In this document: positions 1-64,000 of the stretch, in pieces
How positions within the stretch are numbered: the stretch's first letter is position 1
How the letters are laid out: the number at the start of each line of letters is the position of its first letter
Assembly: GCA_040216735.1 (NCBI GenBank)
Contig: JAVJOO010000004.1
Coordinates: forward strand, 121,396 to 185,395
Reading direction: 5' to 3'
Source: Alphaproteobacteria bacterium
GTDB lineage: Bacteria; Pseudomonadota; Alphaproteobacteria; SHVP01
DNA: 64,000 nucleotides
Made by a program: the position numbers and the translations under genes
Notes under the pieces: model-generated
Database searches by the model: none
What the model saw: the letters and a program-made list of their open reading frames with translations, nothing else
What the model was told of the DNA's origin: nothing

Positions 1-199
1 GGGAGGGCAGGGCTCTACCACATTTTGTGACAAATCAAGGTCATAACACGGGATCTACCCTTCAGCGCGGCGGATCGGCCAGAGGCGAAAGGCAACCCGG
101 AAAAAAGGAGACTTTGGGCATCGACTGAATAGCGCCTAGCATGGGCGGCAGGAAAGGCTTCTCTGCGGGCCGATGGCCTGGGGGACGGGGGTAAAGCCG

Positions 200-448
200 A
201 TGGCCGACCAGAAACGGTTCGAAGTTGTCGTCTACAATCGCGACGTGCGCGAACTCGTTGCGCGGCATGAACGTCACAAAGACCTCAAGGACGCCTGGGC
301 CGAGAACCACTACCAGGAGGTCCGCGCAACGAGTGAAGATGAGGCACGGCGCAAGATCGAGGTCCGTCACCCCGCCCATAAGGGCTTCGTGGTCGAGGCG
401 GTGCGCGAGATTCAGGCCTACGATGATGACGATGACGATGCGCCCTGA
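200..448 (+). CDS. Small hypothetical protein (about 82 aa) with a poly-Asp C-terminal tail (DDDDDDAP)
   Basis: ORF 173..448. An internal ATG at 200 is preceded by a GGGGG Shine-Dalgarno-like run. Third-position GC matches the genome. No family recognised. Confidence 0.4.
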   Translation: MADQKRFEVVVYNRDVRELVARHERHKDLKDAWAENHYQEVRATSEDEARRKIEVRHPAHKGFVVEAVREIQAYDDDDDDAP

Positions 449-531
449 CGGGCGACGAAGCGTCCTTAACCGCCTGTTAATCGACCGGGGATAATCTTGT
501 CGGCATCGGTTACCGGAGTAGGTGTAGGCCA

Positions 532-774
532 ATGCTCATCGGCGCGCGGCGCTACGTTATCGTGGGCTTTGTTCTTCTGTTGGGCGGATGTGGCACGTCG
601 TTTTCGTGCGGTTCCGAATTCGGCGCCCCGCCGGAGCGCGCTTTCTGGTGTGCGCCGGCCGCGGACCTCGGCAAGTTTTTCGAGGTGCCGCCGCCGCCAC
701 CTAAACCTGCGCCGGCCACGGTTTCCTGCACGAAGACCCTGGGCGAACGCGACTGCGTGGCCACAGGGGCCTAA
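532..774 (+). CDS. Putative small lipoprotein, proline-rich
   Basis: N-terminus MLIGARRYVIVGFVLLLGGCGT has a signal peptide and a lipobox-like LLGGC. A PPPPPKPAPA stretch follows. Weak AGGTG Shine-Dalgarno upstream. Confidence 0.4.
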   Translation: MLIGARRYVIVGFVLLLGGCGTSFSCGSEFGAPPERAFWCAPAADLGKFFEVPPPPPKPAPATVSCTKTLGERDCVATGA

Positions 775-782
775 CATCGCGC

Positions 783-1829
783 CTACTCGTTTCGCTCAAC
801 GGCGACAGATTTGATCAACGCCGTCACCCGACGGCCCGGTTCCAGCCCCAGCTCGACGACCGAACGTTCGGTGATCCGCGCCAAGATCGTTACGCCCACA
901 TCGACCTGAATCTCGCGGTGGGCACGGTGTCGTTCGCCAAGCGCTGTGACGATTCCCGGCAAGCAGTTGAGCGTACTGATCTCGGTCGGCGCCGACGTCG
1001 CGATCGCCACATCGCGCGCCTGAATGCGCAATCGCAATGCGGTTCCAACCGCCCCTGGCACCGCCGGCACGATGAGGCGCCCCCCGGCGAATGCGACCGT
1101 TGTGAGGTGATAGGCCGTATCCTGACTCTCGATGGTGCCTGCCAAGACTGTTCCTGCATCGGAGCGGGCGATTAGCGGTGCCAGATCGAGCCGAGCGGTG
1201 ATCTCCTGCACATTACCGGCGGCCAGAACCCTCCCCTGATCCATCACGATAAGCGTGTCGGCAAGCCGGGCGATTTCTTCGATGGCGTGGCTTACATAGA
1301 CGATGGGCAGCGCAAGGTCGCGGCACAGTCCCTCGAGGAAGGGAAGGATCTCTCCGCGGCGGGCCGCATCAAGGTTGGCCAGTGGTTCGTCCATCAGCAA
1401 AAGCCGGGGACGCGAGAGGACGGCGCGGCCGATCGCGACACGTTGCTTTTCACCGCCCGACAGGCGGTGCGGCAGTCGAGAAAGGAGCGGCGCCAAACCA
1501 AGCAGGTCGACAACGTCGTCGAACGTAGGTTGGGGCCCCGGCAGCGCCCTACGCCGGCGACCGTAGACGAGATTGCGTCGCACGGTGAGATGGGGAAATA
1601 GGCGATCCTCTTGGAAGACGTAGCCGATGCCCCGGTGTTCGGTCGCCAAACTGACGCGGGCCGTTGAATCGAAGAGCGTCACGTCGTCCACCGCGATGCG
1701 GCCCGTATCGGGGCGCATCAAGCCGGCAATGGCGTTGACGACTGATGTCTTGCCCGCGCCCGACGCGCCGAACAGGGCGGTCACGCCGTCCCCCGATTCG
1801 AAGGTCGCATCGAGGGTAAAAGCGCCCAT
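783..1829 (-). CDS. modC: Molybdate ABC transporter ATP-binding protein ModC with C-terminal TOBE domain
   Basis: Walker A GASGAGKTS, ABC signature LSGGEKQRVAIGRA and Walker B LLLMDEPLANLD, plus a C-terminal TOBE-like region. Real start is M260 of the 607-aa track ORF (ATG at 1829); the upstream 259 aa are an Arg-rich artefact. Confidence 0.85.
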   Translation of the reverse strand: MGAFTLDATFESGDGVTALFGASGAGKTSVVNAIAGLMRPDTGRIAVDDVTLFDSTARVSLATEHRGIGYVFQEDRLFPHLTVRRNLVYGRRRRALPGPQPTFDDVVDLLGLAPLLSRLPHRLSGGEKQRVAIGRAVLSRPRLLLMDEPLANLDAARRGEILPFLEGLCRDLALPIVYVSHAIEEIARLADTLIVMDQGRVLAAGNVQEITARLDLAPLIARSDAGTVLAGTIESQDTAYHLTTVAFAGGRLIVPAVPGAVGTALRLRIQARDVAIATSAPTEISTLNCLPGIVTALGERHRAHREIQVDVGVTILARITERSVVELGLEPGRRVTALIKSVAVERNE

Positions 1830-1852
1830 GGCTTTGCGGATGTCGACGCGAA

Positions 1853-2554
1853 TCACAAGGGGCCGCCCCGGATTCGTGCAGCCACACGGCGGCTCAGGAA
1901 TTCCGACAGCACCAATGCGAGCAAGGCCACGCCGATCGAGATCAAGACCAAGCGTAAAATGGCCGCGTCCGATCCTGGAATTTGCGTCAGGTTGTAGATC
2001 GCCAGCGGTAGGGTGCGGGTCTCGCCCGGAATATTCGAAACAAACGTAATCGTTGCGCCGAACTCGCCCAGGGAGCGGGCGAATGCGAGGACTGTGCCCG
2101 ACAGGATGCCGGGCAGCGCCAGCGGCAGCGTAATGGTGGCGAACACCCGCACCGGACCCGCGCCAAGCGTGCGCGCCGCGGTCTCGATCCGTTTGTCGAT
2201 CGCCTCGATCGATAAGCGAATGGCGCGTACCATCAGCGGGAAGGCCATCACCCCGGCGGCAACGGCAGCTCCTTTCCAGTTGAAGGCCAGCACGACACCG
2301 AAGGTATCGTACAGAAACGCTCCCACGACGCCTTGACGTCCGAACAGAACAAGCAGCGTGTAACCGACGATCACGGGCGGCACAACCAAAGGTAGGTGGA
2401 GGAGCCCGTCGACCAGCGCTTTGCCGGGAAACCTCGCCCGGGCGAGCAGCCAGGCGGCGAGGACTGCGGGGGGCAGTCCGACGAGGACGGCCCAGAGCGC
2501 GACACGCAGCGACAGCAAGACGACCTCGATCTCTTCGGCCGATAGCACCGTCAT
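1853..2554 (-). CDS. modB: Molybdate ABC transporter permease ModB
   Basis: ABC permease (EAA-type motif region LAFARSLGEFGATITFVSNIPG), multiple TM segments. Starts at MTVLSAEE. Four-nt overlap with the modA stop. Confidence 0.85.
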   Translation of the reverse strand: MTVLSAEEIEVVLLSLRVALWAVLVGLPPAVLAAWLLARARFPGKALVDGLLHLPLVVPPVIVGYTLLVLFGRQGVVGAFLYDTFGVVLAFNWKGAAVAAGVMAFPLMVRAIRLSIEAIDKRIETAARTLGAGPVRVFATITLPLALPGILSGTVLAFARSLGEFGATITFVSNIPGETRTLPLAIYNLTQIPGSDAAILRLVLISIGVALLALVLSEFLSRRVAARIRGGPL

Positions 2555-3330
2555 GCCTCCGGGAGAAAGCGAAAGCCGAAGCGTTCGAAGACATCTCGTG
2601 CCGCATTCGATGTCAGGTAATGCAAAAACGCTTCGCTTCCGGTCGTCGCGTTGCCGGCGACGGTGGCGATATCGTAGCGGATGGCCTCGTGCGTCCCGGC
2701 GGGGAAGGTGCCGACGATGCGCACGGCATCGCTCAGCGCGGCATCGGTGCGATACACAATGCCGAGCGGAGTTTCGCCGCGCGCCACGAAGGTGAGCGCG
2801 GCGACAGCGTCGCCCGCAGGGGCTAACCGGTTCGCGACCGTGTGCCACACGCCGAGTGTTTCCAAGGCTTGTTTGGCGTAGAGCCCAGCCGGTACATGCG
2901 TGGGATCGCCGATCGCCAGGCGGCCGTCGGACCCCAACGCTGCCGCGACGGCGAAACCGGGCGCGGGCTCCAGCGGTTCGGTGCGCGCCGCGGGCGCAAT
3001 CAAGACAAGGTCGTTGCCCAACAGGGCGACGGTGTGGGCTGGGTCAACGACGTCCTTCGCCGCGAGGAACGCGATCCAGCGTGGATGGGCCGCGATGTAG
3101 AGATGGGCGGGCGCGCCGCGAGCGATCTGTTGCGCCAGGGCCGAACTTGCCGCGCCCGATACGGTAACGGCGACCCCGGTCTGCGCCGTGAAATCCTTCG
3201 CGGCCGCCTGAACCGCCTGGGCTACGCTTGCCGCGGCGAAGACTAGGACCGGCTGCGCTGCGCGCACCGGTCCCACGCTTCCAAGAAGGGCGGCAACGAC
3301 AGCGATACACAGCGCGCGGACGGCAATCAT
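2551..3330 (-). CDS. modA: Molybdate-binding periplasmic protein ModA
   Basis: Signal peptide MIAVRALCIAVVAALLGSVGPVRAA followed by a ModA-like binding-protein fold. First gene of the mod operon on the minus strand. Confidence 0.8.
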   Translation of the reverse strand: MIAVRALCIAVVAALLGSVGPVRAAQPVLVFAAASVAQAVQAAAKDFTAQTGVAVTVSGAASSALAQQIARGAPAHLYIAAHPRWIAFLAAKDVVDPAHTVALLGNDLVLIAPAARTEPLEPAPGFAVAAALGSDGRLAIGDPTHVPAGLYAKQALETLGVWHTVANRLAPAGDAVAALTFVARGETPLGIVYRTDAALSDAVRIVGTFPAGTHEAIRYDIATVAGNATTGSEAFLHYLTSNAARDVFERFGFRFLPEA

Positions 3331-3417
3331 CGGCGTAATATACGGCCATATATAACGCTGGGCGAAAAGAAAGGGCTGTCCGTGCAACCCTTTCTTTGCC
3401 GGCTTAAGTGCTCGCCG

Positions 3418-3807
3418 TTAGGTCCAGGTCTTACGGGCCGGCGATTTGATTTCAATCTGCGCGCATTCCTCCAGTGCTTCTGAGAAATGCGGCACGCCTG
3501 GCGGGTGGCGCCACACGTCGCCCGGACCGGCGATGAATTCTTTGTCGCCGATCTTCATCTTGAGTTTGCCGTAGAGCAGCGTCGCAACCGATTCGTGGTC
3601 GTCATGCTGGTGGATCGGGTCGATCAGGCCTTTGCCGCGCCAGGCTTTGAGCACCAGCATGTTCTCGGTCACCATTAACACCTTGAGCTTAAGCTCGCCC
3701 TGTTCGACCGCGCCTTCGACGGCGTGGATATCTTCCTCGGGGATGTCCTTGTCGGCGCGATAGAGGACATCCATCGGCGTCATCATGCGGTCTGCGGGTC
3801 CGTTCAT
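3418..3807 (-). CDS. Cupin-domain protein (paralog of 62184..62549)
   Basis: Cupin-like motifs HDDHESVATLL and GDVWRHPPGVPH. Ends in IEIKSPARKTWT, identical to the end of the ORF at 62166..62549. GGAGA Shine-Dalgarno before M6. Start uncertain (3807, 3822 or 3786). Confidence 0.6.
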   Translation of the reverse strand: MNGPADRMMTPMDVLYRADKDIPEEDIHAVEGAVEQGELKLKVLMVTENMLVLKAWRGKGLIDPIHQHDDHESVATLLYGKLKMKIGDKEFIAGPGDVWRHPPGVPHFSEALEECAQIEIKSPARKTWT

Positions 3808-3861
3808 TTTCTGCGTCTCCATTCGTAATGGGGTGGTGAAGTCCCTGAGGGTGATAGAGCG

Positions 3862-4251
3862 TTAGGCCGGGCGGTCGTCCGGATCGTAGTAATGGATTTC
3901 GAGGACGGTGCAGCCGGTATCGCTCGCGACCGGCCCGTGCCACGACCCAGGTGGGCGAACGGCGTAGGTCAGGGGCCCGAAACTTTCGCCACCCTTACCT
4001 TGCGCATCGTTCCCGACCCGCAGGTCGCCCTTGAACAAGAAGACCTCTTCCCAATAGTCGTGGACGAAGGGTTCGGTCGTGTAGGTGCCGGCGGCGATGG
4101 TCAGGACGCGGGTCCGGCTGCCGGTTTTGTTCTTCTCATCCAGGCTGCCGGAGATGATCTTTTGCTTGATCCCCTCAGGATAGCCCGCCGGCGTTTCCCA
4201 CCCGGTGGCCATGTCGAGCTCATAGAATTCGTGGTGTTCTTTTGGGATCAT
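3862..4251 (-). CDS. Cupin-2 domain protein (ChrR-like C-terminal cupin)
   Basis: Cupin beta-barrel pattern (GSRTRVLTIAAGTYTTEPFVHDYWEEVFLFKGDL...GPLTYAVRPPGSWHGP). 129 aa. Confidence 0.55.
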   Translation of the reverse strand: MIPKEHHEFYELDMATGWETPAGYPEGIKQKIISGSLDEKNKTGSRTRVLTIAAGTYTTEPFVHDYWEEVFLFKGDLRVGNDAQGKGGESFGPLTYAVRPPGSWHGPVASDTGCTVLEIHYYDPDDRPA

Positions 4252-4375
4252 GCCCGTTCCTCCCCGCTATTTTGCCGCAGTCTAGCGGGCGTCTGCGCAC
4301 CTCGCTAGCGAAGCGCACCCCATAGATGCCGTTTTCTGCCATACTGGGGCCTCGCACCACGGAAGGGAGCCTCCG

Positions 4376-5524
4376 ATGTCGTTGCAAGCCCATCACCCCA
4401 TGTTGCCCGAACCGACCCACGATGAAGAGTCGCGGCAGGTCTTCATGAAGAGTATGCGCGAACACGTAACCGGTACGGTCACCGCGGGGAACAAGACGAT
4501 CTACGAAGGTGCCGCGAAAAAATCCTTCGAACGTGCGATGGGCCGTCCGCCGCGCAATCGCCAGGAAGTGCGCAAGGCGATGATCGCCGAACCCTATCAC
4601 CGGTATTGGAGCGCGTTCATGCGCACCACGCAGGAGATGATGTGGGATTCGGTGGGCGCAACGGTTGGCCGCACGATCGACGACCTGAACGGACGCGCAA
4701 AGAAGCGTGGCCGGACCAAGGGAACGCTGCGCCTGAACCCCGACCTGCCGCTGCCACGTTACGTGACCGCGGTCGATATCCATTGCATGCCCGGCAACTA
4801 CACGACCGACGCGGCGCCGGACGACGTTTCCGCCGGCGCGCTCTATGACCGGGGCGTTTATCTCTACATGATGGGCGGTATGGGCGCGCACAACGAGTCC
4901 TGCGGCGCCACGCTGGTCGACCACCTCCAGACCAACTATGCAGACTTTGCACCGCGACGCATTCTCGACATGGGATGCGCCGTTGGGCACTCGACGTTGC
5001 CCTATGTCGACGCCTTTCCGGACGCCGAGGTGCACGCGATCGACGTTGGTGCGCCGATGCTGCGCTACGCTCACGCCCGCGCCGAGGGTCTGGGCAAGAC
5101 GGTGCATTTTTCGCAGCAGAACGCCGAGCGCACCGACTTTCCCGATCAGTCCTTCGATCTCATCGTCTCGCACATCGCGCTGCACGAAACCTCATCCAAG
5201 GCAATGCGTAATATCATGGCCGAAAGCCGGCGCCTATTGCGGCCCGGCGGCATGGCGCTGCATCTCGAAGTGCCGCCGTTCGACGGCAAGGATCCGTTCG
5301 ACCAGTACCTGACCGACTGGGACACCCACTACAACGCCGAACCGTTCATCGGCACGTTGCACGATTTCGATTTGCGCAAACTCATGCAGGACTCGGGCTT
5401 CGGGCATAACGAAGTGATCATGGACACGATCCCGGTCCACGTCAGCACCGACGACGGCAACGGCAACTACACCCACCATGTCGGTGGCTACCTACTAGCG
5501 CACGGCGGCAAGCGGGGGGCGTAA
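4376..5524 (+). CDS. Class I SAM-dependent methyltransferase with a roughly 190-aa N-terminal extension (paralog of 25824..26978)
   Basis: Motif I ILDMGCAVGHSTLP and post-I acidic residue (VHAIDVGAPM) fit the Rossmann MTase fold. GGGAG Shine-Dalgarno 7 nt upstream of the ATG. The N-terminal half is conserved with the paralog but I do not recognise it. Confidence 0.7.
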   Translation: MSLQAHHPMLPEPTHDEESRQVFMKSMREHVTGTVTAGNKTIYEGAAKKSFERAMGRPPRNRQEVRKAMIAEPYHRYWSAFMRTTQEMMWDSVGATVGRTIDDLNGRAKKRGRTKGTLRLNPDLPLPRYVTAVDIHCMPGNYTTDAAPDDVSAGALYDRGVYLYMMGGMGAHNESCGATLVDHLQTNYADFAPRRILDMGCAVGHSTLPYVDAFPDAEVHAIDVGAPMLRYAHARAEGLGKTVHFSQQNAERTDFPDQSFDLIVSHIALHETSSKAMRNIMAESRRLLRPGGMALHLEVPPFDGKDPFDQYLTDWDTHYNAEPFIGTLHDFDLRKLMQDSGFGHNEVIMDTIPVHVSTDDGNGNYTHHVGGYLLAHGGKRGA

Positions 5525-5561
5525 CTGCGAGACCGCTCGCGACCACAGGCCAACCCAAACT

Positions 5562-5671
5562 CCTCCTCTCGGTAGAGGGGGAGGTCCAACCGCAGGCCGG
5601 GGAGGGGGCGGTGGCGAGCTTTTGTCAACAACCCCACCCTTGTCCTTCCCGTCATATCAGGGGACGGAAGG
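5562..5671. terminator. Convergent intergenic region with two imperfect GC hairpins, possibly bidirectional terminators
   Basis: cctcctctc-ggta-gagggggagg and ccttcccgtc-atatcagg-ggacggaagg lie between the convergent methyltransferase (+) and hisI (-). No clean U-runs. Confidence 0.3.
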
Positions 5672-5728
5672 AGTCGTCCTAACGATTTCGGTCCGAGAAC
5701 CTCGACCCGAATGTCCTGCGTGGGAGCG

Positions 5729-6133
5729 TCAGGCCTTCTCGCCATAAAGCGCCTTCGGGTCGGTTTCGACGGCGGCGATTTCGGTGAACGCGCCGCCGCG
5801 CACGGCGCGGTAGAAGCAATTGCGCCGCCCGGTGTGACAGGCGACGCCGGTTTGATCGACCATCACCAGAATCGTATCGCCGTCGCAATCCAGGCGAAGT
5901 TCCTTCAGTGCCTGAATCTGGCCCGAGGTCTCGCCCTTCTTCCACAACGACTGGCGCGAACGCGACCAATAACAAACGCGGCCCGAGGCCAGCGTCTCGC
6001 GGATCGCATCCGCATTCATCCACGCCATCATCAGCACTTCGCCGGTGTCGTGCTGCTGGGCGATTGCGGGCACTAAGCCGTCGGCGTCGAACTTGGTGGC
6101 GGCGAGGAGTTGGGTTAGTGCTGTGTCGGTCAT
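5729..6133 (-). CDS. hisI: Phosphoribosyl-AMP cyclohydrolase HisI (monofunctional)
   Basis: Conserved HisI core ([53 protein letters not shown]). Real start is M67 of the track ORF. Confidence 0.8.
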
Positions 6134-6206
6134 GGGTAACTCGGCGGTTAGAGGTCGCCGGACCATACAGCGGCGACGTGCGGTCCGCCAAACGGCGCGG
6201 TCGTGG

Positions 6207-7562
6207 TTAGCGCAGTACTTCGTCCAGAAACGCAAAGACCGTGCGCCATGCCGCGAACTGCGCGGCGGAATTGCCTTGGGGGGTGCCGCCGAACCGCACC
6301 GCGCCCGGCGTTGTGGGCCCAATGCCGTCACCGTTCAGCGTCGGCCCTGCGTCGGCGTAGTTAAGGTGACGCACGCGGGCGCCGTGGCCTGCATCGGTCA
6401 TGGCATCTGCAATTTCCCGCGCCATCCGCTCTGACGGTTGGAACCAATCGTCGGCGCCGGAGAGTAACAGAACCGGGCTCTCAATCCGTTCGACGGGAGT
6501 GCGCGCCGCGGCCACGGCTTCCTCGAAAAGCACTAGGCTCTTCTCAAGGATGTAGTAGTTGTGCCCGGTCCGGGCAAAGTCGTCGTCCCAATAGGCCAGC
6601 GGAACGTGGGGCCACAGGCGGCCGTCCTCGGTCCAGGGCGACCCGCTTTGCCTAGGGAATACGACCGAATGCGGGTTCGCTGCGACGACGGCGGCGAAGG
6701 CAGTTGGGTTTCGCGCTGCGAGCAAGAGAACGAGCCCCGCGTCCGGTCCGATCCCGAGCAGGGCGACCTTATCCGCAGCTACGTTCGGTTGTCGCTTTAC
6801 CCACAACACCGCACCGTCGAAATATTCCAATGGCACTGCATTGGATGGCGGCGGCAAGTCTTCGACCCCGGTAAAAGCGAGGGCGAGAGTAGCGTAGCCC
6901 TGGCTTGCCAAACGCAATGCGATCGTCTGCGCGGTGCGATAGCCGAATCGCCCACCGGGCACCACCACGACCGGCCAAGGCGGCGGTAAGTTCGGTGTGA
7001 CCCAGGTCCCGACCAACGCAGCGTCGCTGACCGCGCGCTGAGTAACGCCGCGCGCCGTTGTCGCAAACTCCGCGGTGGCCGAGGCCGACGTTCCGTCGGA
7101 TAACGTCGCACGCAGGCTGACCCGGTTGACGCCGTCGCGGGTGAAGAAGAACTGCGGCAACTGTTGGGCGTATTTGCCGAATCCCCACTGCACCAAACGT
7201 TCTTGGCTACGTTTCATCGACCAAAACGGGCCAAGCGCGTCGACGCCTTCGTAGCTTCCCTCGAACGGCGGTTGTCGTCCGGGATCGACCGTACCTGCAA
7301 CATCGAAGAGATAGACGTTTCGCGCCGACCAGGTATCGCCGAAGAAGTCGATTGCGCGGGTTTCAAGAACCACTTCTGTTCCTGGCACGCCGCCGCGGAT
7401 TACGACGGCGAACGGTTCACCGGCGAGAAGCAACGGGGAGGGCAGGATATCGACGGCGAGATCGGCTGACCGTGCTGGTGTCGTGTTAAGCGCGCCCGCT
7501 GCGAGTGCAACGAGCGCGAACCGAATCCATGCGGGGCGGAAGAACGCCATGGCCAACCTCAA
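6207..7562 (-). CDS. Secreted alpha/beta hydrolase of the acyl-CoA thioesterase / BAAT family
   Basis: N-terminal signal peptide ([20 protein letters not shown]). BAAT/acyl-CoA thioester hydrolase-like N- and C-terminal regions. GxSxG-type context in LLGIGPDAG. Confidence 0.55.
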
Positions 7563-7657
7563 ACCCTAGGTTGACGAACCGTAGCATTTTTGAAGGTTGG
7601 CGGGTACAGCCGCAGATCCGCGAACCATGCAAAGACCGGTCCTACGGACCGGCACGG

Positions 7658-8824
7658 TTACATCGCGGCGTTGAGGCGGTCGAAGGCGGCGGCGAGGTCG
7701 TCGATCAGGTCGTCGATGTCTTCGAGGCCGACATGGATGCGCATGCACTGGCCGCCCGGTTCCCACGTCGTCGCGGTGCGCATTTTTTCCGGCGCGGTCG
7801 GCATGCATAGGCTCTCGTAGCCGCCCCAGGATGCGCCCATGCCGAACAGCTTGAAGCCGTTGACCATCGCTTCGAGGGCGGGCCGCGGGCAGGACTTGAT
7901 GACAAAGGCGAACAAACCGCAGGCGCCGGTGAAGTCGCGTTTCCACAGCGCGTGGCCGGGGTCGTCCGGCAGCGCCGGGTGGATCACTCGCACGACCTCG
8001 GGCCGGGTTTGCAGCCATCGGGCAATGCGCAGTCCCGATTCCATATGCTGGCGCAGGCGAACGCCGATGGTGCGGATGCCGCGCGCGCCGAGATAGAGAT
8101 CGTCCGGCCCCGCGGCGAACCCCATGCTGTAGGTTGTGTCCTGTAACGCGTCCAGGCTTTCGGGGTTGGCCGTCACCGTGCCCAGCATCGCGTCGGAATG
8201 GCCGACGATGTATTTGGTCGCGGCTTGGATCGACAGATCGACGCCGTGGGCGAACGGCTTGAAGTAGATCGGCGAGGCCCACGTGTTGTCCATCAGCACT
8301 TTGGCGCCGCGTTCGTGGGCGGCGGCCGCGATCGCGGGGATATCCTGCACCTCGAACGTCAACGAGCCCGGCGATTCGGTAAACACAACCTTGGTGTTGT
8401 CTTTAATGAGACTGGCGATGTCGCCGCCGATCAGCGGATCGTAATAATCGGTGGTCACGCCGAGGCGCTTGAGCAACGTATCGCACAGCCGCCGCGTCGG
8501 CCCATACGCACTGTCCGACACGAGAAAATGCGCGCCCGTTTCCGCGTAGGTCAGGAGTGCACCCGACAGTGCGGCGAGGCCCGAGGGAAAGCTTACGCAT
8601 CCCGCGCCGCCTTCGAGTTCGGCGACGGCCTCTTCGAACGCGTGGCTCGTCGGGGTGCCGCGCCGGCCATAGGCCATCACCGGTGGCTTGCGCTCGCGCA
8701 AGCCTTCGAGTTCCGCCAGGGTTTCCACCAGGACGGTCGAGACATGGTAGACGGGCGTGTTGACGGCGCCGCCATGGCGTTCCGGATGCCGTCCCGCGCG
8801 GACGATTTTTGTATCTTCTTTCAT
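7658..8824 (-). CDS. metC: Cystathionine beta-lyase (PLP-dependent, Cys/Met metabolism family)
   Basis: Full-length similarity pattern to MetC/PatB, with the PLP-lysine region AATKYIVGHSDAMLG. Confidence 0.8.
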   Translation of the reverse strand: MKEDTKIVRAGRHPERHGGAVNTPVYHVSTVLVETLAELEGLRERKPPVMAYGRRGTPTSHAFEEAVAELEGGAGCVSFPSGLAALSGALLTYAETGAHFLVSDSAYGPTRRLCDTLLKRLGVTTDYYDPLIGGDIASLIKDNTKVVFTESPGSLTFEVQDIPAIAAAAHERGAKVLMDNTWASPIYFKPFAHGVDLSIQAATKYIVGHSDAMLGTVTANPESLDALQDTTYSMGFAAGPDDLYLGARGIRTIGVRLRQHMESGLRIARWLQTRPEVVRVIHPALPDDPGHALWKRDFTGACGLFAFVIKSCPRPALEAMVNGFKLFGMGASWGGYESLCMPTAPEKMRTATTWEPGGQCMRIHVGLEDIDDLIDDLAAAFDRLNAAM

Positions 8825-8925
8825 GGTGCGGCACTCATAGCATTGGGGGTGGAGGGGCGCTAGCGCGCGAGGTGCCTAGGCGTGAAAGTGCCAAGGCCCC
8901 GTTGCGCTGGAACGGATGACGGCGC

Positions 8926-9123
8926 TCATGCCGCGCTCTGTTTTGAGGGGCAGGGTACCGACCCGTAGGAGCAGTACACACAACAGTCGCCGGGTAGCGG
9001 ACGCAGGACCTTGCCGCAGCCCGGGCAGTCATAAAAGAACTGACAAGAATCGGTGGGCATGGTTTCGAGCGCCGAGTGCCCGCAATCGGGGCAGGTCAGG
9101 CGCGATTCGAGAACCGTCGCCAC
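8926..9123 (-). CDS. GDCCVxC-domain small zinc-ribbon protein
   Basis: CPDCG...CPGCG plus a GDCCVYCSYGSVPC motif, in 65 aa. GTG start 1 nt after the sseA stop. Confidence 0.6.
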   Translation of the reverse strand: MATVLESRLTCPDCGHSALETMPTDSCQFFYDCPGCGKVLRPLPGDCCVYCSYGSVPCPSKQSAA

Positions 9124-9124
9124 C

Positions 9125-9967
9125 TCAGGTCTCGACAGGCGTATCGGTGCGGCCGCCCCATTCGGTCCAGGAGCCGTCGTAGACCGCCCACTTGTCGTGG
9201 CCGATGAGGTGCAGGCCGAGTGCCATTACCGACGCCGTAATCCCCGACCCGCAACTGGTAACGACGTTGTTCGAGAGATCGAGACCTGCACCCTGTAGCG
9301 CGGCACGGATCACCTCGGCATCCTTGAAGGTCCGGTCGGGGTTGAGGATGTCGGTATATACGAGGTTTTTCGCGCCGGGCATGTGGCCCGCCCGAAGACC
9401 GGGACGCGGGTCGGCCTCGGTGCCGTCGAAGCGACCCTTCGCGCGCACGTCGAGCACCTGTTCCTTTCGGCCCTTCACGAGGTCCAGCATTTGGTCGATG
9501 GTGCGCACAGCGCCGGAGTCGAGCTTGGCGCCAAAGGTTGCGCGCTCTGGCTTGGGCGTCACGGTTTCAAGCGGACGATTCTCCGCCTTCCACTTCGGCA
9601 ATCCGCCGTTTAGGACCGCGACGTCGTAGTGCCGAAAGGCTCGAAACTCCCACCATACCCGCGCCGCGCTCTGCAGCCCGATGCCGTCGTAGACCACGAC
9701 CCGATCGGCGTTGGTGATGCCCATCGCCCCGACGGCCTTCGCGAAGTCTTCTGCGGAGGGCAGCATGTGCGGCAAATCGGTATTCGGATCGGAAATCGCG
9801 TCGATGTTGAAAAACTGCGCGCCCGGAATATGTCCCGCATTGTACTCCGCTTCCGGATCGCGGTTCTGCGCTGGCAGGTACCACGATCCATCGAGCACCT
9901 TCACCTTGTCCAAGTTGTCGGCAAGCCAGTCGGTTTCGACAAGGGCGTCGGGGTGGCTATAGGGCAT
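9125..9967 (-). CDS. sseA: 3-mercaptopyruvate / thiosulfate sulfurtransferase (tandem rhodanese domains)
   Basis: Two rhodanese domains. Active-site Cys in VTSCGSGITASV (CGSG is typical of 3-MST). Confidence 0.85.
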   Translation of the reverse strand: MPYSHPDALVETDWLADNLDKVKVLDGSWYLPAQNRDPEAEYNAGHIPGAQFFNIDAISDPNTDLPHMLPSAEDFAKAVGAMGITNADRVVVYDGIGLQSAARVWWEFRAFRHYDVAVLNGGLPKWKAENRPLETVTPKPERATFGAKLDSGAVRTIDQMLDLVKGRKEQVLDVRAKGRFDGTEADPRPGLRAGHMPGAKNLVYTDILNPDRTFKDAEVIRAALQGAGLDLSNNVVTSCGSGITASVMALGLHLIGHDKWAVYDGSWTEWGGRTDTPVET

Positions 9968-10036
9968 GGCTCAGATCCTCATAGTTGAAGACAGCTCAGG
10001 TTGGCATACGCCGACCGCTTAAGGGGACCGAAAATA

Positions 10037-10062
10037 CCTCCCCCTGTCCGCAGGGGGAGGGT
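10037..10062 (-). terminator. Rho-independent terminator candidate downstream of alaX
   Basis: Inverted repeat cctccccctg-tccg-cagggggagg. The minus-strand transcript then has UAUUUUC. Confidence 0.4.
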
Positions 10063-10099
10063 AGGGAGCCGGATTGTTCCAATCAAGGCAGGCGGTGGG

Positions 10100-10810
10100 T
10101 TAGGCGAACCGCAGATTGACCCGCCGGTTCTGGCGGCCCTTCTTTTCTATTTTGCCGATCTCGATGGCGCCGATCTCGCCGGTCCGTTTCACGTGCGTGC
10201 CGCCGCAGGGCTGGAGGTCGACGTTGTCGCCGATCCGCAGCAGCCGGACCCGTCCCGCGCCGCGCGGTGGCTGGACGGCCATGGTCTTGACCAGGTCGGG
10301 CTGGGCGTCGAGCTCGGCGTCGGTAATCCATTCATCGGTTACAGGATGGTCGGCGGCGATCAGCGCGGCGAGCTGCGCGGCGATGTCGTCCTTATCCAAA
10401 GTGGCTTCGGGAATGTCGAAATCCAGCCGGCCCTTTTCGTCCCCGACCGAGCCACCGGTAACGGGGTAGGGCAGGATCGCCGACAACAAATGCATGCAGG
10501 TGTGCATGCGCATGAGTTTGTGGCGCCGGTCCCAATCGATCGCCGCCGTCACCGTCGCGCCGACCGGCGGTGGCGCAGCACCCTCGGCCAACACATGCAC
10601 GACGCTGCCCGGCGCCTCGCCTTTGACGGCGTTGACGACGGTCAGCGCCGTCCCGTCGCCCAGCATCAGCGTCCCGGTATCGCCCGGCTGGCCGCCGCCT
10701 TGGGCATAGAAGACCGTTCGGTCGAGTTCGATCCCGCCGTCGTGCACGGCGCTCACGGTTGCCGTGCAGTCCTTGAGGTAGGCGTCCTGGACGAACAGCT
10801 GTTCGGTCAT
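10100..10810 (-). CDS. alaX: Alanyl-tRNA editing protein AlaX-M-like (Ala/Thr-tRNA synthetase second additional domain)
   Basis: Zinc-binding editing motifs (HxxxH: MHTCMHLL; CGGTH: PCGGTHV). Real start MTEQLFVQ (M29 of the track ORF). Confidence 0.75.
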   Translation of the reverse strand: MTEQLFVQDAYLKDCTATVSAVHDGGIELDRTVFYAQGGGQPGDTGTLMLGDGTALTVVNAVKGEAPGSVVHVLAEGAAPPPVGATVTAAIDWDRRHKLMRMHTCMHLLSAILPYPVTGGSVGDEKGRLDFDIPEATLDKDDIAAQLAALIAADHPVTDEWITDAELDAQPDLVKTMAVQPPRGAGRVRLLRIGDNVDLQPCGGTHVKRTGEIGAIEIGKIEKKGRQNRRVNLRFA

Positions 10811-10811
10811 C

Positions 10812-11813
10812 TCAAGCCATCCAATGGGGCACGGGCAGGCCCTTGTCCGCAAGGAACGCGGGGTTGAACATCTTGCTTTGGTAGCGCGTACCAAAGTCGC
10901 ACAGGATGGTCACGATGGTGTGCCCGGGCCCCAGCGCCTTGGCCATGCGCACCGCGCCCGCGACGTTGATGCCGCTGGAGCCGCCCAGGACCAGCCCTTC
11001 CTGTTCGATCAAGTCGAACACGATGTGGAGCGCCTCGTCGTCGGGGATTTGGAATGGCAGGTCGACCGGCGCGCCTTCGAGGTTCTTGGTGATGCGGCCC
11101 TGACCGATGCCTTCGGTGATCGACGATCCTTCGGACTTGAGTTCGCCGTGGGCGTAGTAATTGTACAGGGCCGCCCCCATCGGGTCGGCAAGCCCGATCT
11201 TCACGTCGGGCTTTTGTTCCTTCAGGTACATGCCGACACCGGCCAGCGTACCGCCGGTACCGACGGCGCAGATAAAGCCATCGACGGTGCCGCCGGTCTG
11301 TTGCCAGATTTCCGGCCCCGTGGTTTTGAAGTGGCCTTGGCGGTTCGCGACGTTATCGAACTGGTTGGCCCAAATCGCGCTGCCGGGATTTTTGGCGTTC
11401 AACTCGTCGGCGGTACGGCCCGAGACTTTTACGTAATTGCCCGGATCCTTGTAGGGCTTGGCCGGCACGGGCCGCAGATCGACCCCGCACAGCTTCAGCA
11501 TGTCCATCTTCTCTTGGCTCTGGGTCTCAGGGATGACGATGATGGTCTTGTAGCCCTTGGCGTTGCCGACCAAGGCAAGGCCGATCCCGGTATTGCCGGC
11601 GGTGCCCTCGACGATCGTGCCGCCCGGTTTGAGCGCCCCGGATTTTTCGGCGTCCTCGATGATCGCGAGCGCGGCGCGGTCCTTGACCGATCCGCCCGGG
11701 TTGAGGAACTCGGCTTTTCCCAGGATTTCGCATCCCGTCGCATCCGACAGTCGGTTCAGGCGGATCAGCGGCGTGTTGCCGACGGTATCGAGGAAGCCTT
11801 TGCGGATATCCAT
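10812..11813 (-). CDS. cysK: Cysteine synthase (PLP-dependent O-acetylserine sulfhydrylase family)
   Basis: PLP-lysine motif NPGGSVKDRA, a glycine-rich loop, and CysK/CBS-like length of 333 aa. Confidence 0.8.
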   Translation of the reverse strand: MDIRKGFLDTVGNTPLIRLNRLSDATGCEILGKAEFLNPGGSVKDRAALAIIEDAEKSGALKPGGTIVEGTAGNTGIGLALVGNAKGYKTIIVIPETQSQEKMDMLKLCGVDLRPVPAKPYKDPGNYVKVSGRTADELNAKNPGSAIWANQFDNVANRQGHFKTTGPEIWQQTGGTVDGFICAVGTGGTLAGVGMYLKEQKPDVKIGLADPMGAALYNYYAHGELKSEGSSITEGIGQGRITKNLEGAPVDLPFQIPDDEALHIVFDLIEQEGLVLGGSSGINVAGAVRMAKALGPGHTIVTILCDFGTRYQSKMFNPAFLADKGLPVPHWMA

Positions 11814-11882
11814 GGCGGGCCTAGGTCAGGGGAGGTGAGGCCTCGACCTTAAGGACCGCGCCAAGCTGCATCAAGCGCGGGA

Positions 11883-12644
11883 CTAGCCCGGCAAGGCCGC
11901 GGTCAAACCGCCGTCGACGGTCAGCGCCGTACCGGTCACCCACTCTGCGTCGTCGCTGGCCAAATACAAAAACCCGTTGGCGATATCGCGGGCGAGGCCG
12001 AGGCGGCCCAAGGGATGCAAACCCGTGGCGAAGGCGCGCGCGGCCGCCGGATCGTCCTGGTCGTCGAAATAGCCCTGGATCATCGGCGTGTCGATGAATC
12101 CCGGGCATACGCAGTTGACGCGAATCCTGTCGCCCGCGCCGTCCTTGGCCATGCACCGGGTTAGCATGATGACGGCGGCCTTGGAGGCGCAATACGCCGC
12201 GTCCTGGGCAATGCCGATCTGGCCGGCGATCGAGGCGGTGTTGAGGATCACACCGCCTTTGCGCGCCTTCATGTGGGGCCACACCGCCTTGGACATCAGA
12301 TAGATCGACTTCACATTGATATCCATCTCGGTATCCCATTGCGCTTCGCTCAATTGCTCGACGCTGCCGACGATGGTGATACCGGCGTTATTGACCACGA
12401 TATCGAGGCCGCCGGTATGGTCGACTGCCTTGGCGATGGTGACGGAAACTTGATCGGCTTTGGTAACGTCCAATGTCAGGCCGATGGCTTTGCCGCCGAT
12501 CTCCGCTGCGGTCTGCTGCGCACCCTCGCCGTTCTTGTCGGCGCATACGACGGTGCAGCCTTCTTCGGCAAACCGAATCGCCGTTGCCTTGCCAATACCC
12601 GAAGCTGCGCCGGTGACGAGCGCGGTCTTGCCCTTAAGACGCAT
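11883..12644 (-). CDS. SDR-family oxidoreductase
   Basis: TGAASGIGKA Rossmann motif, NNAG, and catalytic Y-x3-K (YCASKAA). Confidence 0.85.
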   Translation of the reverse strand: MRLKGKTALVTGAASGIGKATAIRFAEEGCTVVCADKNGEGAQQTAAEIGGKAIGLTLDVTKADQVSVTIAKAVDHTGGLDIVVNNAGITIVGSVEQLSEAQWDTEMDINVKSIYLMSKAVWPHMKARKGGVILNTASIAGQIGIAQDAAYCASKAAVIMLTRCMAKDGAGDRIRVNCVCPGFIDTPMIQGYFDDQDDPAAARAFATGLHPLGRLGLARDIANGFLYLASDDAEWVTGTALTVDGGLTAALPG

Positions 12645-12671
12645 GTCGAATCTCCCTACTGTGGTGAACGA

Positions 12672-12989
12672 TCAGTTGTGGCGGTCGCGCGGCACATAGG
12701 TGCCGTCGCGGAGTTCGGCAAACAGATCCTCAACCAAAGGATGGTGAATGTCCGAATCGTCGTCGCTGCGCTCCAAGTGGCGTTCGGCGACGTAGGTCGT
12801 GTGCTCGCCGCCATCGACCAGCACGCTATACCAGGGCTTGTCCTTGGGTGGCCGCGAGCGGGCGACCTCTTCGTACCACGAATCGTCGAGGCTGAAGGTC
12901 GGATCGACGTCGTAGACGACGCCGCGGTAGCCTGCGCGGCGGTGGGCGACGATCTGGCCGACATGGAAACGGGCTCTTCTAGCGCTCAC
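12672..12989 (-). CDS. hspQ: Heat-shock protein HspQ (YccV-like hemimethylated-DNA-binding domain)
   Basis: FHVGQIVAHRRAGYRGVVYDVDP...PWYSVLVDGGEHTTYVAE matches the HspQ core. GTG start. Confidence 0.7.
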   Translation of the reverse strand: MSARRARFHVGQIVAHRRAGYRGVVYDVDPTFSLDDSWYEEVARSRPPKDKPWYSVLVDGGEHTTYVAERHLERSDDDSDIHHPLVEDLFAELRDGTYVPRDRHN

Positions 12990-13071
12990 AGGTGACCTTT
13001 CGGCGGTCTGACGTGGTCTTCGGGGCCGGATCGGCTAGTCTGGCGGCCAACCCCAATGGAGAAGTCATAGG

Positions 13072-13476
13072 ATGAAGAAAGGCTACAAGCAATTGGTCGA
13101 CGAGGCCAATGCCGCGATCGAAACCATCGCGGTAAAGGAGGCTTTAGCGCTGGTCGGTGACGAAAGCGTGACGATCGTGGACATTCGCGATGTCCGCGAG
13201 CTGTGGCACGAGGGCAAGATCCCCGGTGCCGTTCACGCACCGCGCGGGATGCTGGAATTCTGGGTCGACCCCGACAGCCCCTACCACCGCGACGTCTTCG
13301 CCAGCGGCAAGAAATTCGTCTTTTACTGCAAATCCGGCTGGCGCTCGGCGTTGGCGGCCAAGCAACTCCAGGATATGGGTCTGGAGCCCGTGGCCCACAT
13401 CGACGGCGGCTTCGGCGCCTGGGTCGACGCCGGCGGCCCGACCGAAAAGGTCGAGCAGAAGAAACCGAAGGGCTAG
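13072..13476 (+). CDS. Single-domain rhodanese sulfurtransferase
   Basis: Rhodanese fold with active-site loop FYCKSGWRSA. 134 aa. Confidence 0.8.
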   Translation: MKKGYKQLVDEANAAIETIAVKEALALVGDESVTIVDIRDVRELWHEGKIPGAVHAPRGMLEFWVDPDSPYHRDVFASGKKFVFYCKSGWRSALAAKQLQDMGLEPVAHIDGGFGAWVDAGGPTEKVEQKKPKG

Positions 13477-13480
13477 GGGA

Positions 13481-13864
13481 CTACGCGCCGATTTGTGGGC
13501 AGAGCTTCTTCGGCGCGATTAGCTTGTAACTCTCCACCATCCAGCCCTTGAGTAGATTCACCGGAACGTCTTCACCCGGTTCGAACGACGCGGTGATCCA
13601 TCCTGCCTTACCCAGGCCATAACCGGTCGCTTCGGTGAAGGGCAGGTGGCTGGCTTCGGCGTGGCTATCGCGCAGCTTGGCGGTGAACTTCAGCGCCTCG
13701 GGGCTACATACTAAGAACGTGAAGACCTTCTTGCGTACCTTGAACGCGCGGTCTCCCCAGGGCCATTCCTCAACCGCTTCGGGGAGGGACAGTGCATGGG
13801 TCACGAGTGCCGCCTCGGCGTTCTTGATCGACGCGGGCAGTTTGGAACTGGCCGGTGCCGCCAT
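13481..13864 (-). CDS. MmcQ/YjbR-family protein
   Basis: C-terminal 127 aa of the track ORF (start MAAPASS...) shows the YjbR-like pattern (WPWGDRAFKVRKKVFTF...). Upstream part is an artefact. Confidence 0.5.
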   Translation of the reverse strand: MAAPASSKLPASIKNAEAALVTHALSLPEAVEEWPWGDRAFKVRKKVFTFLVCSPEALKFTAKLRDSHAEASHLPFTEATGYGLGKAGWITASFEPGEDVPVNLLKGWMVESYKLIAPKKLCPQIGA

Positions 13865-13866
13865 CG

Positions 13867-15294
13867 CTATTCGGCGGCGGCGCTTTGTTTTGTTGAGGCG
13901 ATCAGCCGGGCTGTGGCTTCGCCTGCAAGCCTGCCCTGCGTCGTCGCGGTGAACAGCCCGGCCGCCGGAATGTAACCCCAGTCCGACGGTCCCGACGTCG
14001 AGCGCGCCGTGCCGCCCGCGGCAAACAAATTCGGCAGGAGCGATCCGTCCTCCCTGCGCACTTGCGCGTTGCCGTCGATGACAAGACCGCCCTGGGTGTG
14101 GAACAGCGCGCCGACCGATTTGACTGTGTACCACGGCGGGCCTTGCAGCGGCGTTTCGCTCGCGAAGTCGCGGCCAAACGAGTCTTTGCCGTTGCCGTTC
14201 TGCATGGCCATGACATCGGCCAAGGTTTTCTTGAGCGTTTCCAGCGGCATCTTGGTGATGGCGGCGAGTTCTTCGGTCGTGTCGGCCCGGCGCACCGCGC
14301 CGACCGCCATGGCTTCTTTATGTTCTTCGTACTTCATCACGAAGTCTTGGCGCTTTTGGTCGAAAATGAACCAGACATAGTGCTCGGGTTGTGCCGTGAC
14401 CTTGCGGCCCATGCCCGAGATATCGGTCGATTCGTCGGTGAAGCGTTCGCCGTTCACGTTGACGACGATCCCGCCGTCGAGAATCACGATGTAATGGATC
14501 AACACCCGTGCCGGCTCGGCCAGCGCACCCAGCCCTTGAAATGCGGTCATGTCGCCGGTCGCGGCGCCCAGTTCCATCCCCCACCGAATGCCTTCGCCCT
14601 CGTTGCCCTCATGGCCGTGGTAGATCGCATCGGCCATTTCGGGAATGAACTGCTTGATCATGTCGCGGTTCGCGCCGAACCCGCAGGTCGCTAGGATCAG
14701 TGCGCCGCACCCGACCTCTTCGTCCGAGCCGTCGGGACGTTCGAAGCGCACTCCGCGCACGGTGCCGTCGTCTTCGGCAAAGACATCGACGACATGGGCA
14801 TCGGTAATGAGGTCGACGCCCGCCGCTTCGCAGGCGTTCATCAAGCAACTCATCAACTCCGTACCGGTCTTGGTCGGTGTCGCGTGGATTCGCGCGCGCG
14901 AGTGCCCGAGCTTGGCGCCCCAATCGAGATCGACCTTGAGCGGAATGTTGTGCGTGGCGGTCAGCCAATCAACGGTCGCCCCGGACGCGTTGGCAAATAC
15001 CCGTGCCAATTCGTGATCGGTCTGCCCGCGGGTCAGCTTGATGATATCGTCGGCAAACCGGTCGCCCGAGTCCTCAACGCCCGCTTCCCGCTGGCTCTTG
15101 GTCCCTGCCGCCGCGATGTTGCCCTGCGACATCGCCGTGGAACCGCGCGGCGTATGGTCCCGTTCGAGCAGAAGCACGTCCGCGCCGCCGTCGCGCGCCG
15201 CAAGTGCAGCGGTCATCCCCGCCGCCCCGGCGCCGACAACCACGACAGGCACGGTGTATTCGAAGGTCTTTCCAGCAGCGGGTTTAATCGGCAT
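13867..15294 (-). CDS. FAD-binding dehydrogenase (fumarate reductase / succinate dehydrogenase flavoprotein-like, KstD/TcuA-like), paralog 1
   Basis: N-terminal GAGAAG FAD motif (VVVVGAGAAGMTAALAA) and C-terminal FAD-binding GG motif (LFAAGGTARS). Confidence 0.75.
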   Translation of the reverse strand: MPIKPAAGKTFEYTVPVVVVGAGAAGMTAALAARDGGADVLLLERDHTPRGSTAMSQGNIAAAGTKSQREAGVEDSGDRFADDIIKLTRGQTDHELARVFANASGATVDWLTATHNIPLKVDLDWGAKLGHSRARIHATPTKTGTELMSCLMNACEAAGVDLITDAHVVDVFAEDDGTVRGVRFERPDGSDEEVGCGALILATCGFGANRDMIKQFIPEMADAIYHGHEGNEGEGIRWGMELGAATGDMTAFQGLGALAEPARVLIHYIVILDGGIVVNVNGERFTDESTDISGMGRKVTAQPEHYVWFIFDQKRQDFVMKYEEHKEAMAVGAVRRADTTEELAAITKMPLETLKKTLADVMAMQNGNGKDSFGRDFASETPLQGPPWYTVKSVGALFHTQGGLVIDGNAQVRREDGSLLPNLFAAGGTARSTSGPSDWGYIPAAGLFTATTQGRLAGEATARLIASTKQSAAAE

Positions 15295-15343
15295 TGGCGG
15301 CTCCTATGGCGAGGGCACAGCCTAGCACAGCGCTGCGGCGGAC

Positions 15344-16741
15344 CTAGCCTTTGACCTGCTTGGCCGCTTCGCGACCGGCGATGCGCCCCAGGACAGTCGC
15401 CGTCAGCAAACCGTTACCCGACAGGTAGCCCCAGCGCGACGGGCCAGACAGGCCGCGCGCGGCGCCGCCCCCGGCATAGAGGTTCGGCAGCGGTGTGCCG
15501 TCCTCGCGCAACACCTGGGCCTTGTCGTTGACTACCAGGCCGCCCTGGGTGTGAAACAATGCGCCGGTGATTTTGGCAAAGTGGTAGGGCGGCTCCATCA
15601 ACTCGGTTTTGCTCCAGTCGCGGCCCCATGGGTCCGGCTTAGTGCCACTGCGATAGGCGTCGAGATCGGCGAAGGTCTGTTTGAGCGCGTCCAGCGGCAG
15701 GCCGGTCTGCTTGGCGATGCCCTCGACCGTGTCAGCCGTTTTGTGGGCACCCATCTCGATGCCGTTGCGGTAGTCGAGGAAATCGACGCCGAGTTTGTGT
15801 CCGCCTTCGTCCCAGATTTCCCACGCGACGCCCTCGGGTTGCGAAATGACGTCCACGGCTTGTTCCGAATAGCCGCGCACCTCGTTGGAAAAGCGTTCGC
15901 CGCCAAGATTCACTTGAATCCCGCCCTCAGTCAGGAGGCCCCAAAACAGCAAGGTCCCGTGCGGCTGGGTGACCGCGCCGTGTCCCTGATAGCCGCCCAT
16001 GTCGGCGACGGCGCCGCCGAGCTGGCGCCCCCAATTGACCGCGTCGCCCTTGTTGCCGGTGTGCCCGAAGTACCAGGCGTCAGCCATTTCAGGGACGAAC
16101 TCGCGCACCATTTCCGGGTTTCCGCCATAGCCGTTGCACGCGAGGATCAGGGCGTCGCAGCCGATGTCCTCGACGGCGCCGTCGGGCCGGGTAATTCGCA
16201 CGCCGGTCACGCGACCGGTCGTTTGGTCGGCGAAGAGGCTGGTCACCGGGGCGGAGGTCGCGATATCGATCCCCTCGCGCCCGACCGCCTCGTTTAGCAC
16301 CGCCATCAATTCCGTGCCGGTACGGTTGGGCGAGCCGTGCATGCGCCACTCGCTATGCCCGGGATATTTGAACCCGGTCAAAAGCGATAATGGCAGGCCG
16401 ACGGTATCGACGAGCCAATCGACCGTGGACCCGCTGGCCTCGGCGACCCAATGCGCCATGTTGGGATCGTTCTTGTTCTTGGCCTTGGCGATCAGATCCT
16501 TCGCGAACTGCTCGGGCGAGTCCGTCACTCCGGCTGCCTTCTGCAACTTCGTGCCCGCGGCCGGGATCAAACATGTCGAGAGCGAGGACGACCCGCTCGG
16601 CGTCTCGTCGCGCTCCAGCAGCATCGCATCGGCGCCGTTTTCCTTGGCGGTCAGCGCGGCACTAATACCGCAGGCTCCGGCGCCGATAATGAGGACGGGG
16701 ACCGAGATGTCGAAGGTCTTGTTTTCGGCGGGCAAGATCAT
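15344..16741 (-). CDS. FAD-binding dehydrogenase, tandem paralog 2
   Basis: VLIIGAGACGISAALTA and C-terminal LYAGGGAARG. About 40-45% identity to the neighbour. Confidence 0.75.
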   Translation of the reverse strand: MILPAENKTFDISVPVLIIGAGACGISAALTAKENGADAMLLERDETPSGSSSLSTCLIPAAGTKLQKAAGVTDSPEQFAKDLIAKAKNKNDPNMAHWVAEASGSTVDWLVDTVGLPLSLLTGFKYPGHSEWRMHGSPNRTGTELMAVLNEAVGREGIDIATSAPVTSLFADQTTGRVTGVRITRPDGAVEDIGCDALILACNGYGGNPEMVREFVPEMADAWYFGHTGNKGDAVNWGRQLGGAVADMGGYQGHGAVTQPHGTLLFWGLLTEGGIQVNLGGERFSNEVRGYSEQAVDVISQPEGVAWEIWDEGGHKLGVDFLDYRNGIEMGAHKTADTVEGIAKQTGLPLDALKQTFADLDAYRSGTKPDPWGRDWSKTELMEPPYHFAKITGALFHTQGGLVVNDKAQVLREDGTPLPNLYAGGGAARGLSGPSRWGYLSGNGLLTATVLGRIAGREAAKQVKG

Positions 16742-16825
16742 GGCGATTTCCGGGTCAACGCAGTTTCAAGGGATGGGTTGATATAACATCGGTGGGCGGC
16801 GACTGACAGTGTTGCCGCCGGGCGG

Positions 16826-18538
16826 TCAGTGTGCGCGCACCAACCGACCAGGCAATTCGCCCGTCCAATCGCCGTCGCGCCGCGACACGACCCCTGATAC
16901 GACCGTCGCGACGTAGCCTTCGGCCTGTTGCGACAAGCGCATCGCGCCCCCGGGAAGATCGTGGGTGGCCCGGGCGGCGTGCAGTTTGAGGCGGTCGTGA
17001 TCGATCACGTTGATGTCGGCTTTCAATCCTGTCTTGAGGATGCCACGGTCGGGCATGCCCATGACCCGCGCGTGATCGCCGGTCAGCGCTTTGACGATCC
17101 AAGGGAGCGATAGGCGCTCGCCGTCGCGGTCGCGGCCCCAATAGGTCAGCAAAAACGTCGGCATGCTGCTGTCGCAGATCCGCCCGACGTGGGCCCCCGC
17201 ATCTCCGAGGCCGATTTCCATTTCGGGGCGGCGCAGCATTTCCAAGCAGGTATCGAGGTTGTTGAACGCGAAGTTCCGTGCGGGCAAATAAAGCACGCCG
17301 TTCCCGTCGTTCTCCATCATGACGTCATAGGCGACGGCCAAAGGTGTGGTTCCCTTGCTTTCGGCGATCTTGTCGAGCCGGTCGCTGAGCGGCGGCGAAT
17401 AGTTCGGCGGATCGCCCATGCGGTACAGCAGGTCGGCGCTGCGCGACATTTTCACTACGCGGTCGTCGGGGTTGGCGGGGTCTTCGTCGAGCAGACGGGC
17501 CCGCAGCGCCGGATCGCGCAAGGCAGCGACCCGCTTGGCCAGCGGCAGACTGGCAATGGCTTGGTAGGATGGGCAGGTCGTGAACGGGTTGTTGGTCATC
17601 TCCAGACCGAACAGCACGCCGACGGGTCGGGGCACGACCTGACCGTACATGCTGGCGCCGTTCTTGATGGCAGCCGCCGCGCCGTCGGCGATCTCGCGCC
17701 AGCGGTCGGGCGCGTCGCTGCCCTGCAGCATGGGGAAGTGGACCGGACGGCCCGATATCTCGGCGATGCGTCGCAGCATGTTGAACTCGGCCGAGACGCC
17801 GTTGACGCTGTTGAACTCCGACGCCGACATGAAATGCCCGCGCCCCTTGCGCGTCATCGCCAAGGCCAAGGCGAGCAGCTCGTCCTCGTCGGCTGTGGTT
17901 GAGGGGATGACGTCGCCGCTTCGCGCGCGATGCCCCGTCGCCCGCGATGTCGTGAACCCAAACCCGCCGGCTTCGATACCCTCTTCAACTAGCGCCGCCA
18001 TTTGGCGGATGTCGGCGGGCGATGCAGGTTCGCGGCGAATGCCACGCTCGCCCATCACAAACACGCGAATCGGGACATGCGGGACGAAGGTGCCGAAGTC
18101 GACATCGGCGCGTCGCGTTTCGAGAACGTCCATGAATTCGGGGAAACTTTGCCACGTCCACGGCAACCCTTTGTCGAGGACGGCGGCGGGGATGTCCTCG
18201 ACCCCATCCATCACATCGACCATGACGGCGCGATGCTCAGGTTTGCAGGGTGCGAAGCCGACGCCGCAGTTCCCCATCAGGACAGTCGTGACGCCGTGTT
18301 CGGAGCATGGGGTCAGATGCTGGTCCCACATCACTTGCGCATCGAAGTGCGTGTGAATGTCGATAAAGCCCGGTGTGACGAGGTGCCCTTTGGCGTCGAT
18401 TTCTTCACTGCCGGCGTCCGCGACCTTGCCGACGGCTGCGATTTTGCCGTCCGTCACCGCGACATCGGCGTCAAAGGGCGCGCCGCCGGTGCCGTCGATA
18501 ACGGTGCCCCCGCGGACAACAAGATCGTATTTCGCCAT
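16826..18538 (-). CDS. N-acyl-D-amino-acid deacylase (D-aminoacylase) family amidohydrolase
   Basis: Starts MAKYDLVVRGGTVIDGTG. Metal-binding HxH (IDIHTHFD). Length about 570 aa, typical of D-aminoacylases. Confidence 0.8.
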   Translation of the reverse strand: MAKYDLVVRGGTVIDGTGGAPFDADVAVTDGKIAAVGKVADAGSEEIDAKGHLVTPGFIDIHTHFDAQVMWDQHLTPCSEHGVTTVLMGNCGVGFAPCKPEHRAVMVDVMDGVEDIPAAVLDKGLPWTWQSFPEFMDVLETRRADVDFGTFVPHVPIRVFVMGERGIRREPASPADIRQMAALVEEGIEAGGFGFTTSRATGHRARSGDVIPSTTADEDELLALALAMTRKGRGHFMSASEFNSVNGVSAEFNMLRRIAEISGRPVHFPMLQGSDAPDRWREIADGAAAAIKNGASMYGQVVPRPVGVLFGLEMTNNPFTTCPSYQAIASLPLAKRVAALRDPALRARLLDEDPANPDDRVVKMSRSADLLYRMGDPPNYSPPLSDRLDKIAESKGTTPLAVAYDVMMENDGNGVLYLPARNFAFNNLDTCLEMLRRPEMEIGLGDAGAHVGRICDSSMPTFLLTYWGRDRDGERLSLPWIVKALTGDHARVMGMPDRGILKTGLKADINVIDHDRLKLHAARATHDLPGGAMRLSQQAEGYVATVVSGVVSRRDGDWTGELPGRLVRAH

Positions 18539-18737
18539 GTTCGTTCTCCCTCCCCAGGGCCGGCAATACCGCGACCTTGGCAATCCTAGCCCAGCCGGCG
18601 GCCTTATCCTTGTGGATTATAGACGAACGAAACGGCGACACGCCCCGTGGGCAGCCGCCCGTCTACTGGGGTAAACTGGCCCCAAGGGGTCCGCGACGGG
18701 AACACCCGGTCCGCCGACCCTGCATAGGGAGGACGTT

Positions 18738-20261
18738 GTGAGGATGGCTAAGGGAGCAGGTTTCTTCGTATCCGTCGTGGCAGTCGCCACGGCGGCACTC
18801 GTGTTTGATTCGGTCGGTGCACAGGCGCAAACGCTGCGCGTTTCGAACATCGGCAATCCGCCGAACCACGGCGACCCGACCACCAGCCTCAGCTACCAAC
18901 ACAGTTATACCTTCGAAGCGATGTTCGACGCTCTGACCACTGTCGACGGCGACGGCTCTGTGAAGGGACGGCTGGCGACAAGTTGGAAGAACGTCGATCC
19001 GACGACGTGGCGCTTTACGCTGGCGCCGGGTGTATCGTTCCATGCCGGCGCGCCGTTCAACGCCGACGCGATCGTCGCGGCGGTCAAACAATTGCAGTCG
19101 GACGATCAGAAGAAGTTCGGCGGTTCGGTCTACGGTAGTCTCAGGCATATCGTCGACGCCAAGAAGATCGACGATATGACGGTCGACGTCGTTACCGACC
19201 GGCCGGCGCCGATCCTCCCGCACGAGATCGCGGCGTTCCGCATTATCGACCCCAAAGCGTGGGCTGACTTGGGCCGCGAGAAGTTCGGCAACAGTCCGTC
19301 GGGTACCGGTCCGTTCCGCGCGACATCTTGGGACGATACCAAGGCCGAGATGACGCGGTTCGACAAAGGCGCCAGGAAGGCCAAGTTCGACGGTATCCTC
19401 ATGTATTTCCAGCCTGAAGCGGCAACCCGCGTACAGGCTTTCCAAGGCGACGCAGTCGATCTCGCCTTCGGCATTCCAACCGATTCCGCCGGGTTGATCC
19501 GGCAGGCCGGCGGCACCGTGAACGAGGGGACGACGCCCTCGGTCTCGATCCTGGTCTTTAACATGAACAAGGGCGGGATCACCGCCGACAAGCGTGTGCG
19601 CCAGGCGTTCAACTACGCCATCGATAAGTCGTATCCCGAGACGTTGTTTAACGGGTTCGGCAAGGCGGGCAGCCAACCAGCGTCGGCGTCGGTCAACGGC
19701 TATCAGGCCGACATCAAGGCGTATCCATACGACACGGCAAAGGCACGCGCGTTGCTTGCCGAAGCGGGCTACGGCAACGGACTGACCGTCGATGCCGAGA
19801 TCGTCAATAACAACGCGGATTTGACGAATCTGTACCAGCAAGTCGCCCAAGATCTGAAAAAGGTCGGAGTGACGATGAACCTAAAAATCATCACGCTACC
19901 CGATCTTTTCGGGCGAGTGACCGGGTCGAAGGAGTTCGAGGGTGAGATGCACATCATGAACTATGGTTCGAACCCGTCGAACGACGTCATGCGCTCGCTC
20001 AACGCGTTCCACTCCTGCACCGCAAGGGCCAAGTGGACCTGCCTGCCGGATGCCGAAGAGGCGATTAAAGGTGCGAACACCGAGTTCGATCCCGTGAAGC
20101 GCGCTGCGTATCTTCGCAAAATCGCGGAAGTCTATCACGACGAAGCGCCGGTCATCTTCCTCTACGAGCAGTTCGAACTCGACGCGACGTCGAAGAAGGT
20201 GAAGAACTACAAGAACGAGAATTGGCGCATTAACTGGGCCGATATCGAAATGGTGAAATAG
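18738..20261 (+). CDS. ABC transporter substrate-binding protein, family 5 (peptide/nickel/opine type)
   Basis: Signal peptide, SBP_bac_5 length and pattern. GGGAGG Shine-Dalgarno upstream. GTG at 18738 or ATG at 18744. Confidence 0.8.
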   Translation: MRMAKGAGFFVSVVAVATAALVFDSVGAQAQTLRVSNIGNPPNHGDPTTSLSYQHSYTFEAMFDALTTVDGDGSVKGRLATSWKNVDPTTWRFTLAPGVSFHAGAPFNADAIVAAVKQLQSDDQKKFGGSVYGSLRHIVDAKKIDDMTVDVVTDRPAPILPHEIAAFRIIDPKAWADLGREKFGNSPSGTGPFRATSWDDTKAEMTRFDKGARKAKFDGILMYFQPEAATRVQAFQGDAVDLAFGIPTDSAGLIRQAGGTVNEGTTPSVSILVFNMNKGGITADKRVRQAFNYAIDKSYPETLFNGFGKAGSQPASASVNGYQADIKAYPYDTAKARALLAEAGYGNGLTVDAEIVNNNADLTNLYQQVAQDLKKVGVTMNLKIITLPDLFGRVTGSKEFEGEMHIMNYGSNPSNDVMRSLNAFHSCTARAKWTCLPDAEEAIKGANTEFDPVKRAAYLRKIAEVYHDEAPVIFLYEQFELDATSKKVKNYKNENWRINWADIEMVK

Positions 20262-20283
20262 GCCGCGTTTCATCGCCACGAAG

Positions 20284-20324
20284 AAAAGCTGCGGTGCCCA
20301 AAACGCCGCAGCTTTCTCTTTTGT
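20284..20324 (+). terminator. Rho-independent terminator after the substrate-binding gene
   Basis: aaagctgcggtg-cccaaaa-cgccgcagcttt followed by ctcttttgtgtg. Confidence 0.5.
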
Positions 20325-20346
20325 GTGTGTCTCGTAGGAGAGAATC

Positions 20347-21027
20347 GTGCCCAAGGTGTTTGCGACCATCGACCGTCCGCCGCGCGAGCTCGTGGCGCAG
20401 GTGCGGCACTTGCGGCTCGACCAAATCGTCAAGGCGCTGGCGCCGACGCAGCTCATGGATTCGGCCATCAAACCGTTGGCGTTGCGTAACGTTCGAGCGG
20501 TCGGGCCGGCGGTGACGGTCGCATCGAACGGGCCCGATCCGATGCTTGGCATGATTGCCACGGGTGTAGCCCAGCCAGGCGACATCATTGTCGTTGCCGC
20601 GGGTGGCAGCACGGCTGGTTTTTCCTGGGGCGGCGGCTTGACGTTGTCGGCGGCAAATGTCGGCTGCGCGGGCGTGGTGGTCGACGGCGTTGTCATTGAT
20701 GCGGGCGCGATCGTCGAGCAGGACACGCCGGTGTTCTGTCGTGGCGCGACGCTCCGCAGCGTACCGATCGCGGCAACGGGGTCGGTCAACGTGGCGGTGA
20801 CCTGCGGCGGGGTCGTCATCCAACCGGGCGACGTGATCGTCGCGTCGCTGGATGGCGTATGCGTCATTCCGCGTGGCGACCTCGCGGATTTGATCGGCGT
20901 CGTGGTGCCAGAGTCTGCGCGCATTAACGCCAACATCGAGACGCTGAAGGCCAGCAAGAAGACGATCTTCGATCTGCGGGGAGGTCGGCAGTTCGCGGCC
21001 GACCTCGGCTTGGAATGGATCGACTAA
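20347..21027 (+). CDS. RraA-family protein (RNase E inhibitor / 4-hydroxy-4-methyl-2-oxoglutarate aldolase-like)
   Basis: RraA/DlpA fold pattern (GDIIVVAAGGSTAGFSWGGGLT...GVVVDGVVID). Confidence 0.75.
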   Translation: MPKVFATIDRPPRELVAQVRHLRLDQIVKALAPTQLMDSAIKPLALRNVRAVGPAVTVASNGPDPMLGMIATGVAQPGDIIVVAAGGSTAGFSWGGGLTLSAANVGCAGVVVDGVVIDAGAIVEQDTPVFCRGATLRSVPIAATGSVNVAVTCGGVVIQPGDVIVASLDGVCVIPRGDLADLIGVVVPESARINANIETLKASKKTIFDLRGGRQFAADLGLEWID

Positions 21028-21142
21028 CGGCGGCTTTGAGAAATGCCGCATGGGACGAAAGTCTCCTGACACCATGCTGTCAGGAGGGGGTTGTTATGGT
21101 CTCCGGGCTGCAACGCACTGACCCAAACACGGAGACACACCG

Positions 21143-21493
21143 ATGACCAATCCTTTCGTATACATGGAACTGCACCCGAGTAGCCCCGACAACGCCAAGT
21201 CTTTCTACGGCGATCTGCTGGGGTGGCGTTTCGCCGATATGGACATGGACGGCGCGACCTACACGATAGTCAGCACCGGAGCCGAGCCTTTCGCCGGGTT
21301 TGCCCCGTCGAACGGGGGTGCGCCCCATTGGCTGCCCTATCTGGGCGTCGCGGATCTCGATGCCGCGACGGCAAAGGCCAAGAATCTCGGTGCCAAAGTT
21401 GTGCAGCCCCGCGTCGATATTCCGGCCGGTAGCTTTGTCTGGATCGAGGATCCCGCCGGCGCAACTGTCGCCTTGTTTCAACCCAAAGGCTGA
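21143..21493 (+). CDS. VOC-family protein (glyoxalase / bleomycin-resistance fold)
   Basis: 116-aa VOC pattern (FVYMELHPSSPDNAKSFYGDLLGW...WIEDPAGATVALFQPK). Confidence 0.75.
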   Translation: MTNPFVYMELHPSSPDNAKSFYGDLLGWRFADMDMDGATYTIVSTGAEPFAGFAPSNGGAPHWLPYLGVADLDAATAKAKNLGAKVVQPRVDIPAGSFVWIEDPAGATVALFQPKG

Positions 21494-21640
21494 GGCTTTG
21501 GTATTCCTGGGGGCGAACGGGCCCTCAGGAATGCCGTCGCGCCCATTCGACGCCGTCGGCCCGGCGTTCTAGCATTCGCGATCACGCAAACTTTCGCAGG
21601 TGCGGTCGATTCTTTCGCCCGCATCCTACCAAGAGGCCCT

Positions 21641-22324
21641 ATGCGCCGCGCTGATCGTCTTTTCGAGATTGTCCAAATGCTGCGCTCGCGCCGTTTCATG
21701 ACGGCGGCGCAACTCGCCGGCGAACTCGAAGTATCGGAGCGGACGATCTACCGCGATATCAGCGATCTGATCGTGACCGGCGTGCCGATCGCCGGCGAGG
21801 CCGGCGTCGGCTACACCCTCGATAGAAAGTTCGATCTACCGCCGCTGATGTTCAACGCCGAAGAAATCGACGCGCTCATCCTGGGCTCGCGCATTGTGCA
21901 AAGTTGGGCCGATCCCGATCTGGCCGCCGCCGCCCATAGCGCACTGACCAAGATCGAGGCGGTGCTCCCCGAACCCCTGCGCATCAATATCGTCGAGAGC
22001 GCGCTCTTCGCCCCGCGCATCATGCCCGACACCGCCGTTACCGCGAACCTGGCCGTGGTGCGGCGCGCGGTCAACGACCGTTACAAGGTGACGTTTCGCT
22101 ACACCCGGGCGGATGGCGAATCGACTAGCCGGGTCGTGCATCCGCTGGGTCTGTTCTATTGGGGATACGCCTGGGCGTTGGTCGCTTGGTGCGAGACCCG
22201 CGACGACTTTCGTAATTTTCGCCTCGATCGCATGGAGCAGATCGCGCGGCGCGACGAGAGGTTCGCCGACGTGCCGGGGCGAGGCTTGGCCGATTTCCTC
22301 AAACAACAGGGCCGCGAAAGGTGA
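21641..22324 (+). CDS. YafY-family transcriptional regulator (HTH plus WYL domain)
   Basis: N-terminal HTH (TAAQLAGELEVSERTIYRDI) and WYL-like C-terminus (LFYWGYAWALVAWCETRDDFRNFRLDRM). Confidence 0.8.
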   Translation: MRRADRLFEIVQMLRSRRFMTAAQLAGELEVSERTIYRDISDLIVTGVPIAGEAGVGYTLDRKFDLPPLMFNAEEIDALILGSRIVQSWADPDLAAAAHSALTKIEAVLPEPLRINIVESALFAPRIMPDTAVTANLAVVRRAVNDRYKVTFRYTRADGESTSRVVHPLGLFYWGYAWALVAWCETRDDFRNFRLDRMEQIARRDERFADVPGRGLADFLKQQGRER

Positions 22325-22326
22325 AG

Positions 22327-22360
22327 GACTCCCGGGGACGGTGCCGTCCCCGGGAGCGGC
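22327..22360. terminator. Bidirectional terminator hairpin between convergent genes
   Basis: Perfect inverted repeat ctcccggggacgg-tgc-cgtccccgggag, followed by cggcgttttc. Confidence 0.5.
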
Positions 22361-22364
22361 GTTT

Positions 22365-23897
22365 TCAACCTTCGAGTTCGATCTCGTGCCAATTGATGGC
22401 ACGGTTGAACAACCGGTAGTTCTTCACTTTCGGCGATAGACCGTCGATCACCGATCGTTCGTACATGTACGAAATCAACGCTTCGTCGTGATAGTGCTTC
22501 ACGACCTGACGCACGAGTTCGGCGCGCTTGCTCTTGTCGAACTCCGCGTTGGCGGCGTCGATGGTGGGCTGGATCGACTTGTCGCAAATGAACGCGCCGA
22601 AGAAGCTGCACGAGTCGGTGGCAAAGGGGCGCATGACGTCGCCGGTCGGGAAGGACTCAACCAAGCCCATCCACATGTGGCCGTCCCACGGCTTTTGCCC
22701 GCGCAACTTGCCGAGCAAATCGGCCAACGCGATCTGCCGAAGCTCTAAGTTGATTCCCACCTGCCGCAGACTGTCGGCAATGAACTGCGACGTATCGGTG
22801 TAGTCGGTCGACGTTGGGATCAGTTCCATAATCAGGTTTAGACCGCCGCCGTGCCCGGCCTCCGCGAGCAATTTCTTTGCCTGCTCGGGGTCGTAGGGGT
22901 AGGGCTTAATGTCCGTTTGATGCCCAGCAACGGTACTTGCGCCCGACTGGCCGGCGGGAACCGTCAACCCACCCAGTACTTCCTTCACGTACTGGTCGCG
23001 GTTAATGGCAAAGTTGATCGCCCGCCGGACTCGGCGGTCCAGGATCGGCGCGTTGTCGGCCGTTGTTCGTTCTGGAACGGTGTTGAACTTGAACGACACC
23101 ACATCGAAGATCTGGGTAATGTTAACCCGGTGACCGGAGGCGTCGAGGCGCGGAATGTCATCCGGGCTGAGGACCCAGGCGATATCGACCTGACCCGATT
23201 GAAGTGCGCTGACGCGTGCCGCGACCTCGGTGAGCGAATCGATGCGCAGCCGGTCGACCTTTGCTGGCCGCCAGGCGTCGGCAAACCGTTCGGCTTCTAG
23301 GGTTTCGCCGGTCCAACTCGTTACCTTGAAGGGCCCGGTCCCAATCGGTTTGACGGTGAAGCCTTCGATTCCGACATCCTTCTGGTAGTCGGCGTCCATA
23401 ATTCTGAGCAATGCAAACCAGCGATCCAGAATCGGATTTGGCGTTTTGGTGGCGATTTCGACCGTTTGTTCATCGACTTTCTTGGCCCCGGCGAGGCCGA
23501 GGAAGTTCGCGGAAATACTGGTCTTGCCGGCGTCGTCGCTGATCAAGAACTCGACGTTCTTGACGATTTGATCGGCGGTCATCGGCGCGCCGTTGTGGAA
23601 TTTTACGCCGTCGCGGATTTTGAAAACCCAGGTGGTCGGGTCTTTGACTTCCCACGATGTCGCGAGGCCGGGGTCGACCGACCCATTGCGATTCAAGTAC
23701 GTCATGCTGTCGGCGAACGCCATCAACGGCAGGGTCGATTGGGCGCCGAACGCCATTTCGAACCGGCCCTTTTGTGGATTGAACCCGAAGTGCGCGACGC
23801 GGAGCGTTTTCTCCTGCGCCTGGGCGTCGTGCGCCGTGCCGAAGGCGACGGTTGCGGCGAGTACGGCGGCACCCGCAGCGGCAATAACCTGCTTCAT
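22365..23897 (-). CDS. ABC transporter substrate-binding protein, family 5
   Basis: Signal peptide MKQVIAAAGAAVLAATVAFGTAHDAQAQ and SBP_bac_5 pattern. Orphan: no cognate permease or ATPase adjacent. Confidence 0.8.
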   Translation of the reverse strand: MKQVIAAAGAAVLAATVAFGTAHDAQAQEKTLRVAHFGFNPQKGRFEMAFGAQSTLPLMAFADSMTYLNRNGSVDPGLATSWEVKDPTTWVFKIRDGVKFHNGAPMTADQIVKNVEFLISDDAGKTSISANFLGLAGAKKVDEQTVEIATKTPNPILDRWFALLRIMDADYQKDVGIEGFTVKPIGTGPFKVTSWTGETLEAERFADAWRPAKVDRLRIDSLTEVAARVSALQSGQVDIAWVLSPDDIPRLDASGHRVNITQIFDVVSFKFNTVPERTTADNAPILDRRVRRAINFAINRDQYVKEVLGGLTVPAGQSGASTVAGHQTDIKPYPYDPEQAKKLLAEAGHGGGLNLIMELIPTSTDYTDTSQFIADSLRQVGINLELRQIALADLLGKLRGQKPWDGHMWMGLVESFPTGDVMRPFATDSCSFFGAFICDKSIQPTIDAANAEFDKSKRAELVRQVVKHYHDEALISYMYERSVIDGLSPKVKNYRLFNRAINWHEIELEG

Positions 23898-24330
23898 TAC
23901 TTTCTCCCTGTTTGGTCCTGGTTGTCCCAAAAACGGGGAATGCTAGTCCGATTGTCGCGGTGGACAAATACGCCCCGGCGGCTTGCCCACGGGGTGGTTT
24001 CTCGATTGCTAGAGATCTGGCTGCAGGGCGCTTTCGCGCCGGATCACGGTTCGCTTGGGTTCACGGCGCCGACGGTCATCACGCAATACGGTACCAGGTA
24101 GGAAATGACGATCTTCAGATAGGGCGGCATATGACTGGCCTTGACTAAGGACGGTCCGCATCGGTGCTGCAGGTCGCAGGGGTCAGCATAGCGCGATTGT
24201 CGGTCCGCGCCGGTGGGTGTCAAGCGTACCCGACAACGCGCGCAAGGGGCACGGGTCGGAGCCCGGCGGCTACCGCCCGGAACGCCCTTTCACATACAGA
24301 GTCGTGACAGGGTTGATCCGAGCGTCCGCC

Positions 24331-25635
24331 CTACATCGATCGGGATCCCGTGCCGAATTCGGGGTAGGCCTCGAGGCCGAGTTCGGCGCGGTCGAGACCC
24401 AGAGCTTCGCTTTCTTGGTCGGCACGGATCCCCATCGTGTACTTGATGGCAAACCATACGATTGCACTCGCCACGACGGTGAACGCCCCGATGGCCAAGA
24501 TGCCTACAATTTGAGTGCCGAAACTGGCGTCGTTGTTGGTGAGGGGCACGGCCAGGGTGCCCCAAATGCCCGCCACCAAATGGGCCGAGATTGCGCCGAC
24601 CACGTCGTCGACCTTGAATCTGTCGAACAGCGGGATGGCAACGACCGCGAGAATGCCGCCGACTCCACCGATCAAGATGGCTTCGAAGATCGAGGGGGTA
24701 TCCGGCCCTGCGGTAATGGAGACCAAGCCGGCAATGGCGCCGTTGAGAACGAGGGTCAGGTCGACCTTTTTGTAAAGGATTTGCGCAAGCAGCATCGATG
24801 CCACGACGCCACCGGCGGCTGCCATGTTGGTGTTTACGTAGATATTGGCGATGGCAATCACATCCGCGGCCGATCCCATCGCGAGCTGGCTGCCGCCGTT
24901 AAAGCCGAACCAACCGAGCCATAAGATGAACGTTCCGAGAGTCGCGAGGGGCAACGACGATCCCGGCATCGGATTGACACGCCCATTTGCGTATTTGCCG
25001 CGCCGCGCTCCAAGGATCAGGCATCCGGTCAGGGCGGCCCAACCACCGACGGAATGGACTAGTGTCGACCCCGCGAAGTCGGCGAAACCCATTTCGCTGA
25101 GCCAGCCACCGCCCCACTGCCACGATCCGGTGATCGGATAAATAACAGCTGTGAGAACCACGACGAAGACCAAGAAGGACCATAGTTTGCTGCGTTCGGC
25201 GACTGCGCCCGACACGATCGATGCCGCGGTCGCAACGAAAACCATTTGGAAGAACCAGTCGGAGGAGGCGGCATAGTTGCCCGAGAAGTCGCCCGCGAGC
25301 GCAGCGCTGTCGTCGGCACGCCACCAGGAGATACTTCCGATAAATCCACCGTCAACGCCGGTGTACATCAGGTCGTAGCCGACGAGGTAGTAGGTGATCC
25401 CGGCGATGGCAAAGAGGGCGATGTTCTTTAGGCAAATCGTCGCGACGTTTTTGCTGCGCACCAGTCCGCTTTCAAGCATCGCGAAACCGGCCGCCATCCA
25501 CATGACGAGGAATCCGTTCATCAGAAAAGAAAGCGAATTGAAGATGAAAGCGGTTTCGCTGACTTCCTGGGCCCACGCAGGCGTGGTGGCTAGGCAAAGA
25601 AGGCTGACGATGCTGACGCCGAGGGATTTGCGCAT
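24331..25635 (-). CDS. amtB: Ammonium transporter AmtB
   Basis: Signal peptide, 11 TM segments, Amt signature regions (DFAGSTLVHSVGGWAAL, LGTFILWLGWFGFNGGS). Confidence 0.9.
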   Translation of the reverse strand: MRKSLGVSIVSLLCLATTPAWAQEVSETAFIFNSLSFLMNGFLVMWMAAGFAMLESGLVRSKNVATICLKNIALFAIAGITYYLVGYDLMYTGVDGGFIGSISWWRADDSAALAGDFSGNYAASSDWFFQMVFVATAASIVSGAVAERSKLWSFLVFVVVLTAVIYPITGSWQWGGGWLSEMGFADFAGSTLVHSVGGWAALTGCLILGARRGKYANGRVNPMPGSSLPLATLGTFILWLGWFGFNGGSQLAMGSAADVIAIANIYVNTNMAAAGGVVASMLLAQILYKKVDLTLVLNGAIAGLVSITAGPDTPSIFEAILIGGVGGILAVVAIPLFDRFKVDDVVGAISAHLVAGIWGTLAVPLTNNDASFGTQIVGILAIGAFTVVASAIVWFAIKYTMGIRADQESEALGLDRAELGLEAYPEFGTGSRSM

Positions 25636-25794
25636 GGGGCTGACTCGCCTTTGGTCTAGGGGTTATTGAGCCCCATTACCCAAGAGTCGTGCCAGGTTCC
25701 GCGTGTCGAGCTAGGTAACTGAAATTAAAGGAAAAAATCTTCGAATCAGGCGCGGTAAGCTCTGCTTGGTGTCGATTTTCTGCATAGAACTTAG

Positions 25795-25810
25795 GCAGCG
25801 CCGTGCCATT
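25795..25810 (-). promoter_or_regulatory. Candidate sigma-54 (-24/-12) promoter upstream of amtB
   Basis: Minus-strand reading TGGCACG-GCGC-TGCC has GG-N10-GC spacing. It lies about 160 nt upstream of amtB in an AT-rich intergenic region. Confidence 0.25.
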
Positions 25811-25823
25811 GCCTATCTATTGT

Positions 25824-26978
25824 TCATTCCTTGACGCCGCCGAACACCATAAAGGCGCCCACGTTGCCGAAGTCGCCCGAGGCGAGCTCCCGGCGCCCGC
25901 GATTTTCGCGGTCGCGCCGCGCACTTGTTGCGGTCGTATAGATCACCTTGTCCCGCGCGAAGCCGACGTCGCTCGCCAGCTGCGGGAGGTCCAAGTCGTG
26001 CATCGGTCCGATAAAAGGTTCGTTGTTGAAATAGGTATCCCAATCCGGAACGAAGGCGTCGTAGGGATCCAGGCCACGCCAGTCGACCCCATCCATATGC
26101 AGCATCACGCCACCGGGCTTCAGGAGCCGGTGGCATTCGCGCAGGATGCGGGGCAGGGCGCGGCGGGAGGTTTCATGGATGATGATCTGCGACACGATCA
26201 GATCGAAATGGGCATCCGGAAAATCGGTCGTCTCGGCATTTTGTTGCGAAAAATGAACCGTCTTGCCCAAGGCTTGGGCCCGGGCGTGGGCATAGCGCAC
26301 CATCGGCGCGCCGATGTCGAACGCATGCACTTCCGCGTTTGGAAAGGCGTCGCACCAGGGCAGTGTCCCGTGTCCGACTGAGCATCCCATGTCGAGGATT
26401 CGCTTAGGCGAAAGGCCGGGATGGTTCTCCTTGACCCACGCGACGAGGCTCTGACCGAAGTCGTCGTTGAGGGTCCCGCGCAGGCCCATCGAGAACAGAT
26501 AGATACCGCGGTCGTACAGCGCGCCGGCGAAGAGATCGTCTTCGCCGAGTTCGCTGTGGTAGCCGCCTGGCATGCAATGAATATCGACTGCCGCGTGATA
26601 GCGCGGGATTTCCAGCGCCGGGTCGAGGCGCAGGGAACCTCGACCGCGGACCGTGCCCGCGCGGGCTTTCAGGTCGCTCCATCGACGTGCCACCGGTTCG
26701 CCGACCGAATCCCACATGAGCTCCTGTGCCGTACGCTTGAGCGCACTTGCAGCTTGGTAATAGGAATCTTCGGACAGGGCTCGTCGCACCTCGTGGCGCG
26801 TCGTTGGCACCCGGCCCTTGGCACGCCGAAAGGCGGGCTTGACCCGGTTCTCGTAGACCGATTTCGTGCCAGGCGCGACGTTCCCCGAAAGATGCGACTT
26901 CAGCCCTACAGCGAAGTGCTGCCGCGCCGCTTCGTCGTGATCCGCATCCACCAGTATTGCGTGTTTGGTTTGTGGCAT
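25824..26978 (-). CDS. Class I SAM-dependent methyltransferase with N-terminal extension (paralog of 4376..5524)
   Basis: Motif I ILDMGCSVGHGTLP. About 55% identity to the first methyltransferase over the core. GGGAG Shine-Dalgarno before M18 (MPQTKHAIL). Confidence 0.7.
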   Translation of the reverse strand: MPQTKHAILVDADHDEAARQHFAVGLKSHLSGNVAPGTKSVYENRVKPAFRRAKGRVPTTRHEVRRALSEDSYYQAASALKRTAQELMWDSVGEPVARRWSDLKARAGTVRGRGSLRLDPALEIPRYHAAVDIHCMPGGYHSELGEDDLFAGALYDRGIYLFSMGLRGTLNDDFGQSLVAWVKENHPGLSPKRILDMGCSVGHGTLPWCDAFPNAEVHAFDIGAPMVRYAHARAQALGKTVHFSQQNAETTDFPDAHFDLIVSQIIIHETSRRALPRILRECHRLLKPGGVMLHMDGVDWRGLDPYDAFVPDWDTYFNNEPFIGPMHDLDLPQLASDVGFARDKVIYTTATSARRDRENRGRRELASGDFGNVGAFMVFGGVKE

Positions 26979-27076
26979 GGCCGCTCCCTCGTAAGGCCGC
27001 AGTGTGGCGTCGGTGCGGGGCCGCCGCAAGCGGCACTCTTGCGCCGCGGCCCGCGCGCCGCGACACTGCGACCATC

Positions 27077-28636
27077 ATGACCAGATTCGATATCCCTGCG
27101 ATCCTCATCCCTGAACACATGGCGCTGCATGCGCGGCGGCATCCAAACAAGACGGCGTTGGTCTTCCACGACGACGCCCTCAGTTGGGGCGAATTCGACC
27201 GCCGCCAAAACCGGGTCGCCCAGGCGCTCGCCGCCCGCGGCATCGGGCGCGGCGACAAGGTCGGTATCCTCGCCGACAACAGCACCGATGCGGTGTGTGC
27301 CTATTTCGGTACGCTAAAAGCCGGTGCGGCCGTCGCGTCGCTGCCGACGATCGTTACCGCCGACAGCTTGGCGACGATGATCGCCGACTGTGCGGCCAAG
27401 GCGCTGATCGTGAGCGAAGGCTATCTCGACCGGATCGACGGCATCCGCACCGAACTGGATGTCGACCCGGCCGCTTTCATCGCGATCGGCGCGGCGCGGG
27501 CTGGCTGGCGGTCGTTCGACGAATGGCTGGCGGAGGCGAGCGACAGTGCTCCGGCTATCCGCAACGAACCCGACGACGATGCTTGTCTTATCTATTCCTC
27601 GGGAACGACCGGGGTCCCGAAGGGAATCGTGCTCACCCACCATTGCCGCCTCAACCACGCCTACCTGATGAGTGCGGAACAGCACTTCAACACCGATTCG
27701 GTGTTCATCGTCACGACGGCGTTGCACTCGAACACCGCATGGACTCTGTTGCTGTGTGCCTTCCTGTTCGGTGCCACGGCGGTGATCATGCCGAAGTTCG
27801 AGGCTGAGGAATGGTGCCGTTTGGTCGAGCGTTGGCGCGGTTCGGCGACGGTCATGGTTCCGGCGCAGTATCAGGCCATCCTCGATTCGCCGTCGTCCCA
27901 GTCGCGCGATTTGTCTTCGCTCAAGACCTTGGCCACGGTGGGATCCCACATGCGCGAGGGCATCAAGCGGCGCATGTTGGAAACTTTTCCGTGTGGCTAC
28001 TACGAGGTCTACGGTCTAACCGAAGGCTTTGCGACCATCGTGCGGCCCGAAGACTTGCCCGCGAAGATCGTCTCGGTGGGCCGCGCCATGCTTGGCAACG
28101 ACATCCGCATCATCGACGATTCGGGCGCCGAGCTGCCCCAGGGGGAGGCCGGCGAAATTGTCGGCTACAGCCCGATCCTCATGAAGGGCTACCACAACAG
28201 CCCCGACCAAACCGAGGCGGCGATATGGCGCGAACCGGTCAGTGGGAGAACCTTCCTGCGGTCCGGTGACGTCGGGCGACTGGACGAGGAGGGGTTCCTC
28301 TATTTGCTCGACCGCAAGAAGGACATGATCGTGTCCGGGGGCTACAACGTGTTCCCCGCCGATATCGAACGAATCTTGGGCGCCCATCCCAACGTGTACG
28401 ATCTGTGCGTCATCGGCATTCCGCACGAACGCTGGGGCGAGACGCCGCTTGCCTTGATCGTGCCGACGCCTGGGGTCACCCCGGATCTTGTGGCGATGCG
28501 CGCCTGGGCCAACGAACGGCTCGGAAAGCATCAACGCATCGCAGCCATTGAGGTTCGCGACGAATTGCCGCGTAACCCGGCCGGCAAGGTAATGAAGGCC
28601 GAACTTCGCAAACCCTATTGGCAGGGACATTCCTGA
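27077..28636 (+). CDS. AMP-dependent synthetase/ligase (acyl- or aryl-CoA ligase)
   Basis: AMP-binding motif IYSSGTTGVPKG, YGLTE, and C-terminal GKVMKAELRK. Real start MTRFDIP (M41 of the track ORF). Confidence 0.8.
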   Translation: MTRFDIPAILIPEHMALHARRHPNKTALVFHDDALSWGEFDRRQNRVAQALAARGIGRGDKVGILADNSTDAVCAYFGTLKAGAAVASLPTIVTADSLATMIADCAAKALIVSEGYLDRIDGIRTELDVDPAAFIAIGAARAGWRSFDEWLAEASDSAPAIRNEPDDDACLIYSSGTTGVPKGIVLTHHCRLNHAYLMSAEQHFNTDSVFIVTTALHSNTAWTLLLCAFLFGATAVIMPKFEAEEWCRLVERWRGSATVMVPAQYQAILDSPSSQSRDLSSLKTLATVGSHMREGIKRRMLETFPCGYYEVYGLTEGFATIVRPEDLPAKIVSVGRAMLGNDIRIIDDSGAELPQGEAGEIVGYSPILMKGYHNSPDQTEAAIWREPVSGRTFLRSGDVGRLDEEGFLYLLDRKKDMIVSGGYNVFPADIERILGAHPNVYDLCVIGIPHERWGETPLALIVPTPGVTPDLVAMRAWANERLGKHQRIAAIEVRDELPRNPAGKVMKAELRKPYWQGHS

Positions 28637-28637
28637 C

Positions 28638-29426
28638 ATGGCCTACAAAGACATAAAGTATGCGGTGCGTGCGGGCGTCGCGACCATCACGATCAATCGG
28701 CCGCAGGTGCACAACGCTTTTCGCGGGCAGACTTGCGAAGAAATGGTCGATGCCTTCAACAAGGCGGCCTGGGACGACGACATCGGTGTCATCGTTCTGA
28801 CGGGAGCGGGCAAGAAAGCCTTCTCGTCTGGCGGCGACCAGGGCGCCCACGACCATGTCTATGACGGACGGGGCACCATCGGGTTGCCGGTCGAAGACCT
28901 GCATTCGATCATGCGCGATGCGCCCAAACCGGTGATTGCCAAGGTGCGCGGCTGGTGCATCGGCGGGGGCAACGTACTGGCGACGATCTGCGATCTCACG
29001 ATCGCGGGAGAGAGCGCGATCTTCGGCCAGGTTGGCCCGAAAATGGGATCGATCGACCCAGGATTCGGCACCAACCTTTTGGCGCGTCATGTCGGCCAGA
29101 AGAAAGCCAAGGAAATTTGGTTTCTTTGCCGCCGCTACAGCGCGTTCGAAGCGATGGAGATGGGGCTCGTCAACGCGGTCGTTCCTGATGCGCAACTCGA
29201 TGCCGAGGTGCGGCGCTGGTGCGACGAAATTCTGGAAATGAGCCCGACGGCAATCGCGTTAGGCAAGCGGGCATTCAACGCCGAGACCGAATCGATTCGC
29301 GGTCTTTCCAATTTGGGCAACATCGCGGTGCGGCTGTACTACGATTCCCCCGAAGGTCGCGAAGGCGAACGTGCTTTTCGCGCTAAGCGCAAACCCCGTT
29401 TCAGGAAGGTGGCGCAAAAGCGTTGA
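28638..29426 (+). CDS. Crotonase-fold enzyme, MenB / BadI-like (DHNA-CoA synthase or 2-ketocyclohexanecarboxyl-CoA hydrolase family)
   Basis: VLTGAGKKAFSSGGDQ and GWCIGGGNVLATICDL are MenB/BadI-type crotonase motifs. The start is 2 nt after the ligase stop. Confidence 0.7.
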   Translation: MAYKDIKYAVRAGVATITINRPQVHNAFRGQTCEEMVDAFNKAAWDDDIGVIVLTGAGKKAFSSGGDQGAHDHVYDGRGTIGLPVEDLHSIMRDAPKPVIAKVRGWCIGGGNVLATICDLTIAGESAIFGQVGPKMGSIDPGFGTNLLARHVGQKKAKEIWFLCRRYSAFEAMEMGLVNAVVPDAQLDAEVRRWCDEILEMSPTAIALGKRAFNAETESIRGLSNLGNIAVRLYYDSPEGREGERAFRAKRKPRFRKVAQKR

Positions 29427-30291
29427 GGGCGTCGGTTCTCGGTATCGACTCTTCGGCGATAAGGGCCCGCAGGTGATCGAGGGCGGCGGCGAGGTCGTCG
29501 CTCTTGTCGTCGCTGCGATAGACCGCAAATGCCGGTCGCGTGAATGCCGGGGCCGCGGCAATCCTGAATAGGATGCCTCGTTCGATTAGGGGCTGCACGA
29601 CTCGCGATGGGAAGTAACCAGCGCCGCCAAATTCCAAGATGTATTGGAGGCCGATCACGCCGACACTGACCTGGAGGCCGGCGGCGTCGGTATCGGCAAA
29701 GGTTTGCTGATGACTGTTGAGGAAGGCCGATCCCCAATCGACAAAGACATAGGGAACGTTGGGCGAGTCGGCGTAATTCTGAGCGCTGCTGACTAGAATC
29801 AGCGACTCGTCGAGCAGCGGTTCCACGATGAGGCCCGAACGGGACTCCGGCGAATACAGTACGGCGACATCGAGAAACCCTTCGGTCATCTGTCGCATGA
29901 GGCCCTCCGGTTGATCGACGTCGCCTTGCAGCGCGACATCCGGCATTGCCGTTCTCAGCCGTCCTAGCCAGCGGACCAGAACCCGATCCCACAAACTGAG
30001 TTGTCCCCCGATGCGCAGACTGGCGCGGTAGGTGGCAGGTAGAGCAACCTCCTGCTTTGCCTGTTGCCAAACCCGTAGAATTGCCGTGGCGTGGCGTCTC
30101 AGGCGCCGCCCAGCAGGCGTGAGAACTGCGCCGGCGCGACCGCGGACGAAAAGTTGCCGCCCTAGAGCCAGTTCGAGTTCTTTGATCCGTGCGCTGACCG
30201 TCGACTGGGTAACATTTAGGCGCTCAGCCGCCGCCACGAATGTCCCGGCTTCGATGATCTCCAAGAAGGTGCGTGCTTGGACGTCGTCCAT
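29401..30291 (-). CDS. LysR-family transcriptional regulator
   Basis: N-terminal HTH (FVAAAERLNVTQSTVSARIKELE) plus LysR substrate-binding domain. 296 aa. Confidence 0.85.
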   Translation of the reverse strand: MDDVQARTFLEIIEAGTFVAAAERLNVTQSTVSARIKELELALGRQLFVRGRAGAVLTPAGRRLRRHATAILRVWQQAKQEVALPATYRASLRIGGQLSLWDRVLVRWLGRLRTAMPDVALQGDVDQPEGLMRQMTEGFLDVAVLYSPESRSGLIVEPLLDESLILVSSAQNYADSPNVPYVFVDWGSAFLNSHQQTFADTDAAGLQVSVGVIGLQYILEFGGAGYFPSRVVQPLIERGILFRIAAAPAFTRPAFAVYRSDDKSDDLAAALDHLRALIAEESIPRTDALNAFAPPS

Positions 30292-30299
30292 GTTAATCC

Positions 30300-30314
30300 A
30301 TCGAAAAAAGCGAT
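30300..30314. promoter_or_regulatory. LysR-type T-N11-A box (ATCG-N7-CGAT) in the divergent intergenic region
   Basis: Palindrome atcgaaaaaagcgat a few nt upstream of the LysR start codon, in an unusually AT-rich 115-nt spacer. Confidence 0.3.
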
Positions 30315-30408
30315 AGTAAATACATAAAACATTCGTTTGTTCGATGAAAGGTCTGAGACTACATTTCGTTGTGCCAGCAGATGCTGGTTTTTTTGGAGAA
30401 GACCCTAC

Positions 30409-30516
30409 ATGGACACGAAGAAACCCGGCGCGAAACCCGCCGCGTCCGCGAAGCCCGCTGCAAAACCCGGCATTTCCGCGAAACCTGGCGCAAAACCCGG
30501 TTCGGGAAAGAAATAG
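30409..30516 (+). CDS. Candidate 35-aa Lys/Ala/Pro-repeat peptide (MDTKKPGAKPAASAKPAAKPGISAKPGAKPGSGKK)
   Basis: Below the ORF-track size cutoff. GGAGA Shine-Dalgarno 9 nt upstream of the ATG. Divergent from the LysR gene. A terminator-like hairpin plus U-run lies downstream. A competing antisense ORF (30405..30626, PGFA repeats) lacks a Shine-Dalgarno and uses the rare TTT codon. Confidence 0.3.
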   Translation: MDTKKPGAKPAASAKPAAKPGISAKPGAKPGSGKK

Positions 30517-30637
30517 CTGATCGGTAGCTTATTTTCCGCGGTCCTCCCGGCCTTCGGCGTGGCGCGGAAAAGATCATCGATCGGTTGGAACGGCGCGTGA
30601 CGAACCCCTAACGCGGTCCGCGCCATTTCCAGATCAA

Positions 30638-30677
30638 GGCCGTCCAGCTCTGCTGGACGGCCTTTCTCTATTTTGTG
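30638..30677 (+). terminator. Rho-independent terminator candidate (ggccgtccag-ctct-gctggacggcc then tttctctattttg)
   Basis: 10-bp GC-rich stem followed by a T-rich run. Overlaps the 3' end of the convergent dehydratase gene, so it may act bidirectionally. Confidence 0.45.
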
Positions 30678-31651
30678 TCCGGGCTCTCGGGGTCGACGAG
30701 TAGGCGCTGAACCATAGCCGGGGTGATGTTGCCGCCGGTTACGAGGGCAACGGTCTTCTTCCCTGCGCTAACCCGCCCGGACAGGAATCCCGCAGCGGCG
30801 ACGACGCCGGCCGGCTCTCCCAAAACCTTTCCACGGTACAAGAGCGTACGAAACGCCGACTCGATATCGATCTCGGTGACAAGAACGATCTCGTCGACGT
30901 AGCGCTGGACATGGGCAAACGGGAATGCCCCAGGCCGCACGGCGGAAAGCCCATCTGCAATACTGTCCCAATAGTCGATCGTCGCCGGTGTCCCGGCACG
31001 CAACGAAACGTAGGCCGCGTTGGCGCGCTCGGGCTGCACGCCGATGACGGCAACGTGCGGTGCGCTCTCCTTGATCGCTGTGGCGACACCGGCGATCAGG
31101 CCGCTACTGCTGACCGGCACCAGGACCTGTTCCACATCGGGCATTTGATCGAGTAGTTCCAGGCCCAGGCTCCCGTGCCCGGCGGGGATGGGGCGTTCCT
31201 CCCATGTATCGATGACGGTCATGCCCCGCTCCCGGGCGACGGCCTCGGCAGCCGGTTGCCGCGCCAGTGCATCGTTGCCGCAAAACACCACTTCTGCGCC
31301 ATACCCGCGTGCCGCCTCGACCTTAAAGGGGCTGGTGCGGTCCATCATGACGACGACGATCGGGATATCGTGGCGCTGGCCGGCGAGCGCGAAGGCTTGG
31401 GCGAAGTTGCCGGAGGACGTCAGCACCAGGCCGTGCTTGAGATTCTGCGGGCCCATGACACGGATTGTGTTGAACGCCGCCCGCACTTTGTATGCCCCGG
31501 TGACCTGAAGATTCTCAAGCTTCAGGTAAAGCGATTCGCGCCCGATCTCCGAGGGCGTGCGGGCGAGGGGGACGATCGGGGTGCGCCGAACTATCGCCGG
31601 CAAATTTTCATGGGCGGCGCGAATCTCTTCCAAGGTGACGAATTGGGTCAT
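30668..31651 (-). CDS. PLP-dependent threonine/serine dehydratase (threonine ammonia-lyase / serine racemase family)
   Basis: PLP-lysine motif LQVTGAYKVRAAFN and a glycine loop. 327 aa, no ACT regulatory domain. Confidence 0.8.
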   Translation of the reverse strand: MTQFVTLEEIRAAHENLPAIVRRTPIVPLARTPSEIGRESLYLKLENLQVTGAYKVRAAFNTIRVMGPQNLKHGLVLTSSGNFAQAFALAGQRHDIPIVVVMMDRTSPFKVEAARGYGAEVVFCGNDALARQPAAEAVARERGMTVIDTWEERPIPAGHGSLGLELLDQMPDVEQVLVPVSSSGLIAGVATAIKESAPHVAVIGVQPERANAAYVSLRAGTPATIDYWDSIADGLSAVRPGAFPFAHVQRYVDEIVLVTEIDIESAFRTLLYRGKVLGEPAGVVAAAGFLSGRVSAGKKTVALVTGGNITPAMVQRLLVDPESPDTK

Positions 31652-32289
31652 ACCACCAGTCCGGTAATGGCGAAGGATTCGATGACGCGCACGCCCGCTT
31701 CCTTCATCGCGGTAACCGCGCCGTTAACGCCCCGCTCATCGAGACCCCGGCAAGCATCGACGATCAGTACGGTGTCGAAGCCATGATTGCGCGCATCCAT
31801 TGCGCTGAAGCGGACGCAGACGTCGGTTGCCAGACCAGTCAGGAAGACGCGGTCGATCCCACGCTCGCGCAGGTATCCGGACAAGCCGGTGGTCGTCGTG
31901 CGGTCGTTCTCGAAGAAGGCCGAGTACGAATCGATCTCAGGGCGAAACCCCTTGCGAATCACCAAGTGGGCGCGACCCTGGTCGAGGGCGGGATGAAAGG
32001 CGGCGCCGTCGGTCCCCTGGACACAATGGTCGGGCCACAACACTTGGTCGCCGTAATCGAGCGTGACCGTCTCGAAGGCCTTTCGACCGCGGTGTTGCGC
32101 GGCAAAAGAGGTGTGGTTCGCGGGATGCCAATCCTGCGTCAGGACGACGTTGTCGAAGTGAGTCTGAAGCCGGTTGACGATCGGTATGATCCCATCGCCC
32201 TCGGGCACGGCAAGGGCGCCGCCAGGGCAAAAATCGTTCTGGATGTCGATCGCCAACAGAACGTCGGTTTTGGAAGGCGCAAGGCGCAT
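31648..32289 (-). CDS. pncA: Nicotinamidase / pyrazinamidase (isochorismatase family)
   Basis: VLLAIDIQNDFCPGGALAVPEGD...DWHPANHTSF matches E. coli PncA closely. Real start M50 of the track ORF. Four-nt ATGA overlap with the dehydratase start. Confidence 0.8.
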   Translation of the reverse strand: MRLAPSKTDVLLAIDIQNDFCPGGALAVPEGDGIIPIVNRLQTHFDNVVLTQDWHPANHTSFAAQHRGRKAFETVTLDYGDQVLWPDHCVQGTDGAAFHPALDQGRAHLVIRKGFRPEIDSYSAFFENDRTTTTGLSGYLRERGIDRVFLTGLATDVCVRFSAMDARNHGFDTVLIVDACRGLDERGVNGAVTAMKEAGVRVIESFAITGLVV

Positions 32290-32493
32290 CAAGTCTCTTT
32301 CGGGTTCGCTTCGGGTCGGGAGACGAGTGGGAAGTATGCGGCGTGGCCCCAACTTGTCCAACGAAACTGTGGGCTGCGGCGCAGCGTGGGCGCCGCCGAT
32401 CAAGTCGATTGGATCGGTTGACCCGGGCGCATACACTCCTGCGCGTCCGCCGCGACCTTCCTATTTCCGTCCCGCTATCCAAGGATCACGCCC

Positions 32494-33477
32494 ATGGCTA
32501 CCAAGGTACTGCCGATCGCGCATTCGATTCTCGATTCGCCGGCGCTGCGCGATCTCATCGCCGACGCTTACGAGTTGCCGCAGCCCGTCCATTGCGAACT
32601 GCTGACTCGGGGTATGAACGATGTCTACCTCGTCCGCGGCGGTGAGACGACTTACGCCAGCCGGGTCTGGCGGGCAGGGTTCCGGAGCGAAGCGGATGTG
32701 GCGTACGAGACGGCCTTCTTGAACTTCCTCGATGCGGCTGGCTTCCCCGTTCCCGAAGCGGTGCCGACCCGCGCCGGTACCCTCTATGTGCCGCTTCTGG
32801 CCCCCGAGGGTCAGCGCCACCTATCGCTGTTTCGTTGGGTCGCCGGTACGCCGTTCGCGGAGGACCCGGACCCGGCGATCGCGCACCGCCTGGGGGCCCT
32901 TTTTGGGCGCTTGCACCTGGCCGCCAAGGGATTCGCGCCGAAAGCCGTGCGTCAGATCGACAGTGCGGGCCAGCTCCGTCGTGGACTTCCCGCGCTACAA
33001 CGCATGGTGGCCCACCGCGAAGGCGATAGCGCGTGGTACGCGCGCGCGGTAGAGGCGATGGCCACTGCGTTGAAAAAGCTTCCCGAAAAGGACGCACCGA
33101 AGGGGCCGAGTCACGGCGACTTCCATTGCCACAACGCCTTCATCGAAAACGACGAGATCACACTGCTCGATTTCGACAACTGCGGTGTCGACCATTGGGC
33201 CGCGGAGATCGTCAGCTTCACCTGGGCCAACGATTACATCGGCGGCTTCGACCCAGCCGTCAACGAATCGTTCGTCGCGGGCTACGAGAGCGAACGACCG
33301 ATGGGGGCGGCCGAACGCGCGCTGCTTCCTCTATTCTATGCGGCCAAAGAGCTGCGCTTCTTGATCGGTTTTGCAAACAACGTGAACGCCGTCGGCCACA
33401 CGCCGCTGCTCAATCCCGACTTGGATTGGTTTGCCGAGCGCACCCGCCGCCACATCGGCGCTCTGGGCATTCTTTAA
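32494..33477 (+). CDS. APH-fold phosphotransferase (aminoglycoside phosphotransferase / homoserine kinase II-like), paralog 1
   Basis: Brenner-type catalytic motif HGDFHCHNAF and DFDNCGVDHWAAE. 327 aa. Confidence 0.75.
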   Translation: MATKVLPIAHSILDSPALRDLIADAYELPQPVHCELLTRGMNDVYLVRGGETTYASRVWRAGFRSEADVAYETAFLNFLDAAGFPVPEAVPTRAGTLYVPLLAPEGQRHLSLFRWVAGTPFAEDPDPAIAHRLGALFGRLHLAAKGFAPKAVRQIDSAGQLRRGLPALQRMVAHREGDSAWYARAVEAMATALKKLPEKDAPKGPSHGDFHCHNAFIENDEITLLDFDNCGVDHWAAEIVSFTWANDYIGGFDPAVNESFVAGYESERPMGAAERALLPLFYAAKELRFLIGFANNVNAVGHTPLLNPDLDWFAERTRRHIGALGIL

Positions 33478-33486
33478 CCGGCGCGG

Positions 33487-34758
33487 ATGATCGCCGAGAC
33501 CGACCCGCCGCAGCCCGCGGCGCACGATAGCCCCTACCGCTGGGTCGTTCTGAGTGGAATCTGGTTGATCTATTTTTCCTTCGGTCTCCAGATCAATGCA
33601 CTGGCGCCCCTGGTCGGTCCGATCAGCGTCGATCTTGGCCTCAGTTACTCGGCGATGGGGACGGTTCTGAGCGCGTGGCCGCTCTTTTATGTTTTCGCCT
33701 CCATCCCGTGCGGCGCGCTGGTCGATCGGATCGGGACGCGGCGCGCGCTCCTCATCGCGGCAGCGGTGATGTCGGCCTCGGCGCTCGCCCGCGTCGCTGC
33801 TGTCGATTTCTGGAGCCTATTTTTCGCGATCGCCCTCTTCGGTATCGGCGGTCCGTTGCTCTCGATCACGGCACCCAAAGCAGTCGCTAAGTGGTTCGTC
33901 GGACGCGAGCGCGGCTTGGCGATGGGGATCTACTTCACCGGCGTATCGATTGGCAGTGTCGCCGCCCTCGCTTTGTCGAACACTGTCTTGATGCCGCTCG
34001 CCGACGGTAACTGGCGGCTGGTGCTCTTTTTCTACGCGGCGATTACGGGGGTGGGCGGCGCGTACTGGTATGCCATTTCGCGCCGTAAAACGTTCCGCCG
34101 CGCGGATACCGGCGCGGACGAGGCGGGCAGGGGCACCGTGCGCCAACAAATCGCGGTATTCGGCTATCTGCTACGTATCCCCGCGGTAGTGCTCATTCTG
34201 TTGATGAGTATGGGCATGTTCTATTTCTACGATTCCACCACGAATTGGTTGCCCGAAATTCTCATCGCCCATGGATTGGCGCCGGGGCAGGCCGGCCTCT
34301 GGGCCGCAGCGCCGGTCGCGGTTGGGGTCGCCGCGTCTTTGCTCATTCCCCGCCTAGCGACGCCCGAGCGGCGCGGCGTCATTCTGTTGATGCTGTTCGT
34401 GTGTGTTGGGTTGGGGGCGGTGCTTCTGCTGTCGTCGAACCCGATCGCACTGGGCGGCGCATTTATCGGCCACGGGATCGCGCGCGGCGCCCTGATGACT
34501 GTCGCCCTAATGATGCTCATGGAAACCAAGGGTATTGCCGCCCATCAAATCGGTGCGGCGGGCGGGCTCTTCTTTACGGCGGCCGAGATCGGCGGCGTCT
34601 TCGGGCCATTGAGCTTTGGCGTTCTCTTCGATATCACCGGGACGTTTGCGGCACCCCTTTTCGTCCTGACAGGGGTTAGTGTCGCGCTTATCATCTTGCT
34701 CGGCCTACATCGGCGCGCGGTCGAACGCGACGCACCGCATGTCGCCGCGGTAACCTAA
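33487..34758 (+). CDS. MFS transporter (12 TM), first of a tandem pair
   Basis: MFS loop motif VDRIGTRRAL and 12 predicted TM segments. 423 aa. Confidence 0.75.
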   Translation: MIAETDPPQPAAHDSPYRWVVLSGIWLIYFSFGLQINALAPLVGPISVDLGLSYSAMGTVLSAWPLFYVFASIPCGALVDRIGTRRALLIAAAVMSASALARVAAVDFWSLFFAIALFGIGGPLLSITAPKAVAKWFVGRERGLAMGIYFTGVSIGSVAALALSNTVLMPLADGNWRLVLFFYAAITGVGGAYWYAISRRKTFRRADTGADEAGRGTVRQQIAVFGYLLRIPAVVLILLMSMGMFYFYDSTTNWLPEILIAHGLAPGQAGLWAAAPVAVGVAASLLIPRLATPERRGVILLMLFVCVGLGAVLLLSSNPIALGGAFIGHGIARGALMTVALMMLMETKGIAAHQIGAAGGLFFTAAEIGGVFGPLSFGVLFDITGTFAAPLFVLTGVSVALIILLGLHRRAVERDAPHVAAVT

Positions 34759-34761
34759 GGA

Positions 34762-36036
34762 ATGACGGTTCTGACCAGTACACCCAGCGACGCCCGCGTG
34801 ATCGATCCGGCCGGACACCCGTTTCGTTGGGCCATGCTGGGGGGCGTCTGGTTAATCTATTTTTCGTTCGGATTGCTATCGGCATCGATGGCGCCGCTCG
34901 TCGCGCGCATCACGGCGGATCTCGAGATCAGTCACACCGCGATGGGCAGCATCCTGGGAGCATGGCCCCTGGTGTATATCGTTGTGGCAATCCCATGCGG
35001 TGCGTTCGTCGACCGGGTTGGCCTGAAATGGTCGTTGTTCCTGGCTGCGTTGATCATGGCGACGTCGGGGGGACTGCGTGCAGTCGCACCCGATTTCTGG
35101 ACCATGTTCCTCGCGGTCGGAATTTTCGGGATCGGGGGCCCGCTGATTTCCATCGGTGCGCCGAAGGCGATTGCGCAATGGTTCAAAGGCCCCGAACGCG
35201 GCCTCGCGATGGGCATCTATATCACCGGCCCTGCGCTCGGCAGTGTCCTGTCGCTCTCGTTGACCAATAGTGTGCTGCTGCCGTTGGTGGGCGGTGAATG
35301 GCGTTCGGTCCTACTGGTTCATGCCGGCTTGGTGGTCGCCGCTGGATTCGCATGGCTGCTCGTGGCGATGAACCCGATCAACCGCGCCGTCGAGGCCACG
35401 CACCGGCGCCGTGGCTCGATGGGCGAGCAGATCGCGGTCTTCGGTACGCTGCTGCGGATTCCGTCTGTCGTACTCGTGCTGATGATGAGCGTTGGGATAT
35501 TTTTCTTCTATCACGGCATGGGAAACTGGCTGCCCGAGTTGCTGCGGCACGGTGGCATGGCGCCCTCGGCGGCGGGTCTCTGGGCCTCGTTACCCGTGAT
35601 CGTCGGGATCGTCGGGTCGCTGGTGGTACCGCGCTTGGCCACACCGGGCCGCCGGTTCGCGATTCTGCTGATTTTGTTCGTCAGCATCGCCCTCGGCGCG
35701 ATCCTACTGTTCAGCCCGGCGATGCCGAGCATCGTCGCCTCGCTCATCGTGCAGGGGCTGGGGCGCGGTTCTTTGATGGCCGTGGCGATGCTCATCTTGA
35801 TGGAGACCCGCGGCGTGGAGGCCCAACATATGGGCGCGGCAGGTGGTCTGTTTTTCTCGGCTGCCGAGATCGGCGGCGTCCTTGGGCCGCTTACGATCGG
35901 CATGGTTTCGGACCTTACCGGTGGGTTCGACGGCGCCCTGTGGATGATGATCGCGATCAGCGGCGCCCTGGTGCTGCTGCTGTTCGCCCATCGCGCAGCC
36001 GAACGCCGGGCGGCTCTCCTGGCCGGTGCGAATTGA
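34762..36036 (+). CDS. MFS transporter, tandem paralog
   Basis: VDRVGLKWSL. About 50% identity to the upstream transporter. 424 aa. Confidence 0.75.
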   Translation: MTVLTSTPSDARVIDPAGHPFRWAMLGGVWLIYFSFGLLSASMAPLVARITADLEISHTAMGSILGAWPLVYIVVAIPCGAFVDRVGLKWSLFLAALIMATSGGLRAVAPDFWTMFLAVGIFGIGGPLISIGAPKAIAQWFKGPERGLAMGIYITGPALGSVLSLSLTNSVLLPLVGGEWRSVLLVHAGLVVAAGFAWLLVAMNPINRAVEATHRRRGSMGEQIAVFGTLLRIPSVVLVLMMSVGIFFFYHGMGNWLPELLRHGGMAPSAAGLWASLPVIVGIVGSLVVPRLATPGRRFAILLILFVSIALGAILLFSPAMPSIVASLIVQGLGRGSLMAVAMLILMETRGVEAQHMGAAGGLFFSAAEIGGVLGPLTIGMVSDLTGGFDGALWMMIAISGALVLLLFAHRAAERRAALLAGAN

Positions 36037-36039
36037 CGT

Positions 36040-36417
36040 TTACTTGGTGAAGTGCGGGTTAAGAATCACGCCAAACGGGTTGCCGAATGGGTCGAACACG
36101 GCCGCCACGACGATGCCGCCGCCGACATCGTGCGGGGGTTCCAGCGCGGTTGCTCCCAAACCCAGTAATCGCTGATAGGCGGCTTCGGCGTCGCCGACGC
36201 CCCAATAACAAAGCATCGTCGGTGTCGCCGGCGGCGCAGTCTCAGCGGGCATCAAGCCAAGCTCGTAGCCCGACACACTGAAGCCGACATAAAAGGATTC
36301 GTCGAACGAGGGTGGAGAGCCGAGAACCTCGGTGTACCACGCCTTTGCAGCGTCCAAATCGGCGACCCGGTAAATGCATGTTTGAAGGTTGAGGAACGGA
36401 CTTGTCGCGTCGGTCAT
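36040..36417 (-). CDS. VOC-family protein (glyoxalase-like)
   Basis: CIYRVADLDAAKAWYTEVLG...GGGIVVAAVFDPFGNPFGVI. Starts at MTDATSPF. Confidence 0.7.
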   Translation of the reverse strand: MTDATSPFLNLQTCIYRVADLDAAKAWYTEVLGSPPSFDESFYVGFSVSGYELGLMPAETAPPATPTMLCYWGVGDAEAAYQRLLGLGATALEPPHDVGGGIVVAAVFDPFGNPFGVILNPHFTK

Positions 36418-36538
36418 GGGAACCCTCCTTCGGTGCGGCATCAGTGTAGCGCGCCCCGCCCTTGCGCGCTGTCGGCACTATGCCAGCATTGCGTCGGGGG
36501 CGGCGCCGGGTAGGATGATGAGATACAGGGGAGGAACG

Positions 36539-37528
36539 ATGAACCAACACGTTATTCCGGCGGCCCATACCATTCTTGACGCCGTCGCGTTGGGCGAAGC
36601 GATCAACGCCCACTATGGATTGGGCACCCCATTCGTTTGCGAACTGCTGCACCGAGGGATGAACGATTTTTACCTCGTCCGTGCAGCCGGAAAAAAGTAT
36701 GTGGCGCAGGTTTGGCGACCGGGTACGACGCCTGTCGACAAGGTCGACTACCAAATGGATTTTATGCTGCACCTAGATGCGGGGGGGATTCCTCTGCCGG
36801 TACCGCAGCGCGGAGCGGACGGATCGGGTCACTTGATCGTCGCTGGTCCCGAAGGCGAGCGCCCCGTCGCTCTATTTCGGTTCGTCGAAGGTAAGGCGTT
36901 CTCGTCGGACCCGACCGCGTCGGTGTCGCGCAAGATGGGCGTGATCTTCGGTCAGATTCATAAACTTTCGGAAGGCTGGGACCGGACGAAAGAGGCGCGC
37001 TTGATCGACCGCGAAAAGGGAATTGCGAGTTCCTTTCCCTACCTTGAAAAACTGGCCGCCCATCGCCCCGACGACCTCGCCTACTACCGCGAGGTGGCCG
37101 ACGCGGTGACGGCGGGGTACCGCACGGTGAGGACGGCGGGGAACGTACCGTCGGGCGCTATCCATGGCGATTTCCATATCCACAATGCGTTCGTGCGGGC
37201 GAATGACGACGTAACCATCATGGATTTCGATGCCTGCGGCCTGGATTATTTCGCCCAGGAACTCATGAGCTACCGTTGGTCGATCGAGAAGAACGATTTG
37301 CCGATGTCGCTGTGGGAGGTGTTCTTGGAGGGGTACGAGACGGTGCGGCCGCTCTCCGATCTCGAGCGCAGCCATATCCCGCTGTTCCTGGTCGGCAAGG
37401 AGTTTCAGTACCTGTGCGGCTTTTCACGCGCGGTCAACGCGATCGGCCATGTCGCGTTCCATTTTCCAGGCTTCGACTGGTTCGCCGAAAGCGTGCGCCG
37501 CCATGTCGACGACGCCAAACTGCTTTAG
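36539..37528 (+). CDS. APH-fold phosphotransferase, paralog 2
   Basis: HGDFHIHNAF and DFDACGLDYFAQE. GGGAGGAA Shine-Dalgarno before the ATG at 36539. The upstream 50 aa of the track ORF are an artefact. Confidence 0.75.
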   Translation: MNQHVIPAAHTILDAVALGEAINAHYGLGTPFVCELLHRGMNDFYLVRAAGKKYVAQVWRPGTTPVDKVDYQMDFMLHLDAGGIPLPVPQRGADGSGHLIVAGPEGERPVALFRFVEGKAFSSDPTASVSRKMGVIFGQIHKLSEGWDRTKEARLIDREKGIASSFPYLEKLAAHRPDDLAYYREVADAVTAGYRTVRTAGNVPSGAIHGDFHIHNAFVRANDDVTIMDFDACGLDYFAQELMSYRWSIEKNDLPMSLWEVFLEGYETVRPLSDLERSHIPLFLVGKEFQYLCGFSRAVNAIGHVAFHFPGFDWFAESVRRHVDDAKLL

Positions 37529-37653
37529 GGACTCTGCACCGCGAAAAAGCGATTTGCGTCCAAGGAATTCGACAACGGCCCTGGGCCAATGGGGCCGATT
37601 GCTGTTAGAACACCGCTACTAGCGCCCCTTCAGTTCCCTAAGCGAGTCCGCCG

Positions 37654-38895
37654 TTGCCGACGCCCTTAGCTATCTTGCCCGTATCCGCCTTGCTACTCGG
37701 CGTGACCGGGCTCGTGGTCGGGACCGGCGTGTTGGGTGTGCTTCTGCCCCTGCGTGGTGTTGCCGAAGGATTCTCTACCTATGGCGTCGCCGTGATGGGC
37801 GGCGGTTACTTCCTTGGGTTCATCGCGGGATGTTTGCTGACGCCGAGGCTGGTCGAGCGCGTTGGCCACATTCGGCTTTTTGCCTCATTGGCGGCGATTT
37901 GCGCGGCGACCGTGCTGGTCCATGCGCTGGCGGTCAACCTGCCGGTCTGGATCGCCGCTCGTATGGTAACCGGTTTCGCCGTCGCGGGTCTCTACATCGT
38001 CATAGAAAGCTGGCTCAACCATCAAGCGACGAACGAGACCCGCGGACGGCTCTTCGCGGTCTACATGGTCGTGAATTTCGTTGCGCTGATGACGGGCCAG
38101 TTGCTGATGGTGGTGATGGAAGTCGGGGCGGTGACGCCGTTCCTCGTAACCTGCCTGGCCGTGTGCCTTTCGCTGGTGCCGGTAGCGTTGTCGCGGACGA
38201 CGGCCCCCGTGGCGGAACCGACCGAACCGTTGAGCCTTCTCGCGCTCTATCGAATTTCGCCGCTCGGCACTGTGGGGTGCGTGCTTGTCGGCATCGCGAA
38301 CGGCTCATTCTGGTCGCTCGGACCGGTCTTCGGCGCCGAGCAGCTCGGATCGACGGCGCTTGCCGCCGTCTTTGTCAGCGTCTTCGTTTTAGGCGGGGCG
38401 GTTGGCCAGTGGCCGATCGGGCGCCTGTCGGACCGTTGGGACCGTCGCAAAGCCATCGTCGTAACCTGCCTGGCGGCGGGTTTGGGCGGCGTACTGATGG
38501 TCGTTTGGCCAGGCGGTTCCTTGGCGACGCTGGTCTGGGGCGGGGTGACCGGCGTCTTCATGCTGTCGATCTACTCGCTGTGCGTTGCGCACACCAACGA
38601 TCACGTTCAAAGCAAAGACTTCGTCGCGGCGAGCAGCGGGCTCTTGCTCTACTACGGACTGGGCGCTGTGAGCGGCCCAATCTTGGCTGCCGCGTTGATG
38701 TCCGAACTTGGGCCGCGCTTTTTGTTCCTGTGGACGGCTGTAGCCCACCTCGCGTTGGCGGGGTTTGCGATGTACCGCATGGGCCGCCGCGGCCCGGTCG
38801 CGGCGACCGATCGCGAGGACTTTGTACCGATGTTGCGGCCCGTGCCGGTCGCTACCGACATGGATCCGCGGGCGCCCACCGACTCTGCACCCTAG
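37654..38895 (+). CDS. MFS transporter (third, distinct subfamily)
   Basis: 12 TM segments, motif GRLSDRWDRRKA. Start codon uncertain. Confidence 0.7.
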   Translation: MPTPLAILPVSALLLGVTGLVVGTGVLGVLLPLRGVAEGFSTYGVAVMGGGYFLGFIAGCLLTPRLVERVGHIRLFASLAAICAATVLVHALAVNLPVWIAARMVTGFAVAGLYIVIESWLNHQATNETRGRLFAVYMVVNFVALMTGQLLMVVMEVGAVTPFLVTCLAVCLSLVPVALSRTTAPVAEPTEPLSLLALYRISPLGTVGCVLVGIANGSFWSLGPVFGAEQLGSTALAAVFVSVFVLGGAVGQWPIGRLSDRWDRRKAIVVTCLAAGLGGVLMVVWPGGSLATLVWGGVTGVFMLSIYSLCVAHTNDHVQSKDFVAASSGLLLYYGLGAVSGPILAAALMSELGPRFLFLWTAVAHLALAGFAMYRMGRRGPVAATDREDFVPMLRPVPVATDMDPRAPTDSAP

Positions 38896-38953
38896 CGCCG
38901 AAAAAGCCCGCCGCCGCCTGTTGCCTGCCGTCCAAGCCGCCTAAACTGAGGTC

Positions 38954-39619
38954 ATGTCCACTCCGCCCAAGCAAGAAGTCCACGTCAACGGACTGTTCCA
39001 GACCCCGGTCTTGGCGACGGTCCTGCCCGATAGCGTGACGCTCAGCCCGGCCCTCGAAAAAATCGTCCTGGCGCGCGAGAAATCCCATCCCTCGACCCAG
39101 CACAGCAACTTGGGCGGTTGGCAATCAGACACCGAGTTCTTGTCATGGGGCGGCCCCACCGCGGCATCGCTCGTCGGCCAAGCCCGCGCCTTGGTCGACC
39201 GGTTGACTGCCGATCGACATGGCCGGGCCGTGAAGGTCGACTGGCACATCAACGCGTGGGCCAACGTCAACCGCCTGCACCATGGCAACGAGTACCATAC
39301 CCATGCCGGCTGTTTTTGGTCGGCGGTCTACTACGTCGCCGACGGCGGGATCGCCGACGACCCGGCCCTTGGCGGTCAGCTTGAGTTCGCCGATCCGCGC
39401 GGTGTCGGACCGGCGATGCACGCACCGCTGCTCGCGTTTAGTTTTCCCGGCGGGCAATCCCTCGGGGCATCCGAGTCGATCACGCCGCGAAGCGGCATGA
39501 TGGTGATCTTCCCGTCCTTCCTTAGTCACGGGGTCCGGCCTTACCTTGGGAAGAGCGTCCGGATATCGATCGCCATCAACTTCTCTGCGACGCCGGCCCT
39601 AAATCCCTTGCTCGCTTAA
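38954..39619 (+). CDS. Putative 2OG-Fe(II) oxygenase (PF13759 / TIGR02466-like)
   Basis: HTHAGCFWSAVYYV...GQLEFADPRG...MVIFPSFLSHGV gives an HxD/E...H facial-triad-like pattern. Confidence 0.55.
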   Translation: MSTPPKQEVHVNGLFQTPVLATVLPDSVTLSPALEKIVLAREKSHPSTQHSNLGGWQSDTEFLSWGGPTAASLVGQARALVDRLTADRHGRAVKVDWHINAWANVNRLHHGNEYHTHAGCFWSAVYYVADGGIADDPALGGQLEFADPRGVGPAMHAPLLAFSFPGGQSLGASESITPRSGMMVIFPSFLSHGVRPYLGKSVRISIAINFSATPALNPLLA

Positions 39620-39669
39620 CGCGCAACGCGCCAAATCGCGCACACCGCCTGAACCCGAGGACCCTCGAT

Positions 39670-40653
39670 ATGCCGCTGCCTGTCGTTGCGATTGCCTTCA
39701 ACCCCGAGGATGAACGCGTCCGCCGGGAATTCGACGATGGACTGGCCGGGAAAGCCGGTGTGGTGTTCCTGCCCTCGCTCGAAGACGCCGCGCGCATCGA
39801 TGCGTTTACGTCGGCAAAGGCCGTTGTGGTGCGCGGATTCAAATCGGATTTGAGCTGGATCGATCCGAAGCTGATTGTGGGCAAGCTTATTCAGACGATG
39901 ATCGCCGGCGTCGATCAGCTCCCCTTCGATAGCCTGCCGCCCGGCGCGATGGTCGCCCACAACGGCGGCGCTTTCGCGCCGCAGATGGCCGAGCACATCG
40001 TTGGAATGATTTTGGCGGCCAAAAAGGATCTACTGGGCCGGCACCAGGCACTGGCGCGTGGCGCGTGGATGCAAGCCGACGGGACCCGTGAACTGCGCGG
40101 GGACACTTGTCTGATTGTCGGGTTCGGCGGGATCGGCAAGGCAACGGCGAAACTTCTGCGTGCTTTCGACGTTCGGATCGAGGCAGTCAATCGCAGCGGG
40201 CGAACCGACGAGCCGGTCGATACGATCGGAACGCTCGCGTCGTTGAACGAGCTGCTCCCGCGGGCCGATATCATTGTGCTCTCCCTTGGTCTGAACGCGC
40301 AGTCGCGGGACTTGATCGATCGCGAGGCCCTGGCATCGATGAAACGCGATGCAACGCTGGTCAACGTCGCCCGCGGCGCGGTGATCGATGAGGCGGCGCT
40401 CTTTGAGCACCTCCAGGCAAACCCATCCTTCTACGCCTGCATCGACACCTGGTGGGGGGAACCGTATCCCGACCGCAAATTCAGCGCGGCCTATCCGTTT
40501 ATCGATTTGCCGAACGTGATCGGCTCGCCGCATAACTCGGCCACGACCGGTACCTATTTCGTCAACGCTGCCCGTCATGCGGTTGCCAACGTCTGCCGCT
40601 ACCTGGAAACCGGTACCGCAGAGCGCCTTGTCACCGAGGCCGATCGCCCCTGA
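39670..40653 (+). CDS. D-isomer-specific 2-hydroxyacid dehydrogenase (NAD-binding)
   Basis: GFGGIGKATAKLL Rossmann motif. Catalytic pattern VNVARG...D, and H in IGSPHNSATT. Confidence 0.8.
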   Translation: MPLPVVAIAFNPEDERVRREFDDGLAGKAGVVFLPSLEDAARIDAFTSAKAVVVRGFKSDLSWIDPKLIVGKLIQTMIAGVDQLPFDSLPPGAMVAHNGGAFAPQMAEHIVGMILAAKKDLLGRHQALARGAWMQADGTRELRGDTCLIVGFGGIGKATAKLLRAFDVRIEAVNRSGRTDEPVDTIGTLASLNELLPRADIIVLSLGLNAQSRDLIDREALASMKRDATLVNVARGAVIDEAALFEHLQANPSFYACIDTWWGEPYPDRKFSAAYPFIDLPNVIGSPHNSATTGTYFVNAARHAVANVCRYLETGTAERLVTEADRP

Positions 40654-40809
40654 ACCCGGCATTTCCGACGCTGGATGCGCGACCCAGTTAGAAATAGCGG
40701 GGCCAAGGCTGGGGAAAGGACGCGCGCCGTGACGACGGTCACAGCCAACTCCCGAAACCCGTGGAATACTGCGGCATTGAGTAACCACGACGCGTAGTAA
40801 ATTTTGTAA

Positions 40810-40843
40810 GGCGGTCCCCCCGCTGGCCCTGGAGGGGGACCGC
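40810..40843. repeat. Strong GC-rich stem-loop (ggcggtccccc ... gggggaccgcc)
   Basis: Perfect 11-bp inverted repeat with a 13-nt loop in the 254-nt spacer. Possible terminator or REP-like element. Confidence 0.4.
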
Positions 40844-40907
40844 CCTTTACCCCTGGGCCCTAAATGACAGTATCCTGCGACGGGCCGACACGCGTCGTTT
40901 AAGGGGA

Positions 40908-42299
40908 TTGGAACTGTCGACTTCAAACGCTGGCCAAGACCGACCGAAGCTCACCGAGCGGCTGAACCGCGCGATGTCCAACGTCCCCACTCGACTCGGC
41001 GTCTGGCCCAGTGCGGTGCTGGCAAGCGTCTTGTTCACCCTCGTTCTGAATGCAGTAGCGCTTCTCTCCTTCTGGGTATTCGATCTTCCCGGATATAGGG
41101 AACGACCGGCGAATGGCGTCTTTCTCGCCATTATTCCGTTGGTTGTGGCCGTGCCGATTTGGTTGGCGGTATTCGCGGCGTTGGATCGGGCGAGACGCGC
41201 GGAACTTAGGGCCCGCGACAATGAAGCGAAGTTTCGGGACCTCGCCGAGGGGTCGGTCCAAGGCATTTGTATTCAACGCAATTTCGAGCCGCTCTATTGC
41301 AACCGGGCCTTTGCCGACATCTTTGGCTTTGGATCGGTGGCCGAAGCGCTCGAATCCGGCACGATGAGTTGGATGTTGCCCGAGGCGGCACGCACGGCGG
41401 CGCTCGAACGATCAAAAGAAAGCCGTCAACTCGGTCGTGCCCGCGAGGCCATACACCCGGCGTTCCGTAAAGACGGGAGCGAAGTGTGGGTCGAAAGTCA
41501 TATCCAGCATGTCATTTGGGACGGGGTCGAGGCGGTTCAACTGACCGTCCTCGACGTCAGCGAACGCCGACAGATCGAGCGAATGAAGAACGAATTCGTT
41601 TCGACGGTCAGTCACGAATTGCGGACGCCATTAACCTCCATCAAAGGCGCCCTTGGCCTCCTCGAATCGGGCATGGTCGGACACATTTCCGAACGAGCCC
41701 AGGAAATCGTCACGATCGCCGCGAACAACAGCGACCGGCTCATTCGATTGATCAACGATATTCTCGACATTGAGCGTATCGAAGCCGGTCGCTCTTCGCT
41801 CCGCAGAGAATCCGTTGACCTCATCTCGTTGGTTCGGCTGGCGGTAGATCAGTCTATTGGATTAGCGCATGGCGAAGGGGTCAGCCTCTCGGTGCTCGAC
41901 ACACATACCCCTGTTCATGCCGAGGGCGACCGGGACCAACTCTTGCAGGTCTTGGTGAATCTTCTCGCGAATGCGATCAAGTTCTCGCCCCGCGGCACGG
42001 ATGTGGTCGTGCGTGTCGTTTCTGCCGAAACGTCGGTGCGCGTCTCTGTGACCGACCGCGGTCCGGGCATCTCGGAGGAGTTTCGGCCGCATCTATTCGA
42101 GAAATTTTCCCAAGCCGATGCGTCGACTGCGCGCAAACACGGCGGCACCGGCCTTGGTCTCCACATCTGCAAACTCATCGTCGATCGTCATCGCGGCACG
42201 ATTGGGTACCAGCCGGCCCCAGGTGGAGGATCGATCTTCTACTTCGACATTCCCAAGACGATCGCCGCGACAAGCCCAAAGCGCCTCGCGGCCGAGTAG
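40908..42299 (+). CDS. PAS-domain sensor histidine kinase (membrane-anchored)
   Basis: Two N-terminal TM segments, a PAS region, H-box HELRTPLTSI, N-box NLLANAIKFS and G-box GGTGLGLHICK. Confidence 0.8.
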   Translation: MELSTSNAGQDRPKLTERLNRAMSNVPTRLGVWPSAVLASVLFTLVLNAVALLSFWVFDLPGYRERPANGVFLAIIPLVVAVPIWLAVFAALDRARRAELRARDNEAKFRDLAEGSVQGICIQRNFEPLYCNRAFADIFGFGSVAEALESGTMSWMLPEAARTAALERSKESRQLGRAREAIHPAFRKDGSEVWVESHIQHVIWDGVEAVQLTVLDVSERRQIERMKNEFVSTVSHELRTPLTSIKGALGLLESGMVGHISERAQEIVTIAANNSDRLIRLINDILDIERIEAGRSSLRRESVDLISLVRLAVDQSIGLAHGEGVSLSVLDTHTPVHAEGDRDQLLQVLVNLLANAIKFSPRGTDVVVRVVSAETSVRVSVTDRGPGISEEFRPHLFEKFSQADASTARKHGGTGLGLHICKLIVDRHRGTIGYQPAPGGGSIFYFDIPKTIAATSPKRLAAE

Positions 42300-42386
42300 G
42301 GCGGTGCCGGTTTGGCCGAGTGGCGCGGCGATCCCCCGCGTCGTAGGTGGAGCTTTCAGGTTGTTCGGCCTTTTTAGGGGGCGGAG

Positions 42387-43520
42387 ATGACTCCCGACGA
42401 GGCGTTTGCGGAAGGAATCAAAGCGCTGCGACAAGGGTCGCCTGGCCGCGCCGAATCGGTGTTCCGCGATATCTTGAAGGTGGCCCCGGATCACGCGCCG
42501 AGCATCCATTTTCTCGGCGTCGTATTGTTCCAGGGCGGCCAACGCGACGAGGCGCTGAAAATGATGACGCGCTCAATTGCTTTGCGGCCGAAAGAGGCGT
42601 CGTTTCACCAGAACCTCGGCGGCGCGTTGCGCGACCTCGGCCGCTATGACGAAGCACTACCGGTTCTGCGCCGCGCGCTTGACCTATCGCCTAACGATGC
42701 GACGGCGGCGGCCAATGTCGCCACGGTGCTGCACCGGCTTGGACAGCGCGGCGAAGCGGTAAACGCGGGGCAACACGCCTTGGCGATGAAGGATCGTCAG
42801 GCTGTCGCCCGCGCGGGGGTGGTTCCCCTTCGGGCGGACGCAATAGTGGTTCCACCGTTCCGAGCCGATGCGCCGGCACGCAATGTCATCGCTTTCTCGC
42901 TGTGGGGGAGCGGCGGAGAATATCTTGCTGGCGCGCTCGAAAACGCCGAGCTCGTCGGTACCGTCTACCCCGGTTGGACCGCGCGATTCTATGTCGATTC
43001 CACGGTTCCACAGCCTGTCGTCGGCGTTCTGAAGAAACTTGGCGCCGAGATCGTCGTCCGGCCGAAACCGCCACAGGCGGCGCGGGGGGCATTCTGGCGC
43101 TTCGAGGCAGCGAACGATCCGACCATCGACCGATTTTTGTGCCGTGACTGCGACGCCCGGCTCAACGCGCGCGAGGCGGCAGCCGTCGCCGAGTGGATCG
43201 ACGAGGGGAGCGCTTTCCATGTCATGCGGGACAGCCCGGCCCATATCGAACTTGTCCTCGCGGGGATGTGGGGCGGCGTTGCCGGCGTTCTGCCGGCGCT
43301 GGGTCCGATGATCGAGGCCCAAATGACGCAGTACGGCGGCCGCTGGGCCGATCAGGTTTTCCTCCGTCAGGAAATCTGGCCTCGTATCCGTCCGGTCGCT
43401 CTCGCCCACGATTCGGTCTTTCAGATCGCGCGGTCGCGACCGTTTCCCAAGGGCGCAGACCTCGCGGCCGGTCGACATGTCGGTGGCGCAGTCCTGGCGG
43501 GTCGCCGCGGTAGCCTTTGA
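42387..43520 (+). CDS. TPR-repeat protein with a C-terminal DxD-containing putative glycosyltransferase-like domain
   Basis: N-terminal TPR repeats (AEGIKALRQG...ALRPKEASFHQNLGGALRDLGRYDEA). C-terminal roughly 230 aa with FSLWGSGGEY and RDCDARL (DxD). Confidence 0.5.
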   Translation: MTPDEAFAEGIKALRQGSPGRAESVFRDILKVAPDHAPSIHFLGVVLFQGGQRDEALKMMTRSIALRPKEASFHQNLGGALRDLGRYDEALPVLRRALDLSPNDATAAANVATVLHRLGQRGEAVNAGQHALAMKDRQAVARAGVVPLRADAIVVPPFRADAPARNVIAFSLWGSGGEYLAGALENAELVGTVYPGWTARFYVDSTVPQPVVGVLKKLGAEIVVRPKPPQAARGAFWRFEAANDPTIDRFLCRDCDARLNAREAAAVAEWIDEGSAFHVMRDSPAHIELVLAGMWGGVAGVLPALGPMIEAQMTQYGGRWADQVFLRQEIWPRIRPVALAHDSVFQIARSRPFPKGADLAAGRHVGGAVLAGRRGSL

Positions 43521-43593
43521 ACGTCGGGCACGTCCGTCACCCGGTGGGCGGCCATTTGCCTTGGTTTCGCCCGGTTGCTGTCACCCACTCGTC

Positions 43594-43857
43594 ATGAACC
43601 TCCTGTACTGGAAGGCGGATGATGAAGCGGGACGCCTGTACCGAATTGAGGCGGCGCCCATACAAGAGTTGGAAACGATGTATCACACGACACGCGACAA
43701 ACTGGTTCCCTTGGACGTGCGACTGCCGGAGGCCGTTATCGCGCGGCTGGAGGCGACCGCCTACCGCGAGGGCGTGCGGCTCTCGGATATGATCCAAACG
43801 ATAATCGAAACGGGGCTGGATACGCACAACGGACAGGAGATCCGCCGCGCCGCTTAA
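43594..43857 (+). CDS. Small ribbon-helix-helix-like protein (87 aa)
   Basis: C-terminal VPLDVRLPEAVIARLEATAYREGVRLSDMIQTIIETGL fits the RHH beta-alpha-alpha pattern. Start chosen at M40 of the track ORF. Confidence 0.35.
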   Translation: MNLLYWKADDEAGRLYRIEAAPIQELETMYHTTRDKLVPLDVRLPEAVIARLEATAYREGVRLSDMIQTIIETGLDTHNGQEIRRAA

Positions 43858-43910
43858 CCCGTGACAAATCCGCGGCGCGGCTTCTGACCTATCCGCGGTC
43901 AGGTCGCCGG

Positions 43911-45176
43911 TTACTCTGCGGCCTGCCGGTTGGCCGGGTTGCGGGGATCCTCGGTCCACGGGGTATAGGGGCGTCCGTTATCGACACGTACCATCGTGAT
44001 GCAGTTATCTACCGGACAGACCAACATACATAGATTGCAGCCCACGCATTCCGCATCGACCACTTCGTAGCGCCGAACGCCGTTACTGCGCGCGGTAATC
44101 GCTTGGTGCGCCGTATCCTCACAGGCGATGTGGCACAGCCCGCACTTAATGCATGCATCCTGGTCGATCCGCGCGACAATCTCGTAGTTGATGTCGAGGT
44201 TTTCCCACCGAACGTAGTTCTCGACGGCGCGTCCGCGCACATCGTCGATCGTGCGGTAGCCCTTCGAATCCATCCAATTCGACAAGCCGTCGATCATGTC
44301 TTCGACGATCTTGAACCCTTGATGCATGGCCGCGGTGCAGACTTGAACGGTCCCGGCACCCATTGCGATATGTTCGGCGGCGTCGCGCCACGTTGAAATA
44401 CCGCCGATTCCTGAAATCGGCAAACCCGATCCGAACTCGCGGGCGATGTCGCCGATCATGCGCAGGGCGATCGGCTTGACCGCTGGGCCACAATAGCCGC
44501 CGTGACTCCCCTTGCCGTTGACCTCGGGTAGCGGCGACATCGTATCGAGATCGACACCGATGACGGAGGCCACGGTATTGATGAGCGAAACGGCGTCGGC
44601 CTTGCCATCTACCGCCGCCTGGGCGGGGAACAGGACGTCGTTGACGTTTGGCGTCAGCTTCACGATCACCGGTAAACGGGTGTGCTTCTTGGCCCACTCG
44701 GTGACCATCGTGACGTATTCGGGCACCTGGCCGACTGCGGCGCCCATGCCGCGTTCGGACATGCCGTGTGGACAGCCGAAATTCAGCTCCACGCCGTCGC
44801 AACCGGTGTCCTCCACCTGGCGGAGAATGGTTTCCCACGCGGGTTCCTCGCACGGGACCATCAGCGACACGACGATAGCCCGATCCGGCCACCGTTTTTT
44901 CACGTCTTTGATTTCCTGCAGGTTCACCGCGACCGGGCGGTCGCTGATCAGTTCGATGTTGGTAAATCCGGCAACCCGCGTGCCGTTGTAGCCGTTGGCG
45001 CCGTAGCGCGACGACACGTTCACGACCGGTTCGCCGACCGTCTTCCAAACCACGCCGCCCCAACCGGCTTCGAAGGCGCGTTCGACGTTATAGGCTTTGT
45101 CGGTTGGGGGGCCCGAGGCGAGCCAAAAAGGATTGGGCGATTTGATCCCGGCAAAGTTTGCGCGCAGGTCGGCCAT
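43911..45176 (-). CDS. preA: NAD-dependent dihydropyrimidine dehydrogenase subunit PreA
   Basis: DHODH-like TIM barrel followed by two 4Fe-4S motifs (CIKCGLCHIACE, CVGCNLCMLVCP). Confidence 0.85.
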   Translation of the reverse strand: MADLRANFAGIKSPNPFWLASGPPTDKAYNVERAFEAGWGGVVWKTVGEPVVNVSSRYGANGYNGTRVAGFTNIELISDRPVAVNLQEIKDVKKRWPDRAIVVSLMVPCEEPAWETILRQVEDTGCDGVELNFGCPHGMSERGMGAAVGQVPEYVTMVTEWAKKHTRLPVIVKLTPNVNDVLFPAQAAVDGKADAVSLINTVASVIGVDLDTMSPLPEVNGKGSHGGYCGPAVKPIALRMIGDIAREFGSGLPISGIGGISTWRDAAEHIAMGAGTVQVCTAAMHQGFKIVEDMIDGLSNWMDSKGYRTIDDVRGRAVENYVRWENLDINYEIVARIDQDACIKCGLCHIACEDTAHQAITARSNGVRRYEVVDAECVGCNLCMLVCPVDNCITMVRVDNGRPYTPWTEDPRNPANRQAAE

Positions 45177-45194
45177 GGTGGGTTCCTCTCTCGT

Positions 45195-46541
45195 TCAGCC
45201 GCGCAGGTCGCCGTCGATGGCGCGCGCGGCAATCTTACCGTCCTCGACGGCCTGTACCGTCAGATCTTTTCCGTCGATGCAATCGCCCCCGGCGTAGACG
45301 CCCTTGAGCGACGTGCGCCCCATTGCATCGGTAACGATGCGGCCGCCGCGTACGTCGAGGGGCTCCTTCGCACCTCCCTGAACGGGGTCGGCGACCAGAA
45401 CCTGGCCCACCGCGGTCAACGCCATGTCGGCGGGGACCAGATAGGTCTCGCCGGTGCCTTCGATTCTGCCACCTGTCATGCGGGTGCGTTCGAACTCGAC
45501 GCCGGTTAGGCCGCCGCCCGAGCCGACGAACCGTACAGGCTTGGACCAATATTTGATCTTCACTCCGTCGGTTTGCGCGAATTCCTGCTCGTGGTCTGTG
45601 GCGCCCATTTCGTCCGGGCCGCGGCGATAGATCATCGTGACATCGTCGGCACCGAGGCGGCGGCTCTGGATCGCCGCGTCGATCGCCGTGTTGCCGCCGC
45701 CAATGACAACGACCCGGCGACCGACGGCAAGCGCGGCGAGATCGGGGGCCTGCCGCAGCCGTGCAATGAAATCGACAGCCGGTTCGACGCCATCGAGGTC
45801 CTCGCCGGCGATCTCGATGGCGCGCACCCCCGTTTGGCCGATGCCCAGGAACACCGCATCGTAGTCGCGCCGCAGTCCCTCCAATGTCAGGTCTTTGCCG
45901 AGGGTCTTGCCGGTCTCGATCGAGATCCCGCCGATCCCAAGAATGAAATCGATCTCCCTTTGGGCGAAGCCGCCAACCACCTTGTAGGCCGCAATGCCGT
46001 ATTCGTTCAGGCCGCCCGGCTTGTCGCGGGCATCGTACACGGTGACGGCGTGGCCGAGCCGGGCCAACCGGTGGGCGCATGACAGGCCGGCAGGGCCGGC
46101 ACCAACGACGGCGACCTTCTTCCCGGTGGCTGCGGTGCGCGCGAACGGCTGTTCGCCGGTTTCGAAAAATAGATCGGTGGCGTAGCGCTGCAGCAAACCT
46201 ATCGCGACGGGTTTGGTTTCTTGGGCGTCGCGCACGCAGGCTTCTTCGCACAGTTCCTCAACCGGACAAACCCGCGCACAGGCGCCGCCGAAAATGTTGG
46301 GTTCGAGAATATCGAGCGCTGCGCCGCGGATATTGTCCGTCGATATCTTGCGAATGAAGGATGGAATATCGATCCCGGTGGGGCAGGCTTCGACGCAGGG
46401 CGCGTCGTAGCAAAAGTAGCACCGGCTGGCCTCGATCAAGGCCCGCCGGCGGTCGAGAGGAACCCTGGCGTCGGTCTCGAACCCAGCGGCATAGGCTGCC
46501 GCATCGAGGCGTCCAGCGGCGATGTCACGTTGTTCTGCCAT
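45195..46541 (-). CDS. preT: NAD-dependent dihydropyrimidine dehydrogenase subunit PreT (GltD-like)
   Basis: N-terminal Fe-S Cys clusters (CYFCYDAPCVEACP, CARVCPVEELCEEAC) and an FAD/NAD dinucleotide motif VAVVGAGPAGLSCA. Confidence 0.85.
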   Translation of the reverse strand: MAEQRDIAAGRLDAAAYAAGFETDARVPLDRRRALIEASRCYFCYDAPCVEACPTGIDIPSFIRKISTDNIRGAALDILEPNIFGGACARVCPVEELCEEACVRDAQETKPVAIGLLQRYATDLFFETGEQPFARTAATGKKVAVVGAGPAGLSCAHRLARLGHAVTVYDARDKPGGLNEYGIAAYKVVGGFAQREIDFILGIGGISIETGKTLGKDLTLEGLRRDYDAVFLGIGQTGVRAIEIAGEDLDGVEPAVDFIARLRQAPDLAALAVGRRVVVIGGGNTAIDAAIQSRRLGADDVTMIYRRGPDEMGATDHEQEFAQTDGVKIKYWSKPVRFVGSGGGLTGVEFERTRMTGGRIEGTGETYLVPADMALTAVGQVLVADPVQGGAKEPLDVRGGRIVTDAMGRTSLKGVYAGGDCIDGKDLTVQAVEDGKIAARAIDGDLRG

Positions 46542-46726
46542 GGTTCCCTACCGACCAAAACGCAATACCAGCATGTTGCGGGTCGGCAATGCCAGTCAAA
46601 AAGGTGGCAATACCCCGTGCATGGTCCCTTCGAGGCAGTCGCTCCGCCGGTTAGATGCGCGCAATCCCGTTGCGTGCGGGCGCCGGAGTGCTATACCCGA
46701 GCGATCTTTCTCGACGGGGATGATCG

Positions 46727-47578
46727 ATGAAACTCTTGAGCTACCGGCATAACGGCAACGATACCTATGGCGTGGCGCTCGACGACGGGGTTGCCGACCT
46801 TGGCCGCGAGTTCGCCGATCATTGGTCCAGCCTCGGCGATGCGATCGCCGACGGTGGATTGGACGATTTGATGCGGGCCGGCGCGGGCAAGTCCGCCGAA
46901 GTGCCCTACGCCGAGGTCGAGCATCTACCGACAATCGTCGCGCCGCCCAAAATCATTTGCGTTGGGCTGAATTACAAGACGCATATCGAGGAAATGGGGC
47001 GCGACGCCCCGGCCTACCCCATGCTGTTCGCGCGCTACGCCGATTCCCAGGTTGGGCACGAGCAACCGATGGTACGGCCCAAGGTCTCCGAACAGTTCGA
47101 CTTCGAAGGCGAGCTTGCCTTTGTGATCGGGCGCTCTGGCCGGCACATCGCGGCCAAGAACGCGCTCGACTATATCGCTGGTTACACCTGCTTCAACGAC
47201 GGCTCGATCCGCGACTATCAACGTCACACGACGCAGTTCATGCCGGGGAAGACCTTCTGGCATTCCGGGGCTATCGGGCCATGGATGGTCACCGCGGACG
47301 CCATACCCGATCCCACCGCGCTGTCCCTCACAACCCGGCTCAACGGGACCGTTATGCAAGAGGCGCGGACCGACGATCTGCTATTCGATATCCCGACCCT
47401 CATCGAATATCTCTCCAAGGTCGCCCCCCTGGTGCCGGGAACGGTGGTCGCCACCGGTACGACTGGCGGTGTCGGCGCCGGCCGCACGCCGCCGGTGTGG
47501 ATGAAGCCGGGCGACGTCGTCGAAATCGATATCTCGGGGATCGGCGTCCTACGCAACCCCATCGTCGACGAGCGCTGA
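46727..47578 (+). CDS. Fumarylacetoacetate hydrolase (FAH)-family protein
   Basis: FAH-fold motifs (IICVGLNYKTHIEE, FEGELAFVIGR, TGTTGGVG). Confidence 0.8.
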   Translation: MKLLSYRHNGNDTYGVALDDGVADLGREFADHWSSLGDAIADGGLDDLMRAGAGKSAEVPYAEVEHLPTIVAPPKIICVGLNYKTHIEEMGRDAPAYPMLFARYADSQVGHEQPMVRPKVSEQFDFEGELAFVIGRSGRHIAAKNALDYIAGYTCFNDGSIRDYQRHTTQFMPGKTFWHSGAIGPWMVTADAIPDPTALSLTTRLNGTVMQEARTDDLLFDIPTLIEYLSKVAPLVPGTVVATGTTGGVGAGRTPPVWMKPGDVVEIDISGIGVLRNPIVDER

Positions 47579-47582
47579 GTCG

Positions 47583-48404
47583 GTGAACCTGCCGCCGGTG
47601 TTCCAGCGACCGGCCCAAGAGGCCCGGTGTGCTATCCCTGGCGGCCTTTCGCTTCACTACCTCGATTGGCCCGGGGAGGGTGTGCCGGTCCTCCTCCTGC
47701 ACGGCAACAAGTCCCATGCCCGGGTGTGGGACTTCGTTGTCGACGCGAGCGCGCTCGCGTCCCACCGATTCCTTGCACCAGACCTACGCGGTCATGGCCT
47801 GAGCGACGCGCCGCCCAGCGGCTACCGCATCGAAACGTTGGTGGACGACATCTGGGACTTTCTCGACGCGCTTTCTATTGATCGCGTGATTGTCGTCGGG
47901 ACCGCAACAGGCGGCTACATGGCGTTGACTATGGCCGACGCACGGCCCGACATGGTTGCCGGGATTGCCGTCGTCGATTCGGGCATTTGGATCGACCCGA
48001 AGACGAACTTCGCCCCGCGCAAGCGGATCTACGCCGATCTGGAAACAGGACGGGCGGCGTTGGATCGCAGCGACCGATGGTCTGACGCGGCGAAGGATCA
48101 CTACGCGCACCATTCGTTTCGACCGCTACGCAACCGGCAAGTCGAATACCGTCATTTTGAGCAAAGCGAGACCGCCGAAAGTCGCGCCGCCTTCGGTATC
48201 GAGGCCCTGTCCGTTGCGTGTCCCGCTCTACTGGTCCGCGGCGAACACTCGGATATCACATCCGCGGACGCGTTGGAGCGCTTGGCGGGTTACATCCCCC
48301 AGGCGACAACCACCGCCGTCGCCGACTCGGGCCACCATGTCCCCTTGGACAAACCGGCGGCATTCGCCAAAGTTGTCGATCACTTCGTCTTGACCTTGCG
48401 TTAA
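47583..48404 (+). CDS. Alpha/beta-fold hydrolase
   Basis: HGN oxyanion region (LLLHGNKSHA) and nucleophile elbow GTATGG. 273 aa. Confidence 0.7.
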   Translation: MNLPPVFQRPAQEARCAIPGGLSLHYLDWPGEGVPVLLLHGNKSHARVWDFVVDASALASHRFLAPDLRGHGLSDAPPSGYRIETLVDDIWDFLDALSIDRVIVVGTATGGYMALTMADARPDMVAGIAVVDSGIWIDPKTNFAPRKRIYADLETGRAALDRSDRWSDAAKDHYAHHSFRPLRNRQVEYRHFEQSETAESRAAFGIEALSVACPALLVRGEHSDITSADALERLAGYIPQATTTAVADSGHHVPLDKPAAFAKVVDHFVLTLR

Positions 48405-48510
48405 CCGAATGGCGCAAAGAACGGTCGTGGTGGCGTCGGTTTCCCGCTAATGTAAGGCGCTAGTCAAAGGCGCCCCGGTTAGAGGGCGGCAGGTAGCAAG
48501 GGAAGCGACC

Positions 48511-49296
48511 GTGACGTCTGAGCCGCTACTTCGGGCCGAGGGAATTGAACTGAGCTTTGGCGGCGTGGCGGCGCTCAAACAAGTGTCGCTCGATGTTGCC
48601 GCCGGGGGCATCACCGCGCTGATCGGTCCAAACGGCGCCGGCAAAACTAGCCTGTTCAACGTCATTTCGGGGTTCCATCGCGCCGATGCCGGTCGCCTGG
48701 TTTTCGGCGGTAACGATTTCACCACGCTGGCGACTCACAAACGCGCAGCCCTCGGGATGGCGCGGACTTTCCAGAACATCGCGCTGTTTCCAGGGATGAC
48801 GGTGCTCGACAACATCAAACTCGGCGCCCACACCCATTTGAAAACTGGCGTCCTCGCCGCGGGGTTGTTTTGGGGGCCGGCGCAGCGCGAGGAAACGGCG
48901 CTGCGGGCACGCATCGAACGCGACATCATCGATTTCCTCGAAATCGATCACATTCGCAAAACACCGGTGGCAATGTTGCCCTACGGTTTACAAAAACGTG
49001 TCGAGTTGGGCCGCGCGCTGGCGATGCAGCCCAAGCTGTTGCTATTGGACGAGCCGGTCGCGGGCATGAACCGCGAAGAGACCGAGGATATGGCGCGCTT
49101 CATCCTCGACCTACAAGAGGAGTGGGGGGTCACCGTTCTATTGGTCGAGCATGACATGAGCATGGTGATGGACATCTCCAACCATGTCGTCGTGCTGAAC
49201 TTCGGTGAGAAAATCGCCGAGGGCCCGCCCGAACAAATTCAGAAAAACCCCGCCGTGATAGAGGCCTATCTCGGCGTTGCACAGGACGCAGCCTGA
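48511..49296 (+). CDS. Branched-chain-type ABC transporter ATP-binding protein (LivG-like)
   Basis: Walker A GPNGAGKTS, signature YGLQKRVELGRAL, Walker B LLLLDEP. Confidence 0.85.
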   Translation: MTSEPLLRAEGIELSFGGVAALKQVSLDVAAGGITALIGPNGAGKTSLFNVISGFHRADAGRLVFGGNDFTTLATHKRAALGMARTFQNIALFPGMTVLDNIKLGAHTHLKTGVLAAGLFWGPAQREETALRARIERDIIDFLEIDHIRKTPVAMLPYGLQKRVELGRALAMQPKLLLLDEPVAGMNREETEDMARFILDLQEEWGVTVLLVEHDMSMVMDISNHVVVLNFGEKIAEGPPEQIQKNPAVIEAYLGVAQDAA

Positions 49297-50195
49297 TGAA
49301 CCTCGCCTTCGTCATCGAGGACAGTATCACCGGCCTCATGACCGGTGGGGTCTATGCGCTTATCGCCGTCGGGATCGTCTTGGTGTTTCGCGCGACCAAG
49401 GTTTTCAACTTTGCCCACGGCACCGTCATGATGGTCGGTGCCTATTTCTATTACACCATCGCCCTGGTGCTGAACGATCTCGGGCTCGGGACGTGGGCGA
49501 TCTATTTCATCGGCGTCCCGTTGACGTTGCTCGCCGCCGCACTGTTCGGCGCGGTCGTGGAGCGCATCGTCATGCGGCCGATGCTGGGGCAACATCCGTT
49601 CGCAAAGATCATGGTCACGATCGGTCTGATCTCCGTGCTGGAGGGCGGCGCGGCGGTAATTTGGTCGACCAATGCACAGTACCCGCCTGCGCTGGTCGGC
49701 TTGACCATGGATTTCGTTGCAGGATTGGCGGTTAACCGTCAGATGCTCGCAAGTTTCCTGATTGCGGGGCTGGTGTTTGCGTTGATCGCCATCCTGTTCC
49801 TCAAGTCTAAGGCGGGCGTGGCGATCCGCGCCACGGCATCGGACCAGTCCACGGCCTATGCGATGGGGATCAATGTTCCGCGCGTCTTCACCGTGACCTG
49901 GATGGTGGCCGCCGCCACGGGGGCGCTGGCCGGTATTCTGCTTGCACCGCTGAACAGCCTGACGCCGGTGTTGGGGCAGGTCGGATTAAGCGTCATTGCC
50001 GTGGTCATCTTGGGCGGCCTGGATTCGGTCATCGGCGTGTTGCTCGCGGCCTTTATCGTCGGATGGCTAGAGGCGATGGCCAATCACTTCCTCGGCGGCA
50101 ACTTCAAGGAAATCGTGCCCTACGTTGTCGTTCTATTGATCATTCTTGTCCGTCCGCATGGCCTGCTCGGGACGCCCGACGTGGAGCGGGTCTAG
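49296..50195 (+). CDS. Branched-chain-type ABC permease (LivH-like)
   Basis: About 8 TM segments, LivH family pattern. ATGA start/stop overlap with the upstream gene. Confidence 0.8.
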   Translation: MNLAFVIEDSITGLMTGGVYALIAVGIVLVFRATKVFNFAHGTVMMVGAYFYYTIALVLNDLGLGTWAIYFIGVPLTLLAAALFGAVVERIVMRPMLGQHPFAKIMVTIGLISVLEGGAAVIWSTNAQYPPALVGLTMDFVAGLAVNRQMLASFLIAGLVFALIAILFLKSKAGVAIRATASDQSTAYAMGINVPRVFTVTWMVAAATGALAGILLAPLNSLTPVLGQVGLSVIAVVILGGLDSVIGVLLAAFIVGWLEAMANHFLGGNFKEIVPYVVVLLIILVRPHGLLGTPDVERV

Positions 50196-50198
50196 TCC

Positions 50199-51242
50199 AT
50201 GCTGATTGGCAACTACAAGGCAAGCTACGCCGCCGACGAATCGATCTTCGGCAGTTGGCCCATGCGTTACGGCTTCGCCGCGATGGTCGTGGTTCTCGCG
50301 GTCCTCCCCTTCGCGGCCAACAGTTTCATTGTCTTCCTCGCCGTTCAGGTCGCGATCTACACCGTCGCGATCACTGGCCTCAATATCCTAACCGGATACA
50401 CCGGATTGATCTCGCTCGGCCATGGCGCTTTGGTGGGAGTTGGTGCCTACGCGACGGCGATCTTCGGTAACTGGTTGGGGGTGCCGTTCTGGGTCGTGAT
50501 CCCAATGGCCGTCGTTACGACCGCCGTCATTGGTCTGGGTTTCGGCTTGCCGTCGTTACGGATTCGTGGGCTCTACTTGACCATCGCGACGTTGGCCGCG
50601 AGCTTCATCATCATTTTCGTCATCGAACACTGGAAGTCGGTGACCAACGGTGACAGTGGCATTACCCTCGCACCAGCGTCGGTATTCGGGATCGATCTGG
50701 TGAGCGACGCGCAAAAGTACGCGCTGATCGTTCCCATTGCAGTTCTTGCAGTGTTGTTCGCCCAGAATCTCTTCCGTACTCGCGTCGGGCGCGCCTTCAT
50801 TGCGATCCGCGACTCCGACTACTCCGCGGAGATCATCGGTGTCGGGTTGACCCGCTACAAGCTTCTCGCTTTTGCGCTGGGCTCGGCCTATGCCGGGCTG
50901 GCAGGTTCGCTCTGGGCGTACAATTTTTTGGCATTGCTGCCGACCCAGTTCGAACTACAGCTCTCGATTGTATTCCTGGCGGCCCTAGTGGTCGGTGGCT
51001 CAGCGCGCACGCTTGGGCCGGTTTTCGGCGCTATTTTCGTGATCTTGATTCCCGAGTTTCTCAAATGGGTATTCGGATTTCTGACACCGTTCAGCCCGAC
51101 CATCGTGGAATACACCGCGCCAGCCAACACAATCGCGTACGGCCTTTTGATAATTGTGTTTATGATCTTCGAGCCGATGGGTTTGGCGGCGATCTGGACA
51201 CGATTCTGGCGCTATCTCAATTTGTGGCCATTTTCACCGTAA
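50199..51242 (+). CDS. Branched-chain-type ABC permease (LivM-like)
   Basis: Multi-TM protein, LivM-like. 347 aa. Confidence 0.8.
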   Translation: MLIGNYKASYAADESIFGSWPMRYGFAAMVVVLAVLPFAANSFIVFLAVQVAIYTVAITGLNILTGYTGLISLGHGALVGVGAYATAIFGNWLGVPFWVVIPMAVVTTAVIGLGFGLPSLRIRGLYLTIATLAASFIIIFVIEHWKSVTNGDSGITLAPASVFGIDLVSDAQKYALIVPIAVLAVLFAQNLFRTRVGRAFIAIRDSDYSAEIIGVGLTRYKLLAFALGSAYAGLAGSLWAYNFLALLPTQFELQLSIVFLAALVVGGSARTLGPVFGAIFVILIPEFLKWVFGFLTPFSPTIVEYTAPANTIAYGLLIIVFMIFEPMGLAAIWTRFWRYLNLWPFSP

Positions 51243-51275
51243 CCAGTCCATCACCGAATCAAAGGGAGAGAAGCA

Positions 51276-52481
51276 ATGAAAGTCGATCGTAGAACGGTAC
51301 TCAAAGGCACCGCAGCGGTTGCGGCAGCTTCAATCATGGGCATGCCCGCGATCGTTCGCGCGCAAAGCAAGAAGTGGGTCTTTGCCGGTTCGTCGCCGTT
51401 GACGGGACCGTTTGCCCAAGCCGGCACCACGGCGCTCAAAGATCTGCTCGACTGGGTCGAGATGACCAACGACATGGGCGGTATTGCCGGTCGTCCGGTG
51501 GAACTCATCCACGAGGACTCGGGCTATGTGCCGACCAACTCGCTCGCGAACTTCAAGAAGGCGATGTCGGCCGACGAAAAGCCGATCTTCTACTCCGGCG
51601 ACTCGACCGGCTTTATGAAGTTGGTGGCGCCAGAGTTGACCCGCACGCCGGTTCTGTGCGGTGGGACGTCGTTTGCTTCCGATCTCGCAAATCCGGCGAC
51701 CAACCCGTACCAGTACATCGCGGGCCCGACCTACCAGGCGATGTTCGATATTTTGCTGAAACACGTGAAGGACAACGGCGGCAGCACAGTTGCGTTCGTC
51801 TACTCGGACACGGAATTCGGTCGCGATCCGATCGAACATGGCCGGGCGGCGGCGGCGGCGCTGGGCCTCAAGGTCGTGCACGAGGAAATCACCAAGGCCG
51901 CGGGTGCCGAGGTCCAGACTCACGTCGCCCAATTGCGCCGGGCGAATCCCGACTTCGTCATTTTGCACGGCTATGTCACCGGTGTGTGGCCGGAAATCAT
52001 TGGCACCGCACGGGCATTCAAGATGGAGACCAAGTTCCTGGGCACGTTCTGGGGCATGGAAAAGGTCATCGCCGACGGCGTCACGGCCAAGGCCGGTCCG
52101 ATCCTCGACGGCTATGCTGGTGTTCTCCCGTATCGCTATTTCTATGAAGCCAAGGACTCGGCGTCCTATTCGAAGTTCTTCGCCTTCAAGAAACAAAAGT
52201 ACGGCGATCAATTCCCCGGCTATGTCGTGACCTGGTCGCTCCAACCGATGTTCAGCCACGAGTTGGCCAAGAACGCGATCGAAGCGACAGTCAAAGCGGA
52301 CAAAGAAGTCAATGCCGCGAACCTGATCGCGGCCCTTGCGGCGATCAAGGACTGGGACTCCGGCGGCTACATGGGGCAACCCGTCACCGTGGTGAACCAC
52401 TCGGTGCCGCAGGGCCGGGTCTACTCCTACAACGCGGAGAACAAGCTGTTCCTGCCGGTCTCCGATTGGATCGTCACGTAG
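51276..52481 (+). CDS. ABC substrate-binding protein (Leu/Ile/Val-binding-protein family)
   Basis: Tat/Sec-like signal (RRTVLKGTAAVAAASIMGMPAIVRA). Periplasmic-binding-protein type I fold pattern. Confidence 0.8.
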   Translation: MKVDRRTVLKGTAAVAAASIMGMPAIVRAQSKKWVFAGSSPLTGPFAQAGTTALKDLLDWVEMTNDMGGIAGRPVELIHEDSGYVPTNSLANFKKAMSADEKPIFYSGDSTGFMKLVAPELTRTPVLCGGTSFASDLANPATNPYQYIAGPTYQAMFDILLKHVKDNGGSTVAFVYSDTEFGRDPIEHGRAAAAALGLKVVHEEITKAAGAEVQTHVAQLRRANPDFVILHGYVTGVWPEIIGTARAFKMETKFLGTFWGMEKVIADGVTAKAGPILDGYAGVLPYRYFYEAKDSASYSKFFAFKKQKYGDQFPGYVVTWSLQPMFSHELAKNAIEATVKADKEVNAANLIAALAAIKDWDSGGYMGQPVTVVNHSVPQGRVYSYNAENKLFLPVSDWIVT

Positions 52482-52533
52482 GACAGCGCAACACGGCGGC
52501 GCCCTTGGCGCCGCCGAAGCGCGGGAGGGGCCG

Positions 52534-53325
52534 TTGCTGAGCGTCAGCAACATCGAAGTATATTACCACCGCGTGGTCCAGGGCCTGCGCGGGCTGTCCT
52601 TCGACGTGCCCGAAGGCAAGGTCGTCGCCTTATTGGGTGCCAACGGTGCCGGTAAGACCACGGCGCTCAAAGCTATTTCCGGTTTGTTGCCGTTGGAGAA
52701 CGGCGAGGTCACGGCGGGCGACATTTTGTTTGGCGGGCGGTCCGTCCTACGCGACGAACCCCACACTTTGGTCCGGCGCGGCATGGGCCACGTGCGCGAA
52801 GGGCGGCGGGTATTCGCCGACCTCACCGTCCACGACAACCTTGTTGCTGCAAGCTTCGCCCTGTCGGGGCGCAAAGACGCACATCCCGATTTCGACGACA
52901 TCTACGATCTGTTTCCGCGTCTCAAGGAACGGCGTAGCCAACTGGCGGGCTACCTATCCGGCGGCGAGCAGCAAATGCTTGCGCTTGGTCGGGCGTTGAT
53001 CGGCAAGCCCCAGATTATTCTTCTCGACGAGCCCTCGCTTGGATTGGCACCCAAGCTCGTCCTCGAAATATTCGACACGATCTCGCGCATCAACGAAGAG
53101 CGCGGCGCGACGATCCTATTGGTCGAACAGAACGCCAATATCGCCTTTTCCCACGCCCATTACGGCTACATCTTGGAGAACGGCAGAGTCGCAATCGAAG
53201 GTGCGGTCGACAAACTGCGCAGCGACGACGACGTGCGCGAGTTCTACCTCGGCGTTGGTGGCGCGGAGCGCAAATCGTTCCGCGACGTGAAGCACTACAA
53301 GCGCCGCAAGCGCTGGTTAAGTTGA
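52534..53325 (+). CDS. Branched-chain-type ABC transporter ATP-binding protein (LivF-like)
   Basis: Walker A GANGAGKTT, signature LSGGEQQMLALGRAL, Walker B ILLDEP. Confidence 0.85.
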   Translation: MLSVSNIEVYYHRVVQGLRGLSFDVPEGKVVALLGANGAGKTTALKAISGLLPLENGEVTAGDILFGGRSVLRDEPHTLVRRGMGHVREGRRVFADLTVHDNLVAASFALSGRKDAHPDFDDIYDLFPRLKERRSQLAGYLSGGEQQMLALGRALIGKPQIILLDEPSLGLAPKLVLEIFDTISRINEERGATILLVEQNANIAFSHAHYGYILENGRVAIEGAVDKLRSDDDVREFYLGVGGAERKSFRDVKHYKRRKRWLS

Positions 53326-53332
53326 GGGGGTC

Positions 53333-55168
53333 ATGGCGCTAGCCGAGAACATAGATGTAGCGCACGAACGCTCACCTGAGGTTCTCACGCTGCCTCGACT
53401 CCTGCGGCACCATGCGCGCACCCGGCCGAACGTAGCGGCCCTGCGGCAAAAGCGATTCGGCATTTGGAACGAACTGACTTGGGCAGAATACGAGCGCGCC
53501 GCCAGCCATTTTGCCCAAGGTTTGGCCGCGTTGGGCTATGGCCGCGGCGACCATATCGCGGTCTTGTCCGAGAATCGCCAGGAATGGGTCATCGCCGAAC
53601 TCGGGGCGCACTTGGCTGGGGCGGTGGTGGCGGGGGTCTATCCGACCTCGCCGGCGCCCGAAATCCTCCACGTACTCGAACTCACCGAAGCGAAGGCGAT
53701 CGTCTGCGAAGACCAAGAGCAAGTCGACAAAGTGCTCGAAATACGCGATCGCCTGCCGCTGCTGCGCCATATCGTCTATGTCGAAGGGAAGGGCATGGCA
53801 GGCTACGACGACCCCGGCCTAATGCCCTACAACGATGTGATGGAGTCGGGGGCTGCAGCCGCGCGGCGCGATCCCGGTTTTCTAGACCGCGCGTTGGCGG
53901 ACCATGATCCCGACGACGTCGCCTTGATCGTCGGTACCTCGGGCTCGACGGGGCCGCCGAAGGCCGCCCTCATCACCTTCCGCAACATCGCTTTCGTCGG
54001 CACCGCGTCGGCGCGCAACATCGGCCAGACCCTGGAGGATTCGGCGGTTTCGTACCTGCCGCTCTGTCACGTCGCCGAACAGTTGTTTTCGGTCTTCTTG
54101 GCAATGAACGGTGGCTACGCCGTGAGTTTTGGCGAAAGTTTGCGCACAGTGCAGTCGGATCTACGCGAGATCGCGCCGACAATTTTCCTCGGGGTCCCAC
54201 GGATTTGGGAAAAGATGCGCAGCGACATCCTGATTGGCGCGCGTAACACCGGTTTCCTGCAAGGCATCGTTCTACGCGCCGCCCTACGCGATTCGCGCCG
54301 CTTCGACGATCCATGGAAAACCGACTATAGCCTCGCCGACCGCCTGCGCCGCTGGCTTTGGGAACGTCTAGCCTACCGTCCCCTGCGCAACGCGGTGGGC
54401 CTCACCCGCTGCAAGATCGCGATTTCGGGCGCGGCACCGATTTCCCTCGAGACCCTCAAGTTTTTCCGCGGTCTCGGCATTCCGCTGATGGAGGGTTTCG
54501 GGATGACCGAAACCGCGGGGGCCTGCGCCATCCAATTGCGTGAGCGCAAAATGGCAGGACGCATCGGCGCACCGCTAGAAGGCATTGAGATGAAGACCGC
54601 ATCGGATGGCGAACTCCTGATTCGTGGCGGCTGCGTCTTTGCCGGTTACTACCGCAATGAAGAAGCGACTCGCGAGGCGCTACGCGACGGATGGCTCCAC
54701 ACCGGGGATATCGCTGAGGTATTCGACGACGGGTCGGTCTCCATCGTCGATCGCAAGAAGGATATTGCGATTACCGCGGGTGGCAAGAACCTGACGCCCA
54801 GCCTGATCGAAAACGCGATAAAGGCCAGTCCTTACATCAAAGAATGCATCGTGGTCGCCGACGGACGCCGCTTCGTCACGGCGTTGATCCAGATCGACTT
54901 CGACATGATGGCGAATTGGGCGGAACGCGAGGGGATCGGATACACGACCTTCCGCTCGTTGGCCGAACATCCGCGGGTCCGCGAGCTAGTCCAGCGCGAG
55001 GTCGATCGCGAGAACGCGCAGCTCGCCAATGTCGAGCGGGTCAAGAAGTTCCACCTTCTGACCAAAGAGCTCGACCACGACGACGGCGAGGTCACCGCGA
55101 CCATGAAAATTCGCCGCGCCAAGATCACCGAAGCCTACGAACGCGAAATCGCCGCGCTCTACGCGTAG
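53333..55168 (+). CDS. Long-chain acyl-CoA synthetase-like AMP-forming ligase
   Basis: AMP-binding motif IVGTSGSTGPPKA and GFGMTE. 611 aa. Last gene of the ABC operon. Confidence 0.8.
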   Translation: MALAENIDVAHERSPEVLTLPRLLRHHARTRPNVAALRQKRFGIWNELTWAEYERAASHFAQGLAALGYGRGDHIAVLSENRQEWVIAELGAHLAGAVVAGVYPTSPAPEILHVLELTEAKAIVCEDQEQVDKVLEIRDRLPLLRHIVYVEGKGMAGYDDPGLMPYNDVMESGAAAARRDPGFLDRALADHDPDDVALIVGTSGSTGPPKAALITFRNIAFVGTASARNIGQTLEDSAVSYLPLCHVAEQLFSVFLAMNGGYAVSFGESLRTVQSDLREIAPTIFLGVPRIWEKMRSDILIGARNTGFLQGIVLRAALRDSRRFDDPWKTDYSLADRLRRWLWERLAYRPLRNAVGLTRCKIAISGAAPISLETLKFFRGLGIPLMEGFGMTETAGACAIQLRERKMAGRIGAPLEGIEMKTASDGELLIRGGCVFAGYYRNEEATREALRDGWLHTGDIAEVFDDGSVSIVDRKKDIAITAGGKNLTPSLIENAIKASPYIKECIVVADGRRFVTALIQIDFDMMANWAEREGIGYTTFRSLAEHPRVRELVQREVDRENAQLANVERVKKFHLLTKELDHDDGEVTATMKIRRAKITEAYEREIAALYA

Positions 55169-55337
55169 CCGGTAGGCTGGTAGGCGGAATTCCTGAACGA
55201 TGTCCGCGCCAGGACAGAGCGTCATAGAAGGTTCTGGGAATTTCAGTTCGATTCGTTGGAGAAACTCATCGACAGCCGATAGACCTGCCCTAGGATAGGG
55301 CCCGCGTCCATCGCGACGTCTTTGTCCAAGGGCACCG

Positions 55338-55679
55338 ATGATCTTTCACGTCTGTAAATCCGCTGACTGGGAAGCGGCCAAAGCATCCGGCCGCTATGCA
55401 GGGTCGGCCGACGATACCCGCGACGGCTTCATTCATTTCTCGGCCATCGAGCAACTCCGCGAAAGCGTGGCGCGGCACCGCGCCGGTCAGTCGGGCCTGG
55501 TGTTACTGGTGGTCGATCCGACCCCGCTCGGCGAGGCGCTGAAGTGGGAGCCTTCGCGCGGCGGCGCGCTCTTTCCCCACCTTTATGGTTCCCTGCCGGT
55601 CGAAGCGGTGGCCGCGGCCCACGATCTTCCGCTCGGTGCAGACGGCGCTCATATCTTTCCGGAGTCGGTTTTCGCGTGA
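55338..55679 (+). CDS. DUF952-family protein
   Basis: MIFHVCKSADWEAAKASGRYAGSADDTRDGFIHFS is a DUF952-like N-terminus. 113 aa. Confidence 0.55.
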   Translation: MIFHVCKSADWEAAKASGRYAGSADDTRDGFIHFSAIEQLRESVARHRAGQSGLVLLVVDPTPLGEALKWEPSRGGALFPHLYGSLPVEAVAAAHDLPLGADGAHIFPESVFA

Positions 55680-55727
55680 CGACGGCCGGTTATTGCTAGG
55701 ATCGTGTCAGAGAACAGGGGAGGAGTC

Positions 55728-56717
55728 ATGTTTCCCATACGTCATTCGGTCGTCGACAACGTCGCGCTGGGCGAAGAGATTCGCCGGCGCTGGGATTTGC
55801 CGGGTCCTTTCCGGTGCGAACTGATCACCCGCGGTATGAACGACGTCTACGTCGTGCACAGTGGGAAGGACCGTTTCGCCGCCCGTGTCTGGCGCGCGGA
55901 CAAGCACACCGCAGACAGCGTAACCTGGGAGCTCGACTATCTGGCCCACCTTAAGAAAAAGGGTGTCCCTGTCATCGCGGCGGTTCCCGACAGCCAGGGC
56001 GCGCTGTCCTTTGGGATCGACGCACCCGAAGGAACCCGCCGCGTTTGCCTGTTCGAATGGGCCGATGGCGATCAGTTCTTTGCCGACCCCAAGCCCGACT
56101 TGGCGCAGAGGGTCGGCGCCACGGTCGCGCGCATGCATGCCGCAGGCGCCGACTTCAAGGGCAAGACCGCCCGCCCGATCGACTTCCCCGGCGAAATCCG
56201 GCGTAAGTTTCCGGCGTTGCTGGCCCGCCTCGACGACCGCCCCGACGACCGGACCTACTACACCAAGGTCGCGGAGGCGCTTCCTGAAAAACTCGAAGCT
56301 GCATACGCCGCCGGAGTTCCCTACGGGCCGATCCACGGTGACATCCACCTCCGGAATGTCTTCGTCACTCCGGGCGATGGTTTCACCATTCTCGATTTCG
56401 ACACCTGCGGCGAGGCGCATTTGATGCACGACTGCATGAGCCCCGCCTGGGCCAACACCTACTTCATGCATAACGGCAACAAGAAGATCACCCCCGAAAC
56501 CACAGCCGCCTATATGCGCGGCTACGAAGAGGTCCGTCCGCTGGAGGACTTCGAGCGCGCCTGCCTACCCCTGTTCATGCTGTCCAAGGAATTCAGCTAC
56601 ATGTGTGGTATGTCCGACGGCGTCAATGTCGTCGGCCACATGTCGTTCGGCCCACACCATTTCGACTGGTTCGCCCAGTCGGTTCGTCGTCACGTCGCCG
56701 AGGCAGGCCTGTTTTAG
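55728..56717 (+). CDS. APH-fold phosphotransferase, paralog 3
   Basis: HGDIHLRNVF and DFDTCGEAHLMHD. GGGAGGAG Shine-Dalgarno before the ATG. The track ORF begins at an upstream GTG. Confidence 0.7.
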   Translation: MFPIRHSVVDNVALGEEIRRRWDLPGPFRCELITRGMNDVYVVHSGKDRFAARVWRADKHTADSVTWELDYLAHLKKKGVPVIAAVPDSQGALSFGIDAPEGTRRVCLFEWADGDQFFADPKPDLAQRVGATVARMHAAGADFKGKTARPIDFPGEIRRKFPALLARLDDRPDDRTYYTKVAEALPEKLEAAYAAGVPYGPIHGDIHLRNVFVTPGDGFTILDFDTCGEAHLMHDCMSPAWANTYFMHNGNKKITPETTAAYMRGYEEVRPLEDFERACLPLFMLSKEFSYMCGMSDGVNVVGHMSFGPHHFDWFAQSVRRHVAEAGLF

Positions 56718-58258
56718 TTCCGTCGGCGGGCGATCGTTTCGGCCGGGTTGCGCAGAAGTATTGCCGCAAGAAGGGCGATAACACCCGCGGCAACGACGAC
56801 CAAAAAGCCGTCGATGATTGCCATGCCGAGCGGCTCTGCAGGCATCCCTATTAGGTTCGCCGGCACCGGGCCGCCCAGCCGCGTCGCCAACGAGTGGGTG
56901 ACGACTGTTCCGACCACGGCAACGCCCATCACTTGGCCGGTCGAGCGGAAGTAGGTGACGTTGGCGGTTGCCGCGCCCATCAGGTGTTTCGGCGCCGAGG
57001 CCTGGGCCAGCAACGTGATCAACGGGAAGGTCGAGCCGATACCGAGACCGGCGATCACCATGCTCGCGATCGCATGGGGGAGCGAGGATTGCGGCGTCAT
57101 CAGGGCCAGCATGATGCCGCCGGTGAGCAGCACCGCGCCGGCAACAAACGCCATCGTCTTGTAATTACCGAAGCGTCCGACGATTAAGCCTGTCAACGTC
57201 GCGCCGCCGATGAAACTGAGCATCATCGGTGTAATGGTCGCGCCAGACGATGTTGCGGACATGCCCAGCACGTTCTGCATGAATAGCGGCATGTAGGTCG
57301 CGATGGCCAACATTGCCGCCCCGGCCGTGAGCGCCAGGATCGCATTGCCGATGTACGCACGATCGTTGAACAACGACAGTGGCAGCAACGGCGTTGCAAC
57401 CCGAGTTTCGACCGCGATGAAGGCGGCAAGCAAGACGATCGCGGCGGCAAACAACCCAATCACTTCGGTTGATCCCCAACCGTATTGAGCCTGGCCGCCC
57501 CACACGAGCCCGAGCAGCAGCGCGACGGTGCCCGCGGTGACCAGAACAGCACCGGCAAAGTCGATCCGCCGATGCAACGGCACACCCTGAACGTTACTGC
57601 TCTTGCCGGGGAGCGACGGCATGAATTTCCACAGAGCAGCGAAGGTGGCGAGGCCGACCGGCACCATCGCGAAGAAGATCCAACGCCAACGTGTCGTCTC
57701 GTCGACAAGGCCGTCGATCAACGGGCCGTTATCGGTGAACCAGCCGCCGACCACCGGGCCGACGATGCTGGCGACGCCGAAGGTCGCCCCGAACATGCCT
57801 TGCCAGCGTCCACGCTCCTTTGGCGTGAACAGGTCTCCCAAGGCGATCATCACCAACGTCATTCCCATGCCGCCGCCGATACCTTGGATCGCACGTGCCA
57901 CGATCAGCACATCCATACTATTGGCGAAGCCGCCAAGAAGCGTTCCCGCCATGAAGACGACCACGCCGCCCAATAGAAAGCGCCGCGCGCCGAATTGATC
58001 CGACAACCGCCCGACGATAGGAACGACTGCAGTCATGCCGAGGAAATAGGCCGTCATCACCCAGGTGAAGCGGTCTAGTCCGTGCAATGAAATGATGATC
58101 TTGGGCAGCGCCGTGGACAATACCGTCTGGAACAACGCCTGCAGCAGCATCGTCGCCATCAATGAGCCCACGATCGACAGTACCGCGAGTTTCGACATGC
58201 TCTGTGCCGGAGACGTTTCGAGATAGGGGATCGTTGTCGTGCGGACGGTTTGGTCCAT
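56714..58258 (-). CDS. MFS transporter, DHA2 (EmrB/QacA) 14-TM drug-efflux family
   Basis: 14 predicted TM segments. Motif A-like GRLSDQFGARRF. About 515 aa from MDQTVRTT. Confidence 0.8.
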   Translation of the reverse strand: MDQTVRTTTIPYLETSPAQSMSKLAVLSIVGSLMATMLLQALFQTVLSTALPKIIISLHGLDRFTWVMTAYFLGMTAVVPIVGRLSDQFGARRFLLGGVVVFMAGTLLGGFANSMDVLIVARAIQGIGGGMGMTLVMIALGDLFTPKERGRWQGMFGATFGVASIVGPVVGGWFTDNGPLIDGLVDETTRWRWIFFAMVPVGLATFAALWKFMPSLPGKSSNVQGVPLHRRIDFAGAVLVTAGTVALLLGLVWGGQAQYGWGSTEVIGLFAAAIVLLAAFIAVETRVATPLLPLSLFNDRAYIGNAILALTAGAAMLAIATYMPLFMQNVLGMSATSSGATITPMMLSFIGGATLTGLIVGRFGNYKTMAFVAGAVLLTGGIMLALMTPQSSLPHAIASMVIAGLGIGSTFPLITLLAQASAPKHLMGAATANVTYFRSTGQVMGVAVVGTVVTHSLATRLGGPVPANLIGMPAEPLGMAIIDGFLVVVAAGVIALLAAILLRNPAETIARRRN

Positions 58259-58266
58259 GGTGTTCC

Positions 58267-58887
58267 TTATTCGACGTTCGGGCGCGGTGCGCACCCGCTG
58301 GTCAGGCCATTGAGAATGAGATCGGTAACGGTGCGGCCGATTCGGTCGGGCGGTGTCGGTGCGTCGGTGAGGGTCGCGCCGCGCAACATGCCGAGAATGA
58401 GGGACGGCAGCAGGTCGGAGTCAGCGTCGCGGTAATCGCCGCGCGCGATACCGTCCTCGATGTTGTGTTTGACGACGGCCAGGAGACGTTCGCGGCGACT
58501 CATCATCAGGCGCCGCGCGTCCTCGTCGATTTCGGCTTTGCGCCGAGTCAGCATGCGTAGAAACGACTTGTGGCGTGTGAGGACGTCGGTCGCGACGCCG
58601 ATCAAGGATACGAGGCGCGCCCGCGGCTCGGCGTCTTGTGCTTCGGCCTGCTCTACGCGCGCGCAAAGTTCGGACATGAATGAATCGAAACAGGCCAGGA
58701 TCAAGGCCTGTTTGGACGGAAAATATCGGTAGAGCGTCGCCTTGCCGACGGCGGCGGCGGCGGCGACCTCGTTCATCTGGACCTGCTCAAGGTCGCCTTC
58801 GCGTAACAGGTCGACCGTAGCGTCGACAATCCGGTCGCGCCGTTCGGTCCGCCAGCGCGGTTCGGCGTCGTAAGAAATAGAACTCAT
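58267..58887 (-). CDS. TetR-family transcriptional regulator
   Basis: N-terminal HTH (MNEVAAAAAVGKATLYRYFPSKQALI). Immediately upstream of, and co-oriented with, the DHA2 pump gene. Confidence 0.8.
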   Translation of the reverse strand: MSSISYDAEPRWRTERRDRIVDATVDLLREGDLEQVQMNEVAAAAAVGKATLYRYFPSKQALILACFDSFMSELCARVEQAEAQDAEPRARLVSLIGVATDVLTRHKSFLRMLTRRKAEIDEDARRLMMSRRERLLAVVKHNIEDGIARGDYRDADSDLLPSLILGMLRGATLTDAPTPPDRIGRTVTDLILNGLTSGCAPRPNVE

Positions 58888-59024
58888 GAGTTCTATTTCT
58901 AGGAAGGCACCCGCTTCGTCAACGGGAAACCGTGCGGACTGCCGGAAACCAGCAGAAACGGCTAAGGTCCGGGCATGGTCGCGGCGCGCGGCCGCTCGTT
59001 TGTTCGTCCCGGAGGGAACCCACC

Positions 59025-59948
59025 ATGCACCGCGGCCTCGTGATTGTCCCGTTTCCCCTCGACGACGAGGGGGTTGCCAACCGCAAACTTCAATTGAAGT
59101 CGGTCAAGCTCGGTCCCGATATCGACTTCGATTTCCGTCCCGTGCTGGCAAGTTGCACCAGCTTCATGAGCGACCACGATTGGTTCTTGATGGATGCCGG
59201 TTGCTTGGAAGCGGGCCTCACCGCCCAGGAAGAAGGCTACGACGCAGTGGTGATCGACGCGACGTCGGACTCCGCGGTCCTCGCACTGCGCAGCGTGCTC
59301 GACATCCCGGTAATCGGTCCGGGCCGCACCGCCATGCTGTATGCATTGATGCTCGGATCGCGCTTCGGCATCTTGGCGATGAACGAAGCCGGGTGCCTCA
59401 ATCACCGGCAGTGGGCCGAGCATCGCAATTTGTCGCAGTACCTCGCTGCGGTCGAACCCATCGGCGGCGGCAAGACCGATGTCGCCAAACTGATGACCGG
59501 CAAGGAAGAAGACATGTTCCCGCTGATGAAGGCGGCCGCCGAGCGCGCCATCGCCAAAGGCGCCGATGTCATCCTGCTTGGTTCGACCACGATGCACCAG
59601 GCCGGTACCTGGTTGAACGAGAACCTGCCGGTGCCGGTCGTCAATCCGGGGCCGCTGACCTACAAGATGGTCGAGACCATGCTAAGCCTTGGCCACACCC
59701 ATTCGCGCACCGCCCATCCCCGGCCCCAGGTCGAGAGGCCCGGGATGATTCACGCTATGCTTCGCGCCGCCGCCGCCTTCGAAAAACGCGAAGCGACCGA
59801 CGGTGCGGCGAGCGCCCCGAAAAAGAAGATCGCTGCCAAGACAACGAAGAAAAAGACGAAGGCAGCCAAGGGGAAGCCCGCGGCGGTCAAGAGTCGCGCC
59901 CGGTCCGGTGGGGCCAAGCCCAAGAAAGCGGCGCGCCGCACCAAGTAA
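59025..59948 (+). CDS. Asp/Glu/hydantoin-racemase-family protein with a 50-aa lysine-rich histone-H1-like C-terminal tail
   Basis: Core LVIVPFPLDDEG...VIDATSDSAVLALRSVLDIPVIGPG...ILLGSTTM fits the PF01177-like fold. Tail PKKKIAAKTTKKKTKAAKGKPAAVKSRARSGGAKPKKAARRTK. Start at M32 of the track ORF. Confidence 0.55.
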   Translation: MHRGLVIVPFPLDDEGVANRKLQLKSVKLGPDIDFDFRPVLASCTSFMSDHDWFLMDAGCLEAGLTAQEEGYDAVVIDATSDSAVLALRSVLDIPVIGPGRTAMLYALMLGSRFGILAMNEAGCLNHRQWAEHRNLSQYLAAVEPIGGGKTDVAKLMTGKEEDMFPLMKAAAERAIAKGADVILLGSTTMHQAGTWLNENLPVPVVNPGPLTYKMVETMLSLGHTHSRTAHPRPQVERPGMIHAMLRAAAAFEKREATDGAASAPKKKIAAKTTKKKTKAAKGKPAAVKSRARSGGAKPKKAARRTK

Positions 59949-60646
59949 TGATCCGGCGCGAGCAAAACCACGCGGCAGCGGGCGTTATGCCCGGTAGGCC
60001 GCTGCGGCTTGCGTCAATCGCTGTCGGCCTCGTCCTGTTGGGTCTCGCATTGACGGACCCTGCCGCTGCCCAAGGGCAAAGCGCCCAAACCGTCCAGCGC
60101 GCCGCCGTCCACCAAACGCCCGGCGGCGCGATTGTCGACGGCGTTCCAGGGGGGCGGTCAGTGCAGGTGCTGTCGCGTCAGGGCGCGTGGGCGGAGATCG
60201 CTTACGACAAGGGCGGGATCGCGTTGAAGGGGTGGGTTGAACTCGCGCGCCTCCACCTCGGTGCGGGTGCGGCGGCGCTGCCGCAGCACAAACCTGAGCC
60301 CACGCTGCCCAAGGGTTCCTACGTGACGATCATGACCACCAACTTGGACTGCAAGGAGAAGGCGTTCGGTGACGGTTTTGAATCGTGCGCCGTCCATGTT
60401 CAGGCCACGGTGTCGCTGGATGCGGTGCCGCCCGCACGTCCGACGGTGCGGCTGTCCTGCGGCGCGGAAATTACCACCCATAGCCAGTTCTCGCCTTACA
60501 GCAAGGTGCGCGAAATGACGAGCAAGACGTTCCCACTCAATCGTGTTTTTTCCTTGCATCAGATGACCATCGATTTTCGCTTCCCAGGGCCGGTCACCTC
60601 GGTCGACGGCGAAGAAGTCCGTTGTCTTTTGCAACCCCTGACATAG
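59948..60646 (+). CDS. Secreted protein with a bacterial SH3-like domain and a 4-Cys C-terminal domain
   Basis: Signal peptide (RPLRLASIAVGLVLLGLALTDPAAAQG). SH3_3-like GGRSVQVLSRQGAWAEIAYDKGGIALKGWV. ATG overlaps the TAA stop of the upstream gene (TAATG). The long 586-aa track ORF upstream of this is an artefact. Confidence 0.5.
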   Translation: MIRREQNHAAAGVMPGRPLRLASIAVGLVLLGLALTDPAAAQGQSAQTVQRAAVHQTPGGAIVDGVPGGRSVQVLSRQGAWAEIAYDKGGIALKGWVELARLHLGAGAAALPQHKPEPTLPKGSYVTIMTTNLDCKEKAFGDGFESCAVHVQATVSLDAVPPARPTVRLSCGAEITTHSQFSPYSKVREMTSKTFPLNRVFSLHQMTIDFRFPGPVTSVDGEEVRCLLQPLT

Positions 60647-60659
60647 AAATTAGGCGCCG

Positions 60660-61826
60660 ATGGACTTCACGCTGAGCGACGAACAAAGGGCGATCCAGGA
60701 CGCGGTCGGCAGGATCTGCGCCGGCTTCGATGAAACCTATTGGCTAACGCGCGACCGCGAGGGTGGCTTTCCCGCCGACTTCGCGAAGGCCATGGCCGAC
60801 GACGGGTGGCTCGGCATCGCCATGCCCCAGGCCTACGGCGGGGCCGGGCTCGGCATTACCGAGGCTGCGCTCATGATGCAGACCGTCGCGGGCGGCCCCG
60901 GCGCGTTCGGGGCGGCCTCGTCGATCCACCTGAACATCTTCGGCCTCAACCCGGTTGCGGTCTTCGGCACGGCGGAACAGTGCGCGCGCATGATGCCGCC
61001 CATCATTGGCGGCGAGCATCGCGCCTGTTTCGGCGTGACCGAACCCGACGCGGGCCTCGATACCGGCAGCATTAAAACCAAAGCGGTCCGTAATGGTGAT
61101 ATCTACATCGTGCAGGGCCGCAAGGTCTGGACCTCGACCGCGCAAGAAGCCGATCACATTCTGCTCCTAGCCCGCACTAGTCCGCGCACCGAGGGGGCGC
61201 GCGGTACCGACGGCCTCTCGTTGTTCTATACCGCGCTGGACCGCGACTACGTGACGGTGCGCGAAATCGACAAGATGGGCCGCAAAGCCGTCGATTCGAA
61301 CGAGGTGTTTATCGACGGATTGCCGGTACCGGCCGCGGACCTGATCGGGAAGGAGGGCGACGGGTTCCGCTACCTGCTGCACGGCCTCAACCCCGAACGC
61401 ATCTTAGTGGCCGCCGAGGCCATCGGGATCGGTCGGTATGCCATTCAGCGGGCCGCCAAGTATGCCGGCGAACGGGTCGTATTCGGTCGCCCGATCGGAC
61501 AGAACCAAGCCATCCAACATCCGCTGGCCGAAAGCTGGGCCGAACTCGAGGCCGCCGACCTTCTCATGCTCAAGGCCGCCCAACTCTACGACGCCGGTAA
61601 ACCCTGCGGCGCCGAAGCCAATGCGGCCAAGTACCTTGCCGCCGAGGTCGCCTACCGCGCCTGCGAGCGCGCGGTTCTCTCCCATGGCGGCTATGGTTAT
61701 GCGAAGGAATTCGTCGTCGAGCGCCTCCTGCGGGAAGTGATGATCGCGCGCATCGCGCCGGTGAGCCAACAGCTCATCCTGTGCTACATCGCCGAACGGG
61801 TGCTCGGCCTGCCCAAAAGCTACTGA
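60660..61826 (+). CDS. Acyl-CoA dehydrogenase
   Basis: ACAD N-terminal, middle and C-terminal domains. Catalytic-base region (YAKEFVVERLLREVMIARI) and FAD-binding patterns. Confidence 0.85.
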   Translation: MDFTLSDEQRAIQDAVGRICAGFDETYWLTRDREGGFPADFAKAMADDGWLGIAMPQAYGGAGLGITEAALMMQTVAGGPGAFGAASSIHLNIFGLNPVAVFGTAEQCARMMPPIIGGEHRACFGVTEPDAGLDTGSIKTKAVRNGDIYIVQGRKVWTSTAQEADHILLLARTSPRTEGARGTDGLSLFYTALDRDYVTVREIDKMGRKAVDSNEVFIDGLPVPAADLIGKEGDGFRYLLHGLNPERILVAAEAIGIGRYAIQRAAKYAGERVVFGRPIGQNQAIQHPLAESWAELEAADLLMLKAAQLYDAGKPCGAEANAAKYLAAEVAYRACERAVLSHGGYGYAKEFVVERLLREVMIARIAPVSQQLILCYIAERVLGLPKSY

Positions 61827-62183
61827 CCCTGGAAACGCGAAAGGGCGGCCCATTGGACCGCCCCCGCGTGAATAGGCGTAAACGCCCTTGGACTATCGTC
61901 CGTTCGTCACGACGCCTGCGAAGGTAGTCTCACCGTCGCCGCACCGAACTGGCGTTTGTCGCCACACATTCCGCTAGACAATGGATCACCTCCTTCTGAT
62001 TTGTTGAAGACGCACAAACTCTAGTGCAAATGGAGAAGCGAGGCCAGATATCTTGTGGTTCATGCCCAAAAAATTTGCCCCAGAAAACCGCTCGTCGGGC
62101 GGCCATTCCCGCTAACATCCGCCTTCGTCGGTTGAATTGTCGCTGCATCTAGGGGGTATAGGAAGTTGACCGAAGACCGTCAT

Positions 62184-62549
62184 ATGGCGCCGTTTGAGGC
62201 ACTCTTTCTGCGCGACGACGCGCTGGAGCGGGTGAAGATCGAATCGGTCGAGGGCGTCATGGAGCCCGAGGGCCTCTACCTCAAGGTTCTGATGGTCACC
62301 GACAACATGCTGGTCTTTAAGGCCTGGAAGATGAAGGGCATCACCGACCCGTGGCAAAAGCACGACGACCACGAATCGGTGGCGACATTGCTGGAGGGGA
62401 AACTGCGCATGCACATCGGCGACGAGGTGTTCATGTGCAATCCAGGCGACGTCTGGCGTCATCCGGTCGGGGTCTTGCACATGAGCGAAGCGCTGGAAGA
62501 TTGCGTTCTCATCGAGATCAAGTCGCCGGCCCGAAAGACCTGGACTTAG
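62184..62549 (+). CDS. Cupin-domain protein (paralog of 3418..3807)
   Basis: HDDHESVATLL, GDVWRHPVGVLH and terminal IEIKSPARKTWT are shared with the first cupin. The track ORF starts at TTG 62166. ATG 62184 aligns with the paralog. Confidence 0.6.
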   Translation: MAPFEALFLRDDALERVKIESVEGVMEPEGLYLKVLMVTDNMLVFKAWKMKGITDPWQKHDDHESVATLLEGKLRMHIGDEVFMCNPGDVWRHPVGVLHMSEALEDCVLIEIKSPARKTWT

Positions 62550-62593
62550 GAAGACCCGGACTTAGAAACACCTGGACCTAGAGGAGCGGCAAG

Positions 62594-63346
62594 ATGGGCG
62601 ATGGACTGGCGTGGCGGATGAAGTTTGGGGTGGTGACGCCCTCGACCAATACGATCGTGCAACCGGAATACGACGATTTGCGCCCGCTCGGCGTGACCAA
62701 CCACGTCGGGCGAATGCATATCCCGGACGATCCGGTGACGAACGACGCGGACTTTGAAGAACTCATCCGCCGGATCGATGTCGCGCTGGAAGAAGCCGTC
62801 GACCGCGTCATGACCTGTAAACCCGACCATATGATCCTGGGGATCTCGGCTGAAAGTATCTGGGGCGGCGGTCTCGAAGCGGCGGAATTGGTCAAGGCGC
62901 GGATGAGCAAGCGCTCCGGCGGTCTCGGCGTCACCCTTGCGGCCGATGCCTTGCCGGCGGCACTCAAGGCCCACGGCGTGGCCGGTAAGGTGGGGTTGCT
63001 CACGCCCTATATGCCGACCGCCGAACAGCACATCCAAAAATTCATGGACGATATCGGCTATGCGGTCAGTGGCATGGTGCATCTGGAGTGCGGCGGGCCG
63101 GTCGTCATCGCCCACACGCCGCGCAGCGCGTTGCGTGATGGGCTGCAGGCCCTGGTCGACGGCGGGGCAGATGCCATCGTTCAATTCGGCGCCAATCTGC
63201 CCATGGGCAAATTTGCCGCCGTTGCCGAACAATGGTTCGACCGACCGGTTATTTGTGTCAATGTCGCCACCTACTGGCACGCGCTACGATCCAACGGCAT
63301 TACCGACCGTGTGGGTGGCTATGGCGCGTTGATGGAACGGTACTGA
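62594..63346 (+). CDS. Asp/Glu/hydantoin-racemase-family enzyme (maleate cis-trans isomerase / arylmalonate decarboxylase-like)
   Basis: FGVVTPSTNTIVQPEYDD resembles the maleate isomerase N-terminus. Two Cys-containing active-site-like regions (LECGGP, ICVNVAT). Confidence 0.6.
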   Translation: MGDGLAWRMKFGVVTPSTNTIVQPEYDDLRPLGVTNHVGRMHIPDDPVTNDADFEELIRRIDVALEEAVDRVMTCKPDHMILGISAESIWGGGLEAAELVKARMSKRSGGLGVTLAADALPAALKAHGVAGKVGLLTPYMPTAEQHIQKFMDDIGYAVSGMVHLECGGPVVIAHTPRSALRDGLQALVDGGADAIVQFGANLPMGKFAAVAEQWFDRPVICVNVATYWHALRSNGITDRVGGYGALMERY

Positions 63347-63353
63347 AGACCCG

Positions 63354-64000
63354 ATGAAGCCCCTTGTGACCGCTCTTGCGGCGATGACCGTCGCGTGCCC
63401 CGAACCCGCACGCTTTGCCCGCTTCCTCACCGATGTGTGGGGTTGGGAGCAACTGGCTGATGGACCGATCGATGCCGATCTCGAGGCGACCTGGGGCGTC
63501 GCCGCCGGGAGTGCCGGCGATCGCTTCACGGTCTTGCGTTCGCCCGGCGCGAACCGGGGGATGCTCCGGCTTGTTACCGGACCGGCGCGCCAGCGGACGC
63601 GCCAACGCGCGGCCCATTGGGGAGGTTTCGAGATCGTCGTATCGCGGGATATCGACGACCTCTATGCAGCCATGCTGGACGATCCTGTGTCCGCTCCCAT
63701 CGCCCCGCCGCAGGATTTCGATTTCACTGCCGTCAAGAGCAACATCCACAGGGCATTTAGCGCGCACCTGCCTGGCGGTACCCATGTCACCATGACGATG
63801 GCCGTGACCCAACCCGAGGGCCGAACCTTTCCCGAGACCGACGCCCAGGTCGGTTACATTTTCGAATCGCCCGTAAACACTCCGGACTACCCGCGGTGCC
63901 GCCGGTTCTACGGCGAGACGCTGGGCATGATCCCGCTCCTCGAATCGCAATCGACCGACGGCCCGATGCACGCAGCGTGGAACATTCCACCCGGGCCGCT
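63354..64000 (+). CDS. VOC-family protein (glyoxalase / extradiol dioxygenase-like), 3'-truncated by the window edge
   Basis: ATG at about 63354, open to the window end. Not in the track because it is incomplete. GC3-rich codon usage. FARFLTDVWGWE...GGFEIVVSRDIDDLY is a VOC-like pattern. The antisense 63300..63971 ORF is an artefact. Confidence 0.5.
   Translation, partial: MKPLVTALAAMTVACPEPARFARFLTDVWGWEQLADGPIDADLEATWGVAAGSAGDRFTVLRSPGANRGMLRLVTGPARQRTRQRAAHWGGFEIVVSRDIDDLYAAMLDDPVSAPIAPPQDFDFTAVKSNIHRAFSAHLPGGTHVTMTMAVTQPEGRTFPETDAQVGYIFESPVNTPDYPRCRRFYGETLGMIPLLESQSTDGPMHAAWNIPPGP

Follow-up and report, generated by a model that had tools for sequence, protein, structure and literature searches.

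The region that lies divergent to a LysR-type regulator gene in the window (the whole stretch of 64,000 nt analysed here) is best read, with a probability of about 0.6, as a small self-contained transcription unit of approximately 300 nt (~30372-30675, plus strand), which would be activated by the LysR regulator and would specify a polycationic micropeptide followed by an sRNA-like tail. The small gene is probably real, its expression being predicted from the sequence, since a conserved basic Lys-Pro-Ala repeat peptide is combined with a conserved folded RNA tail; the locus is perhaps a candidate dual-function RNA that would deliver both a protein and an RNA. The elements of the unit and its regulator gene are the following:

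29401-30291, minus strand: gene of the LysR-type regulator (296 aa, from the ORF list), divergent from the small unit.
30300-30314, no strand assigned: box 1, the dyad atcgaaaaaagcgat (ATCG-N7-CGAT, T-N11-A), read from the sequence and conserved.
30330-30346, plus strand: box 2, CATTCGTTTGTTCGATG, conserved in two alignments of homologous spacers and overlapping a -35-like TTGTTC at 30337-30342.
30360-30365, plus strand: -10-like TACATT, read from the sequence, 17 nt after the -35-like hexamer.
30373-30394, plus strand: 5' stem-loop GCCAGCAGATGCTGGT, terminator-like by scan, with a U-run behind it in most loci.
30395-30399, plus strand: Shine-Dalgarno motif GGAGA, 9 nt before the ATG.
30409-30516, plus strand: small ORF from ATG to TAG, 35 aa (MDTKKPGAKPAASAKPAAKPGISAKPGAKPGSGKK), identified by the ORF and its in-frame conservation.
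30532-30571, plus strand: stem-loop SL1, UUUUCCGCG...CGCGGAAAA, the apical part of which carries CCUCCC, from folds, alifold and pair counts.
30586-30631, plus strand: stem-loop SL2, with a 14-nt loop that contains CCCCUNACGC (CCCCTAACGC at 30605-30614), from folds and covariation.
30636-30675, plus strand: intrinsic terminator from a terminator scan, a 13-bp GC-rich stem (30636-30664) followed by TCTCTATTTT / UCUCUAUUUU.

The initial annotation of this DNA described the 5' half of the unit correctly and overlooked the conserved, structured 3' half, which left its reading of the unit incomplete. The AT-rich spacer that it placed between the LysR gene and the convergent dehydratase gene is borne out by a GC content of 33% for positions 30292-30372, compared to 62.5% for the whole window; the T-N11-A palindrome of the spacer is present at 30300-30314, the GGAGA-N9-ATG arrangement is found as GGAGA at 30395-30399 and, after 9 nt, the ATG at 30409, and the 108-nt ORF on the plus strand (30409-30516) translates exactly into the quoted 35-aa peptide. 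A GC-rich stem-loop and T-run had also been placed after the stop codon; this terminator exists, but not immediately behind the stop codon. Approximately 120 nt of conserved RNA, with two further hairpins that carry compensatory changes, lie in between, and the predicted unit is for this reason about 300 nt long instead of the ~200-nt transcript proposed earlier.

The predicted peptide contains nine lysines and six KPxx units (KPGA, KPAA, KPAA, KPGI, KPGA and KPGS; two are exactly KPAA), with a net charge of +8 and a pI of 10.5; lysine, proline, alanine and glycine together account for 28 of its 35 residues. At the DNA level, the small ORF consists of approximately 2.7 copies of a 30-nt tandem-repeat unit, and it was the sole ORF of this kind when the 64-kb window was searched for K/P-repeat patterns. 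The transcript would encode a cytoplasmic, intrinsically disordered, polycationic peptide of 31-35 aa with six KPxx units, and by analogy with other Lys-Pro repeats this peptide may act by binding a polyanion, i.e., RNA, DNA or polyphosphate.

Seven loci with LysR identities of 78-100% were compared (the window, L001, L002, L003, L008, L009 and L010); the orthologous loci all come from MAGs or metagenomes of a few uncultured alphaproteobacteria. The initial annotation had considered that orthologous spacers might conserve the nucleotide sequence without the reading frame; the frame is kept in all seven loci, together with the ATG, the GGAGA and the terminal KK-stop. Across the orthologues the ORF has only two indels, both of 6 nt, compared to indels of 1, 2 and 5 nt in the flanking non-coding DNA, and most substitutions affect third codon positions; those that separate the window from L002, for example, fall on codon positions 1, 2 and 3 in the numbers 2, 2 and 11. 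The orthologous peptides vary in length between 31 and 35 aa; all nine lysines and the net charge of +8 are retained despite these length differences, and six KP units occur in all variants except that of L008. The amino acid sequence is under purifying selection: the peptide frame combines a pS of 0.415 (a synonymous divergence of ~40%) with a pN of 0.095, and its pN/pS (Nei-Gojobori) is 0.23, whereas four other frames give values of 1.8-2.2; since only about five independent sequences stand behind these values, the selection statistics, like the covariation statistics given below, are weak. Taken as a reading of the sequence, the coding nature of the small ORF is well supported.

A purely non-coding sRNA with an incidental ORF, in which the 5' half would be kept at the RNA level (for example by the repeated GAAACCCGG serving as protein-binding sites), would account for the clearly conserved structured RNA of the 3' half, for the short ORF-less units that homologous LysR regulators face elsewhere, and for the 310-nt whole transcript, which folds better than its shuffled versions (z = -2.9). 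This interpretation is distinctly unlikely, as constraint at the RNA level fails to predict the third-position variation, the pN/pS of 0.23 and indels in multiples of three only; it likewise fails to predict the conservation of the ATG, of the GGAGA 9-10 nt ahead of it and of the stop position, or the constant lysine and KP counts. It is quite improbable, too, that the ORF represents a lineage-specific repeat expansion, recently born or decaying, which is tolerated without function next to a functional LysR-controlled sRNA. Although the 2.7 copies of the 30-nt unit would be expected of such an expansion, and the peptide gene was found in only about five species-level lineages (LysR identity 78-100%, with the next LysR relatives at no more than 56% and the more distant LysR homologues lacking such an ORF), the ORF has stayed intact over a synonymous difference of ~40%, with pS at 0.415 and pN at 0.095, and its start, stop and Shine-Dalgarno motif are conserved in all loci.

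The preferred reading, a translated ORF within a short regulated transcript, extends to the 5' leader. The transcript would open with a stabilising 5' stem-loop, followed by a U-rich stretch and by GGAGA as the ribosome-binding site; the stem CCAGC/GCTGG is invariant in five of five aligned orthologous loci, and GGAGA precedes the ATG by 9-10 nt in all seven loci. A role of the 5' hairpin and its U-run as an attenuator or terminator was rejected because the U-run is lost in L003 and L010, where TTCCCAA takes its place, and because the hairpin is located at the predicted 5' end; the probable role of the stem-loop is to stabilise the 5' end or to promote translation. Upstream in-frame starts (TTG at 30337, and the ATG of a 56-aa database entry) were also rejected, since indels of 1-2 nt between the hairpin and the Shine-Dalgarno motif break the frame between loci.

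Database searches were consistent with the earlier description of the gene as unannotated, which is essentially right: the exact 35-aa peptide is not on record, and the JGI and NCBI gene calls leave the gap of the peptide gene empty on the two orthologous contigs inspected. A HMMER scan of 1.84 billion representative proteins yielded one true homologue and three unrelated long repeat proteins; this sole database homologue is the 56-aa call with the wrong upstream start. One orthologue was returned by a word-indexed protein search with the 59-aa, TTG-extended ORF, and one contig by a metagenome scan with the degenerate pattern MDTKKPGAKP. No match was obtained by blastn against plasmids or by a PDB search with the peptide, and the Pfam search with the peptide found no family and no other domain.

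The only competing gene call in the region lies on the opposite strand:

30405-30626, minus strand: antisense ORF, 73 aa, from Logan gene calls on L029 and L030.

The two contigs on which this ORF was annotated, L029 and L030, carry the identical LysR gene. The antisense frame remains open throughout the overlap in every locus and has a pN/pS of 0.31; it shares its wobble position with the peptide frame on the plus strand, and for this reason an antisense shadow ORF is called. The practical consequence for annotation is that gene callers either miss the peptide gene or call its antisense shadow. The reverse assignment, with the 73-aa ORF as the real gene and the KP peptide frame as its shadow, is highly improbable. 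Neither the start codon nor the N-terminal 35-40 residues of the antisense ORF show conservation; L002, L008 and L009 have in-frame stops within it; and its C-terminal end varies, with VSM or VSI before the stop codon in three loci and read-on in L003 and L008. By inspection it has no conserved Shine-Dalgarno motif; it would have to cross three hairpins with covarying stems, and the promoter boxes, the Shine-Dalgarno motif and the terminator are all oriented along the plus strand. As a caveat, the antisense frame is excluded solely for want of a conserved start, stop and N-terminus.

Beyond the stop codon of the peptide gene, the transcript would run on for approximately 150 nt in the form of two conserved hairpins, the loops of which are C-rich, and end at the intrinsic terminator. 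The three-hairpin fold of this 3' part is predicted in every orthologue that was folded, with single-sequence z values from -3.7 to -5.5, and the hairpins covary: the 3' pairs that have changed on both sides number 12, compared to 5.9 in shuffles and 0-4 in slid controls. In SL1, compensatory changes affect three of the six outer pairs (alifold, pair counts); its CCUCCC is present in five of the seven loci and is replaced by CUUCCG in L008 and L009. The loop sequence CCCCUNACGC of SL2 is invariant in all seven loci, above a covarying stem, one position of which is an AU, CG or GC pair depending on the locus. Compensatory changes across the orthologues are also found in the terminator stem; its U-run overlaps the stop codon (30668-30670) of the convergent PALP gene. 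The 3' hairpins may act as, or be processed into, a base-pairing sRNA, the C-rich loops of which would pair with G-rich ribosome-binding sites; within the window, sites complementary to the SL2 loop were not enriched (8 found, 13 expected). No Rfam family matched, either in the region at E values up to 10 or in the window at the gathering score; a togavirus-FSE match (28.6 bits, against a threshold of 40) was dismissed as a chance match to the terminator hairpin.

With the small ORF directly upstream of this structured RNA in the same transcript, and with few amino acids (lysine, proline and alanine) dominating the peptide as in classical leader peptides, translation could in principle matter only in cis, through its effect on the downstream RNA (stability, processing or Rho termination), while the peptide itself would be functionless. 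Such a leader is unlikely. The next gene, PALP, is convergent, so that no gene follows the ORF on the same strand; no alternative terminator/antiterminator pairing is evident, and the folds consist of three independent hairpins; the peptide contains no PP stalling motif; and the purifying selection on the amino acid sequence, with fixed charge and repeat number, is not needed for a pure leader.

The LysR-type regulator has the Pfam domains HTH_1 (3e-19) and LysR_substrate (1.4e-17); its closest NCBIfam model is HdfR, with 129 bits below the cutoff of 240. Box 1, the presumed high-affinity recognition site of this regulator, is present in the form ATCG-N7-NGAT in 12 loci with LysR identities of 50-100%; its centre at 30307 is located ~65 nt upstream of the transcription start, which is predicted, not measured, at ~30372. 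Box 2 is the presumed activation site. In ten of ten loci that contain both boxes by pattern search, the start-to-start distance from box 1 to the AATTCGTTTGTCC-like box 2 is 32 nt, and box 2 is recognised by eye, with one-base variants, in two further loci; the genes that flank the loci with this fixed 32-nt spacing differ from locus to locus over the same range of LysR identity (50-100%). The link between the LysR regulator and the small unit, proposed initially from their divergent arrangement, is strengthened by this footprint, in which the dyad and the second box recur at identical spacing in homologues down to ~50% identity. The features of a classical divergent LTTR promoter are present, i.e., an HTH_1 and a substrate domain in the regulator, a T-N11-A dyad near -65 and a second site near -35 at constant helical phase. 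At the -10 position, the orthologues read CTACAT, CTATAA, GTACAT or CTACAA. No promoter was called when the region was scanned for the sigma-70 consensus, which would fit a weak, activator-dependent promoter. The regulator would bind to the ATCG-N7-CGAT dyad near -65 and to the second box overlapping the weak -35 element and, in response to a ligand, would switch on the small unit; repression of the regulator's own gene is probable as well. Binding and activation by LysR are inferred from this arrangement of sites.

Repeats of the KPAA type have documented binding partners: those in the C-terminus of PhaF bind RNA directly and activate translation, with lysine mutants as the control (PMC12818456), and the KPAA-repeat protein AlgP associates with polyphosphate granules (PMC9239181). 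The peptide resembles PhaF and AlgP (AlgR3) of Pseudomonas, as well as histone H1 tails, in the KPxx motif, the Lys/Ala/Pro composition and predicted disorder; in contrast to them, it is free-standing, with six units in 31-35 aa and no folded partner domain, and its genetic context is different, with a LysR regulator of its own and a tail that resembles an sRNA. The likeness to H1, AlgP and AlgR3 tails that had been noted earlier thus holds for composition and motif, whereas homology was not detectable in Pfam, PDB or the 1.84 billion proteins, and the link of the peptide to PhaF and AlgP is an analogy of motif and composition only. If the preferred reading is true, no shorter free-standing KPAA/KPxx-repeat protein would be known, and the peptide would make a minimal natural model for the recognition of RNA, DNA or polyphosphate by Lys-Pro repeats without a partner domain.

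As a whole, the unit is reminiscent of the CcaF1-CcsR ("cuckoo") loci of Rhodobacter and Sinorhizobium, in which the small, basic, RNA-binding protein CcaF1 shares its transcript with sRNAs that derive from its 3' UTR and have anti-Shine-Dalgarno loops (PMC8034643). Both are alphaproteobacterial, and in both a basic small ORF is followed by C-rich, anti-Shine-Dalgarno-like hairpins and a terminator. They differ in that the peptide has no DUF1127 domain (Pfam), unlike CcaF1; the loops are CCUCCC and CCCCUAACGC / CCCCUNACGC, compared to CCUCCUCCC in the loops of both CcsR hairpins; and the CcsR loci are driven by RpoHI/HII, whereas the unit described here has a LysR-type regulator. The Rfam family CcsR1 (RF02791) found no match, in the region at E values up to 10 or in the window at the gathering score; among the related loci, L016 alone gave a CcsR1 match, and its 29.5 bits fall short of the gathering score of 65.3.

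Similar divergent pairs of a LysR-type regulator and a small RNA are OxyR-oxyS and GcvA-gcvB. The Rfam families ar15/AbcR, OxyS and GcvB did not match in the region (E up to 10) or in the window (gathering score). The dedicated LysR regulator of a tiny gene, which had been called unexpected, is less so in view of VtlR, a LysR-type regulator that acts as a direct activator of abcR sRNA as well as of genes for small proteins (PMC7486931). The VtlR/LsrB-abcR system shares with the present locus a LysR-type regulator next to a presumed, very short target unit that ends at a terminator; the VtlR box GCAT-N3-TG-N3-T (PMC7486931) is absent, the box found here being ATCG-N7-CGAT, and inspection of both strands of the spacer (30292-30372) found no GCAT. 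The dual-function RNAs SgrS/SgrT, RNAIII/hld, SR1/SR1P and AzuCR (PMC12612679) are comparable in that a short transcript combines a small ORF with a structured, sRNA-like region; in contrast to these RNAs, base-pairing and translation are predicted for the present unit from its sequence. A KPxx-repeat polycation is not among the peptide types of the examples considered from that review (PMC12612679), and the locus would, if the preferred reading is true, be an alphaproteobacterial addition to the small list of dual-function RNAs.

Many of the LysR homologues that keep the box spacing, down to 50% identity, face short, non-coding, sRNA-like units. In L011, L012, L016, L021 and L017 (LysR identity 50-56%), these short units end at a terminator and have the same position and orientation relative to both boxes. 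A covariance model built from the window clade located the right place in L011, but with 12.2 bits and E = 0.63 this match was not significant; in the other direction, a model built from L011, L012 and L016 found no match at 30528-30675. Since neither of the two covariance models, one for each direction, gave a significant match, homology of the 3' tail to the distant sRNA-like units is not claimed; the two have in common only the terminator and, just before it, a hairpin whose loop contains CCCUA. As a speculative and rather doubtful extension of the preferred reading, an sRNA locus under LysR control, widespread in Alphaproteobacteria, might in a single uncultured lineage have gained the micropeptide gene by expansion of the 30-nt repeat between its promoter and its hairpins; this would have produced a newborn dual-function RNA that encodes a minimal, free-standing "histone-tail" KPxx polycation binding RNA or polyphosphate, possibly its own RNA. 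As related LysR regulators face ORF-less units, the birth of the coding part might, if the reading is true, be traceable. Other homologous loci are organised differently: the spacers of L015, L025 and L027 are filled with repeats and have no boxes, and in L004, L006 and L005 a divergent secreted protein of ~95-135 aa takes the place of the small unit.

When the sequence from 30100 to 30900 was read and its open reading frames (ORFs) were listed, each element reported in the initial annotation was recovered: a LysR-family gene, a dyad, an AT-rich spacer (33% GC vs. 62.5% for the window), GGAGA-N9-ATG, a 108-nt ORF and a terminator hairpin. This layout had overlooked a conserved hairpin ahead of the Shine-Dalgarno sequence, and it had placed the terminator directly after the stop codon; the terminator actually lies about 120 nt downstream, with conserved RNA structure in between.

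Features of the small unit and its regulator gene (window coordinates)
29401..30291, minus strand: LysR-family gene, from the ORF listing; Pfam HTH_1 and LysR_substrate
30300-30314: box 1, the ATCG-N7-CGAT dyad ATCGAAAAAAGCGAT, from sequence reading
30330-30346: box 2, second presumed LysR site, CATTCGTTTGTTCGATG; conserved in close orthologues
30373-30388: conserved hairpin, 5' of the Shine-Dalgarno sequence
30395-30399: Shine-Dalgarno sequence GGAGA, nine bases ahead of the ATG
30409 (ATG) to 30514-30516 (TAG), plus strand: peptide ORF, 108 nt, product MDTKKPGAKPAASAKPAAKPGISAKPGAKPGSGKK
30532-30571: 3' hairpin SL1, from single-sequence folds; CCUCCC in 5/7 loci
30586-30631: 3' hairpin SL2, from single-sequence folds; 14-nt loop with invariant CCCCUNACGC (CCCCTAACGC at 30605-30614)
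30636-30664: terminator hairpin, 13 bp, GC-rich, followed by a T-rich run

The terminator hairpin has no U-tract when read on the minus strand, so its orientation suits the small unit; for the mRNA of the convergent PLP-dependent dehydratase gene (PALP) it may still provide a hairpin-only stop. Its U-run (30663-30675) overlaps the PALP stop codon (30668-30670) and last codons.

With the LysR protein as anchor for finding orthologous loci, L001, L002 and L003 came from the genome collection (LysR identity 92, 85, and 78%, respectively); L008, one metagenome contig, was found with a degenerate DNA pattern, and L009 and L010 were obtained via protein look-ups. The ORF occupies the same position in all six. 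Every peptide variant, the 31-aa form included, has nine lysines, a net charge of +8 and a pI of 10.5; each contains six KP units except that of L008 (five).

Peptide variants at the orthologous loci
L001: MDTKKPGAKPASSAKPGAKPGIAAKPGAKPGSVKK
L002: MDTKKPGAKPASSAKPAAKPGVSAKPAAKPGFGKK
L008: MDTKKPGAKPASSAKPGAKPGISSKPASKAGLGKK
L009: MDTKKPGAKPAPSAKPGAKPGISSKPASKPGLGKK
L003 and L010, 31 aa: MDTKKPGAKPAAKPAGKPAASAKPAAKPVKK

Comparison of these sequences indicates, with a probability of roughly 0.85, that the peptide ORF is a genuine protein-coding gene. The ATG, the GGAGA at 9-10 nt and a terminal KK-stop are invariant across the orthologous loci; substitutions between the window and L002 number 2, 2, and 11 at codon positions 1, 2, and 3, with the third position dominant. 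Related spacers that keep the nucleotide sequence and lose the frame, the outcome set against a peptide in the initial annotation, did not appear: frame, start and stop are kept in the six loci, the only indels within the ORF are two 6-nt gaps that set the L003/L010 lineage apart (vs. 1, 2, and 5 nt in flanking non-coding DNA), and selection on the peptide is evident from a pN/pS of 0.23 in its frame vs. 1.8-2.2 in four other frames (Nei-Gojobori, all pairs summed). The sixth, antisense frame gives 0.31, a value that is necessarily low too because the wobble position is common to the peptide frame.

Logan gene calls contain a 73-aa antisense ORF (window 30405..30626, minus strand), at 2166-2387 and 618-839 in two contigs with an identical LysR gene (L029 and L030), where it lies antisense to both the peptide gene and the hairpins 3' of it. 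As a real gene it was rejected: its start codon and N-terminus are not conserved, in L002, L008, and L009 it is broken by in-frame stops, it ends at different points among loci, and its direction opposes the promoter, Shine-Dalgarno and terminator signals. The call is probably a mis-annotation, a shadow ORF held open by the wobble position that it has in common with the real frame.

The peptide gene itself is essentially missed by standard annotation, as had been anticipated: gene calls for L009 and L010 leave the gap without any gene, the exact peptide was not on record in an exact-protein look-up, and among 1.84 billion representative proteins, scanned in full with HMMER, one orthologue turned up, with a wrong upstream start. 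All homologues from the genome collection, the metagenome pattern, the protein look-ups and these representative proteins fall within one small clade of alphaproteobacteria, all uncultured. At window positions 30420-30500, within the ORF, a 30-nt (10-codon) unit is repeated in tandem about 2.7 times (76% matches), which suggests repeat expansion as the source of coding-region growth.

Between stop codon and terminator, every orthologue folded has one architecture of SL1, SL2 and terminator (single-sequence z of -3.7 to -5.5). In a five-sequence alignment, 12 of 37 pairs had changed on both sides, against 5.9 in shuffles and 0-4 in slid controls; this covariation makes a decent but thin case for selection on the 3' RNA structure, and it shares with the pN/pS comparison a small number of independent sequences. 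No Rfam family matches the small unit or its 3' half.

Box 1 and box 2 are kept in the alignment of close orthologues and also occur upstream of LysR homologues only 50-56% identical, whose neighborhoods differ (HSP90, DUF1223 and TetR in some loci; a tRNA synthetase and PHO4 in one; an ABC transporter in another). The two boxes are exactly 32 nt apart in each of the 10 loci in which both were picked up by a pattern search; L001 and L002 keep box 2 too, as one-base variants outside the search pattern. A -35-like TTGTYC inside box 2 and a -10-like TACATT 17 nt on predict a transcription start near 30372 and a box 1 center at about -65, as is classical for LTTRs. The promoter scanner made no call at the small unit's promoter and its hexamers are weak, as expected since this promoter would be activator-dependent. 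The regulator is nearest to HdfR in NCBIfam, with a score under the family cutoff; the box of VtlR (PMC7486931) is absent from the spacer here. At their 3' ends, the LysR gene and the enoyl-CoA hydratase gene convergent with it share about 26-35 nt, an overlap kept in orthologous loci (window 29401-29426; L009 1480-1514; L010 2354-2385).

Expression of the small unit is predicted: the LysR-type regulator would activate a transcript of about 300 nt, with the stem-loop near its 5' end and a U-rich leader promoting stability and translation. The peptide is probably cytoplasmic, since it has no hydrophobic segment; by analogy with KPAA repeats it would be disordered and bind a polyanion, as the KPAA repeats of H1 tails likewise do. 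In the PhaF C-terminal domain, KPAA repeats bind RNA and activate translation (PMC12818456), and AlgP, with KPAA repeats, associates with polyphosphate granules (PMC9239181); these analogues provide a candidate function for the peptide. The 3' hairpins could use their C-rich loops to pair with G-rich ribosome-binding sites, in the manner of the CcsR and AbcR sRNAs (PMC8034643, PMC7486931). As a system, the locus most resembles ccaF1-ccsR, in which sRNAs with anti-Shine-Dalgarno loops are transcribed together with a small, basic protein that binds RNA; the hallmarks of ccaF1-ccsR, the DUF1127 domain and CCUCCUCCC loops, are both absent at this locus, which thus stands outside that family. LTTRs with divergent small genes, dual-function RNAs and KPAA-type polycationic repeats are already known kinds; no described counterpart of the combined locus, or of a free-standing six-unit KPxx peptide, was found.

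Beside the LysR homologues of 50-56% identity, L011, L012, L016, and L021, and probably L017, carry a unit downstream of box 1/box 2 without an ORF, consisting of 100-165 nt of C-rich-loop hairpins with a strong terminator at the end; one such hairpin has a stem of 7 bp and CCCUA in its loop, and another C-rich loop is CUCCCUCCCC.

ORF-less units
L011: 1742-1900, minus strand
L012: 1242-1385, minus strand
L016: 1275-1390, minus strand
L021: 1000-1095, minus strand
L017: about 1000-1100, minus strand

Their only Rfam match is a sub-threshold one to CcsR1 in L016 (29.5 bits vs. a gathering score of 65.3); they seem to form a family of LysR-controlled sRNAs, so far undescribed, in Alphaproteobacteria. 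In the more distant relatives L004 and L006 (near-identical contigs of a single MAG) and L005, the divergent gene, located about 700 nt upstream of LysR, instead encodes a secreted protein (about 95-135 aa) whose hydrophobic N-terminal segment resembles a signal peptide. Taken together, these loci suggest that a single short divergent unit, in many cases an sRNA, is the typical target of this LysR subfamily.

The covariance model of the window clade (R1) matched L011 where expected, with a non-significant 12.2 bits (E = 0.63), and the reverse model (R2, from L011, L012, and L016) had no match at the window's 3' tail; as neither test is significant, the relation between this tail and the sRNA-like units is positional and architectural only. 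The best R2 matches lie about 2.3 kb from the peptide gene, in L008 (3952-4029, minus strand; 21.8 bits, E = 0.007) and L002 (525-602, minus strand; 18.9 bits, E = 0.03), each with a hairpin carrying a UCCCUG or UCCCGG loop; no counterpart was seen in the window, and they may be due to chance or lie inside a gene. The box 1/box 2 arrangement is absent from the spacers of L015 (1250-1400; Magnetospirillum sp. UT-4), L025 and L027 (both 800-1150), which are full of tandem palindromic REP-like elements (for example ATTTTAAATGGAGCCCGGGGGGCCGCGC..GCGGATCCCCCC); in L015, the strand that encodes LysR also carries, just upstream of the repeats, a gene for a Ribosomal_S30AE hibernation factor.

Follow-up and report, generated by a model that had tools for sequence, protein, structure and literature searches.

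A co-inherited pair of APH-fold kinases with a transporter and a dehydrogenase: a candidate module for hydroxy acid phosphorylation in Alphaproteobacteria

Closest Described Systems

Threonate and erythronate are catabolized by systems in which DUF1537 acid-sugar kinases are associated with ACS-type MFS transporters and PdxA/PdxB-type dehydrogenases. The locus described here, carried on a 64,000-nucleotide stretch of alphaproteobacterial DNA (hereafter, the window), may follow the same logic, i.e., acid sugar import, phosphorylation, and 2-hydroxy acid oxidation. However, the kinase fold is wholly different, and the likeness would be one of analogy, not of homology.

The solved structures closest to the kinases of the window (K1, K2, and K3) are those of the homoserine kinase II ThrB2 (PDB 2ppq; models NF003558 and TIGR00938), the amicoumacin kinase, and the aminopropanol kinase. 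ThrB2 is only about 20% identical to them and, in contrast to it, the family described here possesses its own signature, comes in paralog pairs accompanied by a transporter gene, and lacks threonine-pathway neighbors. The microcompartment aminopropanol kinase (PDB 6ef6) and AmiN (6sui/6sum) share 18–23% identity with these kinases, but the locus presents neither a phospho-lyase nor a microcompartment or amicoumacin-cluster context, and lends no support to an amine-bearing substrate. The 4-hydroxyacyl-CoA kinases, i.e., LvaA and the kinase domain of ACAD10 and ACAD11, also combine the APH fold with a dedicated partner enzyme. K3 indeed lies close to a CoA ligase and an acyl-CoA dehydrogenase (ACAD), but this ACAD is generic and K1 and K2 have no ACAD partner.

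The last system of comparison is "CofB", the hypothetical L-lactate kinase of the coenzyme F420 pathway, which is still without an identified gene (PMC8498797). In three lineages, cofGHDCE is immediately preceded by K1, K2, and dehydrogenase orthologs. However, CofB is defined by activity alone, and K1 and K2 are only candidates for it; moreover, the window carries no cof genes, and the associated dehydrogenase belongs to the D-isomer family.

A Small Family of APH-Fold Kinases

The initial annotation of the window had placed in this region kinases, MFS transporters, a VOC protein, a PF13759 oxygenase, and a dehydrogenase; profile matches confirmed all of them, as well as the position of a third kinase beside a DUF952 gene (Table 1).

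Table 1. Features of the kinase locus and of its surroundings in the window
Feature	Position	Strand	Remarks
Two flavocytochrome-c-like FAD reductases	13867..16741	-	TIGR01813 248.8 and 255.8 bits (cut-off 285)
Class I SAM methyltransferase, 384 aa	25824..26978	-	Recurrent neighbor; 100% identical to P0071
PLP enzyme, threonine/serine dehydratase family	30668..31651	-	PALP 228.5 bits; co-directional with PncA
Nicotinamidase PncA	31648..32289	-	Divergent from K1, conserved neighbor; NF008623 222.6 bits (cut-off 174)
K1	32494..33477	+	APH-fold small-molecule kinase, first of the conserved pair; PF01636 93.9 bits
MFS1	33487..34758	+	Module transporter, tandem duplicate; MFS_1 140 bits
MFS2	34762..36036	+	Module transporter; orthologous to the lone MFS separating K1 from K2 in L108, L175, and L178
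VOC/glyoxalase-fold protein, 125 aa	36040..36417 (ORF 36040..36441)	-	PF00903 56.2 bits
K2	36539..37528	+	APH-fold kinase, obligate K1 partner; PF01636 67.1 bits
MFS3	37654..38895	+	Different subfamily (YcaD/PRK03633-like), accessory; MFS_1 130.8 bits
2OG-Fe(II) oxygenase	38954..39619	+	PF13759 64.3 bits (cut-off 27); TIGR02466 69 (cut-off 62.5); accessory
D-isomer 2-hydroxyacid dehydrogenase family	39670..40653	+	2-Hacid_dh_C 150.6 bits; conserved module member
PAS sensor histidine kinase	40974..42299	+	Downstream of the dehydrogenase; HisKA, HATPase_c
DUF952	55338..55679		Just upstream of K3; 106.5 bits
K3	55728..56717	+	Third paralog, separate clade and context; PF01636 88.1 bits

The three kinases score well above the Pfam APH cut-off (23.2 bits). 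K1 is 39% identical to K2, within the 35–40% first estimated, and 41% identical to K3. All three carry the N-terminal block C-E-L-[LI]-x-R-G-M-N-D-x-Y, as had been proposed, while the HGDFH.HN catalytic loop ascribed to the whole trio fits only K1 (HGDFHCHN) and K2 (HGDFHIHN), K3 having HGDIHLRN. Across the K1, K2, and S clades, HxDxHxxN and DFD are conserved (with DYD replacing DFD in the K1 of L108), and the catalytic motifs are intact in both K1 and K2. Three members of the K3 clade depart from the motif at the first His or the G-D position. The subfamily signature (CELLxRGMNDxY, RVWR, and GYxxxRP) is invariant. The family itself is rare, with 70 of 5.8 billion clusters in a word-indexed search. 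In a neighbor-joining tree, K1 and K2 form sister clades and K3 a clade of its own; fused double-APH proteins and tandem arrays of APH paralogs occur in a sister clade. K1, K2, and K3 all fail the homoserine kinase II, SrkA, and resistance-kinase models and constitute a small uncharacterized subfamily, in line with the single subfamily first proposed.

K1 and K2 Form One Unit

K1 and K2 co-occur in all 16 dereplicated, comparable loci of their clade. The two genes adjoin each other or are coupled in translation in L006, where they overlap by 4 bp, in L008, and in L017 and L018, where the ORF layouts show them abutting or overlapping. Thus, the "reiterated cassettes" of the initial annotation are better described as two sister orthologous groups inherited together in one unit, not as two copies of a kinase-plus-MFS cassette; the separate clade and gene context of K3 do not support its inclusion in this locus. 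The window is 62% GC and the L108 and L175 loci 31–33%, and the orthologs remain 44–47% (K1), 48–50% (K2), 54–55% (MFS2), and 37–42% (dehydrogenase) identical, while the K2 of the window is only 31–34% identical to the K1 of these loci. The orthology of this kinase pair is ancient, and its recurrence in the 16 loci is not due to chance.

The linkage between kinase and transporter, already suspected, is retained across very divergent genomes. Indeed, an MFS gene lies within 6 kb of the kinase in 15/16 K1/K2, 31/32 sphingomonad, and 7/12 gammaproteobacterial loci; between the three lineages, MFS identity does not exceed 24–28%, and the subfamily assignment of these transporters is weak. MFS1 and MFS2 are tandem paralogs (53% identity over 397 aa), and the best NCBIfam subfamilies of MFS1 are D-galactonate/ACS-type and CynX, all far under cut-off. 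MFS3 (166 bits with PRK03633, cut-off 361) is unrelated to this pair beyond the superfamily level, as first described. It is present in 7/16 K1/K2 loci, among them the deep-branching L017 (order MFS-K1-K2-MFS3-2OG-MT). In L002–L004, MFS3 is missing and an antisense FA_desaturase gene sits between K2 and the oxygenase; L012 has both. The 2OG oxygenase is found in 8/16 loci, L017 included, and the VOC gene in 9/16, all close relatives. The three genes are missing in many relatives (L005, L006, L008, L108, L175, and L178), a distribution that marks them as lineage-specific additions and not core components.

The dehydrogenase recurs next to the kinases in three divergent lineages. Its orthologs immediately follow K2 in L108, L175, and L178, and another ortholog lies beside a K3-like kinase in L033. 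The kinase of L182 instead has an aldo-keto reductase and an NmrA-like reductase as its neighbors. Hence, in the import-phosphorylate-oxidize layout first proposed, the transporter and the dehydrogenase hold, whereas core steps for MFS3, the VOC protein, and the 2OG oxygenase are not supported. Nothing in the data points to the antibiotic-like, glycated amine, or osmolyte substrates suggested at that time.

Link with F420 Biosynthesis and Proposed Mechanism

In three marine lineages, the K1-MFS-K2-dehydrogenase orthologs head an F420 biosynthesis operon. In L108, L175–L177, and L178, the order is K1-MFS-K2-dehydrogenase-CofG-CofH-CofD-CofC-CofE, except that L178 stops after CofE and L177 after the dehydrogenase, and a gap of 18–129 bp lies between the dehydrogenase gene and cofG. 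In L108, L175, and L176, Fno and LLM come after CofE, and the three proteins of L108 all score above NCBIfam cut-offs. This link is visible only in distant relatives and not from the sequence of the window.

The CofE proteins of these loci (249–257 aa) have F420_ligase as the only domain called, and thus no dehydro-F420 reductase domain. The CofC of L175 has a Gly aligned at the site that is diagnostic of 3-PG use (PMC8764529), and that of L108 shows, on reading by eye, the same YGKxSF motif; two of the three CofC proteins read are of the 2-phospholactate/PEP type. On this interpretation, 2-phospholactate has to be supplied. The position of the module at the head of the operon makes it an unproven candidate for the long-missing kinase step of the pathway.

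We propose a functional unit of four genes, K1, MFS, K2, and the dehydrogenase, with pncA divergent from it. The MFS would carry a small hydroxy-carboxylic acid across the membrane and/or the dehydrogenase would make it from a 2-oxo acid. K1 and K2, which probably act as a pair given their constant co-inheritance and intact catalytic motifs, would then phosphorylate one hydroxyl of this acid using a nucleoside triphosphate, and the phospho-hydroxyacid would supply a downstream pathway. For the F420-linked lineages, the substrate of CofC, namely 2-phospholactate or a close analog, stands out as the most specific candidate for this product. The version of the window would be an enlarged module, with the MFS duplicated, the VOC, MFS3, and 2OG oxygenase genes inserted, and no adjacent cof genes. 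We give this reading, i.e., a module making or importing and phosphorylating a small hydroxy-carboxylate, possibly toward an F420 precursor, a probability of about 0.4. Against it, a biosynthetic supply has no obvious need for a transporter or for two kinases, the nearest characterized kinases use amine-bearing substrates, and a D-isomer family dehydrogenase fits poorly with the L-lactyl side chain of F420. Furthermore, the neighbors of the related S-clade kinases (TonB receptor, hydrolases, and FMN monooxygenases) look like a catabolic cluster for uptake and hydrolysis. No cof genes lie within 10 kb of the other K1/K2 loci fetched before L175–L181, which are themselves outside the searched database. 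The three F420-linked loci represent one low-GC marine group, and since L175/L177 and L178/L179 are also collinear over more than 8 kb upstream, the adjacency to cof genes may partly reflect general synteny. Finally, a motif scan did not find the family in cultured F420-producing Proteobacteria (e.g., Pseudovibrio and Leisingera), so it cannot be the general CofB.

Alternative Explanations

A catabolic or salvage route outside F420 metabolism is possible, although we consider it rather unlikely. In this scenario, a hydroxylated amine or a hydroxy-amino acid (homoserine- or amino-alcohol-like) would enter through the MFS, be trapped by phosphorylation, and be processed by the neighboring redox and PLP enzymes, close to the initial idea. 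The substrates of the nearest characterized kinases argue for it, as do PncA and the Ser/Thr-dehydratase-like PLP enzyme upstream, the sarcosine oxidase genes downstream of K2 in L005, the clusters hosting S-clade kinases, and the remoteness of cof genes from most K1/K2 loci. However, a phospho-lyase or threonine-synthase-type partner is not conserved, the PLP enzyme is confined to close relatives (7/16 loci), the accessory oxidizing genes are patchy, and the fusion with cofGHDCE in three lineages is left unexplained. Phosphorylation of an acyl-CoA hydroxyl followed by phosphate elimination, the mechanism described for LvaA/LvaC (PMC11342911), would mainly concern K3, and perhaps K1 and K2 as well, by way of the CoA ligase and the BadI-like crotonase that lie upstream. 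In relatives, K3 comes after a FadD11-like ligase and before an ACAD, and an acyl-CoA ligase (9/16) and a BadI/MenB-like crotonase (13/16; 411 bits, cut-off 468) occur within 6 kb of K1/K2. We judge it improbable: the ACAD near K3 is of the short/medium-chain type, with no ACAD10/11-like protein among the PDB matches listed, the ACAD-associated structure 3dxp ranks only 20th–21st against K1, and the ligase and crotonase are missing from the F420-linked loci.

The chances are likewise low for a detoxification or resistance unit, in which the kinases would inactivate a natural product bearing a hydroxyl, with MFS export and the VOC protein in a binding or resistance role. AmiN and the corramycin kinase are structural relatives, bleomycin- and fosfomycin-resistance families fall within VOC proteins, and the sister-clade tandem arrays resemble diversifying detoxification families. 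Against this, no NCBIfam resistance kinase model is matched (best 16.9 bits, cut-off 580), PADLOC returns no match for the kinases, the VOC protein, or the dehydrogenase, MFS1 and MFS2 are closer to anion:cation symporter or CynX types than to DHA1/DHA2 efflux pumps, and the VOC gene is restricted to close relatives. The co-conserved dehydrogenase and a chromosomal synteny spanning 31–62% GC are also atypical of resistance cassettes. A housekeeping role, as ThrB2 or as the SrkA/RdoA-type protein kinase of automated annotation, deserves hardly any credence. Weak partial matches to NF003558, TIGR00938, and NF008738 speak for it, as does the JGI name "Ser/Thr protein kinase RdoA" given to some homologs. 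However, the scores for ThrB2 (54–71 bits, cut-offs 256–271) and SrkA (39–64 bits, cut-off 194) are far too low, and three paralogs of a rare family with its own invariant signature sit in one window.

Other Neighbors in the Window

PncA accompanies 11/16 K1/K2 loci, and also L108, L175, and L178. The PLP enzyme stays under every equivalog cut-off (best 261.8, cut-off 378.75). Neither gene had been mentioned in the initial annotation. Orthologs of the FAD reductases adjoin PncA and K1 in the F420-linked loci, the copy at 15344–16741 being 63–66% identical to those of L108 and L175. The methyltransferase is found within 6 kb of the kinase in 8/16 K1/K2, 20/32 sphingomonad, and 5/5 Azospirillaceae loci; its tie to the kinases is uncertain, this family being very large and multi-copy. 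K3 is surrounded by LIV-type ABC genes, a FadD-like ligase, DUF952, a racemase-like gene, and the ACAD, with the order DUF952-K3-racemase-like-ACAD kept in relatives. Lastly, the pair formed by the dehydrogenase and the histidine kinase, a possible regulator, is seen again in L033.

Gene Content of the Window

All the ORFs described in the initial annotation were found in the window, with the families assigned to them there (Pfam/NCBIfam, see the table). The three APH-fold kinases are named K1, K2 and K3. Identity to K1 is 39% for K2, within the range that had been estimated for this pair, and 41% for K3. The three transporters (MFS1, MFS2 and MFS3) each match MFS_1 (PF07690), and MFS1 and MFS2 are tandem paralogs, 53% identical. 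For these two, membership is established at superfamily level (PF07690) only; indeed, the D-galactonate anion:cation symporter model TIGR00893 gave 89.2 (MFS1) and 100.1 (MFS2) for a cut-off of 395. The antisense ORF encodes a VOC/glyoxalase protein, and the DUF952 gene precedes K3. The window dehydrogenase reaches no equivalog, its best one being PRK06436 (135 vs 261). In public assemblies containing an identical K1, the gene calls agree with our coordinates, the VOC protein being shortened to 125 aa and the isochorismatase-family protein encoded upstream of K1 to 213 aa. This latter gene passes the PncA nicotinamidase equivalog.

Features of the window and of comparison loci (L-numbers), with model scores against their thresholds and occurrence among the 16 dereplicated loci carrying both K1 and K2
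Feature	Position (strand)	Match or content	K1/K2 loci
384-aa methyltransferase, two copies	4376-5524 (+), 25824-26978 (-)	class I SAM, ~190-aa helical N-terminal domain	8/16
Flavocytochrome-c/TcuA-like FAD reductases	13867-15294 and 15344-16741 (-); L108:1198-2601; L175:6325-9132
Acyl-CoA ligase	27077-29426 (+), with crotonase		9/16 (≤6 kb)
BadI-like crotonase	27077-29426 (+), with ligase	just under BadI cut-off, 411 vs 468 bits	13/16 (≤6 kb)
PLP dehydratase-like			7/16
Hairpin	30636-30664	perfect, GC-rich, 13 bp, with T-run
PncA	upstream of K1	NF008623 222.6 vs 174; L108 copy 213.3	11/16
K1	32494-33477	PF01636 93.9 bits vs 23.2 (gathering)	16/16
MFS1	33487-34758 (+)	PF07690
MFS2	34762-36036 (+)	PF07690
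VOC		VOC/glyoxalase	9/16
K2	36539-37528	PF01636 67.1 bits vs 23.2 (gathering)	16/16
MFS3	37654-38895 (+)	PF07690	7/16
2OG-Fe(II) oxygenase	38954-39619	PF13759 64.3 vs 27, TIGR02466 69 vs 62.5, both passed	8/16
D-2-hydroxyacid dehydrogenase	39670-40653	NAD-binding PF02826 150.6 bits vs 25.1
K3	55728-56717	PF01636 88.1 bits vs 23.2 (gathering)
Insertion after K3 and racemase-like region	56714-58887 (-), 58886-60646 / 58932-59948 (+)	two long overlapping same-strand ORFs; 700-bp gap ahead of ACAD
Tandem APH array	L092:380-10010	at least 8 consecutive APH domains, stops/starts overlapping, including fused double-APH P0194
APH-gene set	L094:2711-7310	GH39-APH-(APH-APH)-APH
S-clade cluster	L065:3000-15000, L043:4900-16900	also at ~50 further loci

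A New Subfamily of APH-Fold Small-Molecule Kinases

The N-terminal block attributed to the three kinases is exact, and the HGDFHxHN loop said to be common to all of them holds for K1 (HGDFHCHN) and K2 (HGDFHIHN), K3 carrying instead HGDIHLRN; the Mg-binding DFD is present in all three. The family presents an invariant signature, i.e., CELLxRGMNDxY, RVWR, EGxR, HxDxHxxN, DFD and GYxxxRP, and the bilobal kinase fold of the APH superfamily. The structure model of K1 is of high confidence (pLDDT 94.8), and the three structures nearest to it (ThrB2 2ppq, the aminopropanol kinase 6ef6 and the amicoumacin kinase AmiN 6sui/6sum) also head the profile search against PDB sequences (E 1e-22 to 1e-25). 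Since the same three structures lead both comparisons, we consider K1-K3 as a new subfamily of APH-fold small-molecule kinases, placed in the branch of ThrB2, AmiN and the aminopropanol kinase. A word-indexed search returned 70 clusters, almost all from uncultured Alphaproteobacteria, and a profile run against 1.84 billion representatives gave 833 matches at E ≤ 1e-30.

Homoserine kinase II had been named as the identity that would overturn the initial reading, and K1, K2 and K3 stay below the cut-offs of both ThrB2 models (71.1, 61.7 and 69.8 vs 271 for NF003558; 53.7, 53.6 and 55.3 vs 255.9 for TIGR00938). The SrkA/YihE/RdoA protein kinase was also rejected (NF008738, 38.9, 47.8 and 64.2 vs 194), so that the automatic names "homoserine kinase" and "RdoA" are corrected for this subfamily. 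Fructosamine-3-kinase (PF03881), MTR-kinase (MtnK) and choline kinase (PF01633) models gave no match at E ≤ 0.01 for K1-K3, and the structural likeness to these enzymes is at superfamily level only. The L-threonine kinases BluE, PduX and DabA, considered as relatives, belong to the GHMP kinases. Some more distant relatives are fusions, namely P0297 (APH + Methyltransf_32, 793 aa) and P0319 (GNAT + APH, 508 aa); P0297 was discarded as a kinase-methyltransferase Rosetta stone, its partner having no similarity to the window methyltransferase.

K1 and K2 Form One Two-Kinase Unit

Loci were gathered by exact-protein look-ups, a one-genome-per-species scan and a metagenome scan; the window proteins were mapped onto them and all ORFs were clustered de novo. 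The neighbour-joining tree separates four groups, i.e., sister K1 and K2 clades, a separate K3 clade and a large S clade found in Novosphingobium, Sphingobium and Sphingomonas, in Azospirillum, Nitrospirillum and Niveispirillum, and in Steroidobacteraceae. K1, K2 and S-clade sequences keep the catalytic residues; in the K3 clade, three members differ at the first His or at the G-D position. K1 and K2 are co-present in all 16 dereplicated loci and, in the deeper relatives L006, L008, L017 and L018, they are adjacent, often with a 4-bp overlap. Because of this co-occurrence, this adjacency and the kept catalytic residues, K1 and K2 are one ancient two-kinase unit. They had been described as belonging to reiterated cassettes; sister clades that travel together are not cassette copies. 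The grouping of K3 with the same locus does not hold either, its clade being separate and having its own context in relatives.

In the sister clade of the whole kinase family, some proteins are double-APH fusions, and APH genes also form long tandem arrays. Working in pairs or sets is thus a tendency that recurs. The fusions were rejected as fused K1-K2 proteins, since this clade has undergone independent duplications and only the recurrence of pairing is shown. Two of its arrangements are listed in the table.

Of the 16 K1/K2 loci, 15 have an MFS gene at 6 kb or less from the kinases, the exception being L005, where a transposase-like gene separates the two kinases. We rejected the existence of one orthologous MFS family for all kinase clades, as the single-linkage cluster consists of three groups. 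The transporters of the different lineages are only 24-28% identical, and we therefore claim a recurrent transporter association and not one orthologous transporter; MFS2 is an exception to this divergence (54-55% identity to the MFS of L108 and L175). Among the accessory genes, distribution is patchy across the K1/K2 clade. Hence, of the proposed import-phosphorylate-oxidise layout, the kinase, MFS and dehydrogenase are conserved, whereas VOC, MFS3 and the 2OG oxygenase come and go. The initial observation is confirmed, and its interpretation is partly supported.

F420-Linked Loci Carry the Same Module

The metagenome scan yielded L108, a low-GC operon with the order PncA(-) / K1-MFS-K2-2-hydroxyacid dehydrogenase-CofG-CofH-CofD-CofC-CofE-Fno-LLM, in which CofE (TIGR01916, 239 vs 181), Fno (npdG) and LLM (TIGR03842, F420-dependent) pass the NCBIfam cut-offs. 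A CofD search and look-ups revealed an identical gene order in L175-L177 and in L178-L180 (MarineAlpha2-type MAG). L108 and L175 are diverged (48% identity for K1, 54% for CofD), and the three F420-linked loci are one broadly collinear marine group. Their K1 is 44-47% identical to the window K1 and 31-34% to the window K2; their K2 is 48-50% identical to the window K2, their MFS 54-55% to MFS2, their dehydrogenase 37-42% to that of the window, and the FAD reductases adjacent to them 63-66%. These genes being orthologous despite a GC content of 31-33% in the F420-linked loci vs 62% in the window, the window carries the same module, which later grew as the MFS was duplicated and VOC, MFS3 and the 2OG oxygenase were inserted. 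After the window dehydrogenase, a sensor kinase stands in place of the cof genes. These genes were found neither in the window nor within 10 kb of the other K1/K2 loci fetched before L175-L181, which lie outside the database searched.

A Candidate Solution to the CofB Question

In F420 biosynthesis, CofC requires a three-carbon phospho-acid, which is PEP in systems having a dehydro-F420 reductase domain. The classical CofC substrate is 2-phospho-L-lactate, whose proposed kinase, "CofB", was not identified according to a 2021 review (PMC8498797). CofC enzymes with Ser/Thr at the diagnostic position take 3-phosphoglycerate, and the source of the side-chain precursor in Proteobacteria without dehydro-F420 reductase is debated (PMC8764529). 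In the marine operons, CofE has 249-257 aa with F420_ligase as the sole domain called and, thus, no reductase domain. In an alignment of L175 CofC with the 3-PG enzyme 7p97, Gly is found at S162 and Leu at H145, and L108 CofC has the same YGKxSF and DLGTN motifs, as read by eye. Given the missing reductase domain of CofE and a CofC Gly that departs from the 3-PG type, these loci plausibly have a dedicated source of 2-phospholactate or of an analogue.

Two small-molecule hydroxyl kinases and a 2-hydroxyacid dehydrogenase, directly upstream on the same strand, would fit such a supply. In the reading that we favor, with a probability of about 40%, the K1-MFS-K2-dehydrogenase module would take up or make a small hydroxy-carboxylate and then phosphorylate it, a 2-phospholactate-type F420 precursor being the most specific candidate product. 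The stricter proposal is that K1/K2, with the dehydrogenase and the MFS, would be a bacterial CofB solution, i.e., a kinase making 2-phospholactate or a related phospho-2-hydroxyacid for the F420 side chain, possibly an undescribed side-chain variant, the window bearing an expanded copy of the supply module; we regard it as unlikely. We infer this CofB role from genomic context only, namely the co-location with cofC, cofD and cofE found in L108, L175-L177 and L178. However, the dehydrogenase next to the kinases is of the D-isomer family, and the transporter and the second kinase are not obviously needed for CofB. Moreover, the kinase family is apparently absent from cultured F420-producing Proteobacteria (the producers being those given by the CofD search, e.g., Pseudovibrio and Leisingera, and the kinases those of the motif scan of one genome per species).

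Alternatively, the flavocytochrome-c-like reductase pair neighbouring the operon could act as a novel dehydro-F420 reductase; as CofE has no reductase domain there, the pair is an alternative candidate for a dehydro-F420-0 reductase. In the GC-31% lineages, such a pair stands beside PncA and the K1-F420 operon, and copies in these lineages are 63-66% identical to the window reductase at 15344-16741.

The main rival, possible but rather improbable, is that the module serves to salvage or catabolise a hydroxy-amine or hydroxy-amino acid, independently of F420. Less likely are a role in resistance, an acyl-CoA kinase and a housekeeping ThrB2; the best score with the NCBIfam aminoglycoside/macrolide resistance kinase models was 16.9 vs 580, for APH(3')-A16. 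A hydroxyacyl-CoA logic of the LvaA/LvaC type, envisaged for K3 in view of the ACAD gene of its context, is not supported, though it keeps a small probability: in relatives, this ACAD lies two genes after K3 and is nearest, among the PDB matches listed, to generic short/medium-chain ACADs, and no ACAD is adjacent to K1/K2.

The family remains within the known APH-fold small-molecule kinases, and its interest is mainly the testable orphan CofB question, for which the kinase pair, co-directional with cofGHDCE and directly preceding it, offers a cheap and direct test. If true, the proposal would help heterologous F420 production. Even without the F420 link, an uncharacterised APH subfamily is defined, with a recognisable signature, an obligate pairing of paralogs and, for the kinase pair, conserved transporter and dehydrogenase partners.

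Other Genomic Contexts of the Kinases

The S-clade kinases lie in a cluster of ~10 conserved genes that looks catabolic and is common to sphingomonads, Azospirillaceae and Steroidobacteraceae. It has a TonB-dependent receptor, a GPH transporter, an MFS (replaced in Azospirillaceae by an M24 peptidase-like gene), LLM and NtaA-family FMN monooxygenases, a SAM methyltransferase of 390 aa and 2-4 alpha/beta hydrolases, of which one shows translational coupling with the kinase. Our literature search on the sphingomonad cluster found nothing. In L182, the order is aldo-keto reductase - kinase - NmrA-like reductase. The contexts of the family share a theme, in which a hydrolase or carbonyl reductase would make or uncover a hydroxyl that is then phosphorylated; this agrees with the general mechanism and not with a single substrate.

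The K3 relatives present the order DUF952-K3-racemase-like-ACAD, with LIV-type ABC genes and a FadD11-like ligase upstream. Unlike L025 and L118, the window has two inserted genes, a DHA2-type MFS and a TetR gene, that separate K3 from the racemase-like gene. The overlapping ORFs of this region could reflect a frameshift or a rearrangement.

Neighbouring Genes and Non-Coding Elements

The crotonase, which resembles 2-ketocyclohexanecarboxyl-CoA hydrolase (BadI), and the acyl-CoA ligase hint at alicyclic or MenB-like CoA chemistry near K1/K2. The 384-aa methyltransferase belongs to a family of more than 4400 homologs, with 54-57% identity across phyla (Binatia, Thermodesulfobacteriota, Xanthomonadales), and its structural matches are flat. 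A defence system was rejected, K1-K3, VOC and the dehydrogenase having no PADLOC match and the 2OG oxygenase and the methyltransferase generic-domain matches only. No riboswitch or RNA element naming a ligand was found in 24000-44000, and promoter and terminator scans gave background levels. The hairpin listed in the table lies where the PLP-enzyme and LysR genes converge; its sub-threshold Rfam score as a togavirus frameshift element is a false positive, and it is likely a bidirectional terminator.

Follow-up and report, generated by a model that had tools for sequence, protein, structure and literature searches.

A disordered polycationic tail on a cysteine-less racemase-like enzyme in one clade of uncultured Alphaproteobacteria

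In this study we describe a soluble, cysteine-less racemase-like enzyme with a disordered, lysine-rich C-terminal tail acquired within one small clade of Alphaproteobacteria. We give an even chance to the reading that the tail is a putative electrostatic tether to a cellular polyanion and that the gene for an SH3-like exported protein overlapping the tailed gene is a separate insertion. What the analysis shows directly, and what is presented below, is how the gene is built, the fold and disorder of its product, the taxonomic spread of the tail, the selection acting on it, the synteny of the locus and the occurrence of other tailed enzymes.

The tailed enzyme and its folded core

In the window (the whole 64-kb stretch of DNA that was analysed), the tailed enzyme is encoded by an ORF at 59025–59948 (+ strand, stop codon included), with the sequence GGAGGG ~9 nt 5′ of its ATG. 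The 307-aa product (N-terminus MHRGLVIVPFPL) matched the Pfam family Asp_Glu_race (PF01177) over residues 52–212 (E=1.2e-23; 84.4 bits, threshold 31), and a word-indexed search detected 2951 homologues, which assigns it to the Asp/Glu/hydantoin-racemase superfamily. The initial annotation had placed a racemase-fold enzyme and its tail in one ORF; the ORF and the Pfam match bear this out.

It had also called for a structure prediction of the core plus its disorder, and the AF2 model (pTM 0.79) gave a confidently folded core followed by a disordered tail. The core comprises residues 1–262 (59025–59810, + strand), with support from AF2, Foldseek, HMMER alignments and the motif LGSTTMHQ; pLDDT exceeds 90 for most of residues 1–255, and the last helix spans residues 239–262. 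Two pseudo-symmetric α/β domains match solved members of the superfamily. The top Foldseek matches were allantoin, hydantoin, Asp and Glu racemases and arylmalonate decarboxylase, the nearest fold being that of allantoin racemase 3qvj/3qvk (TM 0.84 on target, 24% identity, E=1e-17). The core has a net charge of −7 and contains 3.8% lysine.

The HMMER alignment pairs the catalytic residues Cys79 and Cys184 of 3qvj with Ala79 and Ser187 of the tailed enzyme, and the 2eq5 alignment agrees. Position 79 is Ala, Ser or Thr across the family, Ser187 is nearly invariant inside LGSTTMHQ, a motif that is itself invariant or near-invariant, and no invariant cysteine was found among 114 family members. 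With both catalytic cysteines replaced, the enzyme is, on the evidence of these alignments, outside the two-thiol racemases. We conclude that its core belongs to a cysteine-less branch of the superfamily, one that is large and uncharacterised. This family is routinely annotated as 'allantoin racemase' or 'HupH' despite the missing catalytic cysteines, and relatives of the tailed enzyme carry the JGI label 'allantoin racemase'. Elsewhere, family members are usually found as two paralogues in tandem or fused to each other. The loss of the family's catalytic cysteines goes beyond the initial annotation, as do the similar tails found on other enzymes in the same genomes.

Composition, distribution and evolution of the tail

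The tail consists of residues 263–307 (SAPKKKIAAKTTKKKTKAAKGKPAAVKSRARSGGAKPKKAARRTK; 59811–59945, + strand), with support from AF2, composition and orthologues. It carries a net charge of +19 and is modelled by AF2 with pLDDT 46–57 and no secondary structure. Its composition is K15 A11 T4 R4 S3 P3 G3 (K 33%, A 24%, P 7%), with no Asp or Glu among the 45 residues; at the lysine frequency of the core, at least 15 lysines in 45 residues would be expected with a probability of 6e-11. The K:R ratio is 15:4 in the tail, whereas arginine outnumbers lysine in the core, in a genome of 62% GC. This preference for lysine, against the core's GC-driven arginine bias, argues for selection on lysine specifically. 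GC3 is 0.82 in the tail versus 0.80 in the core. The K/A/P-rich string quoted in the initial annotation is exact, but of the ~50 residues given there the disordered part accounts for 45. The tail is H1-like in being disordered, K/A/P-rich and free of acidic residues, and tandem KPAA repeats are absent from it. No tandem repeats were found by TRF in the window or in locus L015, no periodic motif was seen by eye, and an Rfam search of the tail region gave no match.

No orthologue below 88% core identity had a long tail, and every one at or above this level has it. The carriers (P0001–P0010 and P0012) all come from MAGs of uncultured Alphaproteobacteria or from metagenome contigs, MAG binning being a possible source of misassigned contigs. 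Tail-bearing MAGs include JAYQJC01, JAYONB01, CALJDF01, CAYGKG01, JAYOEZ01 and JAQBYN01. Besides the window, eleven loci bear the tail (L001, L004, L007, L010, L012–L015, L017, L092 and L094). Relatives at 75–82% identity have no tail, and those at 61–71% identity have basic tails of 10–25 aa or basic N-terminal extensions. Of the 2951 family members detected, nearly all lack the tail, as do 75 of the 80 representative-genome loci. In the tail-less relative P0013 (L005), whose genome is AT-rich and distant, no tail remnant was found past the stop codon. We conclude from these sequence comparisons that the tail is specific to what appears to be one small clade among the homologues listed. The initial annotation had suspected such lineage specificity, and the narrow distribution, together with the fact that no source names the tail, excludes a universally present known linker.

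Similar tails occur on other enzymes in the same MAGs. One is a second racemase-like paralogue (L024 5083–5988, L025 and L023), the tailed protein being the upstream member of a tandem paralogue pair at these loci; the other is an Amidohydro_2 enzyme (L084, L018, L019 and L034). Outside these MAGs, orthologues of both in other taxa are tail-less or end in a short tail, and a scan for K-rich segments in other-taxon loci found ~5, none of them on racemase-like genes. This recurrence looks like a clade habit, but as all loci with the three tailed enzyme families had been selected for racemase-like genes, the sample behind the claim that it is lineage-wide is a biased one. Within the 64-kb window there is a single such tail; an exact-match look-up of a small peptide at 30409 returned no recorded gene.

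Between sub-clades the tails are only 27–49% identical, compared with 88–95% for the core, and their length varies from 40 to 55 aa through several indels, all of them in frame. A conserved motif is limited to the last 7–10 residues, which in sub-clade A overlap the region where translation of the next gene starts; the remainder diverges fast. Such rapid turnover without a conserved internal motif is what would be expected if the tail were a functionless, nearly neutral low-complexity extension that arose by a downstream shift of the stop codon and persisted because a disordered appendage is cheap to keep. Likewise, a profile built from 14 tails had no match at E≤1e-3 among 5.8 billion proteins, although low complexity makes this search uninformative. 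We consider neutrality somewhat unlikely, however. Core dN/dS was 0.01–0.11, and tail dN/dS was 0.07–0.22 in close pairs and up to ~0.7 in distant pairs, which is 5–10 times the core value yet below 1. Tails of similar length and composition are present in every orthologue above the 88% identity limit, their K-rich, acid-free composition opposes the Arg-over-Lys bias of the protein itself, and similar tails arose on two further enzyme families. Moreover, there are no DNA tandem repeats suggestive of slippage. Our reading is that the tail is translated and is probably kept for its composition and not for its sequence. No evidence was found for a domain fusion, an idea also raised initially: the tail has neither a detectable homologue nor DNA repeats.

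Operon neighbours and the overlapping SH3-like gene

An APH-family phosphotransferase gene (55704–56717, + strand; Pfam APH, E=1e-24) is the conserved upstream partner of the tailed gene and lies directly 5′ of it in those tailed-orthologue loci that include enough upstream DNA. Genes for an MFS transporter and a TetR regulator (56714–58887, − strand; identified by Pfam and synteny) sit between the two only in the window/L007 and L092 lineages. The conserved downstream partner is an acyl-CoA dehydrogenase (ACAD) gene (60660–61826, + strand; Pfam ACAD N, M and C domains), which follows 3–15 nt past the stop of the tailed gene where the SH3-like gene is absent. Neighbours of the tailed gene encode DUF952, APH kinase, ACAD, cupin, Amdase-like and amidase proteins; no purine/allantoin or hydantoin utilisation genes were found among them. 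The best PDB matches of the window ACAD are generic short-/medium-chain ACADs, with no ACAD10/11 in the top 60, and those of the APH protein are aminoglycoside, amicoumacin and homoserine kinases. An analogy of the APH–ACAD neighbours with LvaA/LvaC or ACAD10/11 (4-hydroxyacyl-CoA kinase/lyase) was not adopted. A 586-aa ORF at 58886–60646 was rejected as a gene: it lies in the −1 frame of a gene with GC3 0.80 and is an artefact of the scarcity of stop codons there.

The APH–racemase–ACAD operon is tight (gaps ≤~35 nt), and this arrangement would suit a tail that serves protein–protein or regulatory contacts instead of polyanion binding. The fact that the family forms tandem paralogue pairs and fused doubles implies that subunit interactions matter, and the tailed protein is the upstream partner of such a pair in L023–L025. 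In Cereibacter CrtA, a C-terminal extension mediates association with further proteins and is dispensable for catalysis (PMC13488962). We nevertheless regard a contact function as unlikely, and the same applies to its possible forms, such as docking to the APH kinase or the ACAD, control of oligomerisation or solubility, or lysine modifications. A featureless polycationic composition is what polyanion binders typically show, in contrast to specific docking motifs; no acidic segment to match it was seen in a partner, and a tail is also present on the unrelated amidohydrolase.

The SH3-like gene (59948–60646, + strand) encodes a 232-aa protein for which SH3_3, AF2 and Foldseek together suggest a signal peptide (~aa 1–41), an SH3-like region (~44–98) and a 4-Cys β-sandwich (~126–230). 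Its ATG shares a base with the stop codon of the tailed gene in the sequence TAATG (59946–59950, + strand), just as first annotated. Wherever it occurs, the SH3-like gene overlaps its tailed neighbour, either by 1 nt (TAATG, in the window, L007, L010 and L094) or by 4 nt (ATGA, in L092 and L013). L010 lacks the second Met of the window protein, which makes the overlapping ATG the conserved start. The overlap is conserved, and translational coupling of the two genes is predicted.

By eye, the N-terminus has the features of a putative Sec signal peptide, with an n-region rich in Arg, LASIAVGLVLLGLAL as its hydrophobic stretch, and AAA/QGQ. These predicted features are kept in type across orthologues (AAA/QGQ, AVA/QEQ), and the n-region is unusually long (~20 aa). 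The AF2 model (mean pLDDT 68) shows a helix at residues 17–34 and is all-β thereafter. The initial annotation had proposed an SH3 domain followed by a 4-Cys module. The second part stands, as C135, C147, C171 and C226 are invariant in all SH3-like orthologues, but the SH3_3 match over residues 54–98 is weak (E=8.8e-5) and, at 23.1 bits, below the 27-bit threshold. Two of the four SH3-like orthologues matched SH3_3 at E<0.01, local Foldseek matches to the SH3b structures 4krt_B and 2krs had a probability of 1.0 and E~0.03 on the pLDDT 68 model, and one orthologue is named 'SH3 domain-containing protein' at NCBI. A fold search with the C-terminal domain gave no significant match. The mature part has dN/dS 0.11–0.19, and the family comprises just three homologue clusters in 5.8 billion proteins.

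The SH3-like gene is confined to one tailed sub-clade, and five tailed loci (L001, L004/L014, L012, L015 and L017) are without it. The existence of a tailed sub-clade lacking the gene indicates that tail and SH3-like gene are independent. We conclude that the SH3-like gene entered the operon separately and probably later, and that it is not linked to tail function. Its coupling should not be taken as a functional tie to the tail, and these five loci leave the earlier proposal that coupling to an exported SH3 protein explains the tail unsupported. A 228-aa protein encoded 3′ of the ACAD gene in L001 was considered as a displaced SH3-like gene and rejected as unrelated (19% identity).

In some alphaproteobacterial systems, positively charged C-termini are secretion signals. 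With the overlapping gene's product predicted to be exported, the tail might be a basic C-terminal export or sorting signal (e.g. for type IV secretion) that ties the enzyme to the SH3-like protein. We hold this to be very improbable: the five tailed lineages without the SH3-like gene speak against it, as do a neighbourhood without secretion-system genes, the ordinary cytoplasmic enzyme fold of the core and the fact that the remaining tailed proteins are likewise catabolic enzymes.

The DNA of the tail is A-rich and of low complexity and contains the heptamer G AAA AAG (59818–59824); these were reasons to check for an artefact, and no support for one was found. An assembly or frameshift error, or a separate histone-H1-like gene misjoined to the enzyme ORF, which the initial annotation had named as a refutation, can be dismissed as next to impossible and is refuted by the comparative data: eleven further loci, whose sequences were assembled from separate samples and MAGs, have the ORF uninterrupted, the indels within the tail come in multiples of 3, helix 239–262 continues straight into the tail, the heptamer is not kept in L010, and an internal start codon and ribosome-binding site are both lacking.

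Proposed role and comparison with known systems

Under the tether reading, a soluble cytoplasmic racemase-like enzyme would have gained a disordered K/A-rich C-terminal tail of 40–55 residues within one clade. This tail would most likely keep the enzyme on a cellular polyanion by non-specific electrostatic tethering, with the nucleoid, RNA or ribosomes, and polyphosphate (polyP) granules as candidates. The enzyme is probably oligomeric, and the tether would therefore be multivalent. We infer both polyanion binding and localisation of the enzyme, and the initial annotation's suggestion of a nucleoid- or polyphosphate-associated enzyme is a reasonable candidate. Basic C-termini were lengthened on at least two other enzymes of the clade, which suggests a driver at the level of the lineage and not of the gene. 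The fast divergence of the tail and the lack of a conserved motif before its last 7–10 residues count against a tether. The published lysine-rich bacterial tails that we found are all on nucleic-acid- or granule-acting proteins, none of them on small-molecule enzymes.

A bolder proposal, which we consider improbable, is that polylysine tails are an address label on a set of catabolic enzymes, with one tailed protein per cluster, and recruit them to a polyanionic scaffold. The set may consist of the cysteine-less racemase-like proteins and the associated amidohydrolase, and the scaffold may be a polyphosphate granule, the nucleoid or an RNA condensate. If true, this would be charge-driven enzyme compartmentalisation, not previously described for bacterial small-molecule metabolism. 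More generally, the recurrence of H1-like tails on ordinary catabolic enzymes of one clade suggests that metabolic enzymes may be localised or concentrated by simple tags of charge, and pairs of tailed and tail-less orthologues offer clean material for testing this idea.

The 232-aa protein is tentatively linked to SH3_3/SH3b proteins by a weak profile match and by local structural similarity to the SH3b domains of a phage endolysin and of CPF_0587. It differs from them in its sub-threshold score, in having no attached catalytic domain and in its additional 4-Cys β-sandwich, which has no detectable relative.

The tailed enzyme has the two-domain fold of allantoin racemase (Klebsiella HpxA, 3QVJ/3QVK; Pseudomonas AllR, 5LG5) and of hydantoin racemase PH1054 (2EQ5). 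Unlike these, with which it shares only 20–24% identity, it has both catalytic cysteines replaced, an extra C-terminal helix (239–262) plus the 45-aa tail, and a genomic context of APH kinase and acyl-CoA dehydrogenase.

AlgP and PhaF of Pseudomonas use K/P/A-rich tails to bind DNA and to position granules of polyP and PHA (PMC9239181). The present tail resembles them as a disordered C-terminal K/A/P-rich region of H1-like composition. However, AlgP and PhaF tails are 150–200 aa long with tandem KPAA repeats, whereas the present one has 45 aa, is proline-poorer (3/45) and has no DNA-level repeat; and AlgP and PhaF are structural or regulatory proteins, whereas the present tail is on a small-molecule enzyme.

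The tailed enzyme has a parallel in Ppk1 of Caulobacter crescentus, an enzyme that likewise comes from an alphaproteobacterium and ends in a short and highly basic tail. The 22-aa Ppk1 tail is needed for localisation to polyP granules and is missing from the E. coli orthologue, and the known catalytic residues all lie outside it (PMC3806658). Ppk1 synthesises the polyanion it binds, in contrast to the tailed enzyme, which has no evident link to polyP and a tail twice as long.

In actinobacterial Ku, HupB and topoisomerase I, lineage-specific lysine-rich low-complexity tails modulate DNA binding (PMC3553676). The present tail shares with these PAKKA or lysine-repeat tails its lineage specificity, low complexity, lysine richness and C-terminal position. 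Proteins with PAKKA tails act on DNA, whereas the tailed enzyme is metabolic and its tail is without PAKKA-type periodicity.

Finally, CrtA of Cereibacter sphaeroides carries a genus-restricted, disordered C-terminal extension of variable length (PMC13488962) and is, like the present case, an alphaproteobacterial metabolic enzyme with a lineage-restricted disordered extension. The CrtA extension is rich in proline, glutamate and lysine, has mixed charge and acts at the membrane, whereas the present tail is purely cationic.

A lysine-rich tail on a cysteine-less racemase-like enzyme

The ORF at window positions 59025-59948 (+), with GGAGGG ~9 nt 5' of its ATG, encodes a 307-aa protein (N-terminus MHRGLVIVPFPL) whose residues 52-212 match Pfam Asp_Glu_race (E 1.2e-23). 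Its C-terminal 45 residues, SAPKKKIAAKTTKKKTKAAKGKPAAVKSRARSGGAKPKKAARRTK, contain 15 K, 11 A, 4 R and no acidic residue (net charge +19), against 3.8% K and a net charge of -7 in the core (residues 1-262); given the K frequency of the core, P = 6e-11 for the lysine content of the tail. Hydrophobic residues are few, and lysine dominates though the GC-rich genome otherwise favours arginine. A six-frame scan of the 64-kb window yielded the tail as the single K-rich segment of this kind. The last A of the stop codon TAA (59946-59948) is also the first base of the ATG at 59948, from which a 232-aa ORF extends to 60646. ORFs, Pfam match and composition thus confirm the initial annotation of a racemase-family gene with a K/A-rich tail and a TAATG overlap with the next gene. 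In the AlphaFold2 model (114-sequence alignment), pLDDT was >90 over most of residues 1-255 and the last helix of the core comprised residues 239-262. Residues 263-307 (pLDDT 46-57) were without secondary structure, and the tail is predicted to be disordered.

The nearest solved structures were the allantoin racemases 3qvj/3qvk (TM 0.84 on target, 24% identity) and 5lg5, together with the Pyrococcus hydantoin racemase 2eq5. Allantoin and hydantoin racemases have two catalytic cysteines, whereas in both sequence alignments those of 3qvj and 2eq5 correspond to Ala79 and Ser187 of the tailed enzyme. Family-wide, position 79 is occupied by A, S or T, a near-invariant LGSTTMHQ motif includes Ser187, and no conserved cysteine was found. 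We conclude from the replaced and non-conserved cysteines that the tailed enzyme is not a two-thiol allantoin/hydantoin racemase; database names of family members include 'allantoin racemase' and 'HupH'. Outside the tailed clade, genes of the cysteine-less subfamily are usually found as two neighbouring paralogues with 45-53% identity to the query (L018-L091; for example, L024 5083-5988 and 6001-6765). Fused doubles with two copies in a single polypeptide of 490-512 aa also occur (protein clusters P0030, P0034, P0039, P0132, P0133 and P0137), and these arrangements suggest a hetero-oligomeric enzyme. Unlike such paired or fused relatives, the tailed gene is single.

Distribution of basic tails

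The family search detected 2951 homologues, and presence of the tail in orthologues followed core identity. All of the closest clusters (P0001-P0010 and P0012; 89-100%) carry K/A/T/P/R tails of 40-55 aa with divergent sequences, and none of the relatives at 75-82% (P0011, P0013-P0016) does. Basic tails of 10-25 aa or basic N-terminal extensions are found at 61-71% identity (P0017-P0028); still more distant homologues end directly past the last helix. In a species-level scan (one genome per GTDB species), the long tail was present in five of the 80 loci kept (L012-L015 and L017), all labelled as uncultured Alphaproteobacteria or Proteobacteria MAGs. We conclude from this distribution that the tail was acquired, or expanded, recently within a single narrow clade. 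Three homologues at ~64% identity have long N-terminal extensions (P0024, P0027 and P0057); one is labelled as eukaryotic (EukProt Tamp_15438) and two are known as ENA metagenome proteins only, which could reflect transfer to a eukaryote or contamination.

When the K-rich scan was repeated over ~1 Mb of retrieved locus DNA, tails of similar kind were found on two more enzymes. One is a racemase-like paralogue (L024 5083-5988, L025 and L023; ~45% identity to the query core), the upstream partner of a tandem pair; orthologues of this paralogue from other taxa are tail-less (L028) or carry an intermediate tail (L022). The other is an Amidohydro_2 enzyme (L084, L018, L019 and L034); in its Rhodospirillaceae orthologues (L037 and L058) the basic tail is short, at only ~12 residues. 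L017, L024 and L084 derive from one MAG, and L012/L018, L015/L025 and L094/L023 are further common-MAG pairs. We conclude that the basic C-terminus was lengthened in three enzyme families of the same clade. The same scan of loci from other taxa returned about five K-rich segments, none of them on racemase-like genes. The sample is biased, as loci with extra tailed enzymes were retrieved for containing racemase-like genes, and what is special may be the gene clusters and not the lineage.

Two small ORFs were also recorded. A 92-aa ORF with a K-rich C-terminus (PPKAKKSAKKARPTKPKR; L016 11350-11427 (+), K_Offshore alphaproteobacterial MAG) lies close to a short-tailed racemase-like gene. A 35-aa ORF at window 30409-30516 (+), MDTKKPGAKPAASAKPAAKPGISAKPGAKPGSGKK, with GGAG ~11 nt upstream, is flanked by a LysR gene and a threonine-dehydratase-like gene; its AKP(A/G) repeats are reminiscent of the KPAA repeats of AlgP, and no recorded gene with this exact product was found.

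Genomic neighbourhood and the downstream SH3-like gene

The conserved gene order is DUF952, APH kinase, racemase-like gene, acyl-CoA dehydrogenase (ACAD), (cupin) and Amdase-like gene. An analogy with 4-hydroxyacyl-CoA kinase/lyase was unsupported by the best PDB matches of ACAD and APH. A second Asp/Glu-racemase-superfamily gene (62594-63346 (+), 2.6 kb downstream; weak Amdase/EutA-like matches) keeps its position in all related loci. An MFS transporter and TetR block between the APH and racemase-like genes (window 56714-58887 (-), L007 3429-5602, L092 1777-3953) is an insertion in these lineages; L010, L013 and the whole of sub-clade B are without it. The region between tetR and the tailed gene contains a perfect 28-nt palindrome (58873-58900; AGAAATAGAACTCA followed by TGAGTTCTATTTCT) with the start codon of the minus-strand TetR gene at its centre. 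L092 has retained the 24-nt core of the palindrome despite divergence of the flanks, and the palindrome is a likely TetR operator.

The 232-aa protein encoded at 59948-60646 (+) begins with a basic n-region, a hydrophobic helix (17-34) and an AAA|QGQ motif. Of the SH3 domain and 4-Cys C-terminal module proposed initially, the latter stands as a beta-sandwich (~126-230) with four invariant cysteines, for which no relative was detectable; the beta domain at ~44-98 matched SH3_3 below threshold and gave local matches in structure to SH3 domains of bacteria. The dN/dS of the mature part (0.11-0.19) indicates that the gene is real. Only three homologue clusters were found among 5.8 billion proteins, and all copies lie directly 3' of a tailed racemase-like gene with TAATG or ATGA overlap. 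The internal Met present in the window protein is missing in L010, which identifies the ATG in the overlap as the conserved start. A 586-aa ORF across both genes (58886-60646 (+)), which shares its frame with the SH3-like gene, was rejected as spurious: it corresponds to the -1 frame, poor in stop codons, of a gene whose GC3 is 0.80.

Members of sub-clade A have the SH3-like gene, and their tail ends in PKKAARR[T/A]K(K). In sub-clade B the tail ends in KKA[V/I]RKKA[K/R]RR, the SH3-like gene is absent and ACAD starts 3-15 nt past the stop of the tailed gene. The tail is therefore independent of the coupling to a putatively exported protein, to which it had initially been tied. The SH3-like gene is an operon insertion restricted to one lineage, and the coupling taken alone is ordinary.

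Possible roles of the tail

We regard the descriptive findings as near certain. In composition, the tail looks like polyanion-binding disordered tails. Racemases of this fold are oligomers, and several tails per particle would allow multivalent binding. The mechanism that we infer, and favour at about an even chance because of composition, published tail precedents and this multivalence, is an electrostatic tether to DNA, RNA or polyP that would localize or concentrate the enzyme.

The strongest alternative, which we consider unlikely, is a near-neutral extension. Tail dN/dS (Nei-Gojobori) was 0.07-0.22 in close pairs and reached ~0.7 in distant pairs, with 0.01-0.11 for the core; these values indicate purifying selection on the tail, relaxed but real, that kept composition more than sequence. 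A protein-protein or regulatory role is more doubtful still; in Cereibacter CrtA, a genus-specific disordered extension that is not needed for catalysis mediates associations (PMC13488962). A secretion signal on this enzyme is highly improbable. That the tail is an artefact we hold to be next to impossible: a frameshift joining a separate H1-like gene, the initial counter-hypothesis, is excluded by in-frame indels (multiples of three), by dN/dS and by unbroken tailed ORFs in eleven further loci from separate samples and MAGs (L001, L004/L014, L007, L010, L012, L013, L015, L017, L092 and L094). GC3 values were 0.82 (tail) and 0.80 (core), and neither DNA-level tandem repeats in the tail region nor an Rfam element was found.

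H1-like lysine-rich tails are an already known kind of bacterial feature. What is new is that a small-molecule enzyme carries such a tail, that tails of this kind recur in three enzyme families of one uncultured clade, and that the core of the tailed racemase-like enzyme is cysteine-less. Taken together, these points are testable and mildly surprising to a specialist. Lysine-repeat tails modulate DNA binding of mycobacterial Ku (PMC3553676). The closest published cases are Caulobacter Ppk1, which requires its basic C-terminal tail of 22 aa for localization at polyP granules (PMC3806658), and AlgP and PhaF, whose C-terminal domains, rich in K, P and A, bind DNA and determine the position of polyP or PHA granules (PMC9239181).
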